Below, one piece after another: positions 1 to 64,000 of a stretch of 64,000 nucleotides of DNA. The stretch comes from an uncultured Syntrophomonadaceae bacterium (GTDB lineage: Bacteria; Bacillota; Dethiobacteria; DTU022), in NCBI GenBank assembly GCA_964506505.1, contig CAZDKY010000047.1, forward strand, positions 721 through 64,720, written 5' to 3'. The notes below the pieces were generated by a model. The model searched no databases and was not told the DNA's origin. It worked only from the letters and a program-made list of their open reading frames with translations. Both the position numbers and the translations under genes were made by a program. Each line of letters starts with the position of its first letter. Positions within the stretch are counted from its first letter, which is position 1.

Positions 1-248
1 ATGCCGCTGCTCAGGGGCAGGGGTACTCCCTGCCTGCGCTGGAAGTACTCCCCGTAGCGCTGACGCTGGCGGACAAGATTGATGCTGAAATGATCGGCTG
101 TGTTTTTAAGAACAGTCTTCACCCTGCGGCCAATCTCTTCCGCCTCTCCGTTACTGTAACAAATGCGTGTTCTCTTCCCTCCTTCCGGTCCTGATTCGCT
201 GATTGGCATTAAAGCGGCAATCGATGAAAAATTTAACTGACTTGACAA
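1..248 (-). CDS. hypothetical protein, N-terminal 82 codons; gene continues past the window start
   Basis: Minus-strand ORF running off position 1, with a TTG start at 248..246 preceded 9 nt upstream by AAAGGAGG. Not in the ORF track because it is partial. Product begins (M)SSQLNFSSIAALMPISESGPEGGKRTRICYSNGEAEEIGRRVKTVLKN...; family not recognised. Confidence 0.4.
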   Translation of the reverse strand, partial: MSSQLNFSSIAALMPISESGPEGGKRTRICYSNGEAEEIGRRVKTVLKNTADHFSINLVRQRQRYGEYFQRRQGVPLPLSSG

Positions 249-470
249 CCTGTGTTGCCTCCTTTCTGAAATTTATGTTTTGCAAAGCAGCTCAAAACAA
301 AATTAATTATGCCAATAAACATATTAATTGTCAATATATATTCATTATATTTCTGCTTATTAGTAAATTAACCTAAGACTATTTCTTAATATTGTATAAA
401 TATAGAGAGTACAGAACATTATGTAAATAAATAGATAGACTGGGAGTCGAAGCAAATTGCAAGTGAATTG

Positions 471-502
471 GCAAAAGAAAACGCCGGTTTAATACCGGCG
501 TT
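471..502 (-). terminator. rho-independent terminator for the murC-ywqE-small-gene transcript
   Basis: 9-bp stem AACGCCGGT/ACCGGCGTT with loop TTAAT, followed on the minus strand by TTTCTTTTGC. Confidence 0.6.
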
Positions 503-527
503 GAAGATTTCGCTCGATTTTCAGGTT

Positions 528-686
528 TTACTTATACTTGATGGTAAACTCTTCGCCTTTGACCATCGGTCCGACGGCGTTGTAGGGGGTCAGATCGAGG
601 GTTTGTTCGTAAAGGTTACGGCGGGCCAGCATCTTCTGCCTTTTCTTTCTCCGTTCGCGCTTGGGGCGGCGGTCGGGATGACCCAT
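528..686 (-). CDS. small highly basic protein (52 aa), unannotated
   Basis: ATG at 686..684 preceded by AAAGGAGGTG with an 8-nt spacer. Product MGHPDRRPKRERRKKRQKMLARRNLYEQTLDLTPYNAVGPMVKGEEFTIKYK, TAA at 530..528. It starts 22 nt after the ywqE stop and is followed by a rho-independent terminator; it falls below the ORF-track size cutoff. Confidence 0.5.
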   Translation of the reverse strand: MGHPDRRPKRERRKKRQKMLARRNLYEQTLDLTPYNAVGPMVKGEEFTIKYK

Positions 687-708
687 CGGCGGCACCTCCT
701 TTGCTCTT

Positions 709-1500
709 TCAGCGCCGGTGAAAGCGGCTGAAAAGGGAAAATCTTTTTTTTTCGGGGGGCGGCTCAGCAGCCGGGGGCAGGTCCAGGGGCCGGTCCGCGA
801 TCACGGCAGCCGGCCGGTCGGCCAGGTAAGCATAGGCAGCTCCCCTGCCGCAGAGCCCGTCTACGGCAGCAGCTGCTTTGCCCAGATCACCCAGGTGGAG
901 GCCGGGCCTGTGGGCATCGGTGGCCAGGAGATGAACCAGGTTTGCCTCCAGCATGTAGCGGGCCAGCTTTTCAGCAGCGGTTCCGAGACGGCCTGTGAAA
1001 GCAATCCAGGTGACCTGGAAGAGCGCTCCGGCCCGCTGGAGACGGTGGATCAGTTCCGGCTCCTTCAGGAGGGCTTCCGCCCTTTCGGGATGGGGGATGA
1101 CCGGCCTGTAGCCGTCTACAGCCAGCTTGAAGATCAGCTCCTCGGTGTAAACCGGCAAAGGCTGGGCAAAGGGCAACTCCAGTAAGAGGTAGGAACTGTC
1201 ATTGAGGGTAAGTGTCTCCCCCCGGCGCAGGCGATCGTCGAGATGGGGATCGATATGAGGCTCGGTTCCGGGCAGAACGGTCAGTTGAATTTCCCGGCGG
1301 TCCAGCTCCTCCTGCAGTTCCTGCAGGCGTTCGCGGATCAGGGCGGGGGCAGGATTGCCCTCGAAACTATGGGGCGTGGCTACCACCGTATCGAAACCGG
1401 CGGCAGCCAGGGCCCGGGCCAGGATCAGCGATTCGCTCATAGTCTGCGGCCCGTCGTCCAGGCCTGGTAAAATGTGATTGTGGAGATCAATAAAGTTCAT
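709..1500 (-). CDS. ywqE: PHP-domain protein-tyrosine phosphatase, CpsB/YwqE family
   Basis: N-terminus MNFIDLHNHILPGLDDGP (the HxH...DDG metal-binding motif of YwqE/CpsB), plus ATPHS and DAH motifs; length 263 aa, close to B. subtilis YwqE. Overlaps the murC stop by 4 nt. Confidence 0.85.
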   Translation of the reverse strand: MNFIDLHNHILPGLDDGPQTMSESLILARALAAAGFDTVVATPHSFEGNPAPALIRERLQELQEELDRREIQLTVLPGTEPHIDPHLDDRLRRGETLTLNDSSYLLLELPFAQPLPVYTEELIFKLAVDGYRPVIPHPERAEALLKEPELIHRLQRAGALFQVTWIAFTGRLGTAAEKLARYMLEANLVHLLATDAHRPGLHLGDLGKAAAAVDGLCGRGAAYAYLADRPAAVIADRPLDLPPAAEPPPEKKRFSLFSRFHRR

Positions 1501-2894
1501 CGTTTCTCCTTTAGCAATTTCAAAATGCGTGGCGCGGAGGCGGTGATGTCACCGGCACCCATGGTCATGATCAGATCGCCGGGGCGGGCCAGGGCGGCCG
1601 CTTCCTTTTCCAGGGTCCGGATGTCGCTGTCGTAGAGGACCGGTATCTTGCTGCAGCGTCGGATCGCTTCGGCCAGGACTTCGGCCGATACCCCCGGCAG
1701 TGGTGCTTCGCCGGCGCCGTAGATATCGTGGAGGAAAAGATAGTCCGCCTCGGCAAAGGCGGCGGCAAAACCGTCGAACTGGGCGGCGGTGCGGCTGTAA
1801 CGGTGGGGCTGGAAAAAGCAGATGATCCGACCTGCTGAGGGGCGTGCTGCCTCCAGGGTTGCTTTAATCTCGGTGGGGTGGTGGGCATAGTCGTCGATCA
1901 CGGTGATACCGCCGGCGGAACCGATGCGCTCGAAGCGGCGCTTCACCCCTGTAAAGGCGGCCAGGGCCGGGGCGCAGCGGTCCGGGTCGAGGCCGAGCTG
2001 GTCGGCCAGGGCCAGGGCTCCCACGGCATTGCTGACATTGTGGCGCCCGGGAATATTCAAAGTCACGGCGGAAGCCTTCTTAAGAGATGAACGGGTTAGA
2101 TCAAAGGTGGATCCTCCACCGTTAAAGGTAATCTTATCGGCAATATAATCTGCCGGCCGGTCCTCCGAAGCAGAAAGGCCGTAGGAGACAACCCGGCAGT
2201 CCAGGCGGCCGGCCATTTGGCGCAGGGCCGGATCGTCAAAGCAGAGGACGGCGGTGCCGTCCGGGGGCAGGTTGTCTAAAAATTTTTTGTAGGCCTGCAG
2301 CAGCCTCCCGTAGTCATTATGATAGTGTTCCAGGTGGTCCGGTTCAATACCGGTGACCAGGGTCAGGCAGGGGAAATAGCGGGTAAAGGAACTGTCGCTT
2401 TCGTCCGCTTCCGCCACCAGGTATGAGCCGGTGCCGAGGCGGGCGTTGCTGCCGTAGGCCGGGATAACACCGCCAATGACGGCGGTGGGGTCGAGGCCGC
2501 CCGCTTCCAGGAGCAGGGCAATCATGGCCGTGGTGGTCGTTTTGCCGTGGGCTCCGGCCACGGCAATACCGCAGGAACTGTTGAACAGGGCAGCCAGCAG
2601 CTCTGAGCGGTGCCAGAGGGGCAGGCCGCGGCGGTCTGCTTCGACCATTTCCGGGTTGTCGGAGGCGATGGCCGTGGAGTAAACCACCAGGCGGGCCGTG
2701 CCGAGATTGTCCGGGTGGTGTCCGATGGTGACAGTCGCCCCGCGGGAAACCAGCGCTTCGGTGAGAGACGAGGCCTTGATATCGGAACCGCTGACCCGGC
2801 AGCCCTTCTGAAGAAGGATCTGGGCCAGGGCGCTCATGCCATAGCCGCCAATACCGATAAAGTGAACATTTTTTATTTCAGGTGGTAGAGACAA
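1497..2894 (-). CDS. murC: UDP-N-acetylmuramate--L-alanine ligase MurC
   Basis: HFIGIGGYGMSALA Rossmann start, GKTTTT P-loop and the Mur ligase C-terminal domain. The ORF track begins at 2939 (TTG, no RBS); I prefer the in-frame TTG at 2894, which has GGGAGG 5 nt upstream, so the start is uncertain. Confidence 0.85.
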   Translation of the reverse strand: MSLPPEIKNVHFIGIGGYGMSALAQILLQKGCRVSGSDIKASSLTEALVSRGATVTIGHHPDNLGTARLVVYSTAIASDNPEMVEADRRGLPLWHRSELLAALFNSSCGIAVAGAHGKTTTTAMIALLLEAGGLDPTAVIGGVIPAYGSNARLGTGSYLVAEADESDSSFTRYFPCLTLVTGIEPDHLEHYHNDYGRLLQAYKKFLDNLPPDGTAVLCFDDPALRQMAGRLDCRVVSYGLSASEDRPADYIADKITFNGGGSTFDLTRSSLKKASAVTLNIPGRHNVSNAVGALALADQLGLDPDRCAPALAAFTGVKRRFERIGSAGGITVIDDYAHHPTEIKATLEAARPSAGRIICFFQPHRYSRTAAQFDGFAAAFAEADYLFLHDIYGAGEAPLPGVSAEVLAEAIRRCSKIPVLYDSDIRTLEKEAAALARPGDLIMTMGAGDITASAPRILKLLKEKR

Positions 2895-3381
2895 ATCAGG
2901 CCTCCCGTAGACAGCGCATCCGCTATGGTTGAAAATCAAAATAGCGTTGAAGTGTGCTCACTGCAAATGCTGTTTTTTTTTTAGATTACCATATAACACT
3001 TACTTTTTCTCACATCCAGATTATAACATATCTCATTGCATTTGCCGATTTGCCTGGCCTTTATTTCTCCTGAGGATCGCTTTTCGGATTAAATAAGTGT
3101 GGTAAGGACGGCTGTAGGCTGCCCTGCTGTATCATAATGTTTGAGTTGCAAAATAAAGATTAGCCACAATTTTCGGAACGGTTTTGCATTATAACCCTTA
3201 AACTTCATTTCGTCAACATATTATGTTACTCGAACAACCGTTTTCAGCTTTCTAAAGGCTTTTTTTCAGGCCTTTTTCTAAATTCCATTAAAAGTAATCC
3301 ACAGTATGCACAGACTTATCCACAGCTAAAAGCCTGTAAATAGCATAATCGGGAAAGTTATAAACAATAAGAACATAGCGG

Positions 3382-4437
3382 TTACATAATTCTTGAACAG
3401 GAATGATTCTCACCAATGTTCAAACCGGGGTAGGCATTGAGGTCTAGGGAAGCAAACTGCTTCTTCCGGTAGAGGGGATAGGCGGCGGCGGCAATCATGG
3501 CCGCATTGTCGGTGCAGAGATCCAGGGGTGGGACGTAGAGCTTTACGGGCGGAAGCGCTGCGGCCAGGCGCAGTTCCATGCGCCGTCGCAGGCGGCTGTT
3601 GGCGGCTACCCCGCCGGCCAGGAGGACGCTCCGCACGTTATATTCAGCGGCGGCACGGAGTGTTTTTTCCACCAGCACTTCCACCAGGGCCTCCTGAAAA
3701 GAAGCCACCAGGTCGGCCATGTTGACCGCTTCGCCGCGGCGGCGGGCATGGTAGAGATGATTTATCACCGCCGTTTTCAGGCCGCTGAAGCTAAAGGAAA
3801 AGCGGTTTTCCTCTTCCAGCCAGGCCCGGGGGAATTCGACTGCCTGCGGGTTGCCTTCGCCGGCCAGTTTGTCAATAATCGGCCCTCCCGGATAGCCCAG
3901 CTCCAGGTGGCGGGCTACCTTGTCGAAGGCTTCGCCGGCGGCGTCGTCGATGGTATGCCCCAGGGGAACGATCGAATCGGCCTGCGGCAGGAGGAGCAGC
4001 TCGGTGTGGCCGCCGGAGACGACCAGGACGACGGCCGGGTAGTGCCGGGGAGCACCGGCCAAATAATTGGCGTAAAGATGGGCCTGAAGGTGGTTGACGG
4101 CCACCAGGGGGAGACGCAGGGCGTAGGCCAGGGCCTTGGCGGTGGCCACTCCCACCAGGAGAGCACCGACCAGGCCGGGGCCGTGGGATACGGCCACAGC
4201 TTGCAGATCACCGAAGGTGATTCCCGCTTCCTGCAGAGCTTCGTCTATCAGAGTGTTGACCAGGACCAGGTGGTGACGGGAGGCTATCTCGGGCACCACC
4301 CCGCCGAAACGGGCATGCAGTTCCACCTGGGAGGAAACCAGGCTGCTGAGAATGCGATTACCGTTGGCAACGACGGCGGCCGAGGTTTCATCACAGGAGG
4401 TTTCAATCCCCAGGATGAGGGTTTCTTCAGTTTTCAC
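3382..4437 (-). CDS. tsaD: tRNA N6-adenosine threonylcarbamoyltransferase TsaD
   Basis: LGIETSCDETS N-terminus and Kae1/YgjD fold signature; GTG start with a GGAGGG RBS; last gene of the tsaE-tsaB-rimI-tsaD block. Confidence 0.95.
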   Translation of the reverse strand: MKTEETLILGIETSCDETSAAVVANGNRILSSLVSSQVELHARFGGVVPEIASRHHLVLVNTLIDEALQEAGITFGDLQAVAVSHGPGLVGALLVGVATAKALAYALRLPLVAVNHLQAHLYANYLAGAPRHYPAVVLVVSGGHTELLLLPQADSIVPLGHTIDDAAGEAFDKVARHLELGYPGGPIIDKLAGEGNPQAVEFPRAWLEEENRFSFSFSGLKTAVINHLYHARRRGEAVNMADLVASFQEALVEVLVEKTLRAAAEYNVRSVLLAGGVAANSRLRRRMELRLAAALPPVKLYVPPLDLCTDNAAMIAAAAYPLYRKKQFASLDLNAYPGLNIGENHSCSRIM

Positions 4438-4933
4438 GCCGGGTCCCTCCCTCCCTTTTTCTTCTTTTCTCTCCGCCCCAGGGCAACCTGGTCATGATCA
4501 GGGCATCTTCGTCGCTGTAGTAGTGGAGACGGCGGCCGCAGACGGTGAAGCCGTGTTTTTCGTAAAAGCGGCGGGCGGCCGTGTTGCTGGGGCGCACCTC
4601 CAGGGTATAGCTGCGGGGCTGCTGCGAACTCACTTCTTCGATCAGGGCCTGCAGGAGGCGGGTGGCGATGCCTCGATAGCGGTAATCTTCGGCCACAGCC
4701 AGGGTGGTAATATGCACTTCGTCAATGATAATCCAGCTGCCGATGTAGGCGATTACCCGATCATTGAGGCGGGCCACCAGGTAGTGGGCCAGCCGGTTGG
4801 TCTGCAGTTCGGTGAGAAAAGATTCGGCGGGCCAGGGTTCCCGGAAGGTGATCTGTTCGATGGCGGAGACTTCCCTGATATCCCTGGTATCCATGGGGGA
4901 GATGGTGATGGGCAGGTCCATGTTGTTTTTCAA
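4427..4933 (-). CDS. rimI: ribosomal-protein-alanine N-acetyltransferase RimI (GNAT)
   Basis: GNAT motifs (RYRGIATRLLQ, FYEKHGF) and the conserved position between tsaB and tsaD. The start may instead be the ATG at 4921 (MDLPITIS...). Confidence 0.85.
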   Translation of the reverse strand: MKNNMDLPITISPMDTRDIREVSAIEQITFREPWPAESFLTELQTNRLAHYLVARLNDRVIAYIGSWIIIDEVHITTLAVAEDYRYRGIATRLLQALIEEVSSQQPRSYTLEVRPSNTAARRFYEKHGFTVCGRRLHYYSDEDALIMTRLPWGGEKRRKREGGTRREN

Positions 4934-4957
4934 CTTCTCTCCTTTTCTTGCTTTTTG

Positions 4958-5674
4958 CTACTTTTTCTTACCCTTCTTTTCGGCCAGCCGCTCCGCTTCG
5001 GGACGGCGCAGGTAGATGGGCAGCATTTTCTCGTAAGGCGCATCCGGGTCTTTCTGCAGGATCAGCCGGGCCCGGTAGGCGACCAGGCCGGCCCGGCAGA
5101 TCCGAAAGGGAGCCGGGGCGATCACGGCCCGGCCGGGAAGCGCCTCGCGCAGGACGGGTACGCAGCCGGGCAGTCCCTCCCCGAGAAAAACGACTGCTTC
5201 CTTATAGGAACGCAGGGCATCGGTCAGCTCGGCAAGGGTCACAGCCTGCGGTTCAAGCAGGGTTTGCAGAAGATAAGGCTCTTCGGTGGAACGGCGGTAG
5301 AGGGCACTGTAGACCTGGCTGCGGCGGGCATCGAGGATCGGGCAGATCAGGGTACCCGGGCTGCATACTGCTTCAGCGAGAGCTTCCAGGGTGCAGACGG
5401 GCACGGCCGGTATGCCGAGGCCCTGGGCCAGGGCCCGGGCGGTGGAGACACCGATGCGCAGGCCGGTGAAAGAACCTGGACCGGCGGCGGCGGCTACCGC
5501 TTCCAGCTCTTCGCGCTCCATACCCGCTTCTGTCAGCAGGGCATCGAGCATGGGCATGAGACGCTCGGAGTGAGTTTTCTTAATACTGGTGGTCATCTCC
5601 GCCAGCAGGCGGTCCTCCTGCAGTAGGGCCACACTGCAGGAAAGGGTGGTTGTATCGAGACCTAAGATTAACAG
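4958..5674 (-). CDS. tsaB: tRNA threonylcarbamoyladenosine biosynthesis protein TsaB (YeaZ)
   Basis: The track ORF starts at an internal GTG (MALLQEDR...). The in-frame upstream extension reads (M)LILGLDTTTLSCSV, matching the canonical TsaB N-terminus MxILxIDTS, and begins at CTG 5674..5672 with GGAGGA 8 nt upstream. This is a non-canonical start; gene ends in TAG. Confidence 0.8.
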   Translation of the reverse strand: MLILGLDTTTLSCSVALLQEDRLLAEMTTSIKKTHSERLMPMLDALLTEAGMEREELEAVAAAAGPGSFTGLRIGVSTARALAQGLGIPAVPVCTLEALAEAVCSPGTLICPILDARRSQVYSALYRRSTEEPYLLQTLLEPQAVTLAELTDALRSYKEAVVFLGEGLPGCVPVLREALPGRAVIAPAPFRICRAGLVAYRARLILQKDPDAPYEKMLPIYLRRPEAERLAEKKGKKK

Positions 5675-5690
5675 GGTTTATTCCTCCAGG

Positions 5691-6206
5691 TTAAGTGATG
5701 TTAAGAGATCCGTCGATATGCCAGGTCACTGTTTCGAACAGCCTTTCCACGGCTGCCGCGGCGACGGTTCCGGCAGGGTTAAACCAGAGGTGGCGTCCCT
5801 CCCCACTTTCGTCATAGAATCGCCCGATGATTATCTCCAGCCGATCAGGGGGCAGCATGTCGGGCAGGCGCTCGGGCCATTCGACAAAGGCCACTCCTTC
5901 CCCCGGCAGGTAATCTTCAAAACCTAGTTCAATGATATCTTCATCTTCCGAGAGGCGGTAAAAATCAAAATGGTAGAGGGGCAGGCGGCCGTGGTAGATG
6001 CGTTGCAGGACAAAAGTGGGACTGGTAACCTGTTCCCTGACGGTCAGGCCACGGGCGGCGCCGCGGACGAAGACCGTTTTGCCGGCACCCAGCTCTCCCT
6101 GCAGGGCGACGACCAGCGGTCTATCCAGGATGCGACCCAGGACTTCGCCGATGAAGGCAGTTTCCGCTTCGCTCCTGGTGGTAATATATGCTTCGGCCTG
6201 ACCCAT
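5691..6206 (-). CDS. tsaE: tRNA threonylcarbamoyladenosine biosynthesis ATPase TsaE (YjeE)
   Basis: Walker A LQGELGAGKT and YjeE family length (171 aa); first gene of the tsa operon. Confidence 0.9.
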   Translation of the reverse strand: MGQAEAYITTRSEAETAFIGEVLGRILDRPLVVALQGELGAGKTVFVRGAARGLTVREQVTSPTFVLQRIYHGRLPLYHFDFYRLSEDEDIIELGFEDYLPGEGVAFVEWPERLPDMLPPDRLEIIIGRFYDESGEGRHLWFNPAGTVAAAAVERLFETVTWHIDGSLNIT

Positions 6207-6299
6207 AAATTCCCTCTTTTCTGTGGTTCTTCTTTAATCATAACGGCGATTATTTCGAAAAGCAAATTAGATGCGATGACAAGCCTGTGTTCCGGTTTT

Positions 6300-8255
6300 T
6301 TAGCTCTCCGGGGGGTGAATATCTTCCAGCCGCGCTGTAATCTCTTCCCACCGCTCCATGAGGGCGGAAAGGCTTTCTTTTGTTCCTTCCAGTTCACAGC
6401 CCAGTTCGGCAAGCTGTTTGTGGTCGCCGTAGCTTGCCGGGTCGGATAGAACTCTTTCCAGGCGTCCGATCTCCTCTTCCTTCTCTTCAATTTCTTTTTC
6501 CAGTCGGGCCTGTTCGTCTTTAAGACGGCGGACTCTCTTCTGCTCTTCCCGCCGGCGGCGGTGTTCTTCCTGCCGGCGCCTTTTCTCCCCCTTCTTCGCC
6601 TCTTCCTGATTTTCCTGACCCTTCTCCATCACCGGTTCGTTCTCCTGAACGGTAAGATACTCTTCAAAGGGACCCTCGAAGATACGCAGGGCACCGCCGC
6701 CCATGGCGAAGACTCTGTTAGCCAGTCCTCGCAGGAAATAGCGGTCGTGGGAAACAATAATCAGGGTGCCGGGGTAGTCGGCCAGGGCTTTTTCCAACTC
6801 TTCCATGGCCGGCAGGTCCAGGTGGCTGGTCGGTTCGTCCATCAGAAGGCAGTTGCCACTGCCCAGGGCCAGGCGGGCCAGGGCCAGGCGGCTCTTTTCT
6901 CCGCCGCTCAGGTCGCGGACCTGTTTAAAGACATCGTCGCCGCGGAAGAGATAGCGGCCGAGGTGATTGCGGGCCGCCTTGATATCAAGTTCGGACGCTT
7001 CGGTGATCGTCTCCAGCAGGGTCAGTCGGGGATCGAGGTGCTCCTGTTCCTGGGAAAAGTAGGTCACCCGGGTAGAGGGACCAAGACGGATGCAGCCGGA
7101 CGACGGTTCAATTTCAGCGGCGATCATTTTCAGGAGAGTCGATTTGCCGGCGCCGTTAGGGCCCACCAGGGCGATGCGGTCTCCCCAGCGGATCTCGAAA
7201 GAAAGGTCTTCAAAAAGGGGATCGTTGTTATAGGATTTGCCCACTTTTTCGAAGACAACGGCCAGGCGTCCGCTGCGCCCGCTGTAGTTGAGACCGGCCC
7301 GGAAGCGCCTTTCTTCAGCCGGTCGGCCGACTGCCTCCATTTTGGCCAGGCGCTTTTCGCGGCTGCGGGCCTGTCGCTTGGAGCGCTCATCGGCCTTGGC
7401 CTCGCGCACCAGGCGCTCCTCCCTCTCTTTGAGGAGCAGCTGCTTTTTGTATTCCCGGTCTTTGCTCAGACGCTCCAGCTCCAGCCGGCGGCGGTATTCG
7501 CTGTAGTTGCCACTGTAGCTTTTTACGGTTCCTTTGTCCATGGCAAAGATGTACCCCGCCACCCGGTCGAGGAAAAAGCGGTCGTGGCTGACAACGATCA
7601 AACCGCAGGTCAGGTCGCGGAGATATTTTTCCAGCCACTGCAGGGCCGAGAGATCAAGAAAGTTGGTCGGCTCGTCGAGGAGGAGCAGGTCGAGCTCCCG
7701 GAGGAGAAGGCCGGCCAGGCGGGCGCGGGTCTTCTCTCCCCCGCTGAAGGTGGAAAGGTCACGGCTTAAATCGTCTTCGCTGAAACCGAGACCGCGGGCC
7801 ACGGAGAGAAGACGGTTTTCCACCTGGTAGCCGCCCTCCGTTTCAAAGCGGGCGGTTGCAGTGGCGTATCTTTCCAGCAGTTCGGGTGGAGGGTCTCCCT
7901 GCCCGGCAGAGTGGGCGGCAATTTCCTTTTCCAGGGCGGCGATCTCCTCCTGGAGGCTGAAGATATGGGACAGTGGATGCTCGAGGTGGCGGCGCAGGGT
8001 GCCGTCGGCCAGGCGGCGCGGCTCCTGGGGCAGGTAACCGAGGCGGGTGCCGCGGGCCAGGTGGACCGCTCCGCCGTCGGGTTCCATCTCCCCGGCGATG
8101 ATTTTCAGGAGGGTGGTCTTGCCCGAGCCGTTGGGGCCGATCAGGCCGGCCTTTTCACCGGGCTGCAGCTGGAGAGTAACGGCAGAAAGGATCGTTTCGG
8201 CACCGAATGATTTATTAATCTGGGATAAATTTAGTAAGGACAAGGAATTTCCCAT
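6300..8255 (-). CDS. ABC-F family ATPase (two tandem ABC domains, no transmembrane domain; EttA/Uup/YheS-like)
   Basis: Two P-loops (GPNGSGKTTLL and GPNGAGKSTLL), two LSGGE signatures and a charged coiled-coil C-terminal tail. The track ORF starts at 8381; I place the start at the ATG at 8255 (MGNSLSLLNLSQINKSFG), typical for ABC-F proteins. Confidence 0.9.
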   Translation of the reverse strand: MGNSLSLLNLSQINKSFGAETILSAVTLQLQPGEKAGLIGPNGSGKTTLLKIIAGEMEPDGGAVHLARGTRLGYLPQEPRRLADGTLRRHLEHPLSHIFSLQEEIAALEKEIAAHSAGQGDPPPELLERYATATARFETEGGYQVENRLLSVARGLGFSEDDLSRDLSTFSGGEKTRARLAGLLLRELDLLLLDEPTNFLDLSALQWLEKYLRDLTCGLIVVSHDRFFLDRVAGYIFAMDKGTVKSYSGNYSEYRRRLELERLSKDREYKKQLLLKEREERLVREAKADERSKRQARSREKRLAKMEAVGRPAEERRFRAGLNYSGRSGRLAVVFEKVGKSYNNDPLFEDLSFEIRWGDRIALVGPNGAGKSTLLKMIAAEIEPSSGCIRLGPSTRVTYFSQEQEHLDPRLTLLETITEASELDIKAARNHLGRYLFRGDDVFKQVRDLSGGEKSRLALARLALGSGNCLLMDEPTSHLDLPAMEELEKALADYPGTLIIVSHDRYFLRGLANRVFAMGGGALRIFEGPFEEYLTVQENEPVMEKGQENQEEAKKGEKRRRQEEHRRRREEQKRVRRLKDEQARLEKEIEEKEEEIGRLERVLSDPASYGDHKQLAELGCELEGTKESLSALMERWEEITARLEDIHPPES

Positions 8256-8415
8256 CTTTCTTTTCAGGGTGCTTTTTAAGCCGTGTAAAATCTTTTTCCG
8301 GGGTGGCGCAGGCATCAGGGCATGGCTGCTTCTGCAGCTGCTGCCAGCATTAAACCCGACAGCAGGCCTGCTGTAAGACAACCTGTTAAGGATGTTTCTT
8401 TTCCTTATTTTTATT

Positions 8416-8495
8416 CCTGCCGTGACTGATAACAGCCCCGCAGCTCCTGTTCACATGTAAGATATTACAGGAATATATGAAGAGAAGTCAAACAG
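8416..8495. repeat. about 80-bp repeat element R, copy A
   Basis: About 85% identical to 12127..12206 in the same orientation. Contains the core ACATGTAAGATATTACA (inverted repeat TGTAA-N4-TTACA). Lies in the divergent promoter region between the ABC-F gene and the response regulator. Confidence 0.7.
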
Positions 8496-8756
8496 TGCCT
8501 GTATATATGGGTCATTTTATCCGGGTTACTTCAAGCAGGCGTAATTTCAATTCCCGGGATTGGGGCAATGTTGGGATTGCCGGCTGCAGCAGCAGGTAAG
8601 ATTTCTAGTTTAAACTTTTAAGTTGTGTTTAATACAGTTGTTTATTGTAACAGAAATAAGAAATTACAACTCCCACTGTAAATACCCTCCTGTAAATAAT
8701 TTCATTGCCCCTATCTTTTATTTAAGTTATCATATACAAACTAAAGGAGTGGTGTT

Positions 8757-9467
8757 ATGACACTTTTAGGCAAGATCTTGATTGCAGATGATGACCAAAA
8801 TGTTCTTGAACTGGTCAAACTATACGGTGATAGGGAAGGGTTTGATGTAATCACCATCAATGATGGTGATCAGGTGCTGGCGGCATTCGATCGGGAAAAC
8901 CCTGATATAGTAATCCTGGACTTAATGCTGCCAGGCGTGGACGGGTTGACCCTGTGCCGCAGTCTAAGATCTATCCGCATGATTCCTATTATCATGCTGA
9001 CCGCCAAGGGCGAAGAGGCAGACCGGGTGCTTGGGCTGGAAATGGGCGCCGATGATTACGTCTCCAAACCTTTCAGCCCCCGGGAACTAATGGCCAGGGT
9101 TAAAGCGGTCCTTCGCCGGGGCCATCCGGATGAAACCGTAGTGGCGGATAAGCTTACATTCCCGGGGCTGGAAATTCAGGCCGATACCCGGAAGGTTTTA
9201 GTGGACGGGCAAGAATTAAAATTTACGCCGAAGGAATTTGATCTCCTTTACTACATGGCCAGGAATCCCCTGCGTGTTTTTCCCAGAGATAAACTGCTGG
9301 AAACAGTCTGGGGCTACGACTACTATGGCGAGGAACGGACGGTAGATGTTCACGTTCGAAGATTGCGAACCAAGCTATTACCTCTCGCTCACGATTATCT
9401 GACCACAATCTGGGGGGTTGGTTATCAGTTCACTCCTCCCTCCGAAGAGGAGGATACGACATCGTGA
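8757..9467 (+). CDS. OmpR/PhoB-family response regulator
   Basis: Receiver domain (DDD...D...K) followed by a winged-helix Trans_reg_C domain (VDVHVRRLRTKL). RBS AAAGGAG. Overlaps the kinase gene by GTGA. Confidence 0.9.
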   Translation: MTLLGKILIADDDQNVLELVKLYGDREGFDVITINDGDQVLAAFDRENPDIVILDLMLPGVDGLTLCRSLRSIRMIPIIMLTAKGEEADRVLGLEMGADDYVSKPFSPRELMARVKAVLRRGHPDETVVADKLTFPGLEIQADTRKVLVDGQELKFTPKEFDLLYYMARNPLRVFPRDKLLETVWGYDYYGEERTVDVHVRRLRTKLLPLAHDYLTTIWGVGYQFTPPSEEEDTTS

Positions 9468-11035
9468 CTGATGACCGCGGGGCGAGAAAAGGTAAGCTGC
9501 AATCAGCAGCCCGGAAGATTATTGCTTGCTGGCATTCCTTCTGGCGTAAGCTGGGTGAACAATTCAATAAAAATATATACACTCGCATTATCTTTACCAA
9601 TGTAATGATCTTCACTGTCGGCTTGATAGTTTTGATGTTCATTTCAGGCTACGTAGTGAAGCATACCACCTATAATCTGGCTGAAGAAGAACTTCTGGAC
9701 AAAGCAAAGCGGGTTAATTACGCTTTCTCCGAGCTTACCGATAAACTGTGGGGAACTCCTTTAACCGAGTACACTAACGGGCAGGCTCAGGAAAGGCAGG
9801 ATTTTATTACGTTCCTGGCTGATATCTATGACACCAGGATCACCATTTTTAATACGGAAGGTATTATTAGCGATACCTCGGCCCAGCAGGAAGTAGGCCC
9901 GGGCAGCGAGGTGGAAGATAGCTATCTGGAGACATTAAATGAAGACGATATCACAGTAGTCCGCACCGAAGAAAAGGAAACGGGCCGGCAATCCCTGGCT
10001 ACAGTAGCACCCCTGGACAACGACCAGGAAGACATCGAAAACTGGATTCTTTTGGAGGGGGGACCGGTCGATGTAGAGTCTACGTTAAACCAGCTCTACC
10101 TGGTCCAGGTGGTTGGTGGGGCTGTGCTCCTGGTGATCTTGATCATCAGTTCCATTTATCTGGCTACTAACATATCCAGGCCCATCTCTCACATGGCGAC
10201 CAGTGTCAGTGATATCGGCAGCAGCAACAGCTTAATAAAGATTGAAAAAGAGTCACTGGATGAAATAAAAACCCTGTCTCAACAGTTGAACAAACTGGAA
10301 CAAAAGATGCGCAAAATCCAGTCTGAAAGCCGAAAAATGGAAGAAGACCGCTCACGGTTGTTTGCAGAGATCTCTCATGAACTGCGCACCCCGCTCACAA
10401 CGGTGCAGGGTTTTATCGAGGCCATCCGCGATGGCATGGTTCGTGAACAGGCTGTTTTTGATCGCTACCTGGAAACCATTTATCAGCAAACTGTCCATAT
10501 TAACAGGCTGGTGGATGATATTCTGGCCTTAAGCCGCCTGGAGAGCGGCAACGTTACCGTGGATAAACTGCCGCTGGATTTAAGCGCTTTGGCCCACGGG
10601 GTGGCAACTTCCCTGGAGGAAATGGCCCGTAACAAGAACAACTCGATCCGGGTAGATAATAAGACTGAAAGCGCTATGATTCTCGGAGACGCAGACCGGA
10701 TGGAACAGATTATCAAGAACCTTTTGAAAAACGCCATAAATGCTACCGAAAATGGCACAATCAGGGTCGGCGTAGAAGCCGGGCTGGATCAGGTAATCCT
10801 AACCGTCGAAGACAGCGGCGTCGGCATATCCCCTGAGGATCTGCCACACATCTGGGACCGTTTTTTTAGGGCCAGAGCCCGGCGTGGCGAGCACAGCAGT
10901 GGAAAAGGAACCGGCCTTGGTCTGGTGATTGTAAAAAAGCTGGTCCAGCTTCAGGATGGCGAAATCGAGGTAGACAGCCAGCCGGGAAGGGGAACAACTT
11001 TTAAGATCACTTTTCCACCTTATTATCAGAGTTAA
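9464..11035 (+). CDS. sensor histidine kinase (TM-HAMP-HisKA-HATPase_c)
   Basis: Two transmembrane segments, H-box EISHELRTPLTT and G-boxes GTGLGL; GTG start overlapping the response-regulator stop. Confidence 0.9.
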   Translation: MTDDRGARKGKLQSAARKIIACWHSFWRKLGEQFNKNIYTRIIFTNVMIFTVGLIVLMFISGYVVKHTTYNLAEEELLDKAKRVNYAFSELTDKLWGTPLTEYTNGQAQERQDFITFLADIYDTRITIFNTEGIISDTSAQQEVGPGSEVEDSYLETLNEDDITVVRTEEKETGRQSLATVAPLDNDQEDIENWILLEGGPVDVESTLNQLYLVQVVGGAVLLVILIISSIYLATNISRPISHMATSVSDIGSSNSLIKIEKESLDEIKTLSQQLNKLEQKMRKIQSESRKMEEDRSRLFAEISHELRTPLTTVQGFIEAIRDGMVREQAVFDRYLETIYQQTVHINRLVDDILALSRLESGNVTVDKLPLDLSALAHGVATSLEEMARNKNNSIRVDNKTESAMILGDADRMEQIIKNLLKNAINATENGTIRVGVEAGLDQVILTVEDSGVGISPEDLPHIWDRFFRARARRGEHSSGKGTGLGLVIVKKLVQLQDGEIEVDSQPGRGTTFKITFPPYYQS

Positions 11036-11071
11036 GGGCAGGCTCATTAATAATTAAAATTTGATTTTGAA

Positions 11072-11109
11072 CAGATTCCGGCAGATTCAATCCGGAATCT
11101 GTTTTTCTT
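11072..11109 (+). terminator. rho-independent terminator after the histidine kinase
   Basis: Perfect 10-bp stem CAGATTCCGG/CCGGAATCTG followed by TTTTTCTT. Confidence 0.7.
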
Positions 11110-11367
11110 AAGGGGAAATTTGATCATTTTTTGCCCTGTAACATTTTTTAATAATCTGGAAACATATTTTTATTATTTAGAAATACCAGGTTAACAAACA
11201 GCCTTTAAAATGTTTAACAGTAAGAGGGGGTTGTTAATTTGCAAGACAAGGGGGTGAGCAAATTGCAATAAATAATGGAATCCAGGCACAGAACGTTTAA
11301 AAAAATAGGCGATTCTAGATTCCCGAAAACGAGAAACTAAAACCGAAAAAATAAAGGGGGATATAAA

Positions 11368-11745
11368 ATGAGAAAGTTAACGACAGTAACTCTGGTAATG
11401 CTGTTTGCCTTTAGTTTGATGGCAGGAACAGCTCTGGCGGAAAGCAGTGAATGTCCGGCAGCGCCCGCTGTAGCAAATGAGTTATTAAGAGAAGCATTAA
11501 GAGAAGCAGGCGAAAATAACCCCTACGGCAGCGGTCGTGACGGTAGCAACTACATCAGTGATGTGGCCCACGAGATGGGCAGCCATGAAGAGGATGAAGA
11601 GAACACTGATTTCCAGGGAGTTGGGAAATGCGATCAGGAAGCATACAAAGAAGCAATAGCCGCGTTCCTTATAGAAAAGGGAGCGAATGTTGAAATCCCG
11701 GATCCTGAAGTTGAACCGGAGGCGATGCTGAACATGGATACATGA
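11368..11745 (+). CDS. small secreted acidic protein (signal peptide, 2 Cys), function unknown
   Basis: Strong RBS AAAGGGGGAT. N-terminal signal peptide MRKLTTVTLVMLFAFSLMAGTALA, then an acidic mature part; followed by a terminator. No recognised family. Confidence 0.55.
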   Translation: MRKLTTVTLVMLFAFSLMAGTALAESSECPAAPAVANELLREALREAGENNPYGSGRDGSNYISDVAHEMGSHEEDEENTDFQGVGKCDQEAYKEAIAAFLIEKGANVEIPDPEVEPEAMLNMDT

Positions 11746-11842
11746 GAAACCTGTAATGTCGCTAATCAGCTAAATGATCAGCGCTGGAAGTAAACCGGCT
11801 GATGATTTGGCTTTAGCCCACAAGAAGGAAAAAGCCCCGCGC

Positions 11843-11875
11843 TCGAAAGCGCGGGGCTTTTCTTTTGTCAGTCCC
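11843..11875 (+). terminator. rho-independent terminator
   Basis: Stem GCCCCGCGC / GCGCGGGGC with loop TCGAAA, followed by TTTTCTTTT. Confidence 0.75.
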
Positions 11876-12082
11876 TCTCAATCATGGGCGTTAACCTGGC
11901 GATGGAAATCCGCCGAGAGCTTAACATTATGAAGGAATACTTCAAACAACAGGTAACCTGGATTTAAAAATACTGCTATAGTTTATGGCACAATAAAAAC
12001 AAACAAATTGGTGGTATACGCAGGAACCGATATGCCGGGTCATATCCGCTGGTTCGGCTCACCCTGGCTTTCCTCACTGCGG

Positions 12083-12135
12083 AAGTAACGGACAACCGAA
12101 GCGATATCGACGGGCACTTAGCCCATCCTGCCGTG
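12083..12135 (-). pseudogene. remnant of the 3' end of a paralog of the CrtI-like/Cys-tail gene at 13894..15747
   Basis: About 53 bp roughly 80% identical to 13911..13969, the last ~20 codons of that gene. The minus-strand reading ...HGRMG*VPVDIASVVRYF matches ...HGKMGGIPVDIASVVGYF but carries an in-frame stop. Directly abuts repeat copy B. Confidence 0.45.
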
Positions 12136-12206
12136 ATTGATAATAGCTCCACTGCTCCGGCTCACATGTAAGATATTACACGAATATATGAAGGGAATTC
12201 AAACGG
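12127..12206. repeat. about 80-bp repeat element R, copy B
   Basis: About 85% identical to 8416..8495 in the same orientation; lies just downstream of the stop of the CrtI-like gene at 12255. Confidence 0.7.
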
Positions 12207-12254
12207 TTTGGGGGAACAACTTCATGGTACAAAAGGAAGATCACAGGCGGCGCC

Positions 12255-13892
12255 TCAATTTCGAGGGTTTTTTGCTTTCTGCTTCTGCTGAAGAACCCGG
12301 TCGGCAGCCAATTTGCCGGTAAGAATGGCCACCGGCAGGCCGGAGGGACTGAAGGACCACTGGCCGGCCTTGCATACTTCTGGAATGGCGGTTTCGACGG
12401 ATTTAGTGATACGGGCAAAGCGGTTTTCCACCGGCAGCGGCTGTTCGGTGAAGGACCAGCCGGTTATCGCTCCCCCGGAACTGCCATTGATCCGCTCGAT
12501 GGACAGGGGAGTGGAAGAAAGTCTGCTGATCACTTTCTCTTCCAGGCCCGGGTAGAGTTTTTCGGTCAGAAGTCGGGCAATATATTGTTCGCTGAATTCC
12601 TTAAATTCCCCGTAGCGGCCTTCCGCATCAATTTCTCTGACCAGTTCGTAGTCGAAGAGAGTGCTGACGATCAGACCGCTCTGTCCGGCGGGGGCCAGGC
12701 TGCCGTCGCGGACGGCGGGGCAGGAGATCTCAAAAGTGTTCAGGTCAAAAAAGCGCTCAAGCCAGGCCCGCAGGTCCTGCCAGAGGGAAGCGGGCGGGCG
12801 GCCGTCAGCGTTCTCACCGGGCCGGCTTTCTTCCCGCAGCCGGTGGAGTCCTTCGCGGCTCGGGGTATAGAAAAGATGAGGGCCACCGGTGGCGGCAAAA
12901 TAATCGGGGGGCAGGTCCACGGTCAAATAGAGGCTGAAGATTGAATCGCCCCCTCTTCCCCTGTTAATGTTTGCCTTTTCTCCGGCAACGGTTTTTTGCA
13001 CGGCAGGATCATCAATCTGTTCTGTATCGATGGCCGAGTAAAGCTTTTTCAGATCGGCGGCCCAGATCAGCTGTCCGTATTGAAATCGATCTCCGGAGAC
13101 ACTGCGGATCAGCTTCTGCTGTAGATCGACTTCTTCAATTTCCGTTTCCAGGCGGATCTCGCCGCCGTGGTCGGCTATAAAGCGGGCCATTGTGTCGACC
13201 AGTGCTCCCGTGCCTCCTATCGGGTAGTTGTAATCAAGGTAGAGGCTGAAGTAACTCAGGGCGAAGAAAGCCGGAGTTTCAGTAAAGAAATGCTGGGCAA
13301 TCATGTCAGCAAGGGAACGGTTGGCGGTCAAGCGGCTGAGGTGCTCATAGACAGGGGTCTGCATCTTCATCGCTTTGCGGATATTATACTGATATTTCAG
13401 GAGCCAGGGCAGGACTGTTTTGAAAAGGTAGCGGCGGTCATTTTTCAGGTCCCGGAAGAGCGGGTTGTCAATGCCGTAGAGAACATCCATATAGCCGATT
13501 ACTTTTCTGATCTCGGCTATAATTTTTTTAATGTCATCCCCGTTATTTGGGAAGAGATCTTTTAGGAGGCGGCTGTAATCATCAAGACTTTCCGGCCCTT
13601 TCAGCTTGATAAAACGATCTTCAATGCCCAGGGATACGGGGCTTCTGACGAACTCGACTTCCAGGCCGAGATCTCGCAGCATCGGAAAGACAATGCCCGA
13701 GTTTTCGATGGCCCGAATTCCGCCGTCAAAGGTAAAACCGTCCACGGTAAACGAGTTAACCAAACCGCCGACTTTTAAGTTTTTCTCGCAGAGCAGCACC
13801 CGCTGGCCTGCCCGGCTGAGATAGGCGGCTGCAGTCAGACCGGCCATGCCGGCTCCGACGATTACAGTGTCGTAGCTAACATCCTTGCTCAT
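12255..13892 (-). CDS. phytoene-desaturase-family (CrtI-like, COG1233) NAD(P)/FAD-dependent oxidoreductase
   Basis: FAD-binding DTVIVGAGMAGLTAAAYL...GG fingerprint and amine-oxidase/CrtI-like length. I use the ATG at 13892 (MSKDVSYDTVIVGAG) with GGGAGG 7 nt upstream, rather than the track start at 13922. Confidence 0.8.
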   Translation of the reverse strand: MSKDVSYDTVIVGAGMAGLTAAAYLSRAGQRVLLCEKNLKVGGLVNSFTVDGFTFDGGIRAIENSGIVFPMLRDLGLEVEFVRSPVSLGIEDRFIKLKGPESLDDYSRLLKDLFPNNGDDIKKIIAEIRKVIGYMDVLYGIDNPLFRDLKNDRRYLFKTVLPWLLKYQYNIRKAMKMQTPVYEHLSRLTANRSLADMIAQHFFTETPAFFALSYFSLYLDYNYPIGGTGALVDTMARFIADHGGEIRLETEIEEVDLQQKLIRSVSGDRFQYGQLIWAADLKKLYSAIDTEQIDDPAVQKTVAGEKANINRGRGGDSIFSLYLTVDLPPDYFAATGGPHLFYTPSREGLHRLREESRPGENADGRPPASLWQDLRAWLERFFDLNTFEISCPAVRDGSLAPAGQSGLIVSTLFDYELVREIDAEGRYGEFKEFSEQYIARLLTEKLYPGLEEKVISRLSSTPLSIERINGSSGGAITGWSFTEQPLPVENRFARITKSVETAIPEVCKAGQWSFSPSGLPVAILTGKLAADRVLQQKQKAKNPRN

Positions 13893-13893
13893 A

Positions 13894-15747
13894 TCAGCGC
13901 CTCCCCGGCTTAAAGTAACCAACGACAGAAGCGATATCGACGGGTATTCCGCCCATCTTGCCGTGGATGCAGGACTGCATCGCTTCGAAAATCTGCTCTT
14001 CCTGCCCGCCTTCGGACCAGAAGCGTTCAGCTATTTTAGCCGCCCCGGCAAAATTGCCCACGGTTATCCTTCTCATGATTCCCCGCACGTCGAGCTCTAC
14101 GGCATCGCGACAGCCGGGTTGCTCGCAGTATTCGCAATGCCGTGCTTTGAGCATGATCTCCCGCTTTTCAGGACTGAATTCACGGTAGAGATCTTCCTGG
14201 CGGTATGGTTTATCCACCAGGCGGACATAATTTTTCATCCCCCGCCGGTAGTTAAAGGGCTCGAGGCCTCGTTTTTTGAGAACTGCGTTAGCAGCGGAAA
14301 GACCGGAGACGGTAACCGCCGGGGTACCGGTACCCATGACCGTCGATTCACCGCAGCAAAAGAAGTTCTCCCACCCGGTGCGGGTGTGCAGGCGGTTGAG
14401 CAGATGCTGGCCCAGCATCTGTTTCGGGCCGGCCACGGCACCTCCCTTTTTCATTGTATAGCGCTCGATGGTGGCCGGGGTGGCTATTTCGGCATAGCGG
14501 ACCTTTTTGCTGAGGCCGGGAAATTTCTTTTCCAGAATGGCCAAAAGGCGTTCCTTTTCCTGCTCTTTCTGTCCGTCATATTTTTCTTTGTTGCTGCGGT
14601 CCCATTTGCCAAAATTAGGACCCATAGCCACCAGAACATGTCTGTCTTCGGGGCAGAGAGTTTGATCGTCAATGCTGAAGATGAAAATTGTTACCTCGCC
14701 TTCATCGATCTGGTCAGGGTTGCCGATTAGCATTTCGATGGGCAGGGTGCGGGCCGGGATAGCATCCCTTTCTACCAGGGCATAAAGGACCACGCTGGGA
14801 TAGGTGGGTACCTGCTTTTCCGCCCATTCTCTGAGACCAGGCTGCAGGTGGGTTTCGGGAATCAGCTTGCCGTAGAGGTTCCAGACTGTACCCGAATAGA
14901 TTATCTCACTGGCAAAGAGTTCTTCTCCGTCAACCAGTTTCACACCGGCAGGACGGCTGTCGTCAAAGAGGATTTCGGCTACCTCTTTTTTCATGAGCAT
15001 GGTACCGCTGTTTTCTTCGATCACCTTCTCCAGCTTGCCCGGTAAAAACACTGTCGAGCCGGCCGGATAGAAACTTCCCCCCACATGGTTTTCGATAAAC
15101 ATGATCGCCGCCAGGATAGCCGGGGTCTCCAGGGTGGTAGTGTAACAGTAGGTGGAAGTGAGCTTGTCAAAGAAGTTGAAAAGCTGCGGGTCGCTGAAGT
15201 ATTTTTCCAGCAGGCTGCGGGCGCTTTTATTCATGTAGCCCAGGAAGCGGGCGAAGGAAAGGGGGTGTTTCAGCAGGGCCGGCAGTGATTTAAACTTGTC
15301 TGTTTCGTCGGGGGCGGCATAGACTGGATTTTCGACCATGACGTGGCGGTACATTTTCTCAAGATCGGCGTAGAACCTTCTGATGTTTCCCTTTTCGGAA
15401 GGGAAAATTTTACCCAGTTCTTCGGCAAAATGCCTTACATTGGGCCAGAATTTTATTTTCTTGCCCCGGTAATTGATGCAGTAGAGCTGATCATGCCGAA
15501 TCATATTTATAGGTTCTTCCAGGCAATTGAAAACAAAGCGGTTAGGGTTGAAACCTTTTTCGCCAAAGCCGAAAAGCATGGCCGAACCCTGGTCGAAGAT
15601 TGTGTCACCCCGCTTGAATATACCGCAGGAACCGCCGGGGTTGTAGTTCTTATCAATTACGGCCACCTTCACCCCTCTTTTGGCCAACAGAGCCGCTGCG
15701 GTCAACCCGGAGAGACCAGCCCCGATTACGATAACATCGTACTGCAT
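13894..15747 (-). CDS. phytoene-desaturase-family oxidoreductase with a C-terminal Cys-rich (dihydroprymidine-dehydrogenase/GltD-like Fe-S) tail
   Basis: YDVIVIGAGLSGLTAAALL FAD motif. A C-terminal ~90 aa with CEYCEQPGC...C resembles the helical 4Fe-4S domain at the N-terminus of GltD/DPD. Start moved to the ATG at 15747 (RBS AAAGGGTG). The stop overlaps the start of the paralog at 13892. Confidence 0.75.
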   Translation of the reverse strand: MQYDVIVIGAGLSGLTAAALLAKRGVKVAVIDKNYNPGGSCGIFKRGDTIFDQGSAMLFGFGEKGFNPNRFVFNCLEEPINMIRHDQLYCINYRGKKIKFWPNVRHFAEELGKIFPSEKGNIRRFYADLEKMYRHVMVENPVYAAPDETDKFKSLPALLKHPLSFARFLGYMNKSARSLLEKYFSDPQLFNFFDKLTSTYCYTTTLETPAILAAIMFIENHVGGSFYPAGSTVFLPGKLEKVIEENSGTMLMKKEVAEILFDDSRPAGVKLVDGEELFASEIIYSGTVWNLYGKLIPETHLQPGLREWAEKQVPTYPSVVLYALVERDAIPARTLPIEMLIGNPDQIDEGEVTIFIFSIDDQTLCPEDRHVLVAMGPNFGKWDRSNKEKYDGQKEQEKERLLAILEKKFPGLSKKVRYAEIATPATIERYTMKKGGAVAGPKQMLGQHLLNRLHTRTGWENFFCCGESTVMGTGTPAVTVSGLSAANAVLKKRGLEPFNYRRGMKNYVRLVDKPYRQEDLYREFSPEKREIMLKARHCEYCEQPGCRDAVELDVRGIMRRITVGNFAGAAKIAERFWSEGGQEEQIFEAMQSCIHGKMGGIPVDIASVVGYFKPGRR

Positions 15748-16160
15748 TTTCTTCACCCTTTCTTCCGCATCGCCGTCCGGCAACTTTAAAAAAGATTAAT
15801 CAGGTTTCTTACAGCTCCGGGAGTTGGCGATCTGCGGAGGCAGGCTGTCCGAATATATATTGTTTATATTATATGTTATTTTCACTGTGACAACCACTCT
15901 AAATTTGCAGATATTTATAATTAAGGGCGGCGGGTGTTAGCCCAGAATTTTTTTACCCTCTTCTCATTGAATTAATATAATCCGCTTACAGTTGAAAATA
16001 TTTTTATTTTACATTAAGATTTCGTAACAGCCGCAAATCTTCAAGCAAAGAGAATGATTTTGGAGTAGTTTTGGAGGATAATATAATGAACTAATAACCG
16101 GGGCAGTGGGAAAAGTATCTGCGGAGTAAGAAACCTGCAGCAGTGGCCAGTCTGCAGAAA

Positions 16161-17282
16161 TTAGAGCAGATCCTCCACCATTCTGGCGATGCTCAGGCAG
16201 GAGGTCAGACCGGGCGATTCAATACCAATCAGGTTGATCAGGCCCGGCAGGCCGCGGCTGCTTTCTTCGGCGATCACAAAATCACGGAAAGGCTGGCCGG
16301 GCCCGGAAAGTTTACCCCTGATTCCGGCCATATCAGGTTCCAGGTCGTTCAGCTCGACAAAGGGCAGGAACGATTTGACGGCATCATAGAACTCAACAGC
16401 CCGGGCCGGATCAACCAGGTAGTCGATTTCATCAACGTAGACAGTGTTGGGTCCAAGGATTAGGCGCCCGTCAAGCATCTTGGTTACATGGATGCCAAGG
16501 CCGGTCAGCTCATGAAGGGGCGGCGGGTAAATCAGGCGCTCTACCAGGGAAGCCTTGGCCGGGGGCAGGCTGAAATATTCGCCCTTGCAGAAGTACTGGC
16601 GGTAACCGGCTTCAATGATATCGATACCGGCGGCTGCCGCCAGACTGCCAGCCTGCAGCCCGGCGCAGTTAACCACGTTTAGACATTCGAGTGTGTCCGG
16701 GCTGCCGTCCGGATTCTTATAGTTAACCCGGTAACCATCGGTGCATCGTTCGATACCCGTAACGCAGTGGCAGTAAGCAGGCATAACCCCATTCTGCAGG
16801 GCATCTTCCTCCAGGCGGGCCATTAAAGTGTGGCTGTCGATTATGCCGGTGGAGGGCGAAAAAAGGGCGCAGTCTGCTTTGATATGCGGTTCCAGACGGG
16901 TCACCATTTTACGGTCCATCATTTCCAGGTTTTCGACCCCGTTGGCGGAAGCCTGCTCAAGAAGGCTGTCAAGTGAAGCGCATTCTTCGTCTGTATTGGC
17001 GACGATTAGTTTGCCGCGTTGGTTGTAAGGAACATTTCGATCATCACAGTAGGCATAGAGCAGCTCCCGTCCCTCCAAGCAAAGACGGGCTTTGAGGGTA
17101 CCTGAAGGATAGTAGATGCCGGCGTGGATTACCTCGCTGTTGCGGCTCGATGTTTCTCGGCCAAAGTGTTCGCGCTTCTCCATGAGAACTAAAGTCCGGG
17201 CATTTTGTTGGGCGGAAAGCCTGGCGGCGACAGCCAGGCCGACTACTCCGGCCCCGATAATTACGGTGTCAACTTTATCCAT
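16161..17282 (-). CDS. FAD-dependent oxidoreductase of the L-2-hydroxyglutarate oxidase (LhgO)/glycerol-3-phosphate dehydrogenase family
   Basis: N-terminus DTVIIGAGVVGLAVAARL...SSRNSEVIHAGIYY is closely similar to the LhgO/YgaF family; 373 aa. Confidence 0.8.
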   Translation of the reverse strand: MDKVDTVIIGAGVVGLAVAARLSAQQNARTLVLMEKREHFGRETSSRNSEVIHAGIYYPSGTLKARLCLEGRELLYAYCDDRNVPYNQRGKLIVANTDEECASLDSLLEQASANGVENLEMMDRKMVTRLEPHIKADCALFSPSTGIIDSHTLMARLEEDALQNGVMPAYCHCVTGIERCTDGYRVNYKNPDGSPDTLECLNVVNCAGLQAGSLAAAAGIDIIEAGYRQYFCKGEYFSLPPAKASLVERLIYPPPLHELTGLGIHVTKMLDGRLILGPNTVYVDEIDYLVDPARAVEFYDAVKSFLPFVELNDLEPDMAGIRGKLSGPGQPFRDFVIAEESSRGLPGLINLIGIESPGLTSCLSIARMVEDLL

Positions 17283-17338
17283 TGCTGCCCCTTTCTTACG
17301 TAAATCGGAACCGTATTTAAGATGTACTGCGATATGTT

Positions 17339-17363
17339 TTCAGGTAAAATTTCTACCTGAAAT
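17339..17363. promoter_or_regulatory. perfect 9-bp-arm palindrome TTTCAGGTA-N7-TACCTGAAA upstream of the LhgO-like gene
   Basis: Seen directly in sequence, 55-80 nt upstream of the start at 17282; candidate operator or attenuator hairpin. Confidence 0.4.
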
Positions 17364-17438
17364 GTCTAACATGTATTCTCTGAATATGAATATGAATAAA
17401 ATCCTGCCGCCGGTTTTAAATGACTTCTGCGCCAATTT

Positions 17439-20400
17439 TTAGCGGCAGGATAGGATGGCTTCACGCAGACGTGCTATTTTTTCTTTAGATCCTGCATCAT
17501 CAGGAGCCGCTGCAGCCAGGTAAAACTTAACCTTTGGTTCGGTGCCCGATGGGCGTACTGCAAACCAGGTGCTGTCGGCCAGGGTATAGTGAAGAACCGG
17601 AGAGCGCGGCAGGGTAAGAGCAAATTCTTCCCCTGTCTGCAGGTTCCAGCCTTTTCCTTGTGCATAATCCCTTTTGAAAACCAGCTGCTGCCCGGCAAAT
17701 TGGGGCGGCAGATCTTTGAAGACGTTTACGTGCCGATCGGCCTGGGAGATATCCTCCAGTTCCACGGTGAGAAGTTCGTCACGGTGGTAACCGTGGCGGC
17801 GGTGCAGCTCGTCAAGCAGATCGAAGAGGGTCTGACCCTGCTCCTTGTAATAGGCAACCATCTCGGCGATGAGCATAGAGGCGATAACCGCGTCCTTGTC
17901 GCGAACAAAGGTGCCGGTGAGATAACCGTATGATTCCTCGTATCCAAAGACGAAACTGCCAGTTCCCTTCTCTTCAAACTCCTTCATTTTATCCCCAATG
18001 AATTTGAAACCGGTCAGGGTTTCAACAACGCGCAGACCATAGTGGGCCGCTACTTTGCGGCCAAGATGCCCGGTAACGATAGTTGTCACAAGGACAGGAT
18101 CAGGCGGCATGGCTTTTCTGTCGGTAAGGCGGCTGCAGATATATTCCAGGAGCAGGGCACCCACCTGGTTGCCGTTAAGCATCCGGAGGCAGTCAGCAGC
18201 ATCGCGGGCGGCGACACCGACACGGTCACAGTCGGGGTCGGTAGCCAGCACCAGTTCAGCACCTTCCTGTTCCGCAAGGTCCAGGGCCATTTTTAGGGCA
18301 GCGGGATCTTCGGGGTTGGGGACGCTGACGGTGCTGAATTCACTGTCAGGAACCATCTGCTCTTTCACCGGGATATAGTCAACATGGGGAGCGCGGTTGA
18401 GCAAGTCCGGGATGTACACCGAACCGGTGCCATGCAGGGGAGTAAAAACTGTTTTGACCACTGCCCGCGGTTTGCTCATGGAAAGGGCAGACACTTTTTC
18501 TATATAGTGCCGGTCGAGATCCGGATCAACTTCCTGCAGTAACCCACGGCTGACTGCTTCACCACGGGAAAGCTGTTTGACGTCAGCAAAGATATCCACT
18601 TTCTTGATGGCGGCGATTACTTCGTCCACCAGAGGGCTGACTGCCTGGCCGCCGTCGGGACCATAGACCTTGTAGCCGTTGTACTGCCGCGGGTTGTGGC
18701 TGGCAGTGATCACGATGCCGGCAGCGCAGCCCAGCTCACGGGTGGCGAAGGAAAGGGCCGGAGTTGGCCTGATATCGCTGAACAGGAAGGCCCGGATACC
18801 GTTGGCAGCGAGAACCAGGGCCGCCGTTTCGGCGTAAAAAGGTGAATAACGGCGTGTGTCGCAGGCAATGGCCACGGCTGGTAGATCTTCAATGGCAAGA
18901 TCGGCGGCGGAAGCGCCGTCATCTGATTGCGACCGGACCCTGCGGTTTATATAGTCGGCCAGGCCCTGGGTAGCGCGGCCGATGACATAGCGGTTGATCC
19001 GGTTCAGGCCGGGGCCAATGATCCCACGCATGCCGCCAGTGCCAAAAACAAGTTCACTGCCGAAATGGCGCTCGATGGACTCGGGATCTTCCTGCATGGC
19101 CTGTAGTTCTTTTTTCATTTCCGGATCAAGGCCGGGCTGACCGAGCCAGCTGCGGAAGTGTCGCCGGGCCGGTGATTCTTCTTGTGACTGCGAGTTGGCA
19201 TGTGCCGGTGCGGATGAATCAATTCGTCCGTAATCGTCCTCGTAACGCTCAATATCGTCTTCCCCCAGGTAATCGCCGGTCTGCACTTCGATGAGGGCCA
19301 TCTCCTCTTCGCCACGGTTTTCAAGGCGGTGGCGCGCCTCGACAGGTATAAAGGCTCTTTCTCCCACTTTTAATGTAAACTGGCGATCGTCTATGGTGAC
19401 CAGTGCTTCGCCGCGGATAACCACCCAGTTCTCGGCCCGCCGGTGGTGGCTCTGCAGGCTGAGGCGTGAACCGGGGCTTACGTTGATCCTTTTAACCTGG
19501 TATCCGGGTCCGGTTTCCAGGGAGGTATAGCTACCCCAGGGTCGGTAGACGGTGCGGTGTTCGCGGGCTTCTACAGCACTGCTTTCTTTGAGGCGATCGA
19601 CAATTTTCTTCACATCCTGGCTGCAACTGCGGTCGCAGACCAGGAGAGCATCGTGAGTATCGACGATTACCAGATCCTTCAGGCCGATGGCTCCTGTAAG
19701 ACGGGACGGGGAAATAATCAGGCTATTTTCGGTATCCACGGATATTACCTGCCCTCGGAAGGCGTTCCCGCGGTTGTCTCGTCCGGAAAGCTGGTAGTAG
19801 GCTTCCCAGCTGCCAAGGTCACTCCAGGTAATATCCGCAGGGATAACGGTTACCTCGTCGGAACGCTCAAGGATCCCGTAATCTATGGATATTTTTTGCA
19901 GGTTGTGATAGGCTTCGTCCAGCATCTCTTTCCTGCTGTAATCGATCCGGACCAGGGTGTCGTAGATCTGAGGTAATAGTTTTCTGTACTGTTCCATAAG
20001 GGTGTCAACCCGGAAGATAAACATACCGCTGTTCCATAGAAAACGGGGATCTTTCAGGTAGGCAATGGCTTTTTCCAGATCCGGTTTTTCAACAAATTTT
20101 TCAACGCGGAAGGTTTTGTGATCAAGTTTTTCACCGCAGCAGATATAGCCGTAGCCGGTTTCCGGGTAGGTGGGACGAATGCCAAAAGTAACCAGGCCGT
20201 AGTTTTCGGCAGCCCGGGCACCGTCTTCCAGGAGAACAGCAAACTGGTCCCGGTCTGGAATGAGGTGATCGGAGGGTAACACTGCCATCACTGCATCGGG
20301 CTCCGCTTCTTTCTGCAGAAAGCGGGCGGCCAGACCGATAGCCGGGGCTGTGTTACGGGCTTCCGGTTCCTCGAGCAGGCGGATTTTTGTCAGGCCAGCC

Positions 20401-20702
20401 AGCTTCAGGCGGCGCTTGATTTCGCCCGCCTGGTCGCGGTGGGTGACTATGAGTATATTTTCTTCCGCCACCACGGTGAGGACACGGCTGATCGTTTCAC
20501 CAAGAAGAGTCACTTCACTAACCGGGTCTGAGGGAGAAGATTCTCCTTCCTCCGGATGGTTTTGAGTTCTGTTATTCTTTATCATACTTTGATCTGAAAC
20601 CGGCAGTGGAAGAAACTGCTTGGGATAAAGTTCACGGCTCAGCGGCCAGAGCCTGGTACCGCTTCCGCCGGCCAGGATTACAGTGTACAGCATAGAAATC
20701 AC
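17439..20702 (-). CDS. fusion protein: mannose-1-phosphate guanylyltransferase (ManC) + cupin mannose-6-phosphate isomerase domain + phosphomannomutase/phosphoglucomutase (1087 aa)
   Basis: N-terminus VILAGGSGTRLWPLS (nucleotidyltransferase). Middle cupin domain (VKRINVSPGSRLSLQSHHRRAENWVVIRGEALV). C-terminal half with the phospho-sugar mutase active-site loop GIVITASHNP and a PgcA/ManB-like fold. One uninterrupted ORF. Confidence 0.85.
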   Translation of the reverse strand: MISMLYTVILAGGSGTRLWPLSRELYPKQFLPLPVSDQSMIKNNRTQNHPEEGESSPSDPVSEVTLLGETISRVLTVVAEENILIVTHRDQAGEIKRRLKLAGLTKIRLLEEPEARNTAPAIGLAARFLQKEAEPDAVMAVLPSDHLIPDRDQFAVLLEDGARAAENYGLVTFGIRPTYPETGYGYICCGEKLDHKTFRVEKFVEKPDLEKAIAYLKDPRFLWNSGMFIFRVDTLMEQYRKLLPQIYDTLVRIDYSRKEMLDEAYHNLQKISIDYGILERSDEVTVIPADITWSDLGSWEAYYQLSGRDNRGNAFRGQVISVDTENSLIISPSRLTGAIGLKDLVIVDTHDALLVCDRSCSQDVKKIVDRLKESSAVEAREHRTVYRPWGSYTSLETGPGYQVKRINVSPGSRLSLQSHHRRAENWVVIRGEALVTIDDRQFTLKVGERAFIPVEARHRLENRGEEEMALIEVQTGDYLGEDDIERYEDDYGRIDSSAPAHANSQSQEESPARRHFRSWLGQPGLDPEMKKELQAMQEDPESIERHFGSELVFGTGGMRGIIGPGLNRINRYVIGRATQGLADYINRRVRSQSDDGASAADLAIEDLPAVAIACDTRRYSPFYAETAALVLAANGIRAFLFSDIRPTPALSFATRELGCAAGIVITASHNPRQYNGYKVYGPDGGQAVSPLVDEVIAAIKKVDIFADVKQLSRGEAVSRGLLQEVDPDLDRHYIEKVSALSMSKPRAVVKTVFTPLHGTGSVYIPDLLNRAPHVDYIPVKEQMVPDSEFSTVSVPNPEDPAALKMALDLAEQEGAELVLATDPDCDRVGVAARDAADCLRMLNGNQVGALLLEYICSRLTDRKAMPPDPVLVTTIVTGHLGRKVAAHYGLRVVETLTGFKFIGDKMKEFEEKGTGSFVFGYEESYGYLTGTFVRDKDAVIASMLIAEMVAYYKEQGQTLFDLLDELHRRHGYHRDELLTVELEDISQADRHVNVFKDLPPQFAGQQLVFKRDYAQGKGWNLQTGEEFALTLPRSPVLHYTLADSTWFAVRPSGTEPKVKFYLAAAAPDDAGSKEKIARLREAILSCR

Positions 20703-20968
20703 TCCACTTCACACACTATATTTTCTACCTTATTTTATAACTGCTCAGGCATGGACTGCTGTGTCAGGAGGGCTGAAAGAGCCGTCCTTCTGTGTGCCAG
20801 AGGAATGAATGGACGGTTCCCCCCTCTCTCCCGGCGCGCTTTCTGCCCGTTAAAGATATTTCTACTGATTTGTTTGCTCCAGGCTACCCCGGGGTTGAGG
20901 GCAGGTGAAAAAGGCTTAATAACACTATTCACATGATAAAAGTGTGTCAATTCCTCCGCCCCCCTGTG

Positions 20969-23278
20969 TTACAGGTTAATTTGCTGCTGCTGCTGGGAAA
21001 GGCCCTGGTGAGCCACCAGGTGCATGCGCTGCAGGGCCAGCAACAACGAAACTACTGATTCGCCGCCCTGGTTCCGGTTGATGCCGCCGGGATGGAGGCC
21101 GTCGTAGCAGGCCCCGGTGGAAAAATTATAGAGAGGCTGACGAACGTCGTTGCTGCCGAAGAACCAGTTGAAGGCCCATTCCATGTGCCGAAGCCAGTTG
21201 CTGTCGCCGGTGAGCACGTAGGCCTGGTAACAGGCATCGATGAGGGCAGCAGCGTCGACCGGCTGCTGGTCAAAGCGAGCCTTGTTTCCACCCCTCTTGT
21301 ACCACCCGTCATTGCCGATCAGGGAAAGATGGCCATTCTCTTCGCTGGTGTTGACATTGATCAGCCAATGCAGGCTCTGCAGACCAGTTTCAAACATTTT
21401 TTCTTCGTCCAGCATGCCGCCGGCCACCAGAAGGGCCTGTGAGATACGGGCGTTGTCATAAGCAAGAATGTCTTCGCACCAGTGCCAATCGTCGTCGGCA
21501 TTTTTTTGATGAAGATGGTAAATTTTTTCGGCCAGTTCTTTCATGATCTGGCGGACGCGGGCATCACCACCAAAGCGGCGCAGGTAGTAGTTGGCACCGA
21601 TCACAGCAAAAGCCCAGGCTCGCGGCGAAGTAAAGCGAAGCGGGGTATCGATCAGGTCTTTGAAAAGCCTGGTGGCCAGGCCGAGAATATCGTCACCCGG
21701 CGGATGGGCAATGGTATAACCGAGAGCCCAGAGGGTGCGTCCATGGCTGTCCTGGGAGCCACTTTCTTCGAGCCATCGGCGGTCGAAACTCATGAAATTG
21801 CGCATTCGCTTGCGATTTTCATTGTAAGCGTGGTGCAGAAAACTGATATATTTTTTCAGCATCCTGATCACCGGTTCGTCCTTGAAAAGACGCCAGTTCA
21901 TCACAGCAACGATCAGGGCGCGGGCGTTGTCGTCTGTGCAATAGCCATGGGTCCGATCGGGAACAGCGTAAATGGCGTGCTGGAATAGACCGGTGTCGTC
22001 AGTCATGTCGCGCAGGTGTCCCAGGTTCGGTTCTGGCAGGACTGCCCGTTCGGTAACATCGGCACTTTGCAGGGAAGGCACAAACATTTTACTGTAGCTG
22101 AAACGAGCTTGCTCGAAGGCAGTGGCATAGCTGCGAGCAACCTCTTTCCACACCATCTGCCTTCCCTGCTGGTAGGCTTTCTTACGCATGCGGTTACGGC
22201 GGCCTTCGTTACTGAGCAAGTCGATAATTTCATCGGCCATCGCCCCGCTGTCCTTGAAGGGAACGAGACTGCCGCATCCATCGGCTAACAGTTCCTCAGC
22301 GTAGATATAGGGGGAGGAGACAATCGCTTTGCCGCAGGCCAGGGCATAAGCCAGTGTGCCTGAGGTAATCTGCTCGCGATTCAAATAGGGTGTGATATAA
22401 ACATCGGTGGCCACAAGGAACTGGACCAGGCGCTCCAGGGAAACATACTGGTTATAAAAGGCAACGTTTTCTTCAAGACCCATGTCACGGACCATCTTCT
22501 GCAGGCGAAGACGATATTCTTCGCCGTAACGGCGTTTTACCTCGGGGTGGGTGGCACCGAGAATAATATAGAGGGCATCGGGATGCACCTGAACCACTTT
22601 TTCCATCGCCTCAACGGCATACTCCAGGCCCTTGCTCGGACTGAGCAGACCAAAGGTTAGCAGGAGCTTACGCCCCTCGGCCTGGAACTGGTCCTTATAA
22701 TAGGAAGAGTCCAGAAAGGGAACATCGGGTGCCCCGTGGGGAATAAGCAGGATCTTATCGTCAGGCACACGGTAAACCCGCCGGAGAATATCCAGGGCAG
22801 CCTGGGCCATGACCACTACAGAGACGGATTGCTCGCAAACGCGCATCAGCGTTTGCCGCTGGCCTGGAGTAGGATCCTCGAGAACAGTATGCAGGGTGGT
22901 TATGGTCGGTTTTCTAAGGCCGGACAGCAGATAGGTAATGTAGCTTCCATCTTCACCGCCAAATATGCCGTACTCATGCTGGATGGAGACTGCATCTACT
23001 GGAGAGTGGTTGATAAAGTCGGCCGCCCGCTGGTAGTCGGCACGATGCTGGTCGCGAATATGAAAGGTCACTGTGCGGTCGTAATTGAAATTATCGTTGA
23101 TGCTGTTGAGAGCTATTACCTCAAAATTTTTCTGCTCGCTGCTGTCGGCATTTTCGCCGTAGAGCTCTTTCATGCTGTTGAGCAAGTCCCCACAGAAGGT
23201 GGCAATACCGCACTGGCGCGGTGGATAGGTTGAAATAAAAGAGAGCTTGACCGGACGGAGAATTTTACCTGGATGCAT
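20969..23278 (-). CDS. GT4 glycosyltransferase fused to a C-terminal ~370-aa glycosidase-like (six-hairpin / amylo-alpha-1,6-glucosidase-like) domain
   Basis: N-terminal 400 aa is a Glycos_transf_1/GT4 fold (STYPPRQCGIATF ... EGFGL-like region). The C-terminus (DDTGLF...HGYCTDDNARAL...WHWCEDILAYDNARI) looks like an (alpha/alpha)6 glycoside hydrolase; its family is uncertain. Start set at the ATG at 23278 (MHPGKIL; AAGAGG 8 nt upstream). Confidence 0.75.
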   Translation of the reverse strand: MHPGKILRPVKLSFISTYPPRQCGIATFCGDLLNSMKELYGENADSSEQKNFEVIALNSINDNFNYDRTVTFHIRDQHRADYQRAADFINHSPVDAVSIQHEYGIFGGEDGSYITYLLSGLRKPTITTLHTVLEDPTPGQRQTLMRVCEQSVSVVVMAQAALDILRRVYRVPDDKILLIPHGAPDVPFLDSSYYKDQFQAEGRKLLLTFGLLSPSKGLEYAVEAMEKVVQVHPDALYIILGATHPEVKRRYGEEYRLRLQKMVRDMGLEENVAFYNQYVSLERLVQFLVATDVYITPYLNREQITSGTLAYALACGKAIVSSPYIYAEELLADGCGSLVPFKDSGAMADEIIDLLSNEGRRNRMRKKAYQQGRQMVWKEVARSYATAFEQARFSYSKMFVPSLQSADVTERAVLPEPNLGHLRDMTDDTGLFQHAIYAVPDRTHGYCTDDNARALIVAVMNWRLFKDEPVIRMLKKYISFLHHAYNENRKRMRNFMSFDRRWLEESGSQDSHGRTLWALGYTIAHPPGDDILGLATRLFKDLIDTPLRFTSPRAWAFAVIGANYYLRRFGGDARVRQIMKELAEKIYHLHQKNADDDWHWCEDILAYDNARISQALLVAGGMLDEEKMFETGLQSLHWLINVNTSEENGHLSLIGNDGWYKRGGNKARFDQQPVDAAALIDACYQAYVLTGDSNWLRHMEWAFNWFFGSNDVRQPLYNFSTGACYDGLHPGGINRNQGGESVVSLLLALQRMHLVAHQGLSQQQQQINL

Positions 23279-23562
23279 AAAAAACACCTCTTTTTTCAGA
23301 AGTCGGTTATCAGAATACCGTAAGGCCGGGATTTAAAATACCGGCAACTCGGAACAGAATAACTTTTTCTAGAAACTGTTGATCCGGGAAATTTGATCAG
23401 CTTAACATATAGATCGTTTAAATAAGTATAATTCCACTTAAGCATTATTCAAGAGGTTTTCAGAAGTTTTTAAGGTTTATCGCCTGGTGTGCTCAATCTT
23501 TCTGCATAATCGGCTAAAGTCTTCCCAGGTTATATAAATGGTGTAGCAGGCAGGGGTTCTTC

Positions 23563-24693
23563 TCAGGCCCGGCTGTGCAATATTTTTTTATATACTTCGA
23601 TATAGCGATCCACCATCAGGTCGGTGGTAAAGTTTTCTTCCACGTGGCGGCGGCAGTCACGGCGATCGATGCGGTCAAAGCGAGCCAGGGCTACACCGGC
23701 TTCGTCAAGGCTGTCAACCAGGAAGCCGGTCTGGCCATCTTTGATCAGCTCGGGCATAGAGCCCCTGTTAAAAGCAATTACCGGGGTGCCGCAGGCCATT
23801 GCTTCTACTACGCTCAGTCCGAAGGGTTCATCAAAATTTATCAGGTGCAGGAGGGCACCGGCGCGCCCGAGGACCTCTCCTTTTTCAGCCGGTCCTACGG
23901 GGCCGATGTAGTAAACCTGCTCACCATCCAGGTAAGGCTTGACATAGCGGTCGAAGTAGTTCTGATCCTGGATAATGCCGGCAATGACCAAAGGCAGTCC
24001 GGCCTGCTTGGCCAGGCGAATTGATTCATAAGCGCCCTTGTCATGGTGAATACGGCCAAAAAAGAGCAGATAGCCTGGCGCCGGGATCTGCGAGTATTTT
24101 TCCCGGGGGACCTCCGGCGGCCTGAATTCCGGTCTTTTTTCATACTGCTCTTTTTTACGTTTTGGCAGATTAACTTCTGCCGGGTTGCCCTGCGGATCGG
24201 CAAAGAAGGGATATTCTTCAACCGGTATACCGTGATGGACGGTAGCTGCATAATCAAGAGCAGGGTGGCGATCTGCTTCACTGATGGCCACGTAATGGAC
24301 ACGGCCGTTGTAGCGCCGGAAGACCGGAAGGATCCGCGGCGAAGAAAAGCCGTGGATAGTTGTTAAAACCGGGGTATCCACAAGCCCTGAATAGCTGAGG
24401 GGCAGGAAATCGAAATTATTATGAATCAGGTCATAGCAAGAAGCCTCCTCGAAGACGGAGGCAATGTGCAGGCATTCCCACACTTTTGGGTCGAGTTCCG
24501 GGTCTTCCGACCAGGGACGCGGCGCTACCGCCTTCAGGTAGCCGGCGGTAATGGAATCGGCAGTGGCATAGAGTGTAACTTCTATTCCACGCCGGATTAA
24601 ACCTTCGGTAAGCACACTGACAACCCACTCCCAGGGTCCATAATGCCGGGGTGGGGTGCGCCAGGATATGGGTGACAGCATGGCAATTTTCAT
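23563..24693 (-). CDS. GT4-family glycosyltransferase
   Basis: GT-B fold with the C-terminal EPFGLSVVEAMACGTPVIA motif typical of retaining GT4 enzymes; 376 aa. Confidence 0.85.
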   Translation of the reverse strand: MKIAMLSPISWRTPPRHYGPWEWVVSVLTEGLIRRGIEVTLYATADSITAGYLKAVAPRPWSEDPELDPKVWECLHIASVFEEASCYDLIHNNFDFLPLSYSGLVDTPVLTTIHGFSSPRILPVFRRYNGRVHYVAISEADRHPALDYAATVHHGIPVEEYPFFADPQGNPAEVNLPKRKKEQYEKRPEFRPPEVPREKYSQIPAPGYLLFFGRIHHDKGAYESIRLAKQAGLPLVIAGIIQDQNYFDRYVKPYLDGEQVYYIGPVGPAEKGEVLGRAGALLHLINFDEPFGLSVVEAMACGTPVIAFNRGSMPELIKDGQTGFLVDSLDEAGVALARFDRIDRRDCRRHVEENFTTDLMVDRYIEVYKKILHSRA

Positions 24694-24723
24694 CTCACTG
24701 GAGAAGACAAAAACCTCCTCTCT

Positions 24724-25698
24724 CTAAGTAAGACAGAAACCTTCATCCTCGGAATCGTTGCAGTTCAAAAGATAACTGACCAGGTCTTTCAATTTAGCTG
24801 AAGCCAGGCAGACGCTGGAATCGGCTGCCCCGTAATACATGATCAATTCATCGTTGATATGGTCGTAAATTGTCCCTGTGGGGAAGGTTACACCGGGGAC
24901 GTCACCGACCCGTTCGTACGGTTCGTGGGGGCCAAAAACCCACTGGTCGCAGCGTTTCCTGATTTTCCACGGTTCATCCAGGTCGAGCAGGGCCAGACCG
25001 ACCCGGTAGAGGCTCCCGGAAGCAGTATCACGCACACCGTGATAGATGATCAGCCACCCTTCGTCGGTTTCAATGGGCGGCGGCCCAAGGCCGACGCGAG
25101 TGGTGTCCCACCAGCCGGGGCGGACAGGCAGCAATATTTTATGTTCACCCCAGTGGATCATGTCGGGCGAATTGGCAATCCAGATGTGGGCTTCACCGCG
25201 GATAATGGGCCTGTGTATGAGCATGTAGCGGCGGTTGATCTTGCGCGGGAAAAGCGAGGCATCCTTGTCCTCGGGAGGGAGCATGGCCCCGCGGCGCTTG
25301 AAGGTAACCAGATCACTGCTCAGGGCCAGGGAAACAACCGGCCCGTCCTTGGAAAAGGAAACATAGGTAACGGCATACTTTCCCAGGTCTTCAAGCCAGA
25401 CGATGCGGGGATCTTCAATGCCCCACCGTTCTTCGTCGTAATTGGAGTTGGGCATGAGCGCGGGCTGATTGTCGATCTGCCAGTTTGTTTTGCCGTCCTC
25501 ACTGCGGGCAAAGGTGAAATGGGAAAAACCCCGCATGTCCTCGACGCGGACCAGCAGGTGGACCTTGCCTTCATGCTTGATGGCAGCCGGGTTAAAGGTA
25601 GCATTGACCGGGTAAGGCCAGCAGTCCGGAAAAAGGATCGGATTTCCCTCAAATCTTTCAAATATTCCGGTTGGCCTGTAGTGGTTATGATAGATCAT
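24724..25698 (-). CDS. GH130-family glycoside phosphorylase/hydrolase (beta-mannoside phosphorylase-like, former DUF377)
   Basis: Five-bladed beta-propeller signatures (FNPAAIKHEGKVHLLVRVED, GIEDPRIV, GWLIIYHG). Ends in TAG, and the reading frame continues into the downstream GT4 gene. Confidence 0.8.
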   Translation of the reverse strand: MIYHNHYRPTGIFERFEGNPILFPDCWPYPVNATFNPAAIKHEGKVHLLVRVEDMRGFSHFTFARSEDGKTNWQIDNQPALMPNSNYDEERWGIEDPRIVWLEDLGKYAVTYVSFSKDGPVVSLALSSDLVTFKRRGAMLPPEDKDASLFPRKINRRYMLIHRPIIRGEAHIWIANSPDMIHWGEHKILLPVRPGWWDTTRVGLGPPPIETDEGWLIIYHGVRDTASGSLYRVGLALLDLDEPWKIRKRCDQWVFGPHEPYERVGDVPGVTFPTGTIYDHINDELIMYYGAADSSVCLASAKLKDLVSYLLNCNDSEDEGFCLT

Positions 25699-26125
25699 AC
25701 CCTGGTTCTCCTTTTGGCAATAAGATACAATATATATGGACAGGCTTGCAGTTTGTTAACTTGTTTACATCACTGTATCTTTATTATTATATTAGATAAC
25801 ACATTTCCATCCTTCTTTAAATAAAATTCGCTCTTCACCTGGAGTTTTCCTTTTTTCCGTCCGTTACCGGCGTTCATCCACGGCTTCGCCTTTTAGTGCT
25901 TTTTTACCGCCGCTTCCGGCGCTCCAGGGCCGGATTTTCTTTCTTCCCGCACTCACTTATCATCTTCTGTCCAGTTTTATCTTGCGCTTTTTTTTTAATC
26001 CCGTTCTCCGGTTTCTTTTATAGCCCGCTTTCATATCATTGCGGTTGCTTCATGCCGGACAAAAGGGGTCATCATTTTTTGCTTGTTCGCTTCGGTGATT
26101 TCGTGATTGGAGCCGCTTTTCCCAT

Positions 26126-26812
26126 TTAGAAGAAATAGCGCTTGATCTGCTCGAAGTTGCGGCGCACGTTCTCTTCCTGCGTAACAATGCCCATGTGGCC
26201 GGGAAGAAGCAGTTCTATGTCTTCCAGTTTGGAAAGCTTTTCAATACTTTGGCCCAACGCGGCCATATCGCCGCCGGGCAGGTCAGATCGGCCGATGCTG
26301 CCATCAAAAACGGTGTCGCCGCTAATGAGGGCTTTTTCATTGAGCAGGTGAAAACAGACACAGCCCGGAGAATGACCGGGGGTATGGTAAACTTCGATAC
26401 GGTCACTGCCACCTTCTACACCGAGATCCAACGTCCCTTCTTCAAGGTAGAAATCCGGTTTGAGATTGAGCTCATCTCCCGTGTTGGAAAGGTGGCGTTT
26501 GGCTATGGCTTCAACGATAAATTCGTCATCTTTGTGCATACCCACGGTAACACCGCTTTCGGCACGGAGCACACTTACGGCTTCCACATGATCTGGATGG
26601 CCATGGGTGCACAGGATCAAGTCAATATCGGTAACGTCAAAACCATCCTGGTTTAGGCTATCAACAAGGGACTCCAGGCAAGCTTCGTTGAACTCATTGA
26701 CGATGTATCCGGGATCAAACAAAATGGTCTTTTCCCCTTTGAACAGGTAGCTGTTGCAATTGTTGGCATTCCCCCGCCAGGGGTAAAAGTAAAGTTTATC
26801 CGTCAGTTTCAT
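26126..26812 (-). CDS. MBL-fold metallo-hydrolase
   Basis: HxHxDH motif (CTHGHPDHVEA) and a downstream HTPGHSPG; start set at the ATG at 26812 (MKLTDKLYF). Confidence 0.8.
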   Translation of the reverse strand: MKLTDKLYFYPWRGNANNCNSYLFKGEKTILFDPGYIVNEFNEACLESLVDSLNQDGFDVTDIDLILCTHGHPDHVEAVSVLRAESGVTVGMHKDDEFIVEAIAKRHLSNTGDELNLKPDFYLEEGTLDLGVEGGSDRIEVYHTPGHSPGCVCFHLLNEKALISGDTVFDGSIGRSDLPGGDMAALGQSIEKLSKLEDIELLLPGHMGIVTQEENVRRNFEQIKRYFF

Positions 26813-26884
26813 CGTAAGTTTCCTCCTTTTTCTGAAGGATTTCAAACAATTCATATCATACCACAGGAAAAGCCGGTTGCCAAA

Positions 26885-26917
26885 GAATGAAGCGCGAAAA
26901 TTATCCGCGCTTCATTC
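26885..26917. terminator. perfect 12-bp-stem hairpin downstream of moaD
   Basis: GAATGAAGCGCG-aaaattatc-CGCGCTTCATTC with weak flanking U-tracts; a likely terminator or RNA-stability element for the aor-moaD transcript. Confidence 0.45.
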
Positions 26918-26959
26918 CTGTTAAAAACTTTTAAACGGCAGCCAAACCCGTCTTCATCC

Positions 26960-27199
26960 CTATCCGCCGGCGATGGCAGGAAAAAAAGCTACCACTTCTC
27001 CTTCAGAAAGGCGATAATCAAAAGAACGTTTTTTATATCCGATGAAAACATGTTTAACCGCTCCTGCTTCTATCCCCAGATGATTCACCAGATCACCAAC
27101 GGCGGATCCTGCGGACAAATTCACGTTAACAGGCTGATTGCCTGTCCCTTCCGGATTGTACCCGGCCAGGGTGGCATATAAACGAACTGTTACTTTCAT
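26960..27199 (-). CDS. moaD: MoaD/ThiS-family sulfur-carrier protein (ends in GG)
   Basis: 79-aa ubiquitin-like beta-grasp protein ending ...AIAGG*, directly downstream of aor as is usual in tungsten-AOR loci; ends in TAG. Confidence 0.8.
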   Translation of the reverse strand: MKVTVRLYATLAGYNPEGTGNQPVNVNLSAGSAVGDLVNHLGIEAGAVKHVFIGYKKRSFDYRLSEGEVVAFFPAIAGG

Positions 27200-27202
27200 C
27201 AG

Positions 27203-28945
27203 CTATTTTTCCCAGAATGCGTCGAGTTCTTCATCGGTAACATCCCAGACCACGTTATGCGGCGGTAGTTTTTCATAGGTCATAAATTCCGGCATGCGAT
27301 CTGCCTCTTTACCAATACCCGCCTGGAGGTTGAAATCATGTTCCAGACGCAGGATCTCATCACCAATTCTGGTCACATCGTCAGCGGTGTAGTTGGTACC
27401 CACCATGGCATTTACAGTCTGGACCATGCCATCAAAACCACTGCTGATATCAAGAATGGGGAAAGCAATGAAGAGACAGTAACCGGCAGCATCAATAAAT
27501 GCGGTTGTTTGCTGGAAGGCTTTCGAAAGGCCGACCTTGTCTTTTTTGGAAAGAGGGTCCGCCTTGCCACCGACGGCAAGAATTTCAGGTGCAATTGTGT
27601 ATCCGGCAGTGTGATCGGCGCCCATGGTCGAAGTGGCATAGGTCACACCGATTCCTTTGACCGCCCGCGGTTCGTAAGCCGGCATACTCTGCCGCTTAAT
27701 GGTGGGGATGCGGGTAACCCCATAAGCTTCGCCGGTGAACTGGGTGCCCTGGCCGAGAATATGGCCGAGCGAGGAACCTTTGCCAATTTCCTTCAGCAGT
27801 TCAATGGCTTTCGGCCCGTCTCCGAATTCGGCCAGGCCTGCTTCCATGGCCACACCGAGCATTCCCCCGGCTTCAATAGTATCAAGGCCCATGTCATTGC
27901 AAAGCCGCACCAGCTCGGCGACATGATCAAGATTGTCGATACCGCAATTGGCCCCCAGGGACCAGAGAGATTCGTATTCAACGCAGGAGACATGCTCGCT
28001 GCCATCTTCCCTGGCATAAACGTTGGAGCAGTGTATGATGCAACCAGGGTGGCAGCTGTGCCCCATCATCCCGGCTCCGCCTCTTTTTTCAGCCGCTTCG
28101 GCCAGCGCTTCACCACTGATTTTTGCCGCTCCCTCGAATACCCCTGACCGGAAATTTCTGGTCGGCAGTCCGCCGGCTTCGTTAAGAATGTTAACCAGGA
28201 CGGCTGTACCAAAGCTATTCAGGGCTCCGCCCTTCTTGGTAACATCATGCTTCATAATCGCTTCAGCCAGTTTCTTCTGTCCTTCCTTGAAGGCTTCCGG
28301 ATCTTTGGGTTTAACACCCGGGGCACCGCTGTCATCAAGCACTATCGCCTTCAATTTCTTGGAGCCCATCACTGCCCCAAGGCCGCCACGTGCGGCATAA
28401 CGGGAAGACCGTCCTTCCGGATCGTTGAAAGCAATGCCGGCCATGGCCATTTTCGCTTCGCCGGCCGGACCAATCAGGCAAAATGATGTTTTCTCACCGA
28501 ATTTGTCCCAGATCATTCCGGCACATTCATAAGTCCCCTTGCCGCACAGATCATCGGCCGGGACCAGCTCCCCGCCATCAACAGTTAGTTTAAGCATCAG
28601 GCACTGCTCTTCTTCCGGAAGACCTTCCACCACCAGGGCGCTGTAACCCATACGGGCCATCTTCTGGACAAAAGATGTGCCGGCGTTAGATTCTTTGATG
28701 CCGCCTGTAAGTGGCGATTTTCCGCCAACGGAGATGCGCCCCGAGTTAGGGGCATAGGTCCCGCTGACAATACCCGGGGCAAAAACCAGCTTGTTGTTTG
28801 GCCCCAGAGGATGGCATAGCGCCGGTACTTCATCGCTGATCAACAGTGATGTCAACCAGCGCCCTCCCTTCCCGGCGTATTTCTCAGGCAGCGGCTCAAC
28901 ATTAATTTCTTTCTTTGTCATATTAACGCGAACAAGTTTACCCAT
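27203..28945 (-). CDS. aor: aldehyde:ferredoxin oxidoreductase (tungsten-containing AOR family)
   Basis: N-terminus MGKLVRVNMTKKEINVEPLPEKYAGKGGRWL with all three AOR domains; about 580 aa. Start set at the ATG at 28945. Ends in TAG, and the frame runs directly into moaD (EK-TAG-L-MKVT). Confidence 0.9.
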   Translation of the reverse strand: MGKLVRVNMTKKEINVEPLPEKYAGKGGRWLTSLLISDEVPALCHPLGPNNKLVFAPGIVSGTYAPNSGRISVGGKSPLTGGIKESNAGTSFVQKMARMGYSALVVEGLPEEEQCLMLKLTVDGGELVPADDLCGKGTYECAGMIWDKFGEKTSFCLIGPAGEAKMAMAGIAFNDPEGRSSRYAARGGLGAVMGSKKLKAIVLDDSGAPGVKPKDPEAFKEGQKKLAEAIMKHDVTKKGGALNSFGTAVLVNILNEAGGLPTRNFRSGVFEGAAKISGEALAEAAEKRGGAGMMGHSCHPGCIIHCSNVYAREDGSEHVSCVEYESLWSLGANCGIDNLDHVAELVRLCNDMGLDTIEAGGMLGVAMEAGLAEFGDGPKAIELLKEIGKGSSLGHILGQGTQFTGEAYGVTRIPTIKRQSMPAYEPRAVKGIGVTYATSTMGADHTAGYTIAPEILAVGGKADPLSKKDKVGLSKAFQQTTAFIDAAGYCLFIAFPILDISSGFDGMVQTVNAMVGTNYTADDVTRIGDEILRLEHDFNLQAGIGKEADRMPEFMTYEKLPPHNVVWDVTDEELDAFWEK

Positions 28946-29175
28946 CCGGAATCCTCCTTCATTTTTCAAATATTTTAATGATAAAAGGAAATAAAGATAA
29001 ACCACAGTAACGCAACACTTCAAAAAAAGTATAACATAAATATGAATTATCGGTCAATTACTTTTATTTATTAGTATATATTCTATATTCTGAACGTATA
29101 GCTGAAATTGGTTGAATTTGGCTGGCCCGGCCTTGATTAGAAATGTTAGGCCGGTAGCTGGCGAAAGAGGGGTTT

Positions 29176-29496
29176 TCAGATAGCCACGCGCAGGAGGGCT
29201 ATGAGGACCATCCCGACTATGACAGTGATAAAAAGATTGCGGGTGTACATAGCAAGGGCAAAAACGGGTATGGAGACCCAGAAAGCCTGGTTAGTCTGCA
29301 AGGAAAGGTCCAGTCCGCCGGCAGGGGCAAAGAGAGCCGGGGCCAGAATGGCAGCCAGAACAGCCACCGGAACGTAGGAAAGCCAGAGGGTGACCCACCG
29401 TGGTAAACGGCGCCGTGACAGAATTAAGGCGGGTATAACCCGCGGCAGGTAGGTAACTGCAGTCATCAAAAATATGAGCAACGCTGTTTCTTTCAC
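29176..29496 (-). CDS. azlD: AzlD-family branched-chain amino acid export protein
   Basis: 106-aa membrane protein of four helices with AzlD-like sequence, downstream of azlC. Confidence 0.75.
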   Translation of the reverse strand: MKETALLIFLMTAVTYLPRVIPALILSRRRLPRWVTLWLSYVPVAVLAAILAPALFAPAGGLDLSLQTNQAFWVSIPVFALAMYTRNLFITVIVGMVLIALLRVAI

Positions 29497-29708
29497 CGGA
29501 CAATCTCCTTTATTTTAATTTGACTTATTAAGGACCAATCTGCCTTTTTTGTTTCCAGGGTATTCAGATTGAGCTGTCAATCATCTGTCCCCGGTCACAC
29601 TCCTGACCATATCTGTCAGCCCTGCAGTAAAGCGACAGCTTGAAGAAGGCCATCGAGGATCCTGCGACTATCTTTATCCTGCCGGTCCTAAATATCTTGA
29701 TTCTGCCT

Positions 29709-30443
29709 TTATTCATTATTTATCTCACTGGTCTCATTTACCGCATCAAAACAATCGTCCTTGTTCGGGCTTTGCGGATCTCCTTTCTCCGATCTGTATT
29801 CCAGGGCTGCTCCGACAGCGGCGGCGGTTACGGTAGCAACGATAATGTAAAACTGGCTCATACCGCTCATGTAAAGCAGGAGGCCAATTGCTGCTGCCAG
29901 CAGGGCAATCAATGCCCGGCGGCTGCTGTCAATCTGCATTACCAGCAGGGCAATGAACATGGCCGGCAGGGCATAATCAATACCCAAATTTTCTATATTT
30001 AAAGTGACCCGCTCACCGAGCCAGGTGCCCAGCAGGGTACCTATGATCCAGGCCAGATGGGAAGAAAGGTTGAGGGCAAAAAGTTCTCCTGCCGGCGGTA
30101 CTCCGCTTCGGCGGAAAAAAGCCGAATGGACTACAAAGGTTTCATCAGTCAGCTCATAGCTGAAAAGAGCCACCTGCCATATTTTTAAGCTCTTCAGGTA
30201 TGGTGCCATGTAAGCGCTCATCAAAAGGTGACGGAGGTTAACCAAAAATACAGTGGTAGTAATAGCAGCCAGGTTTGCCCCGGCCCCGATCATACCGACG
30301 GAGATCAGCTGGGCTGAGCCGGCAAAGACAAAAACGGACATGCCCAGGGCACCGAATGAACTTAAACCGTTTGTTCTGGCCAGCACGCCGAAAGCCAGTC
30401 CAACGGGCAGGTAACCCAGAATGATCGGAACAGCCCTGACCAT
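29709..30443 (-). CDS. azlC: AzlC-family branched-chain amino acid transport protein
   Basis: PIILGYLPVGLAFGVLA AzlC signature. Start set at the internal ATG at 30443, since the track ORF carries a 33-aa charged extension. Confidence 0.75.
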   Translation of the reverse strand: MVRAVPIILGYLPVGLAFGVLARTNGLSSFGALGMSVFVFAGSAQLISVGMIGAGANLAAITTTVFLVNLRHLLMSAYMAPYLKSLKIWQVALFSYELTDETFVVHSAFFRRSGVPPAGELFALNLSSHLAWIIGTLLGTWLGERVTLNIENLGIDYALPAMFIALLVMQIDSSRRALIALLAAAIGLLLYMSGMSQFYIIVATVTAAAVGAALEYRSEKGDPQSPNKDDCFDAVNETSEINNE

Positions 30444-30575
30444 TCCGGTCAGGGCTATGTGCCTTCTTTTATGCCCGGCGGCTTGATCTTGCCTGGAATT
30501 TGCTTCCTGCCGCCCGTTTTCTTTGTTCTTTTTCCAACCCAACAGATCACCCTGTATACTGCGGCATATGCCTGT

Positions 30576-30827
30576 TTATGTTACCTTGAAGACGGTGTCT
30601 CCTTCTCTTACTTTATCTCTCACTTTCAGGCCGACCAGGTCTCCTGCTTTGGCCGTTTCAATATTTTCGTGTTCCACCTGCATCGATTTAACATTTTGCT
30701 CAATATCGGTGGTGGCACCAACAATCGCAATCCGGTCTCCTACTTCTAGTGTGTCATCAAGCTTCAGGATGGCAACCCCGATCTTGCTGTAGTAATGGGT
30801 CACCTGACCGACAATCTGTCGTTCCAT
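30576..30827 (-). CDS. small EF-Tu-domain-2-like beta-barrel protein (83 aa)
   Basis: The sequence IGVAILKLDDTLEVGDRIAIVG...AGDLVGLKV resembles the translation-factor domain II fold; no confident family assignment. Confidence 0.4.
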   Translation of the reverse strand: MERQIVGQVTHYYSKIGVAILKLDDTLEVGDRIAIVGATTDIEQNVKSMQVEHENIETAKAGDLVGLKVRDKVREGDTVFKVT

Positions 30828-30964
30828 GGCTCAAAACACATCCTTTCGGAATATTTTCATTTTTTCATTAACCGGAATACGTCTCCTCTTTCGCCGGCCT
30901 GTTTAATCGACGGTTAAAAAGCTACAGCCGCTGCCGCCTTAAAGATGCCTGACAGGCTGACCCC

Positions 30965-31291
30965 CTAGATGTGAGGGTTCAGCTTGTCGTTCAGGGATTG
31001 CTTGCTCATTGCTCCGACAAAACTATCCACTACCTGACCATTTTTAAAAAGAAACATGGTCGGGATGCTCATGATACCGAATTTCTGAGCCAGCTCGTTG
31101 TTTTCGTCAACATTCACTTTTAAAACTTTCAGCTTGCCGTCATTGGCAGCTGCTACTTCTTCCAGAATGGGGCCGAGCATTTTGCAAGGTCCGCACCAGG
31201 GGGCCCAAAAGTCGACCAGAACCGGCAAATCGGATTTTAGCACCTCTTCTTCAAATTGATCTCCGTTGATGTGTTTAGGTAATTCAGCCAA
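30965..31291 (-). CDS. trxA: thioredoxin
   Basis: WAPWCGPCK active site; 108 aa. Confidence 0.95.
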   Translation of the reverse strand: MAELPKHINGDQFEEEVLKSDLPVLVDFWAPWCGPCKMLGPILEEVAAANDGKLKVLKVNVDENNELAQKFGIMSIPTMFLFKNGQVVDSFVGAMSKQSLNDKLNPHI

Positions 31292-31462
31292 AACTGTCTT
31301 CCTCCTTCTTGCATATTGATCAATGACAATAAAATCATTTCTTAGTTACCATTCTACACCAGCCCCCGGCGGGAATCAACTAAACTTGACTTATTACTGT
31401 GAAAAGTTTCAGCAAGTAAATTGCCAAAGTAAGTTCTACAGTGGACGACGGTGTAGCATTTA

Positions 31463-31536
31463 GCCTGGGAAGTATTTTTTGGTAGAATTAAGTCTGGGAA
31501 GTTTTTTTAGTAGAATTAAGTCTGGGAAGTTTTCCT
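31463..31536. repeat. 28-bp tandem direct repeat (about 2.6 copies) in the 700-bp region upstream of paaK
   Basis: GGTAGAATTAAGTCTGGGAAGTTTTTTT followed by AGTAGAATTAAGTCTGGGAAGTTTTCCT, preceded by a partial copy GCCTGGGAAGTATTTTTT. Confidence 0.7.
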
Positions 31537-31999
31537 TTATCCGTTAGTTTGACAGCATAATTTGGTATGAGAATAACAAATCTCTTGCTGCATAAGGCTT
31601 CGTGGGATTATATTTTTGCATTTTAGGCATATTTATTTGGCACAAAAACAAAAAAGTAAAATATTTTCCTGATCAATTGTCAGCCCAGGTTAAAAGGGCT
31701 GTCTTGCAGATTGATACTATGGTTGGCTTACGGCATTTAATTAACCTTTACCCCGCCAAATCCGGCAAGGGTTGAAAAAGACTCATCATGCATAGTTACT
31801 GCAGGGGGCAACCTCTTTTGCTGCCATCTGCGGCAGGAAAGTTGCATTAGAATATTGAAATTTAATGATTGTGCCAATCTGTGCTATTCTTAAACAGTCG
31901 CCGCCTTTTAGTTCAGCGGCGGTTGAGTAGAGGTTATGGCAAGATCATCTTTTAAACAATTTTTAATGCAATATTAAAATAACAGGATGGGAGCAAAAT

Positions 32000-33298
32000 A
32001 TGTGGAACCGGAAGTATGAAGCAATGGCTCGGGAACAACTCGAAAAGCTGCAGTTCCTCAGGTTAAAGCAAACGCTGGAGAGGGTATACCAGCTTGTCCC
32101 TTTTTACCGCCGGCGCTTTGAAAGTGTCGGCGCTGAACCCGGCGATATTCGCACTACTGCGGATCTGGCCAAACTGCCCTTTACGGTTAAAAACGACCTG
32201 CGTGACAATTACCCCTACGGCCTCTTCACGGTCGATCTGAACGAAGTGGTACGCGTTCATGCCTCCTCCGGGACAACGGGCATTCCGACCCTGGTGGGAT
32301 ACAATCGCCATGATTTGGATGTATGGGCTGAGCTGATGGCCCGCACCCTGACGGCCGCCGGGGGTAACAACGATTCGGTAGTACACGTCGCTTACGGTTA
32401 CGGCCTTTTCACCGGCGGACTGGGCGCCCACTACGGAGCGGAAAAAATAGGAGCCACCGTAATACCCATTTCGGGCGGGCAGACCAGGCGCCAGGTGCGG
32501 ATGATGCATGATCTGGGAGCTACCCTGCTGGCCTGCACTCCCTCTTATGCCCTTTACATCGCTGAGACCATGGATGAAATGGGCCTCTCTCCTGCCGACC
32601 TGAAGCTCCGCTCGGGTGTATTCGGTGCCGAACCCTGGTCTGATAACATGCGCCGGGTCATCGAGGAAAAGATGAAGATTGACGCCTATGATATTTACGG
32701 ACTGAGTGAAGTTATAGGGCCGGGAGTTTCCTTTGAATGCAGTGCCAAGGACGGGCTGCATATCAGTGAAGATCATTTCATTCCCGAGATCATTAATCCG
32801 CAGACGGGCGAAATTCTGCCGGACGGAGAGACGGGGGAACTGGTAATCACTTCTATCAGCAAGGAGGTGCTTCCGGTGGTCCGCTACCGCACCCGCGACA
32901 TTACTTCGTTAAATCATGAAAAGTGCGCATGCGAGCGGACTCATGTGCGAATGAAGAAGGTCAGCGGACGCAGCGACGACATGCTGATTATCAGGGGTGT
33001 AAACGTTTTCCCCTCCCAGGTAGAGAGCATCCTGCTCGATATCGGGGAAACAGAGCCGTACTATCAGCTCGTGGTTGACCGGATCGGCTCCCTGGATACC
33101 CTGGAGGTGCTGGTTGAAGTTTCGGATCGCATGTTCTCTGACCAGGTCAGGGGACTGGAAAGCCTGGAAAACCGCATCCGTACTGAGATCGACAACCTTC
33201 TTGGTATTTCCGCCGAAATCAAACTGGTGGAACCAAAAAGTATTCCCCGCAGTGAAGGCAAGGCCAAAAGGGTGATCGATAAACGCACTTTCAGTTAA
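32000..33298 (+). CDS. paaK: phenylacetate-CoA ligase family adenylate-forming enzyme (PaaK / F390-synthetase-like)
   Basis: [11 protein letters not shown] adenylation motif, PaaK-like length and domain order. Confidence 0.9.
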
Positions 33299-33446
33299 AA
33301 CTTAATCCTGAATGGTGATGATCAAATCCGCTGATTCAGGAATGACAATGCAATAAATTATTTCTCTACAGTTTAAAGACTGGCCATGAATTGTAAGAAG
33401 TAAATTAGATATACAAACAACCATAGAGGGAAAGGAGGCATTACCA

Positions 33447-33875
33447 ATGATCAAGCAGATTTCAGTCTTCCTCGAAAATAAATCGGGACGGCTGGTCAGG
33501 GTGGCCGAGGTACTCGGCCAGGCCGGGATAAATATCCGCGGCCTCTCAATCGCCGACACATCTGATTTCGGCATCCTTCGACTGATCGTTGACCAACCTG
33601 ACAAAGCGATAACCGAATTGAAGGACAAGGGTATTATGGCCACGGAGACCGAAGTAATCGCCATGGAGGTTCCCGACACACCCGGCGGCCTGGCGGAGGT
33701 GCTCAAGTACCTGGACGGGGCAAACATTAATATCGAGTATCTTTATTCGTTCATCGAAAAACCGACCAGTAACGCCATCATCATGATGCGTGTGGAAAGA
33801 ATTAACGACGCTCTGGACGTGCTGAAGAAAAAAGGCATTCCCATCGTTACCGGCGAGCGGATTTACAAGTTTTAA
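33447..33875 (+). CDS. ACT-domain protein
   Basis: Two ACT-like repeats (ISVFLENKSGRL...; MEVPDTPGGLAEVL...); commonly found between paaK paralogs in arylpyruvate fermentation loci. Confidence 0.8.
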   Translation: MIKQISVFLENKSGRLVRVAEVLGQAGINIRGLSIADTSDFGILRLIVDQPDKAITELKDKGIMATETEVIAMEVPDTPGGLAEVLKYLDGANINIEYLYSFIEKPTSNAIIMMRVERINDALDVLKKKGIPIVTGERIYKF

Positions 33876-33923
33876 TTCGTTCAAATCACTTCAGGCACCC
33901 TGAAACAACAGGAGTTGAAACAG

Positions 33924-35225
33924 ATGAATAACGATCAGCTAACCGCGGAAGAACGCCTTTCGCGGCAAAAACAGGGATTGGCAAAAGTTGTTAAGCATGC
34001 CTACAACAACAGCCCCTTCTACCGCCGCCTTTTCGATGCGGCCGGTCTGCATCCGGAAACGGTAGGGAGGCCGGAGAATTTCCATAAGCTGCCCTTCACC
34101 ACCAAGAACGACCTGCGGGGAACTTATCCCTATGGGATGGCAGCCGTGCCCCTGGACGATATTGTCCGCATTCACGCTTCTTCGGGGACAACAGGCAAAC
34201 CAATCGTGGCTGGATATACCAGGAGCGACCTTGATTACTGGGCCCAATCTGTAACCAGGATTTGCGAAATGGCGGGCGTGACAAAAAAGGATATTGCCCA
34301 GATCTCTTTTGGCTACGGTCTATTCACCGGGGGTTTTGGCCTGCACTACGGGTTGGAGAGGCTCGGGGCCACGGTGGTCCCTTTTTCCAGCGGCAACACG
34401 GAGCGGCAGCTGTCCCTGATGAAGGATTTTAAAACCACCGTCCTGGTGAGCACTCCCTCCTTCGCCATCTACATGGCCGAAACAGCCCGTGATCTCGGCT
34501 ACGACCCGCTTTCTTTCGGCCTGCGGATTGGCATGTTCGGCGGGGAACCCTGTTCCGATGCCATGCGAGAGGAAATTAATAAGCAGTGGGGTTTAAAGGT
34601 AACCAGCAATTACGGCCTGACCGAGGTGGTGGGACCGGGTATCTCAGGCGAATGCGGTCAACGGACGGGCATGCATATCCTGGATGATCTCTACTATCCC
34701 GAGATTATCAACCCGCAGAGCGGTGAGGTGCTGCCCCGGGGTGAAGCGGGAGAACTTGTGCTTACTCCACTTTTCAAGGAAGGTTTCCCGGTGCTGCGCT
34801 ACCGCACCGGTGACATCACCCGTATTGTGCCTGAGCCCTGTCCCTGCGGAAGGACTACGCCACTGATGGACTACATCACGGGGCGCAGCGACGACATGAT
34901 CATCATCAAGGGGGTCAACATTTTCCCCAGCCAGATCGAAGAGGTCCTGGCTTCTTTTCGGGAAGTATCGCCCCATTACCAGCTTGTTTTGCTCAAAGCC
35001 AAAGGATTTATCAAGGACCTGGAGGTGCAGGTGGAGCTAACCCAGGAAGGGTTTACCGACCGCTATAAAGAGCTTGAATTACTGGGCAACAGAATCCGGC
35101 AGCGCCTGCGTTCCACCCTTTCCATGTCCCCCCGGCTCAAGCTGATGGAGCCGAAATCTCTGGAACGGACCACCGGCAAGGCTAAACGGATCGTGGAAAG
35201 GGAGGTTTCGGATCTTGAAAAATAA
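33924..35225 (+). CDS. paaK: phenylacetate-CoA ligase family protein, second paralog
   Basis: [11 protein letters not shown] motif. Start set at the ATG at 33924 (AGGAG 9 nt upstream) rather than the TTG at 33915. Confidence 0.9.
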   Translation: MNNDQLTAEERLSRQKQGLAKVVKHAYNNSPFYRRLFDAAGLHPETVGRPENFHKLPFTTKNDLRGTYPYGMAAVPLDDIVRIHASSGTTGKPIVAGYTRSDLDYWAQSVTRICEMAGVTKKDIAQISFGYGLFTGGFGLHYGLERLGATVVPFSSGNTERQLSLMKDFKTTVLVSTPSFAIYMAETARDLGYDPLSFGLRIGMFGGEPCSDAMREEINKQWGLKVTSNYGLTEVVGPGISGECGQRTGMHILDDLYYPEIINPQSGEVLPRGEAGELVLTPLFKEGFPVLRYRTGDITRIVPEPCPCGRTTPLMDYITGRSDDMIIIKGVNIFPSQIEEVLASFREVSPHYQLVLLKAKGFIKDLEVQVELTQEGFTDRYKELELLGNRIRQRLRSTLSMSPRLKLMEPKSLERTTGKAKRIVEREVSDLEK

Positions 35226-36969
35226 ACGCGTTTTGATGACCGGAAATGAAGCTATAGCACGTGGAGCCTACGAGGGAGGAGTAACGGTGGGGACAGCCTA
35301 CCCGGGTACTCCGAGCACGGAAATCATGGAGACCCTGGCCCGTTACCCGGAGGTGGATTGCAACTGGTCAACTAACGAGAAAACGGCCCTGGAAACAGCT
35401 ATCGGGGCATCGATGGCAGGCGCCAGGGTACTGGTAGCGATGAAGCACGTTGGCGTCAATGTGGCCGCCGATCCGCTGATGACCCTATCCTACACCGGGG
35501 TGGGCGGCGGGCTGGTGCTTGTCTCGGCTGACGATCCGGGCATGCACAGCTCCCAGAATGAACAGGACAACCGCCACTATGCACGCTTCGCCAAGATCCC
35601 CCTGCTTGAACCGGCGGACAGTGAAGAAGCACGCGACTTCGTGATGGCCGGGCTAGCCCTGAGCGAAAAGTATGACACACCGGTGATGCTGAGGACGACT
35701 ACGCGAATCTCTCATTCGCGCAGCACCCTGGTGCCTGGAAAACGTCAGGGAAAAGAGGTCGTCGGGTTCCAGAAGAATCCGGCCAAGTATGTTATGCTGC
35801 CCGGATTCGCCCGCCAGCGCCACCCGCTGGTGGAAAAACGGCTGCTTGATCTGGGGACAGAAGCAGAGGTCAGCCCGCTGAACCGGATTGAAGAAGGCAC
35901 TAAAGAAGTGGGGGTAATCTGCAGCGGCGTAGCCTACCAGTATGCCCGTGAAGCCCTGCCGGAAGCCAGTTTTCTGAAGCTTGGTTTCAGCTACCCGCTG
36001 CCGGAAAAACTGGTGCGCCGGTTTGCCGCACAGGTAAAAGAAATTTTGGTGATCGAGGAACTTGATCCCTTCATTGAAGAACAGCTGCTGGCCATGAACC
36101 TGGAGGTGCCCGTACGGGGCAAAGAGATTTTCGGCTTACTTGGCGAACTGGGAACGGAGATAATCCGCGAGAAATTTCTCGGACAGAAGCTACAGCTTAT
36201 CCAGGGCAACGACAAAATCCCCGGGAGGCCGCCGGTAATGTGTCCCGGCTGCTCACACCGCGGCGTTTTCTATACCCTGCGCCGCCTGAAGGTAAACGTG
36301 ACCGGCGATATTGGCTGCTATACCCTGGGGGCATTAAAACCGCTTCAGGCTATTGATTCCTGCATCTGCATGGGGGCCAGCATCGGCACCTCCCTGGGTA
36401 TGGTCCGTGCCGATCCGTCAGCAGCAGGAAAAACGGTGGCCGTGATTGGCGATTCCACTTTTCTTCATTCCGGAATTACAGCACTGCTGGATGCTGTTTA
36501 CAACCGGGCCCCCATTACGGCTCTTATTCTTGACAACGGGATCACGGCGATGACCGGACACCAGCAGCACCCCGGAACTGGCCTTAACCTGAAGGGCGAA
36601 GAGGCCCCTGCTGTTGACCTGGAAAAACTCTGTCTCTCACTTGGTGTACGGAGGGTAACGGTGGTCGACGCTTTTGATTTAAAACGGGTCAAAGCAGTGA
36701 TCAAGGAAGAACTGGCCGCCACGGAACCATCGGTGATTATTGCCCGACGGCCCTGCATCTTCCTCCTTTCTTCTTTCGATGAGCCGCTTTATGTGGATGA
36801 GGAACTCTGCAACGGCTGCAAAGCCTGTCTGGCCCTGGGCTGCCCGGCCTTGAGTTTTAAGGACGACAAGGCCAGGATCAACCCGACAATATGCACAGGC
36901 TGCGGGCTTTGTGAACAGCTCTGCCGCTTTGATGCGATTAAATTCTCTGCGGAAAGGGCGGGTGAATAA
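35215..36969 (+). CDS. iorA: indolepyruvate:ferredoxin oxidoreductase alpha subunit (IorA)
   Basis: TPP-binding pyruvate-ferredoxin-oxidoreductase-like domains plus two C-terminal 4Fe-4S motifs (CNGCKACLALGCP, CTGCGLCEQLC); TTG start with an AGGGAGG RBS. Confidence 0.9.
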   Translation: MKNKRVLMTGNEAIARGAYEGGVTVGTAYPGTPSTEIMETLARYPEVDCNWSTNEKTALETAIGASMAGARVLVAMKHVGVNVAADPLMTLSYTGVGGGLVLVSADDPGMHSSQNEQDNRHYARFAKIPLLEPADSEEARDFVMAGLALSEKYDTPVMLRTTTRISHSRSTLVPGKRQGKEVVGFQKNPAKYVMLPGFARQRHPLVEKRLLDLGTEAEVSPLNRIEEGTKEVGVICSGVAYQYAREALPEASFLKLGFSYPLPEKLVRRFAAQVKEILVIEELDPFIEEQLLAMNLEVPVRGKEIFGLLGELGTEIIREKFLGQKLQLIQGNDKIPGRPPVMCPGCSHRGVFYTLRRLKVNVTGDIGCYTLGALKPLQAIDSCICMGASIGTSLGMVRADPSAAGKTVAVIGDSTFLHSGITALLDAVYNRAPITALILDNGITAMTGHQQHPGTGLNLKGEEAPAVDLEKLCLSLGVRRVTVVDAFDLKRVKAVIKEELAATEPSVIIARRPCIFLLSSFDEPLYVDEELCNGCKACLALGCPALSFKDDKARINPTICTGCGLCEQLCRFDAIKFSAERAGE

Positions 36970-36970
36970 G

Positions 36971-37564
36971 GTGAACAGTAAATTGAACAAAACAGCTAAA
37001 AAAGATATTTTAATTGCCGGTGTCGGGGGGCAGGGTACCATCCTGACGGGGCGAGTTATTGCCGCCCTGGCTATGTCTGAGGGATTAGACGTGAAAACGG
37101 CCGAAACCCACGGTATGGCCCAGCGGGGCGGCAGCGTGATCACTCACGTGCGGATGGGCAAAAAAGTTTATTCACCGCTTATCCCGCAGGGTGACGGCGA
37201 CATTCTCCTTTCCTTCGAAAAGCTGGAAGCCCTGCGCTGGCTTCCCTTCCTTTCGCCGGAGGGGACGGTCATCGTCAATACGCAGGAGCTTGATCCTATG
37301 CCTGTACTGACCGGCGAGACGGAGTATACGGATGGCATCCTAAAAGAAATTGAGAGCAAAGCGGCCAGTCTCATTGCCGTCGATGCCCTCAATATTGATC
37401 CGGTGAAAAAAAATCCGCGGGTTGTCAACACCTTTCTGCTGGGTATCCTGGCCCGTTTGATGCCCTTCGCCAGAGAAAAGTGGCTGCAGATCCTGGAACA
37501 GGAAATCAAGGCCGCCCTGGTTGATATCAACAGGCAGTCCTTTGAGGCCGGATGGCATTATTAA
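36971..37564 (+). CDS. iorB: indolepyruvate:ferredoxin oxidoreductase beta subunit (IorB)
   Basis: ILIAGVGGQGT motif; GTG start immediately after the iorA stop. The track ORF at 36911 would overlap iorA by 60 nt. Confidence 0.85.
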   Translation: MNSKLNKTAKKDILIAGVGGQGTILTGRVIAALAMSEGLDVKTAETHGMAQRGGSVITHVRMGKKVYSPLIPQGDGDILLSFEKLEALRWLPFLSPEGTVIVNTQELDPMPVLTGETEYTDGILKEIESKAASLIAVDALNIDPVKKNPRVVNTFLLGILARLMPFAREKWLQILEQEIKAALVDINRQSFEAGWHY

Positions 37565-37727
37565 TACCTTTTTCTTAAACAAACCCCGCAAATTTTTGTC
37601 AAAGACATCTTACCAATCTAAGGTTAACTGCGTCAGGTTAAGCATATATCATATATTGGTTGTTATGGTTAACCATGTCTCTGCTTTATAAACTTATGGA
37701 AACACGCCTGTCCAGATAAGTGTTAGC

Positions 37728-39224
37728 CTATTTGGCGGACAGGGGTCCCTGTGGGAGTTCACTGATCCCGAGCTCCTTCATTATTGTGCCGGTAGATCTG
37801 TCGAGCTCTTCTTCCCTTTCTTTGGCCATGGGTGCCGGGATGTGGCTGCCGCGGATCTCTTCAACCTGTTCCTGAGCACGCTGGAAGGCATTCTTTCTAC
37901 CTTCATCTTCCCAATTCTTGCGGTCATTACGGTCTATGATCGCCGAGGGGAGGTATGGCTCTTTTTTAAACCATTTCAAGGTGTGCTCCGATTCAAGATA
38001 GTTTCCGCCGGGACCGAGTTCTTCGATCACATCAACAGCCAGCGATTCAGCAGAGCAGTCGATACCGCGGTGCATGCGCAGGGCCATGCCGCAGACTTCG
38101 TTGTCGATGGCCAGTTTCTCTAGGCTGAAAGTATTGACAAAATCAAGGCCTCCCGGTCCGGAAATCATGTTGATCCCGGCCAGCTGAGCGATGATTCCGC
38201 TCATTCCTGTTTCTATACCGGCCTGGGTATCGATGGTTTTCGAATCGCTGAGGGCTGCGTAAGTGTGGGTCGGCAGCCCAAAGTATTTACCCATCTGGGA
38301 GTAAGCAGCGGCGATCATGGTCGCTTCGACGGCGCTGAAGGGCGTTGTCCCAAAGCGCATATCAAACTGCACCGGGGCCCCGCCGTAGACCACCCGGGCA
38401 CCTGGATTGACGCACTGGGCCAGGACCAGGCCACTGAGGGTTTCCACAGTATGCAGGAGCAGAGATCCGCCCAGGGTGACAGGGCTGCCCGCTCCAGGCA
38501 TGGGCAGGGCTACCGTTTCCAGGGGCAGGTCATTGCGGGCACAGTCGATGATATTCTGGGCACTGATATGGGTCCACTTCAGGGGCGGCGACGGGCAGAT
38601 ATCAAATACGGCGCGCGGTTTTTCGCGCAACTCGTCGAGTCCGCCTACCGCTGCGGCGAGCATGTCGCGCATGTGAATGATCCCGGGGACACTGAAGGCC
38701 CCGGTGATGATCGCTTTCGGCGAATTCTTCAGGCAGAGATAGAGGCGGTAACTGTCAACAATCGACTTGGGCACATCGTAGCAAACCACAGAAGTCGACT
38801 GGAGGCGAATATTATCCAGGGCATCGTTAACCCTGCTGATGTCCACCATGTCTTTTGAACTGGTCTGACGGACAGTCTCGCCGTCCGATTCCATGAACTT
38901 AATCATGGATGAGCCGGGATCGAAATAGACATTGTCGTCGCTCATATCGGCAGCCAGTGAACCGTTGCGGTCATAAATTTTAAAGGAAGGCGGGGCCTGA
39001 TTAACGGCATCGTCGACCATGCGTGTGCTTATCCTGACCACCTTTTTCGCAGAATCGATTTTTGCCCCGTGATCCCGCAGGATATTGAGGGCCTCTTCCG
39101 ACTCGAACTTGACCCCGGTATTTTCGAGGACATGCAGAGCCTTCTGGTGAATAATTTTGATCTGTTCATCGCTGATCAGGCGCAGTTTGGGTTGGCTATT
39201 AAAACAGTATCTTTTTGGTTCCAT
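37728..39224 (-). CDS. MttB-superfamily methyltransferase without pyrrolysine (quaternary-amine/glycine-betaine:corrinoid methyltransferase-like, COG5598)
   Basis: About 498 aa and fully open with no internal amber. N-terminus EQIKIIHQKALHVLENTGVKFESEEAL is typical of the MttB TIM-barrel family. Ends in TAG. Start set at the ATG at 39224. Confidence 0.8.
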   Translation of the reverse strand: MEPKRYCFNSQPKLRLISDEQIKIIHQKALHVLENTGVKFESEEALNILRDHGAKIDSAKKVVRISTRMVDDAVNQAPPSFKIYDRNGSLAADMSDDNVYFDPGSSMIKFMESDGETVRQTSSKDMVDISRVNDALDNIRLQSTSVVCYDVPKSIVDSYRLYLCLKNSPKAIITGAFSVPGIIHMRDMLAAAVGGLDELREKPRAVFDICPSPPLKWTHISAQNIIDCARNDLPLETVALPMPGAGSPVTLGGSLLLHTVETLSGLVLAQCVNPGARVVYGGAPVQFDMRFGTTPFSAVEATMIAAAYSQMGKYFGLPTHTYAALSDSKTIDTQAGIETGMSGIIAQLAGINMISGPGGLDFVNTFSLEKLAIDNEVCGMALRMHRGIDCSAESLAVDVIEELGPGGNYLESEHTLKWFKKEPYLPSAIIDRNDRKNWEDEGRKNAFQRAQEQVEEIRGSHIPAPMAKEREEELDRSTGTIMKELGISELPQGPLSAK

Positions 39225-39277
39225 TTTGATTGCCTCCTTTCTCAAAAAAGAGCGGCAATAAGTTAATAAGTTAATAC

Positions 39278-39313
39278 ACAGGGTAGCTGAATGATAAACA
39301 GGGTAGCTGAATG
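39278..39313. repeat. 16-bp direct repeat ACAGGGTAGCTGAATG x2 (20-bp spacing) between kamA and the mttB-family gene
   Basis: Seen in sequence; the second copy ends at the kamA TAG stop. It is preceded by AAGTTAAT x2. Confidence 0.6.
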
Positions 39314-40573
39314 CTAGTTTTTTCCTTTTTTGATATCCGGTTCCATGGCCACGGCCCGGCCGTTAAGCAGGCCGGCAACGCCCAGTTCGTACTGAGTATG
39401 TTTGCCGCCGCAGAGCGGGCAAACTTTGTCAGGATCGACCATGCGGTGCGGTTCGGTGTAGGTATAGGTACCGCCTTCAAAATTGCGCAGGACTACCCGG
39501 TATGGTGACTGGCTGATCAGGTACTGGGGCATGACAGGGATCTTGCCGCCTCCGCCGGGAGCGTCGACAACAAATGTAGGCACGCCCATGCCAGTGGTGT
39601 GCCCGCGCAGGTTTTCGATGATCTCCAGGCCGGCGGCCACGGAGGTGCGAAAATGCTCGATACCCTGCGAGAGGTCGCACTGGTAAACATAGTACGGTTT
39701 GACCCGGATTTTAAGCAGTTCATGGCTCAGCTTTTTCATCACCTGCGGGCAGTCGTTGACTCCGGCCAGCAGTACGGACTGGTTGCCCAGGGGGATACCG
39801 GCATCAGCCAGGCGTGCGCAGGCAGCCGCCGATTCAGGGGTCACTTCTTTCGGGTGATTGAACTGAACGTTGATGTAGACAGGATGATATTTCGCCAGCA
39901 GCTTACAGAGTTCAGGGGTGATGCGCTGGGGCATAACTACCGGAGTACGGGTGCCGAAACGAATTATTTCAACGTGCTCGATGGAACGCAGTTCTTTTAG
40001 CAGGTATTCAATTAGCTCATCGCCGATCAGGAGGCCGTCACCGCCGGAAAGAAGGACGTCGCGCACCACGGGAGTGTGGCGGATGTAGTCGATGGCAGCA
40101 TCAATCTGCTCACGGGTGCGGGCCTTATCGGTGGCTCCGGCCAAACGCCGACGGGTGCAGTGGCGGCAGTACATGGAGCACTGGTCAGTAACCAGGAATA
40201 GAACACGGTCCGGGTAACGGTGGGTCAGTCCGGTAACCGGCGAGTCTACATCTTCATGCAGGGGATCGGTCATGTCCGATACCGAGCTGTGGGTCTCCAG
40301 CGCGGTGGGTACTGCCTGTTTGCGCACCGGGCAATTGGGATCATCCGGATCGATCAGGGTCGCATAGTAAGGAGTAATAGCCATGCGGAATTTCTGAAGG
40401 CATTTTTCAACGCCCTCCGCTTCTTCATCGCTCAGATCAATTAGCTGTTTCAGCTTATCAAGGGTGGTAATGCGGTTGCGAACTTGCCAGCGCCAGTCAT
40501 CCCATTGTTCGGGAGTGACATCCTTCCAGAGTTCTATTTCACGGTAATCTCTCATTGTCAATTCTCCTTTCAA
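39314..40573 (-). CDS. kamA: L-lysine 2,3-aminomutase (radical SAM)
   Basis: Near-colinear with B. subtilis KamA (EIELWKDV..., CSMYCRHCTRRR radical-SAM cluster motif, PLP region); ends in TAG. Confidence 0.92.
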   Translation of the reverse strand: MKGELTMRDYREIELWKDVTPEQWDDWRWQVRNRITTLDKLKQLIDLSDEEAEGVEKCLQKFRMAITPYYATLIDPDDPNCPVRKQAVPTALETHSSVSDMTDPLHEDVDSPVTGLTHRYPDRVLFLVTDQCSMYCRHCTRRRLAGATDKARTREQIDAAIDYIRHTPVVRDVLLSGGDGLLIGDELIEYLLKELRSIEHVEIIRFGTRTPVVMPQRITPELCKLLAKYHPVYINVQFNHPKEVTPESAAACARLADAGIPLGNQSVLLAGVNDCPQVMKKLSHELLKIRVKPYYVYQCDLSQGIEHFRTSVAAGLEIIENLRGHTTGMGVPTFVVDAPGGGGKIPVMPQYLISQSPYRVVLRNFEGGTYTYTEPHRMVDPDKVCPLCGGKHTQYELGVAGLLNGRAVAMEPDIKKGKN

Positions 40574-41017
40574 TTATTTCAAATGGAGTTCGTATGCTAC
40601 CGAATCGGTGGTGAAACCGTGCTTTTCGTAAAGATTGCGCGCTTCTTTGTTAACATTCAGGGCAGTCAGCTCCAGACGGCAAAGATTATGCTCTCTGGCA
40701 ACTTCAATAATGCGTCTGATCAATAGATCAGCCAACCCGCGGCAGCGATAAGCCGGATCGACAACAACATCTTCGACGTGACCGTACCATTGGCCGTTCC
40801 AGGTTGAAAAGTGTCCCATGTGCAGGCTGGCAGTACCGGTAACCACTCCCTCGATGAGGATGATAAAGATGAGGACCCTCTGGGGATGTCCCATGCAGTA
40901 TTGGAAACTGCGCTTCAACATTTCCGGTGAAACCTCTTTGCGATAAAAGTCGAGGAGTATTTTCCAGAGGCGGCATACCGCTGTTTCATCTGCTGCTGTG
41001 GCCAATCGTATCTCCAT
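40574..41017 (-). CDS. GNAT N-acetyltransferase, putative beta-lysine N-acetyltransferase (AblB-like by context)
   Basis: GNAT motifs (YRCRGLADLLIRR, YEKHGF). Its stop abuts the kamA start with no gap, the same pairing as ablA/ablB and yodP/kamA. At 147 aa it is shorter than the characterised AblB/YodP. Confidence 0.6.
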   Translation of the reverse strand: MEIRLATAADETAVCRLWKILLDFYRKEVSPEMLKRSFQYCMGHPQRVLIFIILIEGVVTGTASLHMGHFSTWNGQWYGHVEDVVVDPAYRCRGLADLLIRRIIEVAREHNLCRLELTALNVNKEARNLYEKHGFTTDSVAYELHLK

Positions 41018-41263
41018 ATTTTATTGTTCCCTTTCCGGTCCGTTATTCGCTACCTTTATTTTAACAAATAAAAGATCATTTAGTAAATAAGATTAGATTC
41101 GTTAATTGCCTTATCCTGCTTTTATATTTTTATTAATTATCCGGAAAAATTTCTTTGTCAGAAATAGTTTCCTGCAAATTTGTTTTCAGAAAAAATTGAG
41201 GTAAAATGTTTTGTTTAGATTTATCAATAATTTTAAAAAACCGCTATTAAACCGCTTATACCG

Positions 41264-41294
41264 AAAAAAAACCGGCCCGAAGGCCGGCTTTTTA
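41264..41294. terminator. bidirectional rho-independent terminator
   Basis: A8-CCGGCC-cgaa-GGCCGG-T5; lies downstream of nhaC. Confidence 0.65.
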
Positions 41295-41354
41295 AACTAC
41301 TTTTTTTGTCCCGCTTATAACCGCTACTTCGCTTTTTACGGTTTTAGGCGGCAA

Positions 41355-42926
41355 TTATTTCTTCTGACTTGCTTCGATTGATTCGGCATCCGCGGTCGTT
41401 CTGCCCACCAGACGGACAAAGATGATCAGGACAATGATCCCGAGGACTATCGAAATCAACGGATGTACGCCCAGGCCGGCCGGGATAAAGCCAAATATAC
41501 CGGACACTATCGCCCCGGTGAGGGCATAGGGAATCTGGGTGCGCACATGGTCGATATGGTCCGATCCGGCACCGGTGGAAGAAAGAATGGTGGTGTCGGA
41601 TAGCGGCGAGCAGTGGTCGCCGAAGATCGCTCCGGTCAGCACGGCAGCCATGGTGGGGATAATAAATTGTTCCCCGCCGAGGGCAAAGGCAACCGGAACA
41701 GCCAGAGGAATGACGATCCCCATTGTGCCCCAGGAGGTGCCCATGGCAAAGGCCATGAAACAGGAAATGATGAAGATCAGGAGGGGCATAACCGCTATGC
41801 CTAATCCTGTCTTTTCGACGACACTGACCAGGTACTCAGCGGCTCCCAGTTCACCGGAGACATAGCTGAGAGACCAGGCCAGAACCAGGATGATCAGGGC
41901 CGGGAAAACCGACTTGGCCCCGTTGATCAGGGTATCGATAGCCTGCTGCAGGGGAACTATCCTCTGGGCGAGGACCATAACGATTGTTACAAGGGCTCCC
42001 AGGCTGGAAGACCAGAGCAGCACGACTGTGGAGTCGGCATTGCCGAAAGCTTCCATGATCCCCACTTCTCCCCCGCCTCCATGGATATAGAGGCCGACGA
42101 AGGTGGCGATAATAATCACCAGGACAGGGATGACGAAGTTGTACCAGCGCATCGGTGTGCCTTCTTCCGGCTGGAGGACTGCCGTGTCGGTGGCCGACAG
42201 CGGCTCCGCTCCTTCACGCAGCAGCTGACCGGTGGTGCGGGCCCTTACTTCAGCATTGTACATGGGACCGAAGTCCTTCATGGTAATAGCCAGGATCAGC
42301 ACCAGGGCAATGGCAAAGATGCTATAAAAACGGTAGGGAATGCTCTGCAGGAAAATCAGGTAAACCGGCACTTCTTCCATACCGATTGCGGCATAGCCTT
42401 CCCCGATAACCCCGAGCTCGAAACCGATCCAGGTCGAAATGAGAGCTACTGTAGCAATAGGCGCCGCGGTGCTGTCAATGATATAAGATAGCTTTTCACG
42501 GGATACTTTCACCGCGTCAGTAATGGGGCGGGCAGTGTTGCCGGCAATAATACAGCTGGAGTAGTCATCAAAGAAGATGATCATCCCCATCAGCCAGGCG
42601 GCAATCATCCCGCCGCGGGCGCTTTTCACTTTCTTGGTCAGGGCGTCGGCGATTGCCTGAGCCCCGCCGGCCTTGGTTACCAGACCAAGGGTTCCCGCGA
42701 TAATCATGGTAAAAATAAGGATCGCTGCATACCATGGGTCGGCAGCGCTTTCCAGCATGTAGGTATCAACAGAACGGAAAAAGCCGGTAATCGGATTCGC
42801 ATGCAGGAAGGATGCTCCAAGCCAGACGGCAATAAAAAGGGAAATAATTACCTGGCGGGTTGCAATAGCCAGTACAATAGCCAGGAGCGGCGGTAAAATA
42901 GATAAAAATCCATATTCCATAAACAA
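41355..42926 (-). CDS. nhaC: NhaC-family Na+/H+ antiporter
   Basis: 523-aa polytopic membrane protein with an NhaC-like N-terminus and topology. Confidence 0.8.
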   Translation of the reverse strand: MFMEYGFLSILPPLLAIVLAIATRQVIISLFIAVWLGASFLHANPITGFFRSVDTYMLESAADPWYAAILIFTMIIAGTLGLVTKAGGAQAIADALTKKVKSARGGMIAAWLMGMIIFFDDYSSCIIAGNTARPITDAVKVSREKLSYIIDSTAAPIATVALISTWIGFELGVIGEGYAAIGMEEVPVYLIFLQSIPYRFYSIFAIALVLILAITMKDFGPMYNAEVRARTTGQLLREGAEPLSATDTAVLQPEEGTPMRWYNFVIPVLVIIIATFVGLYIHGGGGEVGIMEAFGNADSTVVLLWSSSLGALVTIVMVLAQRIVPLQQAIDTLINGAKSVFPALIILVLAWSLSYVSGELGAAEYLVSVVEKTGLGIAVMPLLIFIISCFMAFAMGTSWGTMGIVIPLAVPVAFALGGEQFIIPTMAAVLTGAIFGDHCSPLSDTTILSSTGAGSDHIDHVRTQIPYALTGAIVSGIFGFIPAGLGVHPLISIVLGIIVLIIFVRLVGRTTADAESIEASQKK

Positions 42927-43195
42927 TACCTCCTAATACTTAGTTGTTCATCATTTAAGATCAAACGTTTGCTGAACCTTTAGAAAGATTTAGTCCCCCT
43001 TTCCGATCCAGTACACTTATTTTTTTATTTCTTCATTGCTGCTCATATTCCTGCATACCGGAGCTTGGAATATACCAAAAATGGACGATAAAAGTTATAA
43101 TGGTAAAGAACGAAATAAAATATGCCGAACCCGAGTCTTCCCGATAGCCTGGATTAACCGGTATACAGGGTCACAGGGGTTAATCGGGATACAGA

Positions 43196-43795
43196 ATGGT
43201 GGTTACAGAAATGCCCTGGGGATTCAACTGGCTCGATGCAGCAATCGCGGCTTTTGTCCTTATTTTTATTATTGCAGGTCTAACGGCCGGTTTGATTAAA
43301 AGCGCTTTCACGATCGTCGGTCTTTTAACCGGCCTGTTCCTGGCTGCAAAATATTATGCGTCTGTGGGGAACCTGATCGCCGGGTATATCGACATGCCCC
43401 GTTTTGTTGCTGATACGGTTGGTTTTTTAACCATTTTTCTCGCCACGGCCGTGATCATTCATACTCTGGGGCATGCCGCAGCAGCGGTAACCCGCTTTCA
43501 GCCGCTGAAGGTACTTGACAGGTTCGGCGGTCTGGCCATCGGCCTGTTATTCGGTCTGGCAATATGCGGCTTAATTTTGATCCTGCTGGCCGCTTTACCA
43601 ATCTATGCCAATTTCCCTGATCAGATCGAAAAATCACAGCTAGCCCTGCCGATAATGGAGTTAACCCGTGACCTCTTTGAACAATTCGACAATTATCTGC
43701 CTTTCAACCTTCCGCTGACGCGTGACAGGGTGACGGAGGATCTGACAACTTTTTCGTGTCAGTTCGACAGGCAGATGCACCATATGGACGGATAG
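43196..43795 (+). CDS. cvpA: CvpA-family membrane protein
   Basis: N-terminus FNWLDAAIAAFVLIFIIAGLTAGLIKSAF and four transmembrane segments resembling colicin V production protein; ends in TAG. Confidence 0.75.
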   Translation: MVVTEMPWGFNWLDAAIAAFVLIFIIAGLTAGLIKSAFTIVGLLTGLFLAAKYYASVGNLIAGYIDMPRFVADTVGFLTIFLATAVIIHTLGHAAAAVTRFQPLKVLDRFGGLAIGLLFGLAICGLILILLAALPIYANFPDQIEKSQLALPIMELTRDLFEQFDNYLPFNLPLTRDRVTEDLTTFSCQFDRQMHHMDG

Positions 43796-43806
43796 ATAGT
43801 TATTGG

Positions 43807-44451
43807 TTAACTTTTTAGCAGTTCCAGGACTTTATTTACCCCTTCAGCGGCATCTTCGGCATAGGCATCAGCACCGATCTTGTCAGCCCAGCGCTGGGTG
43901 CAAGGGGCACCGCCGATTATGGTTTTATATTTTTCCCGCATGCCGCGCTTGCGAAGCTCTGCCTCGAGCTTCTCCTGGTTGGGCATGGTCGTGGTCAGCA
44001 GGGCGCTGGTGCCGATCACATTTGCACCGTTCTTTTCAGCTTCCTCAATGATTTTTTCTACCGGGACATCCCGGCCCAGATCGATTACCTCCACACCCTG
44101 GGTCTGGATCAGGGCCAACGCAATGCCCTTGCCAATGTCGTGCACGTCTCCTTCCACGGTGGCGAATACCATCTTGCCCACTGTTTTGGACGCCTTGTCT
44201 TCCAGGGCGGAATTAAGAATCTCGACCGCTGCTTTCATCGCTTCCGAAGCGAGGATCATTTCCGGCAGGAAAACTTCTCCCCTGCTGAAGAGGTCCCCGA
44301 TTTCCCGGATGCCCACGCTGTAGCCATCAGTCAGTACTTTCACCGGATCGAGGCCTTCATCGAGGGCTTGTTCAGCGACGGCAACTGCCTTTTCCTGATC
44401 GATATCGAGAATTGATTGTTTGGCTTCATTTAAAATTGTTTTTAGGCTCAA
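43807..44451 (-). CDS. mtbC: cobalamin-binding corrinoid protein for a methylamine methyltransferase (MtbC-like)
   Basis: B12-binding_2 helical cap followed by a Rossmann B12-binding domain with the DxHxxG motif (EGDVHDIGKG); 20 nt downstream of mtbB. Confidence 0.8.
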   Translation of the reverse strand: MSLKTILNEAKQSILDIDQEKAVAVAEQALDEGLDPVKVLTDGYSVGIREIGDLFSRGEVFLPEMILASEAMKAAVEILNSALEDKASKTVGKMVFATVEGDVHDIGKGIALALIQTQGVEVIDLGRDVPVEKIIEEAEKNGANVIGTSALLTTTMPNQEKLEAELRKRGMREKYKTIIGGAPCTQRWADKIGADAYAEDAAEGVNKVLELLKS

Positions 44452-44470
44452 ATCAGAACACTCCTTGTTT

Positions 44471-45859
44471 TTAGAATCCGGCTTTTTCTTTGAAAAGCTC
44501 GACCGAGTTTATAGTGATACCCAGCACCCGGGCTATATTTATTTTGGCTTCGATTCCCTTGGGGGCCTGGTTGAGCTCAAAAGGCCGACCCAGGTTCAAT
44601 TTCTTCCGTATTTCAAACATACGGTCCGAGTCGCTCAAATCGATGGGCTCGACACCCAGTTTTTCGGCGACATACTTTTTGGCTTCGTCAATTTTCATGC
44701 TTTTCGCCAGCTGCATCCGCAGAACCAGATCTCCGGCTGTGCGTATGCCGCTCATACATGAAGAAAGAGTATGGGCCACTTCGAGGCTGAAAGGATCGCC
44801 CACGCCTATCTACAATCCGTCGGCTTTGCCGATTTCAATCAGGGCCTTGTCGGCCCTGGTGACGGCATCAATCGGCGGAATCTCGGTCATCGGTACTCCC
44901 CCGACGCCCATGCCCACATTAATATGAAGAGGTATTTCCGCCACTTCGCTGCAGGCCTTGATAAAGGTCACCGTGCGGGCCAGGTTCCAGGGAAAAGACT
45001 TGCTGGTGTTGGTATTGACAACCGGCCCGAAGATATTGGCACCTGCTTTCTCGGCCAGCTTTACCTGCTTGTGGGGATAGAGCCCGGCAATCCTCGTGCC
45101 TGCGTATTCCAGCTTGCCGTGCATGCCGAGGACGAATTCTCCGGCAGCGCCGAACTCCACACCCAGGTTGGGATATTTCTCCTTGATCTGCTCGGTAGCC
45201 AGCAGGCTGGCCTGGTAATCGGCATCGCCGGAAGCGCCACAGGTATCAAGGTTAATCCCGTCAGCCCCGGCAGCGTACATCTCCCCGGCTACAAAAACCA
45301 TATCGCGGACGGCATGTTCTACCGCTTCTTCCTGGGCAGCCCTTGCCTCGTCGATTTTAGCCATGGGCAGCAGTTCCGACCAGTTGTCAACCGGGCCGTC
45401 CGGCTTGGTATAAAGACCGAGGTTGGGCATGGAACCGTAGAGAACCGGCATCACCGCATTCAGCTGGGCCAGTTCCATAACCGGCGTTTCGTTATGCACG
45501 ATCTGTTTGACCGCCTTGTAGCTGTAATCCATATTGCCGATATCAACCGAATCGGCGCCCAGAACTTTCTCACTGATCATCACCGAGGTGGAACGCTCCA
45601 TGGCGATATTGGCATGATAGGTCATCTTGCAACTGCCGGAATCGGAGGTGTTGACCACTTCACGACCCCGCTCGACCCCGACGATGTTTCCGGGCATGGT
45701 AACGATTTCGAAAATGTAATCCATTTCTTCCGCAGTCAGTTCGGGTATCTTCCCGCGGTCGGCGGCATCTTTAACACCCTGGAGTATATCTTCCTTGATT
45801 TCCTCCGCGCTCATATAGACGCCCGAGCCGTCGCCCATGCGTGTAAAATATTTATCCAA
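44471..45859 (-). CDS. mtbB: dimethylamine:corrinoid methyltransferase MtbB, pyrrolysine-containing, with an in-frame UAG at 44812..44810
   Basis: Track ORFs 44810..45931 and 44471..44803 are in the same frame, separated only by TAG and two codons (...IGKADGL-TAG-IGVGDPFSLEV...). The joined 462-codon product matches MtbB along its length: N-terminus (M)DKYFTRMGDGSGVY resembles the archaeal MATEYALRMGDGKRVY; GMGVGGVPM is conserved near the amber position; the UAG falls at about codon 350, against about 356 in Methanosarcina MtbB. TTG start at 45859 with AAAGGAGGG 8 nt upstream. A corrinoid-protein gene follows. Confidence 0.8.
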
Positions 45860-46078
45860 CGCAAAAACCCTCCTTTGCCTGTTATTTAGTGGGTAGCTCT
45901 CTTCGCAGAGGAGCCCTGGTAAAAGGATCATGGCTCCGGCCGGGAAAGAGTACCGGCAGGCCTTTCTTCAGGTCCATCCGCAATTCTTTAACTGTTGTTC
46001 TTCAGCGAGCAATTCTTAATCCCACTGTTTCAGTATAATTGATGGCCGGCAAAAAAACAATTGCCCATTTAGTTAATC

Positions 46079-46753
46079 TTATGAGGATACTTCTTCCAGC
46101 ACCGCTGGAGAGTCATTGGCCGGATTGTTGACCAGGCGTGAAACGGGACGGACATAAAATTCATCGGCCGGGTAAGGGGTCAACATTGAGACAAGATCTT
46201 CTGTGAGAGTAGACGGATCGAGCCAGCGCTCATATTCATCTGGCGAAATAATCACCGGCATGCGGTTGTGCAAAGCAGCGACCAGTTCGTTCGGCTCTGT
46301 GGTCAAAATAGTAAATGTTTCCAGTTGCTTTGAACCCTTTTCCCACCGTTCCCATAGACCGGCCAGGGAAAAAGGTCGGTTGTCGCGGCGAAAAATGTAA
46401 TAGGGCCGCTTGCTACTTCCTTCTTTTTTCCATTCATAGAAACCGGTGGCAGGTATGAGCAGCCTTCTTTTTTTGAAGGCGTCCCGGAAAGCCGGCTTTT
46501 CAGCAGCCGTTTCAGCCCTGGCATTGATCATCCGGTTGCCTATTGATTCGTCATCAGCCCAGAAAGGTACCAGACCCCACTTTAGCTCAACCAGTTCCTT
46601 TCCGCTACCTCCAGGCGCCAGGCGCAGGCCTGGCACTTCCTGGGAGGGGGCAATGTTGTAGCGGGGCTGCAGGTCGAAATCGGCCCGCAGTTCCATATCA
46701 TAGAGCATTTCAATGATATACTTCTCGGTAACCAGAGCAAAACGTCCGCACAT
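46079..46753 (-). CDS. yedK: SOS-response-associated peptidase (SRAP / YedK family), abasic-site DNA-protein crosslink
   Basis: MCGRF N-terminus with catalytic Cys2 and SRAP fold motifs. Start set at the ATG at 46753, 4 nt after the upstream gene's stop; ends in TAG. Confidence 0.85.
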   Translation of the reverse strand: MCGRFALVTEKYIIEMLYDMELRADFDLQPRYNIAPSQEVPGLRLAPGGSGKELVELKWGLVPFWADDESIGNRMINARAETAAEKPAFRDAFKKRRLLIPATGFYEWKKEGSSKRPYYIFRRDNRPFSLAGLWERWEKGSKQLETFTILTTEPNELVAALHNRMPVIISPDEYERWLDPSTLTEDLVSMLTPYPADEFYVRPVSRLVNNPANDSPAVLEEVSS

Positions 46754-46757
46754 GCCG

Positions 46758-47060
46758 TCATTCTCCCTTTTCTTTAACATCTTCTTTAACATCATAAAAA
46801 CCCAGGTTAAAGCGGTGGATGGAAGGAACTCCCGGCGGAACAAAGGCAACCCGGTCCCCATCATGCAGTGTTGTCGACAGGGGTTTGATCACCCTGTTGA
46901 TAAAAACGGCTTCGACATCTTCAGCGGGGATGTCGAGTTTTTCACGCAGTTCATCGGCTGAAAGAGGTTCCTTTATTTCATGATGAAGAGGGTTGTCCCA
47001 CCCCCGCTCCCTGAAAAGAAAATACAGTTTACCGAATGCCCTTACATCTATGACTGTCAT
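46758..47060 (-). CDS. MoaD/ThiS-like ubiquitin-fold protein (Ub-Mut7C-like), no terminal GG
   Basis: 100-aa beta-grasp pattern (MTVIDVRAFGKL...LDIPAEDVEAVFINRV...DGDRVAFVPP); ends ...KEKGE, not GG. Confidence 0.5.
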   Translation of the reverse strand: MTVIDVRAFGKLYFLFRERGWDNPLHHEIKEPLSADELREKLDIPAEDVEAVFINRVIKPLSTTLHDGDRVAFVPPGVPSIHRFNLGFYDVKEDVKEKGE

Positions 47061-47127
47061 TGACTTATCGCCTCCCGGAATTTTCCCTTCAGCCGGTTAA
47101 ACAAAACTTATACAAATATTATTTTAT

Positions 47128-49338
47128 TCAATGCTGACCATCATCAAGAACTACCAGGGCGTCGGCAACGATCGGTTTACCGCCGGCTATGATTATGGGA
47201 TTCAAATCGATTTCAGCGATTTCAGGATGCAGCAAAGCGATGTTGCCAAGCGCCTGCAGGATACCGCTCAAGGCTATCCGGTCGGCGGCCGGAAACCCGC
47301 GCTGTTCCTTCAGCAGGCCGGCGGACCGGATGTCATCAAGCATCGCTTCGGCTTCGCCGCCGCTCAGGGGGGCAAGACGGAAGGTCCGATCGGCCAGGGC
47401 TTCGGCAAAGATGCCCCCTGCTCCAAAGAGTACGGCAGGACCAAAATTTTCTGCCCGGAAGATGCCGGCCATCACTTCCCGCTCCCCGGCTACCATTTTC
47501 GATACTAAAACGGCGATATCCTCTCCTGCCGCTTCCCTGATCGATCTGCAGGCGCGGCGCACCGCTTCTTCGTCAGCCAGGTCAAGCTGAATCAGGCCCC
47601 GCCCCGTCTTGTGGGCGATGGCCGGTGAAAGGCCCTTCAGAACAACGGGAAAGCCGATTTCCGCGGCGACAGCCGCCGCTTCGTCCTCCGTGCGTGCCGG
47701 AGCCTCACTGCTCACGGGCACGCCGTAAGCGGCCAGGATCTGCTTCGAGCTGTACTCATCGACGGTTATCCTTTCGTCTGAATTACTCTCGATCTTTACG
47801 TCCTTCCCTTCTACCCCGTTGAGCTCCAGCGCTTTCCTGATAATCCCTGCCGCCCGGTCGGAGCAGGAGGGCAGCTGCGGTTCCCGGTATGGCGGCTGCC
47901 GGCGGACCATGCTGTAGCGGTAAAGGGCCAGCATGCCTCGGGCTGCTTTTTCGGGACCGTCGAAAACGGGCATGTTATGGTCCTGGAAGAGGGCTGTACA
48001 CTTGTCCTCGCGTCCGAAAAAGGATGACAGCAGGAAGGGAATACCGAGGTTCTGCGGAACTTCGGTAAGGCCGGGCACCACGCTGCTGAACTGACTGATA
48101 AATTCTTCCTCGCTGGCAAAACCAAAAATTTCCCTGGCATGTGGAAAGAGGGCTTTCATGAAACCGCTGCTCATCACTCCGTGAGCGATGATGCCGTCCA
48201 CTTCACCGCTTCTGGCGATCATCTCAGGCAACATCTTACCGAGAAGACTGGCGTCCATATGAAAGGTAAGGTCGACAGGATTGGCAGCGGACCCCTGCGG
48301 CTGAATATGCTTTTTTATTTCCTGCTGCAAATCAGCGGAAAACAGGGGCACGTCGAGGCCGCCCCTGCTGCAGGTGTGAGCTACAGCGGTGCTCGGACCG
48401 CCCGAGTTGGTCAGCACCCCGATGCGGCGCCCCCGCAGCGGCGGCTGGGTAGCCAGAGACCAGCCCTGGTAGTAAAGATCCTCCAAACTGTCGACTCGCA
48501 GCACGCCGGCCTGCTTAAAGAGTCCGTCAATCAGGTAGTCGGGGCTGGCCAGGGCCCCGGTGTGGCTGGAACCGGCCCGCGCCCCGGCGTCCGTCCCGCC
48601 CACGTACTGGGCCACCACCGGCTTACGGGCGGTGACCTGTCGGGCCACTGCCAGGAAGCGGGCGGCATCCCTGATTCCTTCTATATATAAGGCAATCGCT
48701 TTAGTCTGCTCATCTTCGCCGAGGTATTCCAGGGCGTCGATCATATTGATGTCGCTTTCGTTGCCGACGCTTATTGCCTTGCTGAAGTGAATGCCCCGGT
48801 CGGCCAGGTAAGGCAGGGTTTGGGTTACGTAAGTGCCGCTCTGGGAAGCCATGCCCAGGCTGCCCTTTTTGCCGGCAAAGGGCAGCAGGGTAACATTGAG
48901 CGATAATGCACTGTTGATTACCCCGATGCAGTTGGGGCCGAGAAAGCGCATGTCGTAGCGCCGGGCTGTTTGGAGAAGCTTTTCTTCCAGCTTCTTCCCG
49001 GCGGAGCCGGTTTCCCGGAATCCCCCGGAAATAATAATTGCTCTCTTCGTCCCTATCTCGCCAAATTCTTCCAGTACAGGGATTAAACTAGCCGCCGGCA
49101 TAACGAACATGACCAGATCGGGTGTTTCAGGCAACTCCGCAGCCGACCGGTAGGCTTTGAAGCCGAAAACTTCTTCCTCAGTAGGATGAACTGGGTAAAA
49201 CTTTCCCCGGTAACCATCTTTGATAATGCTCAGAGCCTGTATGGCCCCCATTTTCAAAGGATTGTTACCAGCTCCGACTGTGGCAATAGAACGGGGATTC
49301 ATCAGCGCATGCAATGGATTTTGGGGCAAGAAGGCCAC
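47128..49338 (-). CDS. acetyl-CoA synthetase (ADP-forming), fused alpha/beta form (NDP-forming acyl-CoA synthetase)
   Basis: CoA-binding domain, succinyl-CoA-synthetase-like flavodoxin domain and ATP-grasp domain in a single 736-aa chain; no GNAT tail. Confidence 0.85.
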   Translation of the reverse strand: MAFLPQNPLHALMNPRSIATVGAGNNPLKMGAIQALSIIKDGYRGKFYPVHPTEEEVFGFKAYRSAAELPETPDLVMFVMPAASLIPVLEEFGEIGTKRAIIISGGFRETGSAGKKLEEKLLQTARRYDMRFLGPNCIGVINSALSLNVTLLPFAGKKGSLGMASQSGTYVTQTLPYLADRGIHFSKAISVGNESDINMIDALEYLGEDEQTKAIALYIEGIRDAARFLAVARQVTARKPVVAQYVGGTDAGARAGSSHTGALASPDYLIDGLFKQAGVLRVDSLEDLYYQGWSLATQPPLRGRRIGVLTNSGGPSTAVAHTCSRGGLDVPLFSADLQQEIKKHIQPQGSAANPVDLTFHMDASLLGKMLPEMIARSGEVDGIIAHGVMSSGFMKALFPHAREIFGFASEEEFISQFSSVVPGLTEVPQNLGIPFLLSSFFGREDKCTALFQDHNMPVFDGPEKAARGMLALYRYSMVRRQPPYREPQLPSCSDRAAGIIRKALELNGVEGKDVKIESNSDERITVDEYSSKQILAAYGVPVSSEAPARTEDEAAAVAAEIGFPVVLKGLSPAIAHKTGRGLIQLDLADEEAVRRACRSIREAAGEDIAVLVSKMVAGEREVMAGIFRAENFGPAVLFGAGGIFAEALADRTFRLAPLSGGEAEAMLDDIRSAGLLKEQRGFPAADRIALSGILQALGNIALLHPEIAEIDLNPIIIAGGKPIVADALVVLDDGQH

Positions 49339-49429
49339 CTCCCTGTTAAAAAATTCAAGACAATTGAATTAATTCCTGCCAAATTGGTATTTTGTTATGA
49401 AATCCTCAGCGCCTGGGTTCCGCTCGGAT

Positions 49430-50350
49430 TCACCGGGGCGGCACGGTCGGTTTTCCCCCGGGGCCGGTACAGCGGGCACGGCCCATGATTACGACAGCCA
49501 GGCCGGCCAGAACAAGGGCTGCCCCGGGGAAAAAGAAGGGTTCCGGCTGCTCCCTGAAAATGAGCCAGGCCAGAACGGCAGCTCCGATGGGCTCACCGAG
49601 GAAAAGCAGGGATACGAGAGTAGCACTGTAGCGGTTGAGAGCCCAGTTGAAAATACTGTGGCCAAAAATAGTGGGGATAACGGCAAGGGCGGCAAAGAGC
49701 AGATAATCGGTGCAGGGGTAAGGATAAAAGGGAATCCCACCAAGCAAAGCCCCGGCAGTCAGCATCAGGGCAGCAGTGCCGTAGACAATCACCGTGTAAG
49801 AAAGGGTCGATATCATTGGGCGGAGAGCCCGACCTACCAGCAGGTAGCCAGCCATCATCACTGCCCCGGTCAGAGCCATAAAATCACCGGGTAGTCCACC
49901 GTAAGCCAGGCGGAAACCACCGCCGCTGATCATAACAATTCCGGCCAAAGCAACCAGGGAACCGAAAAAGGCAGCGGGTGATATTTTTTCACCAAAGAAC
50001 AGCCTTGAGGCAATGAGGACAAAGATTGGGTGAGTGGAAACAAAGAGAACGGAATGGGCTACCGTGGTCAGCTGCAGGGAGGCAATCCAATAGTAAAAAT
50101 GACCGGCTAGAAATAGACCGCCGATGAAGGCCAGGAGGATCTCAACTCTTCCTAAGCGCCTTAATTCCCTTTTTTTAAAGACAATGGCCGGAGGAAGAAT
50201 AATCAGGGTAGCAATGATCAACCGGCCTGCGGCGATAATCAGGGCCGGGGCAGTAGCCAGGCGGACAAATATAGCGCTGAAGGACACGGTTACAACAGCT
50301 GCAGCCAGAACTGCCGCCGCGCGGGCTGAAAACCGATCACTGCCGGTCAT
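49430..50350 (-). CDS. DMT-superfamily (EamA) transporter
   Basis: Ten predicted transmembrane segments organised as two EamA repeats. Confidence 0.8.
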   Translation of the reverse strand: MTGSDRFSARAAAVLAAAVVTVSFSAIFVRLATAPALIIAAGRLIIATLIILPPAIVFKKRELRRLGRVEILLAFIGGLFLAGHFYYWIASLQLTTVAHSVLFVSTHPIFVLIASRLFFGEKISPAAFFGSLVALAGIVMISGGGFRLAYGGLPGDFMALTGAVMMAGYLLVGRALRPMISTLSYTVIVYGTAALMLTAGALLGGIPFYPYPCTDYLLFAALAVIPTIFGHSIFNWALNRYSATLVSLLFLGEPIGAAVLAWLIFREQPEPFFFPGAALVLAGLAVVIMGRARCTGPGGKPTVPPR

Positions 50351-50715
50351 GATCTTGACACCACTTTCACGATCTGTCCCGCCTCCTCTTTCTGCTCTTT
50401 ATTCGCCTGCCTTTTATCCTTCCCTGCCTGCACCTTTGATAAATTTTTCGGTCATCAGTTAAGCAATACAGGTAACATACTGAATGTAATTATTTTTCGG
50501 CATTTAAAGATCCCTCTCCCAATGTTATTGTATATAATGATCAGTGAAAGGTCGTGTTATCCAGGAACCATTGTAACCCATTTTTTTCTTTGGGTTTCAG
50601 GAAAAATGAGAAAACCCTTTCAATTTTAACAGTCAAGATGGATAAGCGTGATAATAAAACAGCCTGTCCATGGATGCATTCCGGTCATGAAAGGGTAGTC
50701 CGCAGGGGGTGCAAA

Positions 50716-51924
50716 ATGAATTTCAACGAGATCCTTGATACGGTAACAAACAAGGAGGTCTATGAACTGACGACCAATCTGGTGAATATTCCCAGCTACA
50801 CGGGCCTGATTAACCAGGAGCTGGCAGTAGCCCGCTACATCAAAGAGTTTTTTGAATCCGAAAACATCGAGGTCTTTTTTCAAGACCCGCTGCCGAACAG
50901 GCCCAATGTAATTGCCGTAATCAGGGGCTGCGGCAAAGGAAAGTCGCTGATGCTGAGCGGCCATCTTGATACGGTGCCACCTTACAATATGACCGAAGAT
51001 CCTTTCTCGGGAAAGATCGAAGGGGGAAAACTTTATGGCAGGGGCAGCTGCGATATGAAAGGGGCCCTGGCCTGCATGATGACGGCCATGGCAGCCCTGC
51101 GGCGAAGCGGGACGAGGCTGGCCGGTGATCTTATTTTCGCCGGTGTAATCAACGAGGAACAGCAGAGTGAAGGTACCGAATACATTGTGCGGAACGGGCC
51201 GGGTGCCGATGCAGCCATCGTTGGCGAGCCGACAGGCATGGATATCGCTGCCGGACACCGCGGTCTGGAATGGATAGACATTACCGTGATCGGAAAAACC
51301 ACGCATGGCGGAACTCCCACCGAAGGTGTCAACGCTATTTCCAAGGCGGCCGAACTGATTTACAAAATCGAGACTGAATTGATCCCTAAATTCAAAAATC
51401 GCCGACACCCATTGATAGGCGAGCCGCTTCTCAATTTCGGGGTGATCAAGGGCGGCGACCAACCCAGCAGTGTGGCTGGGTTCTGCCGGATTTCAATCGA
51501 CCGGCGCTGGCCCCCGCTGGAAACATTTAGCGGGATCATGGAGGAACTTGAAGAAATCATCGGGGAGCTGCGAAGTGAAGATCCCAATTTCCGGGCCGAG
51601 GTCAAACGCTACTTCGAGGGCTCTGATATGATGTTGCACAAACCGCTGGAAATAGACCTTAATCACCCGTTAGTTGAAACGCTGCAAAAAACCCTGCGGA
51701 TCACAGGCCAGAAAGAACCGCAAATTGTTTCTTTCCCGGCCTGGACCGACGCTTCTCTGCTAAGCAATTACGCAGGCATTCCCAGCGTAGTCTGCGGCCC
51801 CGGGTTCCTGAAAGACGCCCACACCGAAAACGAGCACGTCCATCTCAGCCAGCTGGAAGAAGGATACAGAGCTTACACTTTGGGTGCTCTCGATTTCTGT
51901 GGAATGGAAGAAAACATTGACTGA
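50716..51924 (+). CDS. M20-family metallopeptidase (ArgE/DapE-like deacylase)
   Basis: GHLDTVPP metal-site motif with an M20 dimerisation domain. Start set at the ATG at 50716 (MNFNEILD), since the track ORF adds an implausible 54-aa leader. Confidence 0.85.
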   Translation: MNFNEILDTVTNKEVYELTTNLVNIPSYTGLINQELAVARYIKEFFESENIEVFFQDPLPNRPNVIAVIRGCGKGKSLMLSGHLDTVPPYNMTEDPFSGKIEGGKLYGRGSCDMKGALACMMTAMAALRRSGTRLAGDLIFAGVINEEQQSEGTEYIVRNGPGADAAIVGEPTGMDIAAGHRGLEWIDITVIGKTTHGGTPTEGVNAISKAAELIYKIETELIPKFKNRRHPLIGEPLLNFGVIKGGDQPSSVAGFCRISIDRRWPPLETFSGIMEELEEIIGELRSEDPNFRAEVKRYFEGSDMMLHKPLEIDLNHPLVETLQKTLRITGQKEPQIVSFPAWTDASLLSNYAGIPSVVCGPGFLKDAHTENEHVHLSQLEEGYRAYTLGALDFCGMEENID

Positions 51925-52026
51925 AATGGTCACAAGGGGATTCATTTTTCCGTTCCGAAATATGCGTCATCGGGATATACGCAATTAAAAGGTCATTACG
52001 CGACAGCCAGGAAACCAAACGGCTCT

Positions 52027-52073
52027 CCCGGCAGGGTATCTATTCTTCTTCGGCCGGCCTGCGGGTTTTTTTT
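52027..52073 (+). terminator. rho-independent terminator between convergent genes
   Basis: Stem CCCGGCAGG ... CCTGCGGG followed by T8. Confidence 0.5.
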
Positions 52074-53973
52074 AGCTGTTTTTCCCGGCTAAATCTTTCA
52101 TGGAAATGATCAGGTGGATAATCCCGCTTTCCCACTTGCGTTCATACTGCAGGCCCAGCTTTTCAATAAGGTGAAAAACAGCTGTATTATCAGGCAAAAT
52201 ATCGACAACGACATTATGAAGACCTTCGCTCTTGGCACTGGTGATCATGTGGGATAGCATTTCAAAACCGATACCCATTTTCTGGTAATCATCGCGCACC
52301 ACGACGGATACCTCGGCCGACATGGTATCTTCCATCAGGCAGTACTGAGCCATGCCCACCACTTTTTCCCGTCCTTCCTGCTCAATGATGGCCAGGATAA
52401 CCATCTCCCTGGTGTAATCGATGACTACATAATGCTTCTGCAGCTCTTCATGCGGGAGATAGCGCCGGACTGACATGAAGCGACGGTAGATACTTTCATC
52501 AGAAAGGGAATAGTGAAATTCCTTGATCAGCGGTTCGTCGCTGATTTTAACAGGCCGCAGCAAGATCCGCTGGTTGTGTTTGGTCGTGCGGTAGGTTTCG
52601 AGATAAGCGGGGTATTCACCTTTTTCACCGGGCAGATAAGCCTGATCCTCGTAAATTAGTTTCCTTTTCTTCGCTTCTTCAATCAGCCAGGGCTGGAATT
52701 GCGGATGAGCTATGGTGATCAGGGACATGGCCCGCTCGCGGATGTTTCTGCCGTGCAGGTGAGCAATGCCGTATTCGGTAACCACGTAATGAAGATCACC
52801 ACGGGTCATGGTCACCCCCGCACCCTCTGCCAGGGCAGGAACGATACGCGAGCTTTTACCGTCGCGGCTCGTCGATTGAAGGACAAGGATGTTTTTTCCC
52901 TTTGGAGCAAGCACAGCCCCGCGCATGAAATTGGCCTGTCCGCCAACGCCACTGTAAAAAGTGGAACCAATCGATTCAGCGGAAGCCTGCCCGCTCAAAT
53001 CAATTTCCAGGGCACTGTTTATAGCGGTCATATGGTCGTGGGCGGCAATGACCAGCGGGTTGTTGGTGTAATCGATTTCCCGGAAAAGGATGGCCGGATT
53101 GTCGTTTATGTAGTCGTAGGTTTCCCGCGAGCCCATGCAGAAGGAAGCCACCGTTTTACCGCGGTTACGCTCCTTGCGGCTGTTATCGACAGCGCCGCTT
53201 TTCAGCAGTTCCACCAGGCCGTCACTGAGCAACTCGGTATGAACTCCCAGGTTTTTTTTCTCGGACAGGGCGGCCACGGTAGCATTGAGCACTCCGCCGT
53301 AACCGATCTGAATGGTATCACCATCTTCCACGATCCTGGCCACATAATGGCCGATTTTTTCTGCTATTTTCTCTTCCACGAGCGGTGGGGGATACTCGAG
53401 CAGCGGCTCATCATGCCAGATGAGATGATCAATCTGCTCCACGTGGAGAAAGGTATTGCCGTGCACCCTCGGCATGTTTGCATTGATCTGAGCAATGACT
53501 GTATCGGCACTTTCGACTGCTGCCCTGGTTATATCCAGGCTTATCCCGAGGCTACAGTAACCGTGTTCATCTGGTGGTGAAACCTGAATTAGAGCTACAT
53601 CCACTGTCACCTGCCGCAGCCTGAAAAGGGAGGGAACATCGGAGAGTAAAATGGGTGTGTAATCCGCATCGCCACTGTTAACAGCCTGCCTCGTGTGTCG
53701 GCTGATAAAGAAAGAGTTCTGGCGAAAATTGCTCTTCAATTTGGCATCGCTGTACGGAGCCACACCGAGGGACCAGACATGGAGAATCTCGGTGTCAAAA
53801 AAAGCCTTGGGGTTTGATTCTACATACCGGACCAGCGTATTAACCAGGTACTGCGGTTCCCCGCAACCGGTGGAGATAAAAATGCGGTCGCCGGCCTTGA
53901 TCTTGCCAAATATGTCATCAGATGAAGCAACTTTTTGCGGGTATCTTTTCTTCAGTTCATCAGCTGTAAGCAC
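52072..53973 (-). CDS. acetyl-CoA hydrolase/transferase-family protein fused to a C-terminal GNAT acetyltransferase domain
   Basis: N-terminal ~430 aa has the AcetylCoA_hydro/CoA-transferase fold (GIGGVLNA..., GSRETYDYINDNP). C-terminal ~190 aa is GNAT (QKMGIGFEML...). One 633-aa ORF. Confidence 0.8.
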   Translation of the reverse strand: MLTADELKKRYPQKVASSDDIFGKIKAGDRIFISTGCGEPQYLVNTLVRYVESNPKAFFDTEILHVWSLGVAPYSDAKLKSNFRQNSFFISRHTRQAVNSGDADYTPILLSDVPSLFRLRQVTVDVALIQVSPPDEHGYCSLGISLDITRAAVESADTVIAQINANMPRVHGNTFLHVEQIDHLIWHDEPLLEYPPPLVEEKIAEKIGHYVARIVEDGDTIQIGYGGVLNATVAALSEKKNLGVHTELLSDGLVELLKSGAVDNSRKERNRGKTVASFCMGSRETYDYINDNPAILFREIDYTNNPLVIAAHDHMTAINSALEIDLSGQASAESIGSTFYSGVGGQANFMRGAVLAPKGKNILVLQSTSRDGKSSRIVPALAEGAGVTMTRGDLHYVVTEYGIAHLHGRNIRERAMSLITIAHPQFQPWLIEEAKKRKLIYEDQAYLPGEKGEYPAYLETYRTTKHNQRILLRPVKISDEPLIKEFHYSLSDESIYRRFMSVRRYLPHEELQKHYVVIDYTREMVILAIIEQEGREKVVGMAQYCLMEDTMSAEVSVVVRDDYQKMGIGFEMLSHMITSAKSEGLHNVVVDILPDNTAVFHLIEKLGLQYERKWESGIIHLIISMKDLAGKNS

Positions 53974-54152
53974 GGCTGATCACCTGCCTTCGCCTTATTT
54001 TATCAGCCGTATCGCCGGAAGGCAACTGCCCGGCATGCTCATACAGGCATGCACGTGGTCAGGCCTTGAAATATAACTTTTTAATGCGTGTGCGGGATCA
54101 GGCAGGGATAAGAGGCCCTGGAGCGAATTATAGATTGGAGGAGGGAAGGTAA

Positions 54153-54812
54153 ATGAAACTGTTTCTGGATACAGCCAATATTGATGAAATCAGGCAGGCC
54201 GCCGACTGGGGGGTAATCTGCGGGGTAACTACCAACCCCTCCCTGGCAGCGAAAGAAGAGGATGATTTTACGACCATCCTACCCTCTATCTGCGAGCTGG
54301 TTGACGGCCCCATCAGCGCAGAGGTCCTTTCGCTTGATGCGGAGGGAATGATCAGAGAAGCCCGCAAACTGGCCTCTGTTCATCCGAACGTGGTAATCAA
54401 GATTCCCATCACCCCTGAAGGAACCAAGGCAATCAAAGCTCTCTTCGCCGAAGGAATCCGGGTCAACACCACCCTTGTTTTCTCAGCCAACCAGGCTCTC
54501 CTGGCAGCACGGGCCGGGGCTGCCTTCGTCAGCCCCTTTATCGGAAGGCTTGACGATATAGGCCAAACCGGGGTCCACTTAATTAACGACATTGTCGAAA
54601 TTTTCGATCGGCATGGACTTGAAACAGAAGTAATTGCCGCCAGCATCCGCCACACCCAGCATGTCCCGGCTGTAGCCCTGGCTGGAGCACATATTGCCAC
54701 CCTGCCCTTCAAGGTTTTGCAACAGATGTACAGACACCCGCTGACGGACCGCGGGATCGATAACTTTTTAAATGACTGGAAGAAAGCGGAAGAAACAAGA
54801 GGTAAAAAATGA
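54153..54812 (+). CDS. tal: transaldolase / fructose-6-phosphate aldolase (short Tal family)
   Basis: Near-identical motif order to B. subtilis Tal ([10 protein letters not shown]..., VTTNPSL, catalytic KIP); 219 aa. Confidence 0.9.
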
Positions 54813-54948
54813 TCAATGGTTCAAAACCGGCGGGAACAACGCTTTATTCAGCTCTATCCTTCTAATCATTTTATTTATTTTAGTCTTATCCGCCATCACT
54901 TCCATTCTTTTCTTTTCTCTTTCATTTTTTCCCAGCGCTGAGCCCAAA

Positions 54949-55019
54949 GTGGATCACTTTTTTCCTGGCGTTGGTGGATCAATATTTTTCTGGCGCGTGG
55001 ATCACTTTTTTCTTGACGA
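54949..55019. repeat. three tandem copies of a 22-bp unit GTGGATCAcTTTTTTCcTGGCG in the mscS 3' region
   Basis: Copies at about 54949, 54974 and 54998, preceded by a ~100-nt pyrimidine-rich tract on the + strand. The mscS 3' coding end is also internally repetitive (VNGENN x2). Confidence 0.65.
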
Positions 55020-55056
55020 TCGCAACTTTAACCTTCATCTTATTTATACTTATCGT

Positions 55057-56295
55057 CTATTCATTCCTGTCACCATTATTTTCACCATTCACCCTGTTAT
55101 TTTCACCATTCACCTCGTGCTTCCGGGGATCTTCCGCTACCGCCAGCCTGTTTTCAAAATAGACGCTCTGGCTGGGAAAGGCAACAGATACTCCCTCTTC
55201 TTCCAGTATGGCCAGAATCTTAAAGTTAATATCCTCTCTTACCGCCAGGTGATCACCCCACACGGTTGTCTTTGTAAAGAAGTAAATAAAAATATCGAGA
55301 CTGCTGTCGTTAAATTCATCAAAACGGGCAAAGATTGTTTCTGGATGAACCTCGGGATGTTTTTCAAGCATAGTCCTGATCCTGTCAATGCAGAGCTGCA
55401 GTTTCTGCCGCGGCGTATCGTAGGTAACCCCGAGATGGAAGGAAATACGCCGTTTCTGCATGCGGGTCCAGTTGGTGATCGGTTCGTTGGCCAGGCTGGC
55501 ATTGGGCACGGTAACCAGGGCATTGGCAAAGTTGCGTACCCTGGTGCTGCGAAAGCCCATCTCTTCGACCGTTCCCTCAATGCTGGGCGAGCTGATCCAG
55601 TGGCCCACCTCGAAGGGCTTGTCAAGGAGAATGATCACTCCGCCAAATATGTTGGCCACCGCATCCTTGGCTGCCAGGGCGACAGCCAGGCCGCCGAGGC
55701 CCAGGCCGGCAATAAATCCGTTGACATCGTAGTTCCACTCCTGGGCAATGATTACCGCGGCCATGGCAACAATGATAAACCGCAGCGCCTTGGTCGCAAA
55801 ACCGGCCACTGTTTGTTCTATACTCAATTTTTCACTGGCTTTATGATAGGCATCACCGCCAACCAGGTTATAAAAACCGGCGCCAATAAATACGATGAGC
55901 AAGGAACGGAAGATGCGGCCCATGACGGCATCGACTGCCGGTCCCAGGGGCAGAGAAAGAATGGCAATATAGAAGCCGATAACCAGGATCAGCTGCTTGA
56001 GCGGATTTTCGAATGCCAGCAGGATGGCTTTGTCAAGAGAAGTTTTGGTTTTCTCCGCCAGCCGTAAAACGATCCTGAAGATAACGCATGTAAACAGCCC
56101 CCTGATTAATAAAAACGCCAAAATAATTAATGCGGCGGTGCCCAGCTGCCACCAGATGTTTTCACGGGACATCACCGCCTGCCAGATCTGCCATATCGAT
56201 TCAGTCAAAAGCGGCACCTCCTCAGCATATGCGGGGTCAGGTCTTGAGATATCACTTTTTATAATTTTCCTGAGCAAAAATTGATAAGAGGCCAA
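55057..56295 (-). CDS. mscS: MscS-family mechanosensitive channel
   Basis: Transmembrane region followed by the conserved MscS beta domain (ANIFGGVIILLDKPFEVGHWI...GTVEE...TRVRNF); ends in TAG. Confidence 0.85.
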   Translation of the reverse strand: MASYQFLLRKIIKSDISRPDPAYAEEVPLLTESIWQIWQAVMSRENIWWQLGTAALIILAFLLIRGLFTCVIFRIVLRLAEKTKTSLDKAILLAFENPLKQLILVIGFYIAILSLPLGPAVDAVMGRIFRSLLIVFIGAGFYNLVGGDAYHKASEKLSIEQTVAGFATKALRFIIVAMAAVIIAQEWNYDVNGFIAGLGLGGLAVALAAKDAVANIFGGVIILLDKPFEVGHWISSPSIEGTVEEMGFRSTRVRNFANALVTVPNASLANEPITNWTRMQKRRISFHLGVTYDTPRQKLQLCIDRIRTMLEKHPEVHPETIFARFDEFNDSSLDIFIYFFTKTTVWGDHLAVREDINFKILAILEEEGVSVAFPSQSVYFENRLAVAEDPRKHEVNGENNRVNGENNGDRNE

Positions 56296-56592
56296 TTCCT
56301 ATTATAAAAACCTGTCTTCTCAGGTTTTTAAAAAGTGATATTTTCGATTATGCACAGGCAAAAACTGGCAAGTTTTACCCGACGCACTCAATGCCTGGCC
56401 ACATTTATTTTATTCATTCCATTTATTTCGTTATTCTGTTTCCATAAATACTTTCTCTGAACACACGGGGCAATCCTTTTTAACGGTTCTGCTTTTTCTC
56501 AGATAATCGTTTATAATAGATAGGGTAACGTTTTTGGGCTATATATTCAGTTTATGCTCTTAAGCAACATTATCCTCTTCCGGAGGCTGAAA

Positions 56593-57639
56593 ATGAAGTT
56601 CAACCGCTTAATATTAGTATTGATGACAGCAGTGGTTTTCTTTATCCTGTCCGGTTCTTTCTACTACTATAGCACCCTCGGCACGGTGGAAGTAATCACT
56701 CCCATCGAAGGAAACAGTGGAAAGGAACCTCTCTCTGCGACGAGGTCCGCGGGCTGCTTTATGCAGACAAAAGCCGATTTCGGCCTGACTAAAAAACTGG
56801 TCACCTACCCTGACAAACCGTCACCTGGAGATTTCCTGATCATTGAAGGGGGGCCTTTTGACAACCCGAAATATTTAATCTTCACTTTTGATTTCCCCGG
56901 CGCTCTATCGCGTCAGTATCAGGTAGGGAACCTGATCTACATCATTGTCGGAATAAGCTGTGATACCGAACCTGGTAACTACGAGATAGAGTTTAAAAAG
57001 GGCTGCGGGGAAGATCCGGCGGCGGGAGAAACAGTCCTTGCAAAAAATATCGAGATCGCCCCCAAAGAATTCGCCTTTTCCCGCTTCAGCATGCCGGCAG
57101 ACCGGACTGCCGGGTGGACGACAGCTCGTTTGGAGGAAGACCGGGAAAAAGTCCGCCAGGCCCGCGAAACAACGGAACCCCATCCCCTGTGGATGGATCC
57201 CTTCATTTCCCCCGTCGAAGGGCGGATAAGTTCCCAGTACGGCGCTATCAGGATTATCAATAACAACCCGCCGCGCCGGCATGTTGGGATTGATATCGCC
57301 GCCGATGAAGGCACCCCGGTGGTTTCTACAAACAGGGGCATAGTTAGGCTGGCCGAGTTTCTTCTCTCGGGAGGAAATACCGTAATTGTGGATCACGGGA
57401 TGGGGCTTTCAAGTTCTTATCTCCACCTGGATGAAATGGCCGTCGAACAAGGCCAATGGGTAGAATGTGGTGCCCTCGTCGGAACTTTAGGCATGACCGG
57501 TTATGCCACCGGTCCGCACCTGCACTGGGAAGTTAGCATTGGCCAGGATGCAGTCAACCCGGAACAGTTGATAGAGGGTGACCTTCTATGGGTTCCCCCG
57601 GCTTATGTAAGCAAAATAGTTTCCGAAAAAGTAAACTGA
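56593..57639 (+). CDS. M23-family metallopeptidase (LytM-like) with N-terminal transmembrane anchor
   Basis: HVGIDIAADEGTPV and HLHWEV zinc motifs; start at the ATG at 56593 (GGAGG 6 nt upstream). Confidence 0.85.
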   Translation: MKFNRLILVLMTAVVFFILSGSFYYYSTLGTVEVITPIEGNSGKEPLSATRSAGCFMQTKADFGLTKKLVTYPDKPSPGDFLIIEGGPFDNPKYLIFTFDFPGALSRQYQVGNLIYIIVGISCDTEPGNYEIEFKKGCGEDPAAGETVLAKNIEIAPKEFAFSRFSMPADRTAGWTTARLEEDREKVRQARETTEPHPLWMDPFISPVEGRISSQYGAIRIINNNPPRRHVGIDIAADEGTPVVSTNRGIVRLAEFLLSGGNTVIVDHGMGLSSSYLHLDEMAVEQGQWVECGALVGTLGMTGYATGPHLHWEVSIGQDAVNPEQLIEGDLLWVPPAYVSKIVSEKVN

Positions 57640-57763
57640 TAAAATTTTAATGACAAAACGGCAAATCGGGACAAAACTTCCTGCTTTTTCAAACAAAAAA
57701 CTTAGCAAACAGCAAAATTCGTGGTAAAATAAAAAAATCCAATCACAGAGAGTGGTGCAAATA

Positions 57764-58954
57764 ATGTTATCAAAAAAAGCGCTGGGCATCAGTCCTTCAT
57801 CAACCATGGCCATCGACAGCAAGGCCAAGGAAATGAAAAACAACGGAATTGATGTAGTCAGTTTCGGGGCAGGTGAGCCCGACTTCGATACTCCGCCGCA
57901 CATTCGAGAAGCTGCTATCAGGGCTATCAATGAAGGGTACACCCGCTATACCCCTGCCGCGGGTATTCCGGAGCTCAGGAAAGCAATCTGCAAAAAACTG
58001 CAGGGCGACAACGGGCTTGATTACGAACCCGCTCAGATAGTGGTCAGCAACGGAGCCAAGCATTCGCTGTACAATGTAATGGTCACCCTTCTTAATCCAG
58101 GCGACGAAGTGCTCGTGCCCAAACCGTACTGGGTAAGCTACCCTGAAATGGTTCGTCTTGCCGACGGTACACCGGTACCGGTCGAGAGCAGTGAAGAAAA
58201 CCTGTTCAAGGTAACTGTCGCCGACCTCGAAAAAGTTTACACCCGGAAATGCAAAGCGCTCATTATAAACAGCCCCTCTAATCCGACGGGTCAGATTTAC
58301 AGTATTGAAGAGCTGCAGGAGATCGCCCTTTTCTGCGTCGACCGCGGCATCTATATAGTAACCGATGAGATATATGAAAAACTGATCTACAGTGGCTCAC
58401 AACATTTCAGTATCGCCTCGTTGAGCAATGAGGTTAAGGAGCTAACCATTGTTGTCAACGGCGCATCAAAAAGTTTTGCCATGACCGGCTGGCGAATTGG
58501 CTATACCGCTTCCAACACGGAGATCGCCAAAGTGATGGCCAACATCCAGAGCCACACCTCATCCAACCCCAATTCCATTGCCCAGAAGGCAGTAGTGGCT
58601 GCCCTGCAGGGTCCGCAGGAAGGTATCGAAGAAATGCGTCTTGCCTTCGATGAACGGCGCCGCTTCATGTTCCGGCGGGTGTCCGAAATTCCCTGTCTCA
58701 GTGCCGTTGAGCCGCTGGGCGCTTTCTATATATTCGTGGGTATGGCAGAAGTAATCGGCAAGCATTACCATGGCACTGCTATAACCGACAGTGACAATTT
58801 TGCCTACCTTCTCCTTGAAAATCACAAAGTGGCGGTGGTGCCAGGCACCGGTTTCGGCTCTCCCAACCATATGCGCCTATCATTCGCCACATCACTAGAA
58901 AATATTGCCAAAGGCCTGGACCGGATCGAGGCCTTTTTGGAAGAACTTGCCTAA
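57764..58954 (+). CDS. aspC: aspartate/aromatic aminotransferase (PLP fold type I)
   Basis: Class I aminotransferase motifs (SNPTGQIY, SKSFAMTGWRIGY with the PLP lysine); start at the ATG at 57764. Confidence 0.9.
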   Translation: MLSKKALGISPSSTMAIDSKAKEMKNNGIDVVSFGAGEPDFDTPPHIREAAIRAINEGYTRYTPAAGIPELRKAICKKLQGDNGLDYEPAQIVVSNGAKHSLYNVMVTLLNPGDEVLVPKPYWVSYPEMVRLADGTPVPVESSEENLFKVTVADLEKVYTRKCKALIINSPSNPTGQIYSIEELQEIALFCVDRGIYIVTDEIYEKLIYSGSQHFSIASLSNEVKELTIVVNGASKSFAMTGWRIGYTASNTEIAKVMANIQSHTSSNPNSIAQKAVVAALQGPQEGIEEMRLAFDERRRFMFRRVSEIPCLSAVEPLGAFYIFVGMAEVIGKHYHGTAITDSDNFAYLLLENHKVAVVPGTGFGSPNHMRLSFATSLENIAKGLDRIEAFLEELA

Positions 58955-58975
58955 CAGCCGGACTGGAGGCTTTTT

Positions 58976-61753
58976 ATGTACAACGTTGCTATAATCGGAG
59001 CCGGGATCATTGGAACAACCATAGCCCGCGAACTCTCCCGCTACAAGCTACGGGTCGTCCTGATTGAAAAAGACAGCGATATTGCCAATGGAACGACCAA
59101 AGGGAACAGCGCCATCATCCATGCCGGCTTTGATCCGGAGCCGGGGACCCTTAAAGCACGCTTTAACGCTGCAGGTAACCGCCTTTATGGCGAACTCTGC
59201 AAGGAGCTCGAGGTTCCCTACAAGGAAATCGGTTCGCTGGTTATCTCTTTCAGTGAGGAAGAAGAACAGACGCTGCGGGAGCTTTACGAGCGGGGTCTGG
59301 CCAACAATATTCCCGCTCTCGAGCTGGTAGGTCGAAAAGAACTGCACCAAATGGAACCAGGGCTGAACAAAAATGCTTCAAGTGCTCTCTATGCCCCCAC
59401 TGCCGGCATAGTCGACCCCTACCTGATGGCTATTGCCCTGGCTGAAAGTGCCGCTGTCAACGGGGTCGATATCCGCCTCGACTGCCCGGTATCCAATATC
59501 CGCAAAACAGCAACGGGCTTCCGGATCAGCTGCGGCGCTGGTGAAATTGAAACAGGATTGATAATCAATGCCGCCGGCCTCTACTCCGACCGGATCAGCG
59601 AACTTGTCAATCCGCCATCTTTTAAGATCAAACCGACCCGTGGAGAGTATTTTATCCTGGACAAAGGGACCGACCGCCTGGCCCGACATGTCCTTTTCCC
59701 CTGCCCTACCGACCTGGGCAAGGGAGTGCTCGTTTCTCCCACTGTCCATGGCAACCTGATCATCGGTCCGAATGCCGAACTGGTCGATTCGAAAGAGGCA
59801 ACTGAAACAACGGTGGAAGGCATGGCCTACGTGCAAGAACATGCCAAAAAAATTAAACCGAATTTTTTGCCCTTCCATAAAGTGATCACTTCTTTCAGCG
59901 GCCTGAGGGCCAAGAGTGATCGGGGCGATTTTATTGTTGAAGAATCCATTGAGACACCCGGTTTTTTCAACGCAGCAGGGATCGATTCGCCGGGGCTCGT
60001 CTCGGCGCCGGCCATTGCCCCCTACCTTTTGGAAATGCTGCAAAAAAGAACAGGCCCCCTGGTAAAAAAAGAAACTTTCACCCCCCGGGGCAAGAGCCAC
60101 CGCTCCTTCATGGAACTAAACCGGGAAGAACAGACAAAACTGATTAAAAAAGATCCGCGCTACGGGCGGATTATCTGCCGCTGCGAGAGCATCACCGAGG
60201 GTGAGATTGTACAGGCCATAGCAGACCCCGTAGGGGCACGGACAGTGGACGGGATCAAGAAACGGGCCCGCCCTGGAAGCGGACGCTGCCAGGGCGGATT
60301 CTGCGGACCTCGGGTCATGCAGATCCTTTCCCGTGAACTGGGGATGAAAATACCCTCCATTTACAAGGACAACCCCGGATCGTTTATCCTGACCGGCCCG
60401 ACAAAGGGCCAACAGTCCGAGGTAAAAATAACGGGTGAAACAGACGCCTTATCGATCAATCGTCATAATGCAGAAGAAAACAGCATCGATATGGACCTGG
60501 CTGTAATCGGCGGTGGTCCTGCAGGAATGGCTGCAGCGGCAGCAGCCCGCGAGCGGGGCATTGAAAAAATCATGGTTATCGAACGGGATCACTATCTGGG
60601 CGGGATCCTCCAGCAGTGCATTCACAACGGTTTCGGCCTTCACCACTTCCGGGAAGAGCTGACCGGTCCTGAATATGCCCAGCGCTACATCGACAAACTG
60701 CGCAGTGAGGGCATCTCCTGCAAACTCGACACGATGGTCCTTTCCATCGGCCAGGATCGCACCATTACCTGCATTAACAGCAGGGAAGGCCTGCAGACGA
60801 TAAAAGCCGGGGCAATTGTCCTGGCCATGGGCTGCCGGGAACGCACCCGCGGGGCGATCAACATCCCGGGCACACGACCGGCGGGGATCTTTTCTGCCGG
60901 TACGGCCCAGCGCTTTGTCAATATTGAAGGTTACATGGTTGGCCGGCGAGTGGTCGTTTTCGGTTCCGGCGACATCGGCCTGATTATGGCCCGCCGTATG
61001 GTTCTCGAAGGAGCCGAAGTGGTGGCTGTTATTGAGCGCAAACCTTACTCCGAAGGGTTGCTGCGTAATTATGTCCAGTGCATCGAAGATTATAACATCC
61101 CCATGCTCCTGGAGCATACCATCATCAACATCCACGGCCGCGAGCGGGTCGAAGGGGTAACTATTGCCCGCACCGATCAGGACAAGCAGCCCGTTGCCGG
61201 TACCGAGCGGGAGCTTTCCTGCGATACCATTCTCTTTTCGCGGGGACTGATTCCCGAAAACGAGCTTTCAAAAAGCGCCAGGATCATTCTTGATCCCTCT
61301 ACCGGGGGGCCGGTAGTCAACGAAGCGCTGGAAACGAGCATTCCCGGTGTCTTTGCCTGCGGCAATGTAGTCCATGTCCACGACCTGGTCGACTGGGTCA
61401 CCGAGGAAAGTATCAGGGCCGGGCAGGGAGCGGCTGACTACCTCAAACCGCCGGCCTCTGAACCGAAGGGATTTATCTTCGAAACAAAGCCCTTAAAAGG
61501 AATTAACTATATCGTTCCGCAGAAAGTACGCACCGCCAGCCTGAGCAACAGCCTGGAGCTGTTCATGCGCGTGAGAGGATTTCATGAAAATACCGCCCTC
61601 CTGGTTAAAGCAGACGGCAACCTGATTAAAAAAGTACAGAAAAAGGTGCTCTCTCCGGGAGAAATGATCAATGTCAGGTTAATAAAAGAGGAGCTGCCAG
61701 AAACCGAGTTTAATACTCTTTCGGTAGAGCTGTCCGGGGAGGATGTTAAATAA
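58976..61753 (+). CDS. fused anaerobic glycerol-3-phosphate-dehydrogenase-like FAD oxidoreductase (GlpA-like with BFD [2Fe-2S] domain) + FAD/NAD(P) pyridine-nucleotide-disulfide oxidoreductase
   Basis: N-terminal half has VAIIGAGIIGTTIAREL and a BFD-like Cys cluster (CRCESITEGEI...CQGGFCGPR). Second half has a further dinucleotide-binding GGGPAGMAAAAAA motif and a pyridine-nucleotide-disulfide-oxidoreductase fold. In other anaerobes these are separate adjacent genes. Confidence 0.8.
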   Translation: MYNVAIIGAGIIGTTIARELSRYKLRVVLIEKDSDIANGTTKGNSAIIHAGFDPEPGTLKARFNAAGNRLYGELCKELEVPYKEIGSLVISFSEEEEQTLRELYERGLANNIPALELVGRKELHQMEPGLNKNASSALYAPTAGIVDPYLMAIALAESAAVNGVDIRLDCPVSNIRKTATGFRISCGAGEIETGLIINAAGLYSDRISELVNPPSFKIKPTRGEYFILDKGTDRLARHVLFPCPTDLGKGVLVSPTVHGNLIIGPNAELVDSKEATETTVEGMAYVQEHAKKIKPNFLPFHKVITSFSGLRAKSDRGDFIVEESIETPGFFNAAGIDSPGLVSAPAIAPYLLEMLQKRTGPLVKKETFTPRGKSHRSFMELNREEQTKLIKKDPRYGRIICRCESITEGEIVQAIADPVGARTVDGIKKRARPGSGRCQGGFCGPRVMQILSRELGMKIPSIYKDNPGSFILTGPTKGQQSEVKITGETDALSINRHNAEENSIDMDLAVIGGGPAGMAAAAAARERGIEKIMVIERDHYLGGILQQCIHNGFGLHHFREELTGPEYAQRYIDKLRSEGISCKLDTMVLSIGQDRTITCINSREGLQTIKAGAIVLAMGCRERTRGAINIPGTRPAGIFSAGTAQRFVNIEGYMVGRRVVVFGSGDIGLIMARRMVLEGAEVVAVIERKPYSEGLLRNYVQCIEDYNIPMLLEHTIINIHGRERVEGVTIARTDQDKQPVAGTERELSCDTILFSRGLIPENELSKSARIILDPSTGGPVVNEALETSIPGVFACGNVVHVHDLVDWVTEESIRAGQGAADYLKPPASEPKGFIFETKPLKGINYIVPQKVRTASLSNSLELFMRVRGFHENTALLVKADGNLIKKVQKKVLSPGEMINVRLIKEELPETEFNTLSVELSGEDVK

Positions 61754-62118
61754 TGGCTGAAAAAGAGATGATCTGCATTCTCTGCCCCCTGGGCTGCAGG
61801 ATGCAGGTAAAAGAAAAGGAAGATCAACCCGGTGAACTGTCGATGCGCGGACATAAATGCAAGCAGGGTAAAACTTACGCCCACCAGGAGTTTTACAACC
61901 CCACCCGCACTCTTACTTCAACTGTGGTCATCCACAATGCCACCCTGCCACGACTGCCGGTTAAAACTGACCGGCCTATCTCAAAAAACCTGATAATGAA
62001 AGCGGTCGAAGAAATAGCCCGGGTGGAAGTGGAAGCGCCGGTGGAAATGGGCGACGTGATCATCGAAAACCTGCTGGGTACCGGCAGTAACGTTTTAGCC
62101 ACCCGCAGTTTGCAATAG
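61753..62118 (+). CDS. DUF1667-domain protein (third component of GlpA-like/FAD oxidoreductase systems)
   Basis: 121 aa with CxxC...C motifs (CILCPLGC, HKCKQG); ATG overlaps the upstream TAA (TAATG); ends in TAG. Confidence 0.7.
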   Translation: MAEKEMICILCPLGCRMQVKEKEDQPGELSMRGHKCKQGKTYAHQEFYNPTRTLTSTVVIHNATLPRLPVKTDRPISKNLIMKAVEEIARVEVEAPVEMGDVIIENLLGTGSNVLATRSLQ

Positions 62119-62278
62119 AGCCAAAACAGCATTTTATAATGTATTAATAGTCTAAATACCGGTATCAATCAGTGTTATTACTTTAATGAAGTAATCCCAT
62201 CCCCTGCTCCGTTCAAGCAGGTAAATTCTTCAGAAATCGTATTGCCAGGTAAACCCATCTGACTTTCCAAATCATTTT

Positions 62279-63592
62279 TCAAACGGAAACTTTTGATCTG
62301 CGTTTTTCCCAGAAGTGTCCGATCAAAGCACCCGCCAGGGCCAGAAGCAACCAGCCGAAGCCGGCTTCTCCTCCGGGAAAAGACGAGCGCAGGCTGCACA
62401 GGGCCGAACCGTTCCCCAGCATGGAAATATATCCGCACATGCCCTCAAAGAGACCCCAGAGAAAAGCAGCTACAGCCGCGCCTGACCTGGCTCCCCTCAG
62501 GGCAGGGACAAAGGCAATAAAGAGCACCAGGACTATGGACGGAGGGTAAACCATGTCCAAAATGGGCGCTGTAAGCCGGATAATCTCTTCCAGACCGACC
62601 AGGCTGACCAGAGCACTGAGGGTTAGTACGGCCAGGGCGCAGGCCCTGTAGGGCATTTTGCCCCCGGAAGCTTCTTCGAAGTATGAGGAGGTTCCTCCGG
62701 ACAGGCCCACAGCAGAGGTGAGGGCAGCAAAAAGCAGGGCGATGTTGAAAACTATCCCGCCCACGGGCCCCCAGAGCTCAAGGATAATGGTCGCATAAAG
62801 CCTGGCGTAGGACACATCTGTAAAAAGGGTCCCGGTTGAAGCGCCGACCAGCATCTGGGTAAAATGGCTACCCGCCAGCAGGATGAATCCGATCCCTGCT
62901 GTAACGATCAAATAACGGTTGAGCGGTTTCCCCTGCAGGCCGTGGCTTTCACTTAAGCCGGCAACAACGAGGGTAGCAAACATAAGGGCAGCCGGCAGGT
63001 CCATTGTCTGATAACCATTCAGAAAACCGTAGGTAAAGGGATGATCGGCATAAAACCTGGAAACTGGTTCTGCAAGGGGCGAAAAAAAGCTTCTTGTTAC
63101 TACGGCCACCACGGTCAGGATAAGGACCGGTAGCAGGTAGCGGGCAATCTTATCGATAACCCGGCTACGCTGGAAAAGAAACCAGAATACGGCAGCATAA
63201 TAAGCAAGGGTGAAGATAATCTCAGCCGCAAAAGGCGCACTCTGCAGGCCGAGGATCTGGCAAATGGCATCCCAGGAGGCAGCGCTCATGCGCGGTATGG
63301 CAAAAAGAGGCCCCAGGACAAGCACAGTCAAACCGCCAAAAGCAAGCGCCATGCCACCACTAAAAGACCGGGCGGCAATATTATATAAAGTTCCCTCGCG
63401 GGCTACCGCCAGGTAGGCCAGCCAGGGGAAGATAATGGCCGAGATAAAGATGCCCAGATAAGCAGTATACACATCCGTACCGCTCTGCTGACCCCAGGTG
63501 ACGGGCCAGAGCATGCACGAACCACCGAAATGCATGGCGAAAACCGAACCACCAATTGCTGCAGCAACAAGAACGTTTAACCGATTGGACAT
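62279..63592 (-). CDS. brnQ: branched-chain amino acid transport system II carrier (BrnQ/LIVCS family)
   Basis: Twelve transmembrane segments and LIVCS conserved segments (GSCMLWP..., AIPRMSAASWD); start at the internal ATG at 63592, or possibly 63616. Confidence 0.85.
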   Translation of the reverse strand: MSNRLNVLVAAAIGGSVFAMHFGGSCMLWPVTWGQQSGTDVYTAYLGIFISAIIFPWLAYLAVAREGTLYNIAARSFSGGMALAFGGLTVLVLGPLFAIPRMSAASWDAICQILGLQSAPFAAEIIFTLAYYAAVFWFLFQRSRVIDKIARYLLPVLILTVVAVVTRSFFSPLAEPVSRFYADHPFTYGFLNGYQTMDLPAALMFATLVVAGLSESHGLQGKPLNRYLIVTAGIGFILLAGSHFTQMLVGASTGTLFTDVSYARLYATIILELWGPVGGIVFNIALLFAALTSAVGLSGGTSSYFEEASGGKMPYRACALAVLTLSALVSLVGLEEIIRLTAPILDMVYPPSIVLVLFIAFVPALRGARSGAAVAAFLWGLFEGMCGYISMLGNGSALCSLRSSFPGGEAGFGWLLLALAGALIGHFWEKRRSKVSV

Positions 63593-63773
63593 ATCCTGCA
63601 AGGATCCTTTTCTCATTTACTTCCGCCATTATAAGATGATTGTATATTATCTGGAAAAATTTTGGCCATCAGGAGCTTTAAACGCCGGTGGAAAGTTATC
63701 TTTTTTCGGCTGCGGTTATTATTCTCTCACTTTTTACAATGAACAAATCACTGCCGCAAAAAAAATAAAATGC

Positions 63774-63802
63774 CTTGACATTATAAAGCACAGTCGTTAA
63801 AT
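63774..63802 (+). promoter_or_regulatory. candidate sigma-A promoter TTGACA-N17-TAAATT reading toward the window end
   Basis: Seen directly in sequence; followed by about 200 nt of untranslated leader with no ORF before position 64000. Confidence 0.3.
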
Positions 63803-64000
63803 TACATAGCTTCTTCCCATATATTAGCAGAGTGAAAACCCTTGATTTCAGCGTCGGCAAAAGCATCAAGCGGATGGATAAAGTGATGAACAGCAAATTA
63901 AATGCCATGCTCAGGCAATGGAATTTAACCCGATCATAGTGACTATTGGGATAATAAAAAAGCGCCTGCAAAGAAAGATTAAAACCGCATTCAAACGCCG

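Follow-up and report, generated by a model that had tools for sequence, protein, structure and literature searches.

The two direct repeats that bracket a two-component cassette in the 64,000-nt stretch of DNA analyzed here (the window) are an ordinary and well-documented kind of rearrangement scar, and are neither a mobile element nor a decayed gene end. The repeat, R, is predicted from motif, position, and conservation to be the sigma-70-type promoter region of a housekeeping ABC-F gene. Its second copy (R-B) is probably a stranded duplicate of this promoter, produced when two alternative layouts of the locus, X and Y, were fused head to tail. The features are given below with window coordinates and strand.

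6300-8255, minus: ABC-F family ATPase of the ribosome-associated translation-factor type (Pfam ABC_tran twice, ABC_tran_Xtn, and C-terminal ABC_tran_CTD)
8256-8414, minus: rest of the predicted ABC-F 5' leader, ~160 nt, varying in sequence and length between lineages (alignments and leader extraction)
8415-8496, minus: R copy A (R-A), predicted native ABC-F promoter plus the first ~40 nt of the leader (promoter scan, orthologous single copies, continuous flank homology)
8497-8756, no strand: segment U, divergent intergenic region between the ABC-F and response regulator genes (blastn and alignment)
8757-9467, plus: OmpR-family response regulator (Pfam Response_reg and Trans_reg_C)
9464-11035, plus: sensor histidine kinase (Pfam HisKA and HATPase_c)
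11368-11745, plus: acidic 125-aa protein without Pfam or NCBIfam match, its N-terminus resembling a signal peptide
11830-11861, no single strand: bidirectional intrinsic terminator, with a 14-15 bp GC-rich stem and T runs on both strands
11862-12082, minus: segment D, filler without coding sequence that separates the scar from the terminator (blastn against relatives)
12083-12135, minus: f', orphan duplicate of the 3'-terminal part of gene 2 (codons ...HGRMG*VPVDIASVVRYF), carrying an in-frame TAA and 83% identical to 13913-13965
12126-12135, minus: joint, a 10-nt overlap (CACGGCAGGA) shared by the end of R and the beginning of f'
12126-12207, minus: R copy B (R-B), probable stranded second ABC-F promoter region, 71/82 identical to R-A
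12208-12254, minus: ~47-nt spacer from the gene 1 stop to R-B, also found in the related lineage L096 between the gene 1 remnant and R
12255-13892, minus: gene 1, CrtI-like FAD-dependent oxidoreductase of 545 aa (Pfam Amino_oxidase/NAD_binding_8)
13894-15783, minus: gene 2, CrtI-like oxidoreductase (Pfam), carrying an Fe-S-type extension at the C-terminus and containing f (13913-13965), the parental type of f'

The repeat search found R-A and R-B in direct orientation with a spacing of 3711 nt, aligning without gaps over 82 nt at 87% identity (blastn E=8e-24), which bears out the ~80-bp direct repeats of ~85% identity in the preliminary description. Its common core with the palindrome TGTAA-N4-TTACA was also recovered. 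The palindrome is exact in both copies and, in this form, confined to them within the window; a 32-nt core is exact in R-A, has one mismatch in R-B, and had zero matches in shuffles of the window. No third copy was found in the 64 kb by core or blastn searches, and R had one true match among the 241 million records of a metagenome collection. Against Rfam 15, R gave nothing at the gathering threshold and nothing at E<=1, and the only Rfam matches were sub-threshold, terminator-like ones at 11830-11861. An insertion sequence or MITE, which would have terminal inverted repeats, a 2-14 bp target duplication, and dispersed multiple copies, was rejected for R, which is a direct 82-nt repeat with two window copies and that one metagenome match.

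Pfam confirmed the response regulator and histidine kinase that had been placed between the copies. The small secreted acidic protein claimed there exists as the 125-aa ORF with its signal-peptide-like N-terminus, but no family was found for it; its homologues form only 3 clusters in 5.8 billion proteins, all within this clade. The claim of three terminators was only loosely right, as two intrinsic-terminator-like sites on the plus strand are intergenic (11080-11103 and 11830-11861) and one lies within the kinase gene. The terminator at 11830-11861 closes the secreted-protein gene on the plus strand and any readthrough from gene 1 or R-B on the minus strand. Upstream of the response regulator gene, a promoter-like site was found on the plus strand (8705-8733).

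On the minus strand, R-A contains a -35 hexamer (TTGACT, 8491-8486), an 18-nt spacer, and a -10 hexamer (TAATAT, 8467-8462). The palindrome (8456-8469) lies over the -10/start region and is probably an operator. The hexamers agree with the sigma-70 (sigma-A) consensus used (near TTGACA/TATAAT, 16-18 nt apart) and point at the ABC-F gene; the promoter scan as a whole was unenriched (8 sites found vs 6.1 expected from shuffles). The TTGACT-18-TAATAT-type architecture is also kept in R of the related lineages L087, L094, and L096. The ABC-F protein scored 502.7 bits against NCBIfam NF000355 (cutoff 380) and looks like a housekeeping Uup/YdiF-type factor, adjoining tsaE-tsaB-rimI-tsaD. Its public gene call starts at TTG 8381, and orthologues begin ~42 codons later.

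L087/L097, L094, and L096 each have one R, 100-215 nt upstream of ABC-F. Further upstream are the two-component cassette in L087/L097, a truncated IS256 in L094, and a gene 1 remnant in L096. The fixed position of R before ABC-F in four lineages with differing upstream neighbors thus points to R as the ABC-F promoter. For the window-L096, L087-L096, and L094-L096 pairs, the sole alignable stretch between the coding regions was a 43-52-nt promoter core. Among the five short sequences compared (R-A, R-B, and R of L087, L094, and L096), 46 of the 82 columns were invariant, including a 19-nt block. R-A has orthologous flanks in both directions: homology to L094 runs unbroken through window 8533-7947, L094 also having the 37 nt of U adjoining R-A (8497-8533), and the whole of U is homologous to L087. 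The homology of R-B to R-A, L087, and L094 is restricted to ~85 nt. We infer from these sequence comparisons that R-A is the working ABC-F promoter at its native position.

R-B retains a -35 hexamer (TTGAAT, 12202-12197), an 18-nt spacer, a -10 hexamer (TAATAT, 12178-12173), and the palindrome (12167-12180), and the DNA downstream of it is gene-free as far as the terminator at 11830-11861. It has private changes at 3 of the 49 columns that are invariant among the ABC-F-linked copies. The preliminary description had a 53-bp fragment of a CrtI-like 3' end with an in-frame stop abutting this copy and took the repeats to mark a rearrangement; both points were upheld, the gene-fragment scar being real and overlapping R-B by 10 nt. 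The fragment f' matches f, inside the 3' end of gene 2, at 44 of 53 positions with a spacing of 1830 nt, and it is equidistant from the gene 2 ends of the window and L087 (44/53 each). The R-B/f' overlap is a microhomology joint: the gene 2 counterpart, CACGGCAAGA, is 9/10 identical to CACGGCAGGA of R, and the chance of at least 9/10 identity at a random joint is about 3e-5. Segment D had no significant similarity to anything tested by blastn against relatives. Its similarity to the start of gene 1 was matched by 67 of 500 shuffles and is therefore not significant evidence for a second gene 1 copy. On the other side of R-B, window 12343-12159 aligns to L096 7207-7386 (74.7% over 186 nt), running from the 3' end of gene 1 through the spacer into R, and in L096 that R precedes ABC-F. 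Gene 1 is internally deleted in L096 and absent from L087/L097. The gene 2-gene 1 pair is kept in ~20 distant lineages, and gene 2 homologues carry PF14691.

Layout X, found in L096, reads gene 2, gene 1, ~47-nt spacer, R, and ABC-F. Layout Y, found in L087/L097, reads gene 2, filler, secreted protein, kinase, regulator, U, R, and ABC-F. The window order is gene 2, gene 1, spacer, and R-B, followed across the joint by f', filler, cassette, U, R-A, and ABC-F. L096 is without exactly the R-B-to-R-A segment and retains one R; L087 is without exactly the f-to-f' segment. Both parental layout types therefore occur independently, and neither is an exact parent. The filler after gene 2 in L087/L097 differs, being 870 nt with a 162-aa membrane ORF in place of segment D. 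The X-type donor is hypothetical, because L096 has an internally deleted gene 1 and, of all copies, the R least like the others (54-59/82), and R-B shows no specific likeness to that R. In outgroups (~70% ABC-F identity), DAO is followed directly by ABC-F, and the whole islet is therefore accessory. Sister lineages with a common DctPQM insertion include both X- and Y-type layouts. The identity of gene 2 between the window and L087 is a mosaic of 93-95% and then about 80%; for ABC-F, L096 and L097 are 94% identical vs 84% for either to the window; and DAO identities for three lineage pairs are 88, 86, and 80%. These coexisting layouts and discordant segment identities indicate that the lineages recombine at the islet locus.

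The proposed event would have fused X and Y within the islet between DAO and ABC-F by a single illegitimate crossover at the 10-nt microhomology, joining X at the end of its R (CACGGCAGGA) to Y at a gene 2 site (CACGGCAAGA) ~70 nt before the gene 2 stop. One such crossover would by itself produce the two direct-repeat pairs, f/f' (1830 nt) and R-B/R-A (3711 nt). In the likeliest route, the recipient would have been a Y-type chromosome and the incoming DNA X-type, from a related lineage; the left end would have been anchored by gene 2 homology and the right end sealed by microhomology, which corresponds to homology-facilitated illegitimate recombination. The mosaic identity of gene 2 may reflect such a homologous anchor for the inserted DNA, although none of its breakpoints could be linked to this event. 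The old gene 2 end (f') would then have decayed after joining. The divergence of R-A from R-B (13%) and of f from f' (17%) both match between-lineage divergence. R-A is nearer to R-B than to R of L087 (71/82 vs 66/82), a relation that favors a join postdating the split between the window lineage and L087.

The same joint and microhomology would be left by a tandem duplication, which we consider unlikely. Here, an X-type chromosome would first have duplicated a unit from the end of gene 2 to the end of R, the same two 10-nt microhomologies having allowed unequal crossing-over or replication slippage. The cassette would later have replaced the second gene 1; L087/L097 would have reached the Y-type layout by deletion between f and f', and L096 would either preserve the original arrangement or have shed the cassette when R-B recombined with R-A. 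The f-f' spacing (1830 bp) is the length of a single unit made up of gene 2 end, gene 1, spacer, and R, and the segments missing from L096 and L087 are exactly those that these deletions would remove. However, segment D is without the expected trace of a second gene 1, the differing L087 filler does not fit, and more independent deletions are required. If the duplication preceded the split from L087 and the copies evolved independently, R-A should be nearer to R of L087, and the opposite was seen. Against the fusion model, the L096 layout could just as well have come from a window-like ancestor that secondarily lost the DNA between R-B and R-A.

The preliminary description had instead read R as a decayed gene end reused as a recombination or repeat site, with the cassette moved via its copies. 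This is largely refuted and highly improbable, although the direct repeats have the exact 19-nt core in common and L096 is without exactly the inter-copy segment, with one R left. The presence or absence of the cassette is thus bounded by R in L096; however, in L087/L097 the cassette is accompanied by just one R and no gene 1, so that the variable segment beside R-B is gene 1 plus R-B and not the cassette. A comparison of related genomes for the 3.7-kb segment, suggested in that description, bore out its interpretation only in part. No integrase, transposase, or other recombinase was found in or beside this segment, whose ORFs are the regulator, kinase, and 125-aa orphan. The copies are only 87% identical over 82 nt, with two in the window and one true metagenome match, and the position and orientation of R upstream of ABC-F are fixed in L094 and L096, where R has no cassette beside it. 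R has only the 10-nt microhomology in common with the CrtI-like gene. The peptide-like frame reported for it is present in both window copies but unconserved in L087 and interrupted by a stop in L096, and the upstream in-frame TGA turned out to be part of the TTGAC/TTGAA -35 hexamer.

Selection on both R copies is also improbable, though less so. R-B and the terminator at 11830-11861 would make a ~340-nt non-coding RNA, or R-B would be a second operator or decoy for a palindrome-binding regulator. R-B has retained TTGAAT-18-TAATAT and an intact palindrome, is followed ~335 nt downstream by a strong minus-strand terminator, and is present in three strain-level assemblies. Against this, it differs from the other copies at promoter positions that are invariant among them, is absent from every relative outside the species among the lineages compared, and varies between strains as its flanks do; the predicted transcript fold is unremarkable apart from the terminator (z = -2.07, 4 of 100 shuffles as good). 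There is a slightly better, still small, chance that R-B is an active promoter sharing its regulator with ABC-F and forms, with that terminator, a newborn non-coding transcription unit. Such a unit would have been assembled from a duplicated promoter, the dead end of a gene, and filler; its transcript would be convergent with the cassette and co-regulated with a translation factor. If true, it would be a snapshot of the birth of a small RNA from a recombination scar.

Several known systems resemble the locus in part. As with attL/attR, an accessory segment absent from a relative lies between direct repeats that have an exact core in common, and L096 (gene 1 remnant, spacer, one R, ABC-F) resembles an empty att site. 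Unlike attL/attR, the locus has no integrase, its repeat is a predicted promoter fixed to ABC-F with 87% identity over 82 nt, and the cassette occurs with a single R in L087/L097, against the prediction of the att model. Antibiotic-resistance ABC-F genes such as vmlR/msr/vga have attenuator leaders. The ABC-F gene here likewise has a predicted untranslated leader of 100-215 nt after its own promoter, but no conserved leader peptide or terminator/antiterminator was found in it, and the leader past R varies by lineage. RecA-independent tandem duplication between short direct repeats gives the classical bacterial duplication junction. The locus shares its ~10-nt microhomology junction, two direct-repeat pairs, and a unit (1830 nt) as long as the microhomologies are apart; however, the second unit is without gene 1 and holds an unrelated two-component cassette, and the repeat divergence fits an inter-lineage origin better.

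Homology-facilitated illegitimate recombination has been described in natural transformation (de Vries & Wackernagel 2002 and Prudhomme et al. 2002, as summarized in PMC6382021), with joints of 3-10 bp microhomology (PMC6382021). Unlike those joints, the event proposed here is deduced from comparative genomics alone, with a gene 2 anchor suggested by mosaic identity. As in those joints, one side has a very short microhomology (10 bp, 9/10) and the other would lie in a homologous gene, the insertion is flanked by short duplicated segments, and donor and recipient would be related but diverged.

The repeat R occurs as two 82-nt copies (R-A, 8415–8496; R-B, 12126–12207) that are direct, ungapped, and 87% identical (71/82 by direct count; blastn E = 8e-24). 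A 32-nt core is exact in R-A, has one mismatch in R-B, and had zero matches in shuffles of the window. The orphan fragment f' (12083–12135), which carries an in-frame TAA, is 83% identical to 13913–13965 at the 3' end of gene 2 and shares a 10-nt overlap with R-B. The repeats and the fragment beside R-B, as reported in the preliminary description, are therefore real. The spacings of the two repeat pairs are 1830 and 3711 nt. Three genes, together called the cassette, lie between R-A and R-B; they encode a response regulator of the OmpR type, a histidine kinase, and an orphan protein of 125 aa whose N-terminus resembles a signal peptide. The flanking core genes are all encoded on the minus strand.

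Gene order of the locus, read 5' to 3' on the minus strand
17439–20702 (-): ManC/PGM fusion gene, 1087 aa, first in the order
16161–17282 (-): DAO-family oxidoreductase (DAO)
13894–15783 (-): gene 2, CrtI-like
12255–13892 (-): gene 1, second CrtI-like gene
about 47 nt (-): spacer from gene 1 to R-B
12126–12207 (-): R-B, followed by f' and by segment D (220 nt of filler)
11830–11861: bidirectional terminator
beyond the terminator, convergent orientation: cassette (secreted protein, kinase, regulator)
260 nt: segment U, divergent intergenic DNA
8415–8496 (-): R-A, followed by a leader of about 160 nt
6300–8255 (-): ABC-F ATPase, followed by tsaE and tsaB

The product of 17439–20702 is a mannose-1-phosphate guanylyltransferase/mannose-6-phosphate isomerase fused with a phosphomannomutase, and the fusion is kept in three related loci (L088, L089, and L097). 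In public assemblies, ABC-F starts at a TTG at 8381 (693 aa; additional segment 8256–8381, minus strand). This call probably over-extends into the leader, because the orthologues in L087, L096, L088, and L089 (639–642 aa) begin approximately 42 codons later. Elsewhere in the window, the Rfam family PYLIS_2 (pyrrolysine insertion element of mtbB) matched at 44713–44812 on the minus strand (47.2 bits; gathering score, 36); in the host, UAG in a dimethylamine methyltransferase gene is probably translated as pyrrolysine.

Contigs from two NCBI bins and from a JGI Mahoney Lake metagenome match the window at strain level, and all keep both R copies; four more distant layouts were also recovered. In L088 and L089 (ABC-F ~70% identical), ABC-F directly follows DAO (L088 carries an inserted MazE/PIN pair), and gene 2, gene 1, the cassette, and R are all absent; thus, all 7.6 kb that separate DAO from ABC-F in the window are accessory. 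L094 was the sole true match to an invariant 19-nt block of R in a metagenome-wide scan, the other five matches being unrelated. There, 220 nt separate DAO from a truncated IS256-family element, which is followed after 37 nt by R and then by ABC-F; homology with the window is unbroken from 8533 across R-A into ABC-F. L087 and L097 are 99.6% twins (ABC-F 86% identical to the window) with the order DAO, gene 2, 870 nt with a 162-aa membrane ORF, cassette, U, one R, and ABC-F; they contain no gene 1, R-B, or f'. In L096, DAO and gene 2 are followed by a gene 1 that has lost 1.46 kb internally, the same spacer, a single R, and ABC-F, and the cassette is wholly absent.

The borders of ABC-F are an insertion hot spot in these relatives (L088, 9324–9987 and 12034–12688; L087, 9033–9682; L096, 9536–9943; L094, 1432–2312), with MazE/PIN toxin–antitoxin pairs on either side of ABC-F and, in L094, inverted ends of ~29 nt on the IS256-family element between DAO and R. 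The same locus as in the window was observed in two Mahoney Lake ML8 metagenome bins, L002 (LQBF01000055.1) and L001 (LQBG01000058.1). In the literature, the LQBF bin ("ML8_D") is assigned to Desulfobacterota Seep-SRB2, with a contamination of 12.95%. As the closest source-named ABC-F homologues are annotated as Bacillota or Dethiobacteria, the L002 contig is probably mis-binned.

On the minus strand, R-A contains TTGACT, 18 nt, and TAATAT (8491–8462), directed toward ABC-F, and the palindrome TGTAA-N4-TTACA overlaps the -10 box and the expected start site. A search of the window for this palindrome returned only the two R copies and one single-mismatch site. In every lineage of the genus-level clade, a single R lies 100–215 nt upstream of ABC-F, independent of what lies beyond it, and a promoter core of 43–52 nt is the only alignable non-coding stretch between L096 and each of the window, L087, and L094. 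Across five R copies, 46 of 82 columns are invariant, the 19-nt block TGTAATATCTTACATGTGA among them. Conservation is densest between the -35 box and the start site, which span the first 46 nt (36–45 of 46 identical per pair; at least 40 when L096 is left out), and the last 36 nt are far more variable. From motif, position, and conservation, we conclude that R comprises the predicted ABC-F promoter, a probable operator, and the first part of the leader.

The preliminary description took R for the relic of a gene terminus that now serves in recombination. This reading found no support, as no recombinase gene is present and R is not dispersed in the data searched: there are two copies with no third in the 64-kb window, one true match metagenome-wide, and no R-like sequence in 1.24 Mb of loci with distant gene 2 or gene 1 homologues. 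The supposedly conserved peptide-like frame diverges in L087 and has an in-frame stop in L096, and the upstream in-frame TGA belongs to the TTGA of the -35 box. A selenocysteine/SECIS reading of this TGA was likewise rejected, as it falls within the conserved hexamer, no hairpin other than the 5-bp palindrome is present, and the frame lacks conservation. R was also considered as a structured RNA. On the plus strand, its folds did not outperform shuffles (z = +0.3 and +1.3), and the minus-strand values were z = -2.9 for the R-A region and -0.6 for R-B. A possible 4-bp hairpin just after the predicted start (8415–8455, minus strand, and its equivalents in L094, L087, and L096) differs by lineage (AGCU/GGCU, AGCU/AGCU, CCGG/CCGG, and GCCC/GGGC) and is too weak for a conserved structure. 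With hairpins in different registers, no usable covariation, and no match to Rfam families at any threshold tried, this candidate was rejected.

The flanks distinguish the two copies: R-A is orthologous on both sides, and R-B matches other copies within ~85 nt only. The left flank of R-B (gene 1 3' end, spacer, R) is the arrangement of L096, where that R is the sole copy, in front of ABC-F. At its right end, R-B is fused to f', and 10 nt (CACGGCAGGA) serve as both the end of R and the start of f', where gene 2 reads CACGGCAAGA; the chance of at least 9/10 identity at a random joint is ~3e-5. An extension of f' into a decayed gene 1 start, suggested by eye, was discarded because its local alignment score was not above shuffles (67 of 500 as good for L096; other comparisons were worse). 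Of the 49 positions at which the four ABC-F-linked copies all agree, R-B alone differs at three, including one in the -35 box, which is weakly consistent with relaxed constraint. It is improbable that R-B still fires into a non-coding unit of ~340 nt terminating at the bidirectional terminator.

Given the L096-like flank of R-B and the R/f' microhomology, the window can be written as an L096-type layout (gene 2, gene 1, spacer, R) joined at the microhomology to an L087/L097-type layout (gene 2 end, filler, cassette, U, R, ABC-F). One such crossover would account for both repeat pairs and their spacings. The characteristic signature of homology-facilitated illegitimate recombination is a joint formed at 3–10 bp of microhomology, the opposite side being anchored by homology (PMC6382021). 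The 3' part of gene 2, gene 1, the spacer, and R were likely imported into an L087/L097-type chromosome, the old gene 2 end (f') decaying afterwards. The L096-type and L087/L097-type layouts occur in sister lineages, with a DctPQM insertion in common and ABC-F 94% identical. In the first ~300 nt of gene 2, identity is 93–95% for the window and L087/L097 and 74–80% for L087/L097 and L096; in the remainder it is ~80% and 90–96%, respectively, the latter changing to 80–84% in the last ~300 nt. For DAO, the values are 88% (window and L087/L097), 86% (L087/L097 and L096), and 80% (window and L096). These discordant identities along the locus indicate that the lineages exchange DNA here. Alternatively, a tandem duplication may have occurred at the same microhomologies, and the second copy of gene 1 may later have been replaced; however, segment D retains no significant gene 1 trace.

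For the crossover between layouts, we favor a join that postdates the cassette-bearing layout and took place in the window lineage, because R-A/R-B (13%) and f/f' (17%) are diverged to an extent comparable to that between lineages, and R-A is nearer to R-B (71/82) than to the R of L087 (66/82). The preliminary proposal that recombination at the repeats shaped the presence of the cassette is partly supported, with L096 being without exactly the inter-repeat segment. Naming a donor from the R phylogeny was rejected, as the informative sites conflict (3/3/2/2/1) and R is too short.

A genome-collection scan to trace synteny through gene 1 homologues yielded matches of at most 54% identity in several phyla, beside which R, f', and the ABC-F/tsaE neighbourhood were not found; it showed solely that gene 2–gene 1 is a widespread operon. 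This two-gene operon is conserved in Bacillota, Chloroflexota, Lentisphaerota, and other phyla (L032, L036, L039, L041, L042, and ~15 further loci), always with gene 2 first and with a C-terminal extension annotated as PF14691 (Fer4_20) in homologues.

Compared with four related loci, the window offers a worked example of how a single microhomology-mediated crossover could stack two alternative accessory cassettes at a hot spot between DAO and ABC-F and be recognizable by the promoter duplicate and dead gene end left behind; in annotation, such repeats should not be taken for mobile-element ends. The strongly conserved palindromic element of 19–29 nt over the -10 box and start of a housekeeping ABC-F gene could help to find its regulator in this Bacillota clade. 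Two points only are mildly new, namely the putative palindromic promoter/operator of the clade's ABC-F gene and the possible non-coding unit driven by R-B. Otherwise, the locus is a clear and ordinary case of a microhomology-mediated recombination scar that carries a duplicated promoter and lies at an insertion hot spot.

Follow-up and report, generated by a model that had tools for sequence, protein, structure and literature searches.

A conserved unit of GDP-mannose, GT4 and GH130 genes in many bacterial phyla and a proposed cytoplasmic mannoside cycle

GT4 enzymes are retaining and hence form alpha-linkages, and GH130 enzymes act on beta-mannosides. Cyclic beta-1,2-glucan synthase (Cgs) consists of a GT84 transferase, an (alpha/alpha)6 cyclisation domain and a GH94 phosphorylase. 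In Thermoanaerobacter sp. X-514, the genes Teth514_1785-1789 encode a GT-like protein, a GT4, a mannose-1-phosphate guanylyltransferase (MPG) and two GH130 beta-1,2-mannoside phosphorylases; the authors point out that Thermoanaerobacter has no known source of beta-1,2-mannan (PMC4264767). The mannogen cycle of Leishmania, as later papers recount it, uses the GT108 mannosyltransferase/phosphorylases termed MTP, which have the GH130 fold (Sernee et al. 2019 as cited in PMC8950772 and PMC12814180). The glucosylsucrose synthase TeGSS glycosylates a soluble sugar acceptor (PDB 7FG9; PMC9909042), with Trp10 stacking on the fructose of sucrose and Tyr18, Arg179 and Lys184 binding the diphosphate and acceptor (PMC9909042). 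For the locus described here, the Thermoanaerobacter GH130/GT4/MPG cluster is the nearest described case.

The window is a stretch of 64,000 nucleotides from an uncultured Syntrophomonadaceae bacterium. The original prediction saw in it one “accessory-looking” glyco locus of seven same-strand genes, in which GDP-mannose supply, two GT4s and a GH130 are combined with three FAD oxidoreductases. We confirmed seven minus-strand ORFs at 12255-25698, with coordinates exactly as predicted, and the domain content assigned by Pfam and NCBIfam profile searches agrees as well (Table 1). The best explanation of this 13-kb stretch, however, is at least two unrelated units lying side by side: the GDP-mannose, GT4 and GH130 genes do belong together, whereas synteny speaks against including the three oxidoreductases.

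Table 1. Features of the locus and its immediate surroundings (window coordinates)
Feature	Position	Strand	Details
Terminator-like hairpin, strong, two-way, left of the gene row	11829-11862	.	15-bp stem, 9 G-C pairs
Remnant resembling the 3' end of a CrtB-like gene	12083-12135	-	53 bp; 83% identical to 13913-13965
82-bp repeat “R”, second copy	12126-12207	.	86.6% identity to 8415-8496 (blastn)
CrtA, CrtI-superfamily flavoprotein	12255-13922	-	555 aa; second gene of a separate two-gene unit
CrtB, CrtISO/RetSat-like flavoprotein with C-terminal Cys motif	13894-15783	-	629 aa; first gene of that unit
LhgO-like FAD dehydrogenase, DAO family	16161-17282	-	373 aa; lineage-specific neighbour, outside the core
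ManC + beta-helix + PMI cupin + phosphohexomutase fusion	17439-20702	-	1087 aa; core gene 4 in Bacillota
GT4-(alpha/alpha)6 fusion protein	20969-23287	-	772 aa; core gene 3
Fusion, C-terminal (alpha/alpha)6-barrel domain	20969-22060	-	residues ~410-772; uncharacterised family without a Pfam model
Fusion, N-terminal GT4 domain	22088-23287	-	residues ~1-400; Pfam Glycos_transf_1, 75.5 bits
Small GT4, TeGSS/BGluT-like group	23563-24693	-	376 aa; core gene 2; missing from some distant loci
GH130 mannoside phosphorylase, predicted beta-1,2-specific, cytoplasmic	24724-25698	-	324 aa; core gene 1
MBL-fold hydrolase, upstream of GH130, same strand	26126-26854	-	Lactamase_B, 99.3 bits

The left boundary is formed, as predicted, by a pseudogene remnant (blastx match to the CrtB C-terminus, 19 aa, 74% identity) and the R repeat, whose first copy lies just upstream of an ABC-F gene. 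Further left, the hairpin has T-tails on either strand. The intergenic gaps (156-427 bp) are indeed AT-rich, at 37-49% GC compared with ~54% in the genes. The impression of an accessory region did not hold up: GC content of the locus (0.534) equals that of the window (0.524), and relatives share the gene order of its right-hand two thirds and of the MBL, AFOR and AzlCD genes that flank it.

The case for a functional unit rests on a comparison of 64 genome loci, each encoding a relative of the GT4 fusion protein. The unit that recurs is GH130 + GT4 + GT4 fusion, to which a ManC-type GDP-mannose gene is added in Bacillota; in the window, the order is GH130, GT4, GT4-(alpha/alpha)6 fusion and ManC-PMI-PMM (17439-25698). 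It occurs in Bacillota, Bipolaricaulota, Gemmatimonadota, Deltaproteobacteria, Spirochaetes, WOR-3, Chloroflexota and others. GH130 and the small GT4 were each found in 48 of the 64 loci and ManC-PMM in 35, in all of which it comes after the fusion. GH130 adjoins the fusion gene in 25 of the 28 loci with enough flank, and the median distance between the two is ~1 kb over all loci that carry GH130. An MBL-fold gene is present in 30/64 loci, as a conserved neighbour in Bacillota only. Independent gene calls in two further loci gave tight operons: GH130-GT4-fusion-ManCPMM with gaps of -4, 88 and 59 bp in one (L070) and, amid opposite-strand housekeeping genes, a tight GH130-fusion-ManC/PMI operon in the other (L069), where the ManC equivalent is an unfused ManC-PMI. 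The unit is not invariant. In five Syntrophomonadaceae loci (L004, L009, L024, L046 and L052), MBL is followed directly by GT4 without GH130, indicating that the phosphorylase can be lost, and two loci (L045 and L047) retain the fusion gene while GH130 and the second GT4 are missing. Overall, retention of these genes together across phyla and in tight operons supports a functional link, read from gene context, among the GDP-mannose gene, the two GT4s and GH130. In the window itself, three core genes are spaced by 266-275 bp gaps, so that their co-transcription here can only be presumed; the best promoter-like site on the minus strand lies at 26883-26855, just upstream of the MBL gene.

The GH130 protein (PF04041, 188.8 bits) matches TM1225 (3e-58) and Teth514_1788 (6e-50) in the PDB; it has the motif GIEDPRIV where Teth514_1788 has GLEDPRIV, and KDASLFP is common to both. 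In the alignment to UhgbMP, residues R59/Y103/D104/R150/R168/H231/D304 correspond to R51/E95/D96/K145/R163/H220/D293. The proton-donor Asp is thus present (D96), as are the phosphate-binding R163 and H220, and a Glu/Lys pair (E95 and K145) occupies the +1 subsite. The original prediction proposed the basic phosphate-binding residues as the means of telling phosphorylase from hydrolase, and the Arg and His in question do split the two groups of GH130 enzymes (PMC7660257, Table 2); by its residue set, the protein is predicted to be a phosphorylase and not a hydrolase. Its predicted beta-1,2 specificity rests on a two-residue rule, by which the Glu/Lys pair is assigned to beta-1,2-mannoside phosphorylases (PMC7660257), and it should be noted that, by overall similarity, TM1225 and RaMP2, both of them beta-1,4 enzymes, are slightly nearer to the protein than beta-1,2 enzymes are. 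Of 57 linked GH130 copies, 47 share the E/K pair and the eight-residue signature of the window protein. All beta-1,2-specific GH130 phosphorylases tested take GDP-mannose weakly too (PMC12814180). The N-terminus (MIYHNHYRPTGIFERF) is non-hydrophobic (maximum hydropathy 0.99) and lacks a signal peptide, pointing to an intracellular enzyme.

The ManC fusion scores 506.3 bits against TIGR01479 (cut-off 373), contains all four PGM_PMM domains (I-IV) and has intact GGSGTRL, TASHNP, DPDCDR, EESYG and RPSGTEP motifs, so that the mutase part keeps its catalytic Ser as well as its metal and phosphate loops. It is predicted to be trifunctional, acting as mannose-1-phosphate guanylyltransferase, mannose-6-phosphate isomerase (the cupin) and phosphomannomutase/phosphoglucomutase. 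The small GT4 has the GT4 domains of a GT-B enzyme and matches PDB 7FG9/8X3Q (1e-70, ~40% identity over 340 residues). Equivalents of TeGSS Tyr18, Arg179, Lys184 and the EX7E Glu are all conserved in the alignment; the Trp10 position is Ser10, with a Trp one position later, at 11.

For the N-terminal GT4 domain of the fusion protein, the best PDB sequence matches are PimA and PimB' (GDP-mannose-dependent enzymes) and MshA. The C-terminal half (~360 aa) is unannotated by Pfam and NCBIfam and has no Pfam match even at E<=10, epimerase models included. The original prediction called it glycosidase-like, and AlphaFold returns a confident (alpha/alpha)6 barrel (pLDDT 91, pTM 0.91). The top Foldseek match is YPO2471 (7TEM; E 4.5e-14, TM 0.77), to which a profile search also gives a weak sequence match (3e-12), followed by cellobiose 2-epimerase/AGE-family proteins, GH9 and GH76; several epimerases/isomerases match at TM 0.65-0.70 (E 1e-9 to 1e-7). 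The family is large, with 4816 clusters at 50% identity matching the domain at E<=0.001, in fused and stand-alone forms. Across 152 diverse members, the invariant residues are D430, H437, D452, D453, R456, R517, R556, W601, W603, D729 and E743; the conserved polar residues are thus mainly Asp, Glu and Arg, and H437 is the only invariant His. Members of the AGE/cellobiose 2-epimerase superfamily have a pair of catalytic His residues. By its conserved residues, the domain seems closer to a glycosidase or transglycosylase than to an epimerase of the AGE type.

Taken together, we propose that the four-gene core encodes a cytoplasmic cycle in which a soluble mannoside is built from GDP-mannose and mannose-1-phosphate and released by phosphorolysis, a reading that we rate about even. 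The ManC fusion, whose domains are all present, would carry fructose-6-P through mannose-6-P and mannose-1-P to GDP-mannose. The two retaining GT4s would then draw on a nucleotide sugar, GDP-mannose being the likeliest, and start the product on a soluble acceptor with an alpha-linked core or primer, as suggested by the 40% identity of the small GT4 to glucosylsucrose synthase and the similarity of the fusion to PimA and MshA. GH130, with its phosphorylase signature, would add or remove beta-1,2-linked mannose via mannose-1-P and phosphate. Because the GT4s are retaining and GH130 acts on beta-mannosides, the three enzymes cannot share one bond, which counts against the reading and makes the “primer plus beta-extension” scheme a putative one. 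The PMM and PMI domains of the ManC fusion are reversible, and by way of them stored mannose could return to glycolysis at no ATP cost. In the least certain step, the glycan may be trimmed, transferred or rearranged by the (alpha/alpha)6 domain of the GT4 fusion, in which an Asp-Asp, an Asp and a Glu are invariant. The product, comparable to Leishmania mannogen, would likely serve as a soluble store of carbon, as a solute that protects against stress, or as both. The small, phosphorolytically recycled mannosylated compound of the original prediction therefore survives as a soluble glycoside or oligosaccharide, its best reading, but not as the isoprenoid or hydroxy-acid glycoside also suggested there.

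Other readings can be put to the same genes. GH130 might phosphorolyse imported beta-1,2-mannooligosaccharides to mannose-1-P, from which ManC would make GDP-mannose, for the GT4s to spend on an unrelated alpha-mannosylated cell component. Such salvage was the model proposed for the Thermoanaerobacter cluster, which draws on these enzyme classes too, with two GH130s plus MPG, a GT4 and another GT-like protein (PMC4264767), and two of the loci (L036 and L063) have upstream a divergent GntR-type regulator with a sugar-binding domain, typical of catabolic operons. We nevertheless consider salvage unlikely. The Thermoanaerobacter cluster has an ABC transporter and a GH5, which are not conserved here; neither in the 64 loci nor in L069 or L070 does the module have a transporter, secreted glycosidase or solute-binding protein as a conserved companion; and pure salvage would have no use for the PMI and PMM domains, by which supply can start de novo from fructose-6-P. 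Less probable again, and quite improbable in our judgment, is that a membrane lipid or a lipoglycan precursor receives mannose from the GT4s, in the manner of PimA and PimB, with GH130 and the (alpha/alpha)6 domain editing or recycling the glycan. The N-terminal domain of the fusion is nearest in sequence to PimA, PimB' and MshA, and peripheral GT4s that act on lipids also lack transmembrane segments. However, the second GT4 is nearest to soluble-acceptor enzymes, the dedicated trifunctional GDP-mannose enzyme suggests bulk flux, and genes for a polyprenyl-phosphate transferase, a flippase, an acyltransferase or any membrane protein are lacking from the module. Neither the window region nor the conserved module of relatives has an initiating polyprenyl-P transferase, a flippase, a polymerase or an exporter, and none of the seven locus proteins has a hydrophobic 19-mer >1.9 (Kyte-Doolittle) or a signal-peptide-like N-terminus. 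With no membrane segment in any of them, the view of the original prediction that this is not a Wzx/Wzy-type polysaccharide cluster stands, and identification as an ABC-dependent one was rejected too.

There is very little room, in our estimate, for a single seven-gene pathway in which the three FAD enzymes tailor the aglycone and the product is a mannosylated isoprenoid or a glycoside of a hydroxy acid or glycerol. All genes are co-oriented and adjacent in the window, and an LhgO-like gene follows ManC-PMM in 10 Syntrophomonadaceae-like loci. That gene is, however, split from ManC-PMM by a TRAP transporter in one locus (L001) and by two other genes in another (L010), and among the 64 loci it is absent from L002 and from all other phyla. 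CrtA and CrtB were found in none of the 64 module loci, including the 94%- and 92%-identical relatives, in which a TRAP transporter, or PrpD and a glycine-betaine ABC transporter, comes after ManC-PMM. The synteny comparison suggested by the original prediction thus upheld the four-gene core and showed CrtA/CrtB to be unlinked to it, the outcome that the original prediction had itself named as refuting, here for these two genes. Elsewhere, in unrelated genomes such as Acetobacterium, the two recur as a pair with no glyco genes nearby: CrtA is 53% identical to an A. bakii protein encoded 3 kb from a CrtB homologue, and in L068 a 536-aa CrtA homologue directly follows a CrtB homologue. In L067, CrtA is reduced to a 50-aa remnant and the LhgO-like gene adjoins CrtB, an adjacency that can be counted in favour of the longer pathway. 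Homologues of CrtB (61-65% identical) occur in Acetobacterium, Parasporobacterium, Dehalococcoidia and Thermotogota.

The profile scores also count against the seven-gene pathway. Both proteins are Amino_oxidase/CrtI-superfamily flavoproteins (PF01593), but CrtB reaches only 251 bits against TIGR02730 (cut-off 587) and 126.1 against TIGR02734 (cut-off 238), and CrtA 83.8 against the latter. We therefore rejected identification as CrtI/phytoene desaturase or CrtISO and assign them at the superfamily level. The predicted Cys-rich tail of CrtB is real, with 4 Cys in the last 130 residues (C-x2-C-x4-C plus one more). The LhgO-like protein comes closest to the L-2-hydroxyglutarate oxidase LhgO, but its 254.7 bits against NF008726 are below the cut-off of 299, so that identity as this enzyme was likewise rejected; it scores 163.8 against the type-2 glycerol-3-P oxidase model (cut-off 460), and we leave it as a DAO-family relative. 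CrtA overlaps CrtB by 29 nt, and promoter-like sites on the correct strand in the LhgO-CrtB gap are weak evidence that CrtB-CrtA is separate. The repeat and gene remnant beside CrtA point to local rearrangement. The best explanation is that CrtB-CrtA (12255-15783) is an independent flavoprotein pair, common in anaerobes, inserted beside a lineage-specific LhgO-like gene. Synteny largely refutes the seven-gene pathway, and with the FAD genes outside the conserved unit, the glycosylated-isoprenoid and hydroxy-acid-glycoside ideas lose their basis.

Returning to the mannoside cycle, we offer a bolder version of it as a possibility that we ourselves find doubtful: that many free-living anaerobes, from a dozen phyla, produce a beta-1,2-mannoside inside the cell as a reserve or protectant of their own, the bacterial equivalent of Leishmania mannogen. 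The fusion would prime and remodel it, and the E/K-type GH130 would both elongate it (from mannose-1-P or GDP-mannose) and mobilise it. If this were true, the (alpha/alpha)6 domain would be the founder of a new carbohydrate-active enzyme family and, on the model of the Cgs cyclisation domain, might act as a transglycosylase.

Parts of the locus can be set beside known systems. The nearest structural matches of the C-terminal domain of the fusion are YPO2471 of Yersinia pestis (7TEM), an uncharacterised protein for which our literature search found no paper, and the AGE superfamily, from whose epimerases (TM ~0.68) the domain appears to differ in its single family-wide invariant His, H437. The small GT4 resembles TeGSS over its whole length, the equivalents of Tyr18, Arg179 and Lys184 included, but it has a 30-residue insertion (residues 170-200), and its genomic partner is GDP-mannose synthesis rather than UDP-glucose or sucrose metabolism. 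Cgs is comparable by analogy only, in that each system joins a nucleotide-sugar transferase to an (alpha/alpha)6 domain for glycan processing and to an inverting phosphorylase for 1,2-beta linkages (predicted here); here the families are GT4 and GH130 instead of GT84 and GH94, the sugar would be mannose instead of glucose, there is no membrane anchor, and the GT4, being retaining, cannot itself form the beta-linkage. The Thermoanaerobacter X-514 cluster shares with the present one a cytoplasmic GH130 with the E/K signature, a GDP-mannose-forming enzyme and two glycosyltransferase-like genes (matched by enzyme class) on one strand in a member of the Bacillota. It differs in that the module here lacks the ABC transporter and GH5, carries an (alpha/alpha)6 domain on one GT4 and joins ManC to PMI and PMM in a single protein, and in that the window holds one GH130, not two. 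The bacterial module differs from Leishmania mannogen, in the accounts cited above, in using GH130 rather than GT108 and in adding two retaining GT4s and an (alpha/alpha)6 domain, which the Leishmania system lacks; if our proposal holds, the two would be alike in making an intracellular beta-1,2-mannan from GDP-mannose/mannose-1-P and mobilising it by phosphorolysis with enzymes of the GH130 fold.

Comparison with related genomes divides the seven genes between two separate things. The original prediction had claimed seven genes on one strand, which an ORF listing returned as long minus-strand ORFs at identical coordinates, and had joined them in a single pathway to a mannosylated compound, which synteny contradicts. 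Genes were assigned by Pfam and NCBIfam profile searches (see the table). Scanning one genome per species, we found 64 loci that encode a relative of the 772-aa GT4-(alpha/alpha)6 fusion protein, and compared them by tblastn and all-against-all clustering of their ORFs. GH130 and the small GT4 each occur in 48 of the 64 loci, ManC-PMM in 35 (Bacillota), and an upstream MBL-fold gene in 30 (Bacillota only); CrtA and CrtB occur in none, and elsewhere the two are paired without glyco genes. Thus, the window holds a conserved glyco operon and a variable segment consisting of LhgO, CrtB-CrtA, a repeat, a two-component system, a repeat, and an ABC-F gene. This is a caution for annotation, as co-orientation of seven genes does not mean one pathway.

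Features of the window discussed in the text
Feature	Position	Strand	Evidence
ABC-F gene	6300-8381		
82-bp repeat	8415-8496		86.6% identical to the other copy
Short remnant, similar to CrtB 3' end	12083-12135		
82-bp repeat, other copy	12126-12207		
CrtA, CrtI/Amino_oxidase-superfamily flavoprotein	12255-13922	-	Pfam, NCBIfam
CrtB, CrtI/Amino_oxidase-superfamily flavoprotein	13894-15783	-	Pfam, NCBIfam
LhgO, DAO-family protein, nearest L-2-hydroxyglutarate oxidase	16161-17282	-	254.7 bits vs. cut-off 299
ManC-PMI-PMM, 1087-aa mannose-1-P guanylyltransferase + PMI cupin + four-domain phosphohexomutase	17439-20702	-	TIGR01479, 506 bits, above cut-off
Fusion protein, 772-aa GT4, C-terminal half without annotation	20969-23287	-	Pfam, NCBIfam
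Small GT4, 376 aa	23563-24693	-	Pfam, NCBIfam
GH130, 324 aa	24724-25698	-	Pfam, NCBIfam
MttB-family gene	37728-39245	-	
Lysine-2,3-aminomutase-like radical SAM gene; NhaC-type Na+/H+ antiporter gene	39314-40573; 41355-42926	-	
Corrinoid protein gene	43807-44451	-	
MtbB (dimethylamine methyltransferase) gene	44440-45931	-	
PYLIS_2 element	44713-44812		Rfam, 47.2 bits (gathering score 36)

The module, or a minimal GH130 plus fusion pair, is found in Bacillota, Bipolaricaulota, Gemmatimonadota, Calditrichota, Actinomycetota, Latescibacterota, Thermodesulfobacteriota/Deltaproteobacteria, Spirochaetes, WOR-3, and Chloroflexota. Independent gene calls give GH130-GT4-fusion-ManCPMM with gaps of -4, 88, and 59 bp in a locus from Dethiobacteria (L070), and GH130-fusion-ManC/PMI alone, amid opposite-strand housekeeping genes, in another (L069); both gene rows are tight operons. 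Some lineages have lost GH130 or relocated it: in the Syntrophomonadaceae-like loci L004, L009, L024, L046, and L052, the small GT4 comes straight after the MBL gene, and GH130 is missing from the place between them. L036 and L063 have, upstream and in divergent orientation, the gene of a GntR regulator that includes a sugar-binding domain.

Uncultured Bacillota are the source of the close homologues of both CrtB and the fusion protein; many of these carry the labels Syntrophomonadaceae or Dethiobacteria, with soda-lake sediments, digesters, and hydrothermal sediments as sampling sites. The nearest contigs, L001 and L002, encode fusion-protein orthologues that are 94% and 92% identical, respectively; where they align with the window, nucleotide identity is 84-92%. 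Both diverge from it immediately after ManC-PMM. In L001 a TRAP transporter (DctPQM, 15848-18949) comes after ManC-PMM and ahead of LhgO; in L002 (15795-21741) ManC-PMM is followed by a PrpD-like gene, an OpuA-type glycine-betaine ABC transporter, and an isochorismatase. An archaeal source tied to CrtI homologues of the hydroxyarchaeol type, prompted by PYLIS and by weak matches to Agl16 and archaeal GlmM, was dropped because every close homologue is from a Bacillota MAG. The MtbB gene has one in-frame stop, followed by ~110 more in-frame residues, with the PYLIS_2 element at the stop. Thus, this Bacillota MAG has a gene of the pyrrolysine type, with a corrinoid protein gene downstream of it and an MttB-family gene in the vicinity. 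The lysine-2,3-aminomutase-like gene, near the antiporter gene, could be linked to beta-lysine-type osmolytes or lysine fermentation.

In the variable segment, CrtA and CrtB score far under the NCBIfam cut-offs for the CrtI and CrtISO families, and neither reaches that of any curated family. The CrtB family occurs in Acetobacterium, Parasporobacterium, Dehalococcoidia, and Thermotogota (61-65% identity). In A. bakii, 3 kb separate the CrtB homologue from a CrtA homologue (53% identity), and in L068 the two are adjacent, with no glyco genes nearby in either case; in L067 (CrtB 83%) the order is TRAP, LhgO, CrtB, CrtA remnant, ABC-F. The pair (12255-15783; loci L065, L067, L068) is strongly conserved in phylogenetically scattered anaerobes. 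CrtB has a C-terminal Cys motif, and its homologues show faint Fer4_20 matches.

The left boundary is as originally described (a copy of the 82-bp repeat plus the short remnant), and composition bears out the AT-rich intergenic gaps. The GC content of the locus is 0.534 against 0.524 in the window, so the locus is not compositionally deviant, and composition does not support a recently acquired island. With permissive settings over 8000-27500, Rfam detected neither a riboswitch nor a leader in the AT-rich gaps and gave only noise resembling terminators at ~11830; a scan with a terminator consensus gave no convincing candidate between any of the seven genes. Between the two repeat copies, one just upstream of the ABC-F gene and the other just after CrtA, lie a two-component system and a gene for a small secreted protein. 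Because the repeats bracket this segment and ABC-F lies far nearer LhgO or CrtB in the relatives L020 and L067, the arrangement suggests repeat-mediated insertion or rearrangement, or a duplicated leader.

The linkage specificity of the GH130 was assessed from residues, using positions of the reference enzyme UhgbMP transferred through a HMMER alignment. R59, Y103, D104, R150, R168, H231, and D304 of UhgbMP correspond to R51, E95, D96, K145, R163, H220, and D293 of the window protein. R168 and H231 mark phosphorylases (Li et al., PMC7660257), and both are present (as R163 and H220), which predicts a phosphorylase rather than a hydrolase, the choice that the original prediction had raised. The same authors read a Y/R pair as beta-1,4, E/R as beta-1,3, and E/K as beta-1,2 specificity, and their tested case, U3, conformed (Li et al., PMC7660257). 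Although the best overall scores are to beta-1,4 enzymes (TM1225, 3e-58; RaMP2; UhgbMP), followed by beta-1,2 enzymes (Teth514_1788, Lin0857, Uhgb_MS), the E95/K145 pair predicts a beta-1,2-mannoside phosphorylase under this rule. The window protein has GIEDPRIV where Teth514_1788 has GLEDPRIV, and KDASLFP is common to both. Its eight-residue signature recurs in 47 of the 57 GH130 copies that are linked to a fusion gene. Several loci have a second GH130 copy with an E/R pair (predicted beta-1,3; in some of L038, L039, L048, L049, L050, and L053), and in L039 an E/R copy is the sole GH130. Long forms (488-513 aa) occur in the spirochaete loci L054-L056 and in L053, and the spirochaete ones have Gln or Ala at the R59 equivalent.

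The small GT4 is most similar to the glucosylsucrose synthase TeGSS (7FG9; 1e-70, ~40% identity), with conservation of the Tyr, Arg, Lys, and Glu by which diphosphate and acceptor are held, and next to tetrahydrobiopterin glucosyltransferases; soluble acceptors are common to both. The N-terminal domain of the fusion protein is a generic GT4, nearest PimA, PimB', and MshA. Its C-terminal domain has no Pfam match at E ≤ 10, and when modelled alone gives a confident (alpha/alpha)6 barrel (pLDDT 91, pTM 0.91), for which Foldseek ranks the uncharacterized Yersinia pestis YPO2471 (7TEM) first, then cellobiose 2-epimerases and other AGE-family enzymes, then GH9 and GH76. Our search found no literature on YPO2471. 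An exhaustive HMMER search returned 4816 clusters at 50% identity (E ≤ 0.001), 1060 of them at E ≤ 1e-30, and thus brings to light a large, hitherto unannotated domain family. The best 150 are a mix of ~760-aa fused forms and ~360-aa entries; several of the latter may be truncated genes, as their contigs are very short, but stand-alone forms do exist, as a 359-aa protein of a Parapedobacter isolate shows. The fusion partner is usually a GT4, and occasional members (e.g., P0251, P0264) have the domain N-terminal to an alpha/beta-hydrolase esterase (BD-FAE) or a GFO/IDH/MocA sugar oxidoreductase. Across 152 diverse members, D430, H437, D452, D453, R456, N497, R517, R556, D729, N739, E743, and several Trp are invariant. 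Judging from these residues, this looks like a carboxylate-rich, active carbohydrate-processing site, unlike the His pair of AGE epimerases. An AGE-type epimerase, which would echo the epimerase plus GH130 mannan pathway, was not adopted because the His pair is not evident.

From gene content, conservation, residue signatures, and predicted cytoplasmic location (none of the seven proteins has a predicted membrane segment or signal peptide), we propose the following scheme. ManC-PMI-PMM, in which all catalytic motifs are intact, would convert fructose-6-P to mannose-1-P and GDP-mannose; the GT4s would put an alpha-linked core on a soluble acceptor; GH130 would add or remove beta-1,2-mannose via mannose-1-P and phosphate; and the reversibility of the PMM and PMI domains would let mannose return to glycolysis at no ATP cost. 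The (alpha/alpha)6 domain may process the glycan. All tested beta-1,2-specific GH130 phosphorylases use GDP-mannose weakly (Ladeveze et al., PMC12814180). A carbon-reserve or protectant role is plausible, with weak hints: many source labels point to soda-lake sediment, betaine and TRAP transporters neighbour the module in close relatives, and three loci from Deltaproteobacteria (L048-L050) have a same-strand RelA/SpoT-domain gene (HD plus synthetase) directly before the fusion gene. The scheme is weakest in its stereochemistry: the GT4s are retaining and the beta-mannoside phosphorylase is inverting, so they cannot share one bond, and either the product must be mixed or the enzymes must have differing roles.

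Salvage of mannosides of the Thermoanaerobacter type agrees with the enzyme classes (PMC4264767), but the importer and GH5 of that cluster are absent here, and we consider it unlikely. Endogenous synthesis is what the module points to, as a compact operon, found across phyla and devoid of an importer, in which two transferases and de novo GDP-mannose synthesis accompany a phosphorylase of the predicted beta-1,2 type. Were the product an envelope glycolipid, a membrane component might be looked for, and the module has none, which makes this reading quite improbable; the seven-gene pathway, given the synteny, is very improbable indeed.

What beta-1,2-specific GH130 phosphorylases do, other than in the degradation of gut mannan, is unsettled; those who characterized the Thermoanaerobacter enzymes remarked that that genus has no known beta-1,2-mannan source (PMC4264767). 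Enzymes that form beta-mannosidic bonds are wanted as biocatalysts, and the module, as a three- or four-gene set, is small enough for direct expression and assay. A literature search covering GH130 with GT4, MPG, compatible solutes, and mannogen found no description of the core module or the fused domain. The enzyme families are already known, as is the idea of a cluster of GH130, GDP-mannose, and GT4 functions; the GT4-(alpha/alpha)6 fusion, the trifunctional ManC-PMI-PMM, the importer-free architecture, and the breadth across phyla appear to be undescribed.

Follow-up and report, generated by a model that had tools for sequence, protein, structure and literature searches.

The product of the gene studied here (gene A) is, as judged from its sequence and predicted fold, a CrtISO/CrtH-type member of the carotenoid desaturase/isomerase/saturase superfamily, to which is appended what its sequence indicates to be about half of the helical Fe-S domain of GltD, DPD and NfnB. 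We propose, with a probability of roughly 45%, that gene A encodes an Fe-S-fed CrtISO-like flavoenzyme that carries out the net saturation of an isoprenoid or polyene lipid, with the product of the adjacent gene B as its partner. The gene A family is widespread, being present in ~340 species genomes, and probably performs oxygen-free redox chemistry on such lipids; gene A is 60–65% identical across Bacillota, Chloroflexota, Thermotogota, Bacteroidota, Spirochaetota and Coriobacteriia, six lineages whose carriers are presumably anaerobic and would have neither O2 nor, often, quinones available as acceptors. Literature searches on prolycopene isomerase with 4Fe-4S, on Fer4_20 with Amino_oxidase and on phytoene desaturase/glutamate synthase fusions identified no description of this architecture. 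To our knowledge, all characterized CrtI, CrtISO and RetSat enzymes either use O2 or quinones as electron acceptors or depend on an externally reduced flavin, and we know of none in this superfamily with a built-in Fe-S cluster such as the C-terminal [4Fe-4S] domain predicted for gene A.

Flavoprotein body and Fe-S tail of gene A

The N-terminus of gene A (MQYDVIVIGAG) holds a dinucleotide-binding GxGxxG motif at residues 9–14 (within VIVIGAGLSGL), with a Pfam match to NAD_binding_8 (3.5e-13), and the body also has a GxxTxxGxGxP-type flavin motif towards its C-terminal end. Pfam Amino_oxidase matched residues 12–490 (1.5e-21) over its entire model (positions 1–443 of 443), and the NCBIfam model carot_isom matched residues 3–489 at full length (2e-74), the score of 251.1 bits being below the equivalog cut-off of 586.9 bits; the scores against CrtD (166 vs 550 bits) and crtI_fam (126 vs 238 bits) were likewise under their cut-offs. 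An AF2 model built from 120 sequences (pLDDT 84.5, pTM 0.88) had as its top Foldseek structures the gamma-carotenoid desaturase 4rep (5e-25) and the carotenoid desaturase 4dgk (9e-20). As all of the best sequence and structure matches were to carotenoid enzymes, the body groups with these, in the CrtI superfamily (TIGR02734, TIGR02730), and not with amine oxidases, in line with the first-pass annotation. The amine-oxidase fold is colinear with CrtISO, CrtH and RetSat over ~490 residues, and reduced-flavin-dependent catalysis would be expected of gene A as well. Coordinates of the features discussed are collected in Table 1.

Table 1. Features at the gene A locus (positions in the window, i.e., the whole 64,000-nucleotide stretch that was analyzed).
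Feature	Position	Strand	Basis or remark
Gene A, CrtISO/CrtH-like FAD protein with C-terminal Fe-S tail (predicted)	13894..15747	-	ORF, 617 aa
Gene A stop codon	13894..13896	-	ORF
Gene A flavoprotein body, residues 1-500	14248..15747	-	Pfam, NCBIfam, Foldseek
Gene A tail, linker and all-helical truncated Fer4_20, residues 505-617	13897..14235	-	Pfam, profile alignment, AF2
CxxCxxxxC motif (Cys538, Cys541, Cys546)	14110..14136	-	invariant in 120 homologs
Cys593, putative distal fourth ligand, Cys 8 of the Fer4_20 pattern	13969..13971	-	invariant in 120 homologs
Gene B, 545-aa tail-less CrtI-superfamily paralog	12255..13892	-	ORF, Pfam Amino_oxidase and NAD_binding_8
A/B junction TGAtATG, 1-nt spacer	13890..13896	-	sequence read
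Remnant of the last 19 codons of gene A, in-frame stop	12079..12135	-	tblastn 74% aa identity; blastn
43-nt element	12162..12204	.	second copy at 8451..8493
Promoter-like sites in 413-nt gap upstream of gene A	15852..15893	-	consensus scan only
Terminator-like hairpin, strong, bidirectional, 15-bp stem	11829..11862	.	downstream of gene B and remnant

The first-pass annotation had described two adjacent CrtI-superfamily flavoproteins of which only the upstream one carried an extra tail resembling the GltD/DPD helical Fe-S domain, and our searches agree on each point. Both proteins match Pfam Amino_oxidase and have the N-terminal Rossmann motif, and the extra region, which contains HCEYCEQPGCRD..., is confined to residues ~505–617 of gene A. 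Searched alone, this tail gave a weak match to Fer4_20 (E 0.032, 14.5 bits vs a cut-off of 25.8, residues 527–574), and a PDB search with it as a single sequence identified nothing relevant, a profile being required; Fer4_20 matched 17 of 18 close homologs (best E-value 2.3e-9) and the family tail profile aligned to NfnB (4ylf_B) and DPD (1gt8), which supports homology to this domain. A comparison of the cysteines with the Fer4_20 profile, as had been suggested, showed Cys538, Cys541, Cys546 and Cys593 to be invariant and accompanied in the homologs by an RGxMRRxxVGNxxGA motif. The first three align with C1–C3 of the eight-Cys pattern in NfnB and in the long fusion proteins described below, and Cys593 aligns with the last Cys of the NfnB sequence CESRC; in the same alignments, Cys 4 (of 'CP') has been lost through a deletion, and there is no counterpart of Cys 5 or Cys 6. 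Because only Cys 1–3 and Cys 8 of the eight are kept, the tail suits one cluster, and its sequence suggests that it can hold one [4Fe-4S] and not the two of GltD and DPD, for which the Fer4_20 pattern provides eight Cys, or seven with a Gln/Glu; the retained cluster would probably be the counterpart of 'nFeS1' in the DPD structure.

The AF2 model predicts helices in the tail at residues 526–536, 545–549, 554–562, 566–578, 583–591, 594–597 and 605–610 (pLDDT 82–94). Gene A thus has in common with GltD, DPD and NfnB a helical domain, the CxxCxxxxC motif, a helix of the form D(I/V)(P/R)GxxRR...GNxxGA after this motif and a PVxI sequence after the last Cys, and its tail may likewise act as an electron wire beside the flavin. 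It differs from them in that the domain is C-terminal on another type of flavoprotein, whereas theirs is N-terminal, in keeping four of the eight Cys, and in that the protein ends at residue 617 with no Pyr_redox_2 NAD(P)H-binding domain after the tail, which a sister clade of ~960-aa proteins has. IsmB and other members of the gut 'Fe-S cluster flavoenzyme superfamily', which we take to be of the Old-Yellow-Enzyme/BaiCD type, were considered as kin of gene A and set aside as unrelated.

Fusion series and proposed electron route

Relatives that are 36–46% identical to gene A over its residues 2–573 carry the full eight-Cys Fer4_20, with scores of 75–95 bits in the sister-clade proteins. In the ~960-aa relatives from Asgard archaea and Desulfobacterota (P0149, P0152, P0172 and P0181 among them) the Fe-S domain is followed by a complete GltD-like Pyr_redox_2 NAD(P)H flavoprotein; their genomic contexts were uninformative. 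From their domain composition, these proteins are predicted to contain within one chain the whole route from NAD(P)H, via a flavin and two clusters, to a CrtISO-like flavin. The complete module supports an Fe-S route into the CrtISO-like flavin, and the earlier suggestion that the cluster of gene A would feed electrons to its flavin thereby gains strong comparative support. The result is a graded series, from flavoprotein with one cluster (the gene A family), to two clusters, to two clusters with a GltD-like NAD(P)H module, and it shows a way in which CrtI-type chemistry might be connected to the electron carriers of anaerobes.

It is from the domain homology, the cysteine pattern, the operon conserved in relatives and this fusion series that we infer the cofactor content, electron-flow direction, substrate and physiological role of gene A. 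Its product would be a soluble or membrane-peripheral flavoenzyme with a single [4Fe-4S] bound via Cys538, Cys541, Cys546 and Cys593. A low-potential one-electron donor, e.g., ferredoxin or flavodoxin, would reduce the cluster, which would pass electrons to FAD, and the reduced FAD would then act on a conjugated C=C in such a lipid, isoprenoid or polyene. The gene B product would probably act on this lipid in a second reaction, or form a complex with that of gene A. In many relatives an HpnB/CruG-like GT2 may then add a sugar to the product, and a CrtO-family acyltransferase an acyl group, to give a membrane glycolipid linked to protection from light and oxidative stress. On our analysis the most likely chemistry is net saturation, as in retinol saturase (RetSat lies within the CrtISO clade); against it, saturation by itself makes no OH or COOH for a glycosyltransferase.

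CrtISO-like isomerization is a close second as the chemistry, and would make gene A a reduced-flavin-dependent cis-trans isomerase, analogous to CrtISO/CrtH, in which the overall reaction is redox-neutral and the cluster merely keeps the FAD reduced. Plant CRTISO requires reduced FAD for its non-redox reaction, and in anaerobes supplying electrons through Fe-S would be an easy way to keep a flavin reduced. The carotenoid isomerase model is also the best family match of gene A over its full length, although at a score far under the equivalog cut-off, and partial 'CrtH' pathways are found in some Firmicutes (Santana-Molina et al., PMC9907078). However, the fused NAD(P)H module and two clusters of the sister proteins look like a stoichiometric supply rather than occasional activation, and carotenoid backbone genes were not found nearby; as a complete account of gene A we consider isomerization unlikely.

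Gene B and gene neighborhoods

Gene B scores under the NCBIfam crtI_fam cut-off (84 vs 238 bits) and is 24% identical to gene A, a divergence that excludes recent local duplication. Gene B orthologs (45–56% identity) lie directly downstream of gene A in 40 of 81 loci, and sequence comparison indicates that the two are ancient partners conserved across phyla, contrary to the local expansion of the family that the first-pass annotation had envisaged. Its ATGA start/stop overlap also proved incorrect, as the junction (cgcTGAtATGagc) has one base between the two genes, which are probably translationally coupled. Gene B is deleted in the two closest relatives, and is therefore dispensable.

As adjacent, distant COG1233 flavoprotein genes (~25% identity), A and B call to mind limonene dehydrogenase CtmAB and the sterol delta24-desaturase (delta24-SD), heterodimers that need no O2 and perform terpenoid chemistry under anoxia (PMC11061730). 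Gene A, with or without B, could by this comparison be an oxidative enzyme that works without O2, either a desaturase like CrtN/CrtI or an allylic hydroxylase like CtmAB, its cluster being the exit by which electrons reach ferredoxin, rubredoxin or another acceptor in place of O2 or quinone. Such a role would fit a fold whose nearest structures are the desaturases 4rep and 4dgk, and the rubredoxin or rubrerythrin genes in some related loci, and allylic hydroxylation would give the GT2 and CrtO encoded downstream the OH that they require. We nevertheless regard it as rather improbable, since handing electrons from a desaturation on to a ferredoxin of low potential, or to NAD(P)+ in the case of the long fusion proteins, would by our reasoning be thermodynamically uphill, and GltD-type modules normally carry electrons from NAD(P)H to an acceptor. 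CtmAB and delta24-SD, moreover, are without Fe-S, in contrast to gene A with its tail, and gene B is dispensable in close relatives. Their covalent-FMN motif G-F-[LR]-x-[NS]-[TL]-H-A, present in both subunits (PMC11061730), had no match in A or B by regex search, and we rejected membership of the A-B pair in the CtmAB/delta24-SD group on the absence of this motif.

Related loci have the gene order A-B-GT2 (HpnB/CruG-like)-CrtO acyltransferase (PF18927), with GT2 and CrtO present in 24 of the 54 loci that have enough downstream sequence; in 23 of these 54, gene A is without any partner gene. As to the carotenoid-free host presumed in the first-pass annotation, the CrtO of these operons is an acyltransferase of carotenoid type. 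This operon is a property of the gene A family and not of the present locus: GT2, CrtO, heliorhodopsin and UvdE are absent from the whole 64-kb window. Recurrent neighbors in the related loci are UvdE-DUF1722, heliorhodopsin, an SdmA-like Rieske protein, rubrerythrin, glutathione peroxidase and TetR, the operon often adjoining the UvdE, heliorhodopsin and peroxide-defence genes. A recurrent 268-aa membrane protein (C3), tried as a TspO-like protein, had no HMM support even at E ≤ 10. With two CrtI-family paralogs, a GT2 and a PF18927 CrtO in one operon, the relatives resemble staphyloxanthin-type pathways (CrtN/CrtP-CrtQ-CrtO) and the carotenoid glycoside-ester pathways with CruC/CruD or CruG. 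They differ from these in the Fe-S tail of gene A and in that no CrtM, CrtB or HpnCDE was found, and the window has A-B only; since the hosts of gene A are anaerobes, O2-dependent CrtP chemistry is implausible. Gene A also differs from CrtISO, CrtH and RetSat in that its carriers are non-phototrophic anaerobes and no phytoene synthase lies nearby. Neither the window nor any of 83 related loci gave a hit for a phytoene, squalene or dehydrosqualene synthase in a crude motif test for the YCxxVAGxVG signature, nor was there a recurrent SQS_PSY-like neighbor (CrtB, CrtM, HpnCD or Sqs) in the related loci.

This lack of a backbone synthase in the window and the 83 loci, together with the loci in which gene A stands alone, would suit a substrate that is not an isoprenoid or carotenoid (e.g., an unsaturated fatty acid, a polyketide polyene or an amine), with the CrtO/GT2 linkage belonging to another glycolipid pathway. 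Fatty-acid isomerases, such as PAI of P. acnes, share the amine-oxidase fold, and anaerobic Clostridia are reported to be without CrtM and CrtP (PMC9907078). We find such a substrate decidedly doubtful, as all of the best sequence and structure matches of gene A are carotenoid enzymes, the partner families (CrtO, the HpnB/CruG/HpnI-like GT2 and the SdmA-like Rieske protein) are all terpenoid-lipid enzymes, and carotenoid clusters typically have light and UV genes alongside them (PMC8612252). The 'yellow affinity substance' of C. thermocellum was considered as a carotenoid lead and discarded, being a polyketide aryl polyene (PMC11839114).

Returning to an Fe-S-fed saturase acting on an isoprenoid or polyene lipid, we speculate, as a long shot, that many non-phototrophic anaerobes, and Asgard archaea with the fused NAD(P)H-dependent form, have an O2-independent, Fe-S-coupled carotenoid-type lipid pathway that lacks a canonical backbone synthase. 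Such a pathway would remodel scavenged environmental carotenoids or xanthophylls, or use an unrecognized synthase, with saturation or isomerization by A/B followed by glycosylation and then acylation. The resulting membrane glycolipid could give photo-oxidative protection or be a carotenoid antenna of heliorhodopsin, an antenna of this kind having been proposed for heliorhodopsins. The 'orphan CrtN' of anaerobic Clostridia would then also be explained. The role of CrtN/CrtH-like proteins in strict anaerobes without CrtM or CrtB is a question in carotenoid evolution (PMC9907078), for which the gene A family offers a testable handle and a tie to heliorhodopsin, UvdE and peroxide-defence genes; as its cultured carriers Acetobacterium, Trichococcus and Parasporobacterium are partly genetically tractable, the role of gene A is directly testable.

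Remnant, repeats and flanking signals

The sequence at 12083..12135, which had been read as the pseudogene remnant of a third family copy, is real and contains an in-frame stop, but it copies the 3' end of gene A and represents no third paralog. Over 53 nt it matches 13913..13965 with 83% identity (blastn), its translation HGRMG*VPVDIASVVRYFR corresponding to HGKMGGIPVDIASVVGYFK in gene A, and it also aligns to the gene A 3' end in the relative L004. The 43-nt element and this repeat of the gene A 3' end bracket the segments that are missing from the relatives L004 and L005, and the remnant is a rearrangement footprint. Upstream of gene A, the window also contains mannose-metabolism genes and an LhgO-like oxidase, which among the relatives only L005 has as well.

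A truncated Fe-S domain at the C-terminus of A

The CrtISO-like flavoprotein A and its neighbour B both matched Pfam Amino_oxidase and NAD_binding_8 and are 24% identical to each other, and only A extends (by ~110 residues) beyond the flavoprotein fold, as the first-pass annotation had proposed for the upstream gene. The ATGA overlap it had also described was not borne out, as the junction (cgcTGAtATGagc) has a 1-base spacer between the genes. Candidate promoters lie in the 413-nt gap 5' of A, a strong, bidirectional terminator is predicted (see the table), and the pair looks like a transcription unit of its own, apart from its neighbours.

The tail had been read as a GltD/DPD-like Fe-S domain. 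In A itself the match to Fer4_20, the Pfam model of this helical domain, is weak (residues 527-574, E 0.032, 14.5 bits, below the cut-off of 25.8); 17 of 18 representative homologs do carry the domain, with a best E of 2.3e-9. There are more than 1,500 homologs to A, the best 120 being 60–86% identical over the full length including the tail, and an alignment of these 120 shows no variation at four tail cysteines (Cys538, Cys541, Cys546, and Cys593) or in parts of an RGxMRRxxVGNxxGA motif. A profile of the tail could be aligned to NfnB (4ylf_B) and pig DPD (1gt8), with CxxCxxxxC falling on the first three Cys of both and Cys593 on the last Cys of the NfnB 'CESRC'. A joint alignment of NfnB, long relatives and A has eight distinct Cys columns, of which A retains Cys 1, 2, 3, and 8 of the Fer4_20 pattern; it lacks Cys 5 and Cys 6, and a deletion of two residues has removed Cys 4 ('CP'). 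In two-cluster ferredoxin-like motifs ligation usually crosses between Cys groups, and by such cross-ligation Cys 1–3 and Cys 8 would form one complete predicted [4Fe-4S] site. We take this to be the equivalent of nFeS1 (Cys79, 82, 87, 140) in the DPD structure, presumably distal to the GltD-type flavin and hence on the output side. On these alignments the tail appears to be a truncated GltD/DPD/NfnB Fe-S domain, which supports the earlier reading and sharpens it to one predicted cluster in a member of a fusion series.

Fused relatives, flavoprotein body and proposed direction of electron flow

An exhaustive search with A against 1.84 billion representative sequences revealed relatives (36–46% identity over A residues 2-573) of two forms: a shorter one (~625–660 aa) with a full, eight-Cys Fer4_20, and a longer one (~960–980 aa) that has, after its full Fer4_20 (75–95 bits), an entire GltD-like Pyr_redox_2 NAD(P)H domain. 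Read most simply, this would mean that the NAD(P)H module and the proximal cluster were lost in the A family, which kept the cluster that would talk to the CrtISO-like flavin. The ~960-aa triple fusions of CrtISO-like protein, full Fer4_20 and GltD-like NAD(P)H flavoprotein (e.g., P0149, P0152, P0172, and P0352; loci L084-L092) are hosted by Asgard archaea (Loki-, Thor-, Hel-, and Promethearchaeota), Zixibacteria, and Desulfobacterota; in L088 a tandem pair of these genes precedes a ferredoxin-like gene. No description of an Amino_oxidase + Fer4_20 architecture was found in the literature searched; A is a new architecture within a known enzyme superfamily, widespread, highly conserved and uncharacterised.

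The closest NCBIfam model to A was the carotenoid isomerase TIGR02730 (251 bits, E 2e-74, residues 3-489 on model positions 1-488), then CrtD (166 bits) and crtI_fam (126 bits), every NCBIfam score of A being under its curated cut-off; the top match of B was crtI_fam (84 bits). In a confident AlphaFold model of A from 120 sequences (pLDDT 84.5, pTM 0.88) the tail is helical (pLDDT 82–94), and the top solved structures were the gamma-carotenoid desaturase 4rep (E 5e-25), CrtI 4dgk, and two archaeal oxidoreductases without a characterised role. Amine oxidases ranked below these, so the grouping with unrelated amine oxidases that would have told against the first-pass reading is not seen. Within the body, C41, C201, and C365 are invariant and C464-C465 nearly so in the 120 homologs.

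A is a CrtISO-like flavoprotein joined to the one-cluster remnant of a GltD-type electron-input domain. We infer that a low-potential donor (free ferredoxin or flavodoxin) would reduce the cluster, which would pass electrons to the FAD, from where they could enter and saturate a conjugated double bond of an isoprenoid or polyene lipid. Alternatively, the cluster electrons might merely keep the flavin reduced for an isomerisation. We prefer net reduction over this flavin-maintaining isomerisation and over an oxidative role because the fused, stoichiometric NAD(P)H module of the sister clade would otherwise be hard to explain, because RetSat shows the CrtISO scaffold to be capable of saturation, and because desaturation electrons would go uphill to ferredoxin or NAD(P)+. 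An oxidative role like that of CtmAB would supply a hydroxyl for glycosylation; the lack of the covalent-FMN motif, by which CtmAB is defined, and the normal working direction of GltD modules both weaken this reading.

Gene neighbourhoods and carriers of A

The ORFs of 81 related loci were clustered and the recurrent clusters annotated. A B ortholog (45–56% identity) lies immediately 3' of A in 40 of the 81, followed in related loci by a GT2 glycosyltransferase (best matches HpnB, CruG, and HpnI) and a PF18927 CrtO acyltransferase (E 5e-33); the operon partners in relatives are terpenoid-type glycosyl- and acyltransferases. Among the 54 loci in which 4.5 kb or more of sequence follows A, all three genes were beside A in 18, B only (the window's arrangement) in seven, GT2 and CrtO without B in six, and none of them in 23; within the 64-kb window no partner gene besides B was found. 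Squalene/phytoene synthase was absent among A neighbours in related loci, and a crude scan for its signature motif was negative in the window and all related loci.

Adjoining A in 30/81 loci (e.g., L028:530-1336 and L007:12066-12857) is C3, a ~268-aa multi-pass membrane protein with no match in Pfam or NCBIfam even at E<=10, which could be an unrecognised pathway component, e.g., a transporter, cyclase or synthase. Also recurrent were a UvdE-DUF1722 fusion (14/81), a Rieske protein whose nearest match is the sterol demethylase SdmA (13/81), TetR (10/81), glutathione peroxidase, flavodoxin, pirin, and rubrerythrin and rubredoxin fusions. A heliorhodopsin (Pfam E 5e-101) lies by A in 8–10 Anaerolineaceae loci of the 81. 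In eight (L012, L015, L017, L029, L031, L035, L041, and L043) it is 5' of A on the opposite strand, adjoining A in six, with the C3 gene between in L041 and L043; in L022 (Dehalococcoidia) it is directly 3' of A on the same strand. Heliorhodopsins were reported with carotenoid genes and UvdE or photolyase genes at their flanks, and were proposed to act in the response to photo-oxidative stress (Bulzu et al., PMC8612252), and a 2025 preprint proposes that they bind exogenous xanthophylls (10.1101/2025.11.27.691015).

With a single genome scanned for each species, A was carried by ~340 species genomes, among them those of Bacillota (Acetobacterium, Trichococcus, Parasporobacterium, Anaerobium, Syntrophomonas, and many Clostridia), Anaerolineae, Dehalococcoidia, Thermotogota, Bacteroidales, Spirochaetes, and Coriobacteriia. 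A bears on an acknowledged open question, as a CrtN-like protein occurs in anaerobic Clostridia with neither CrtM nor CrtP, its function being called unclear, and some Firmicutes have a partial 'CrtH' pathway (Santana-Molina et al., PMC9907078). The window's proteins match the MAG 'Firmicutes bacterium ML8_F2'; those of A, B and the upstream oxidase are identical under this bin and 'delta proteobacterium ML8_D', so the contig was shared or binned twice.

Repeats around B and flanking genes

A local duplication of the family had been suggested, with a third copy of the 3' end surviving as a pseudogene remnant. The remnant exists, but it copies A's own 3' end (83% identity over 53 nt to 13913..13965) with an in-frame stop, and is no third paralog; A and B, at 24% identity, stay paired across phyla, so the two are ancient partners and the duplication claim was wrong. 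In the window, B and a 43-nt element are flanked by two copies of A's 3' end. In the relative L004 (86%) A is directly joined to the downstream region, as a deletion between the two A-3' copies would produce, and in L005 (83%) B is reduced to its first ~29 and last ~29 codons, consistent with loss of the sequence between the 43-nt repeats and a further deletion inside B. As these deletions match the repeat pairs, the remnant is a rearrangement footprint, and the window, in which two pairs of direct repeats are present, shows the fuller arrangement. B is undergoing loss in the window's lineage.

Features of the A-B region and its surroundings in the window
Feature	Position	Strand	Details
A	13894..15747	-	617 aa from ATG, start MQYDVIVIGAG
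B	12255..13892	-	545 aa, start MSKDVSYD
Remnant	12079..12135	-	translates as HGRMG*VPVDIASVVRYFR; A C-terminus, HGKMGGIPVDIASVVGYFK
43-nt element	12162..12204		just past B
43-nt element, second copy	8451..8493		93% identical; 5' of ABC-F gene
Terminator	11829..11862		strong, bidirectional
C41 of A	15625..15627		
C201 of A	15145..15147		
C365 of A	14653..14655		
C464-C465 of A	14353..14358		
FAD oxidoreductase	16161..17282	-	upstream of A
Mannoside-type genes	17439..25698	-	include 1087-aa fusion

The FAD oxidoreductase resembles L-2-hydroxyglutarate oxidase or type-2 glycerol-3-phosphate oxidase, and its position is kept only in L005 (83% identity). Beyond it, a mannose-1-phosphate guanylyltransferase/isomerase + phosphomannomutase fusion, with two GT4 glycosyltransferases (one of 772 aa) and a GH130 mannoside phosphorylase upstream, belongs to a mannoside or compatible-solute type cluster that by conservation is unrelated to A-B.
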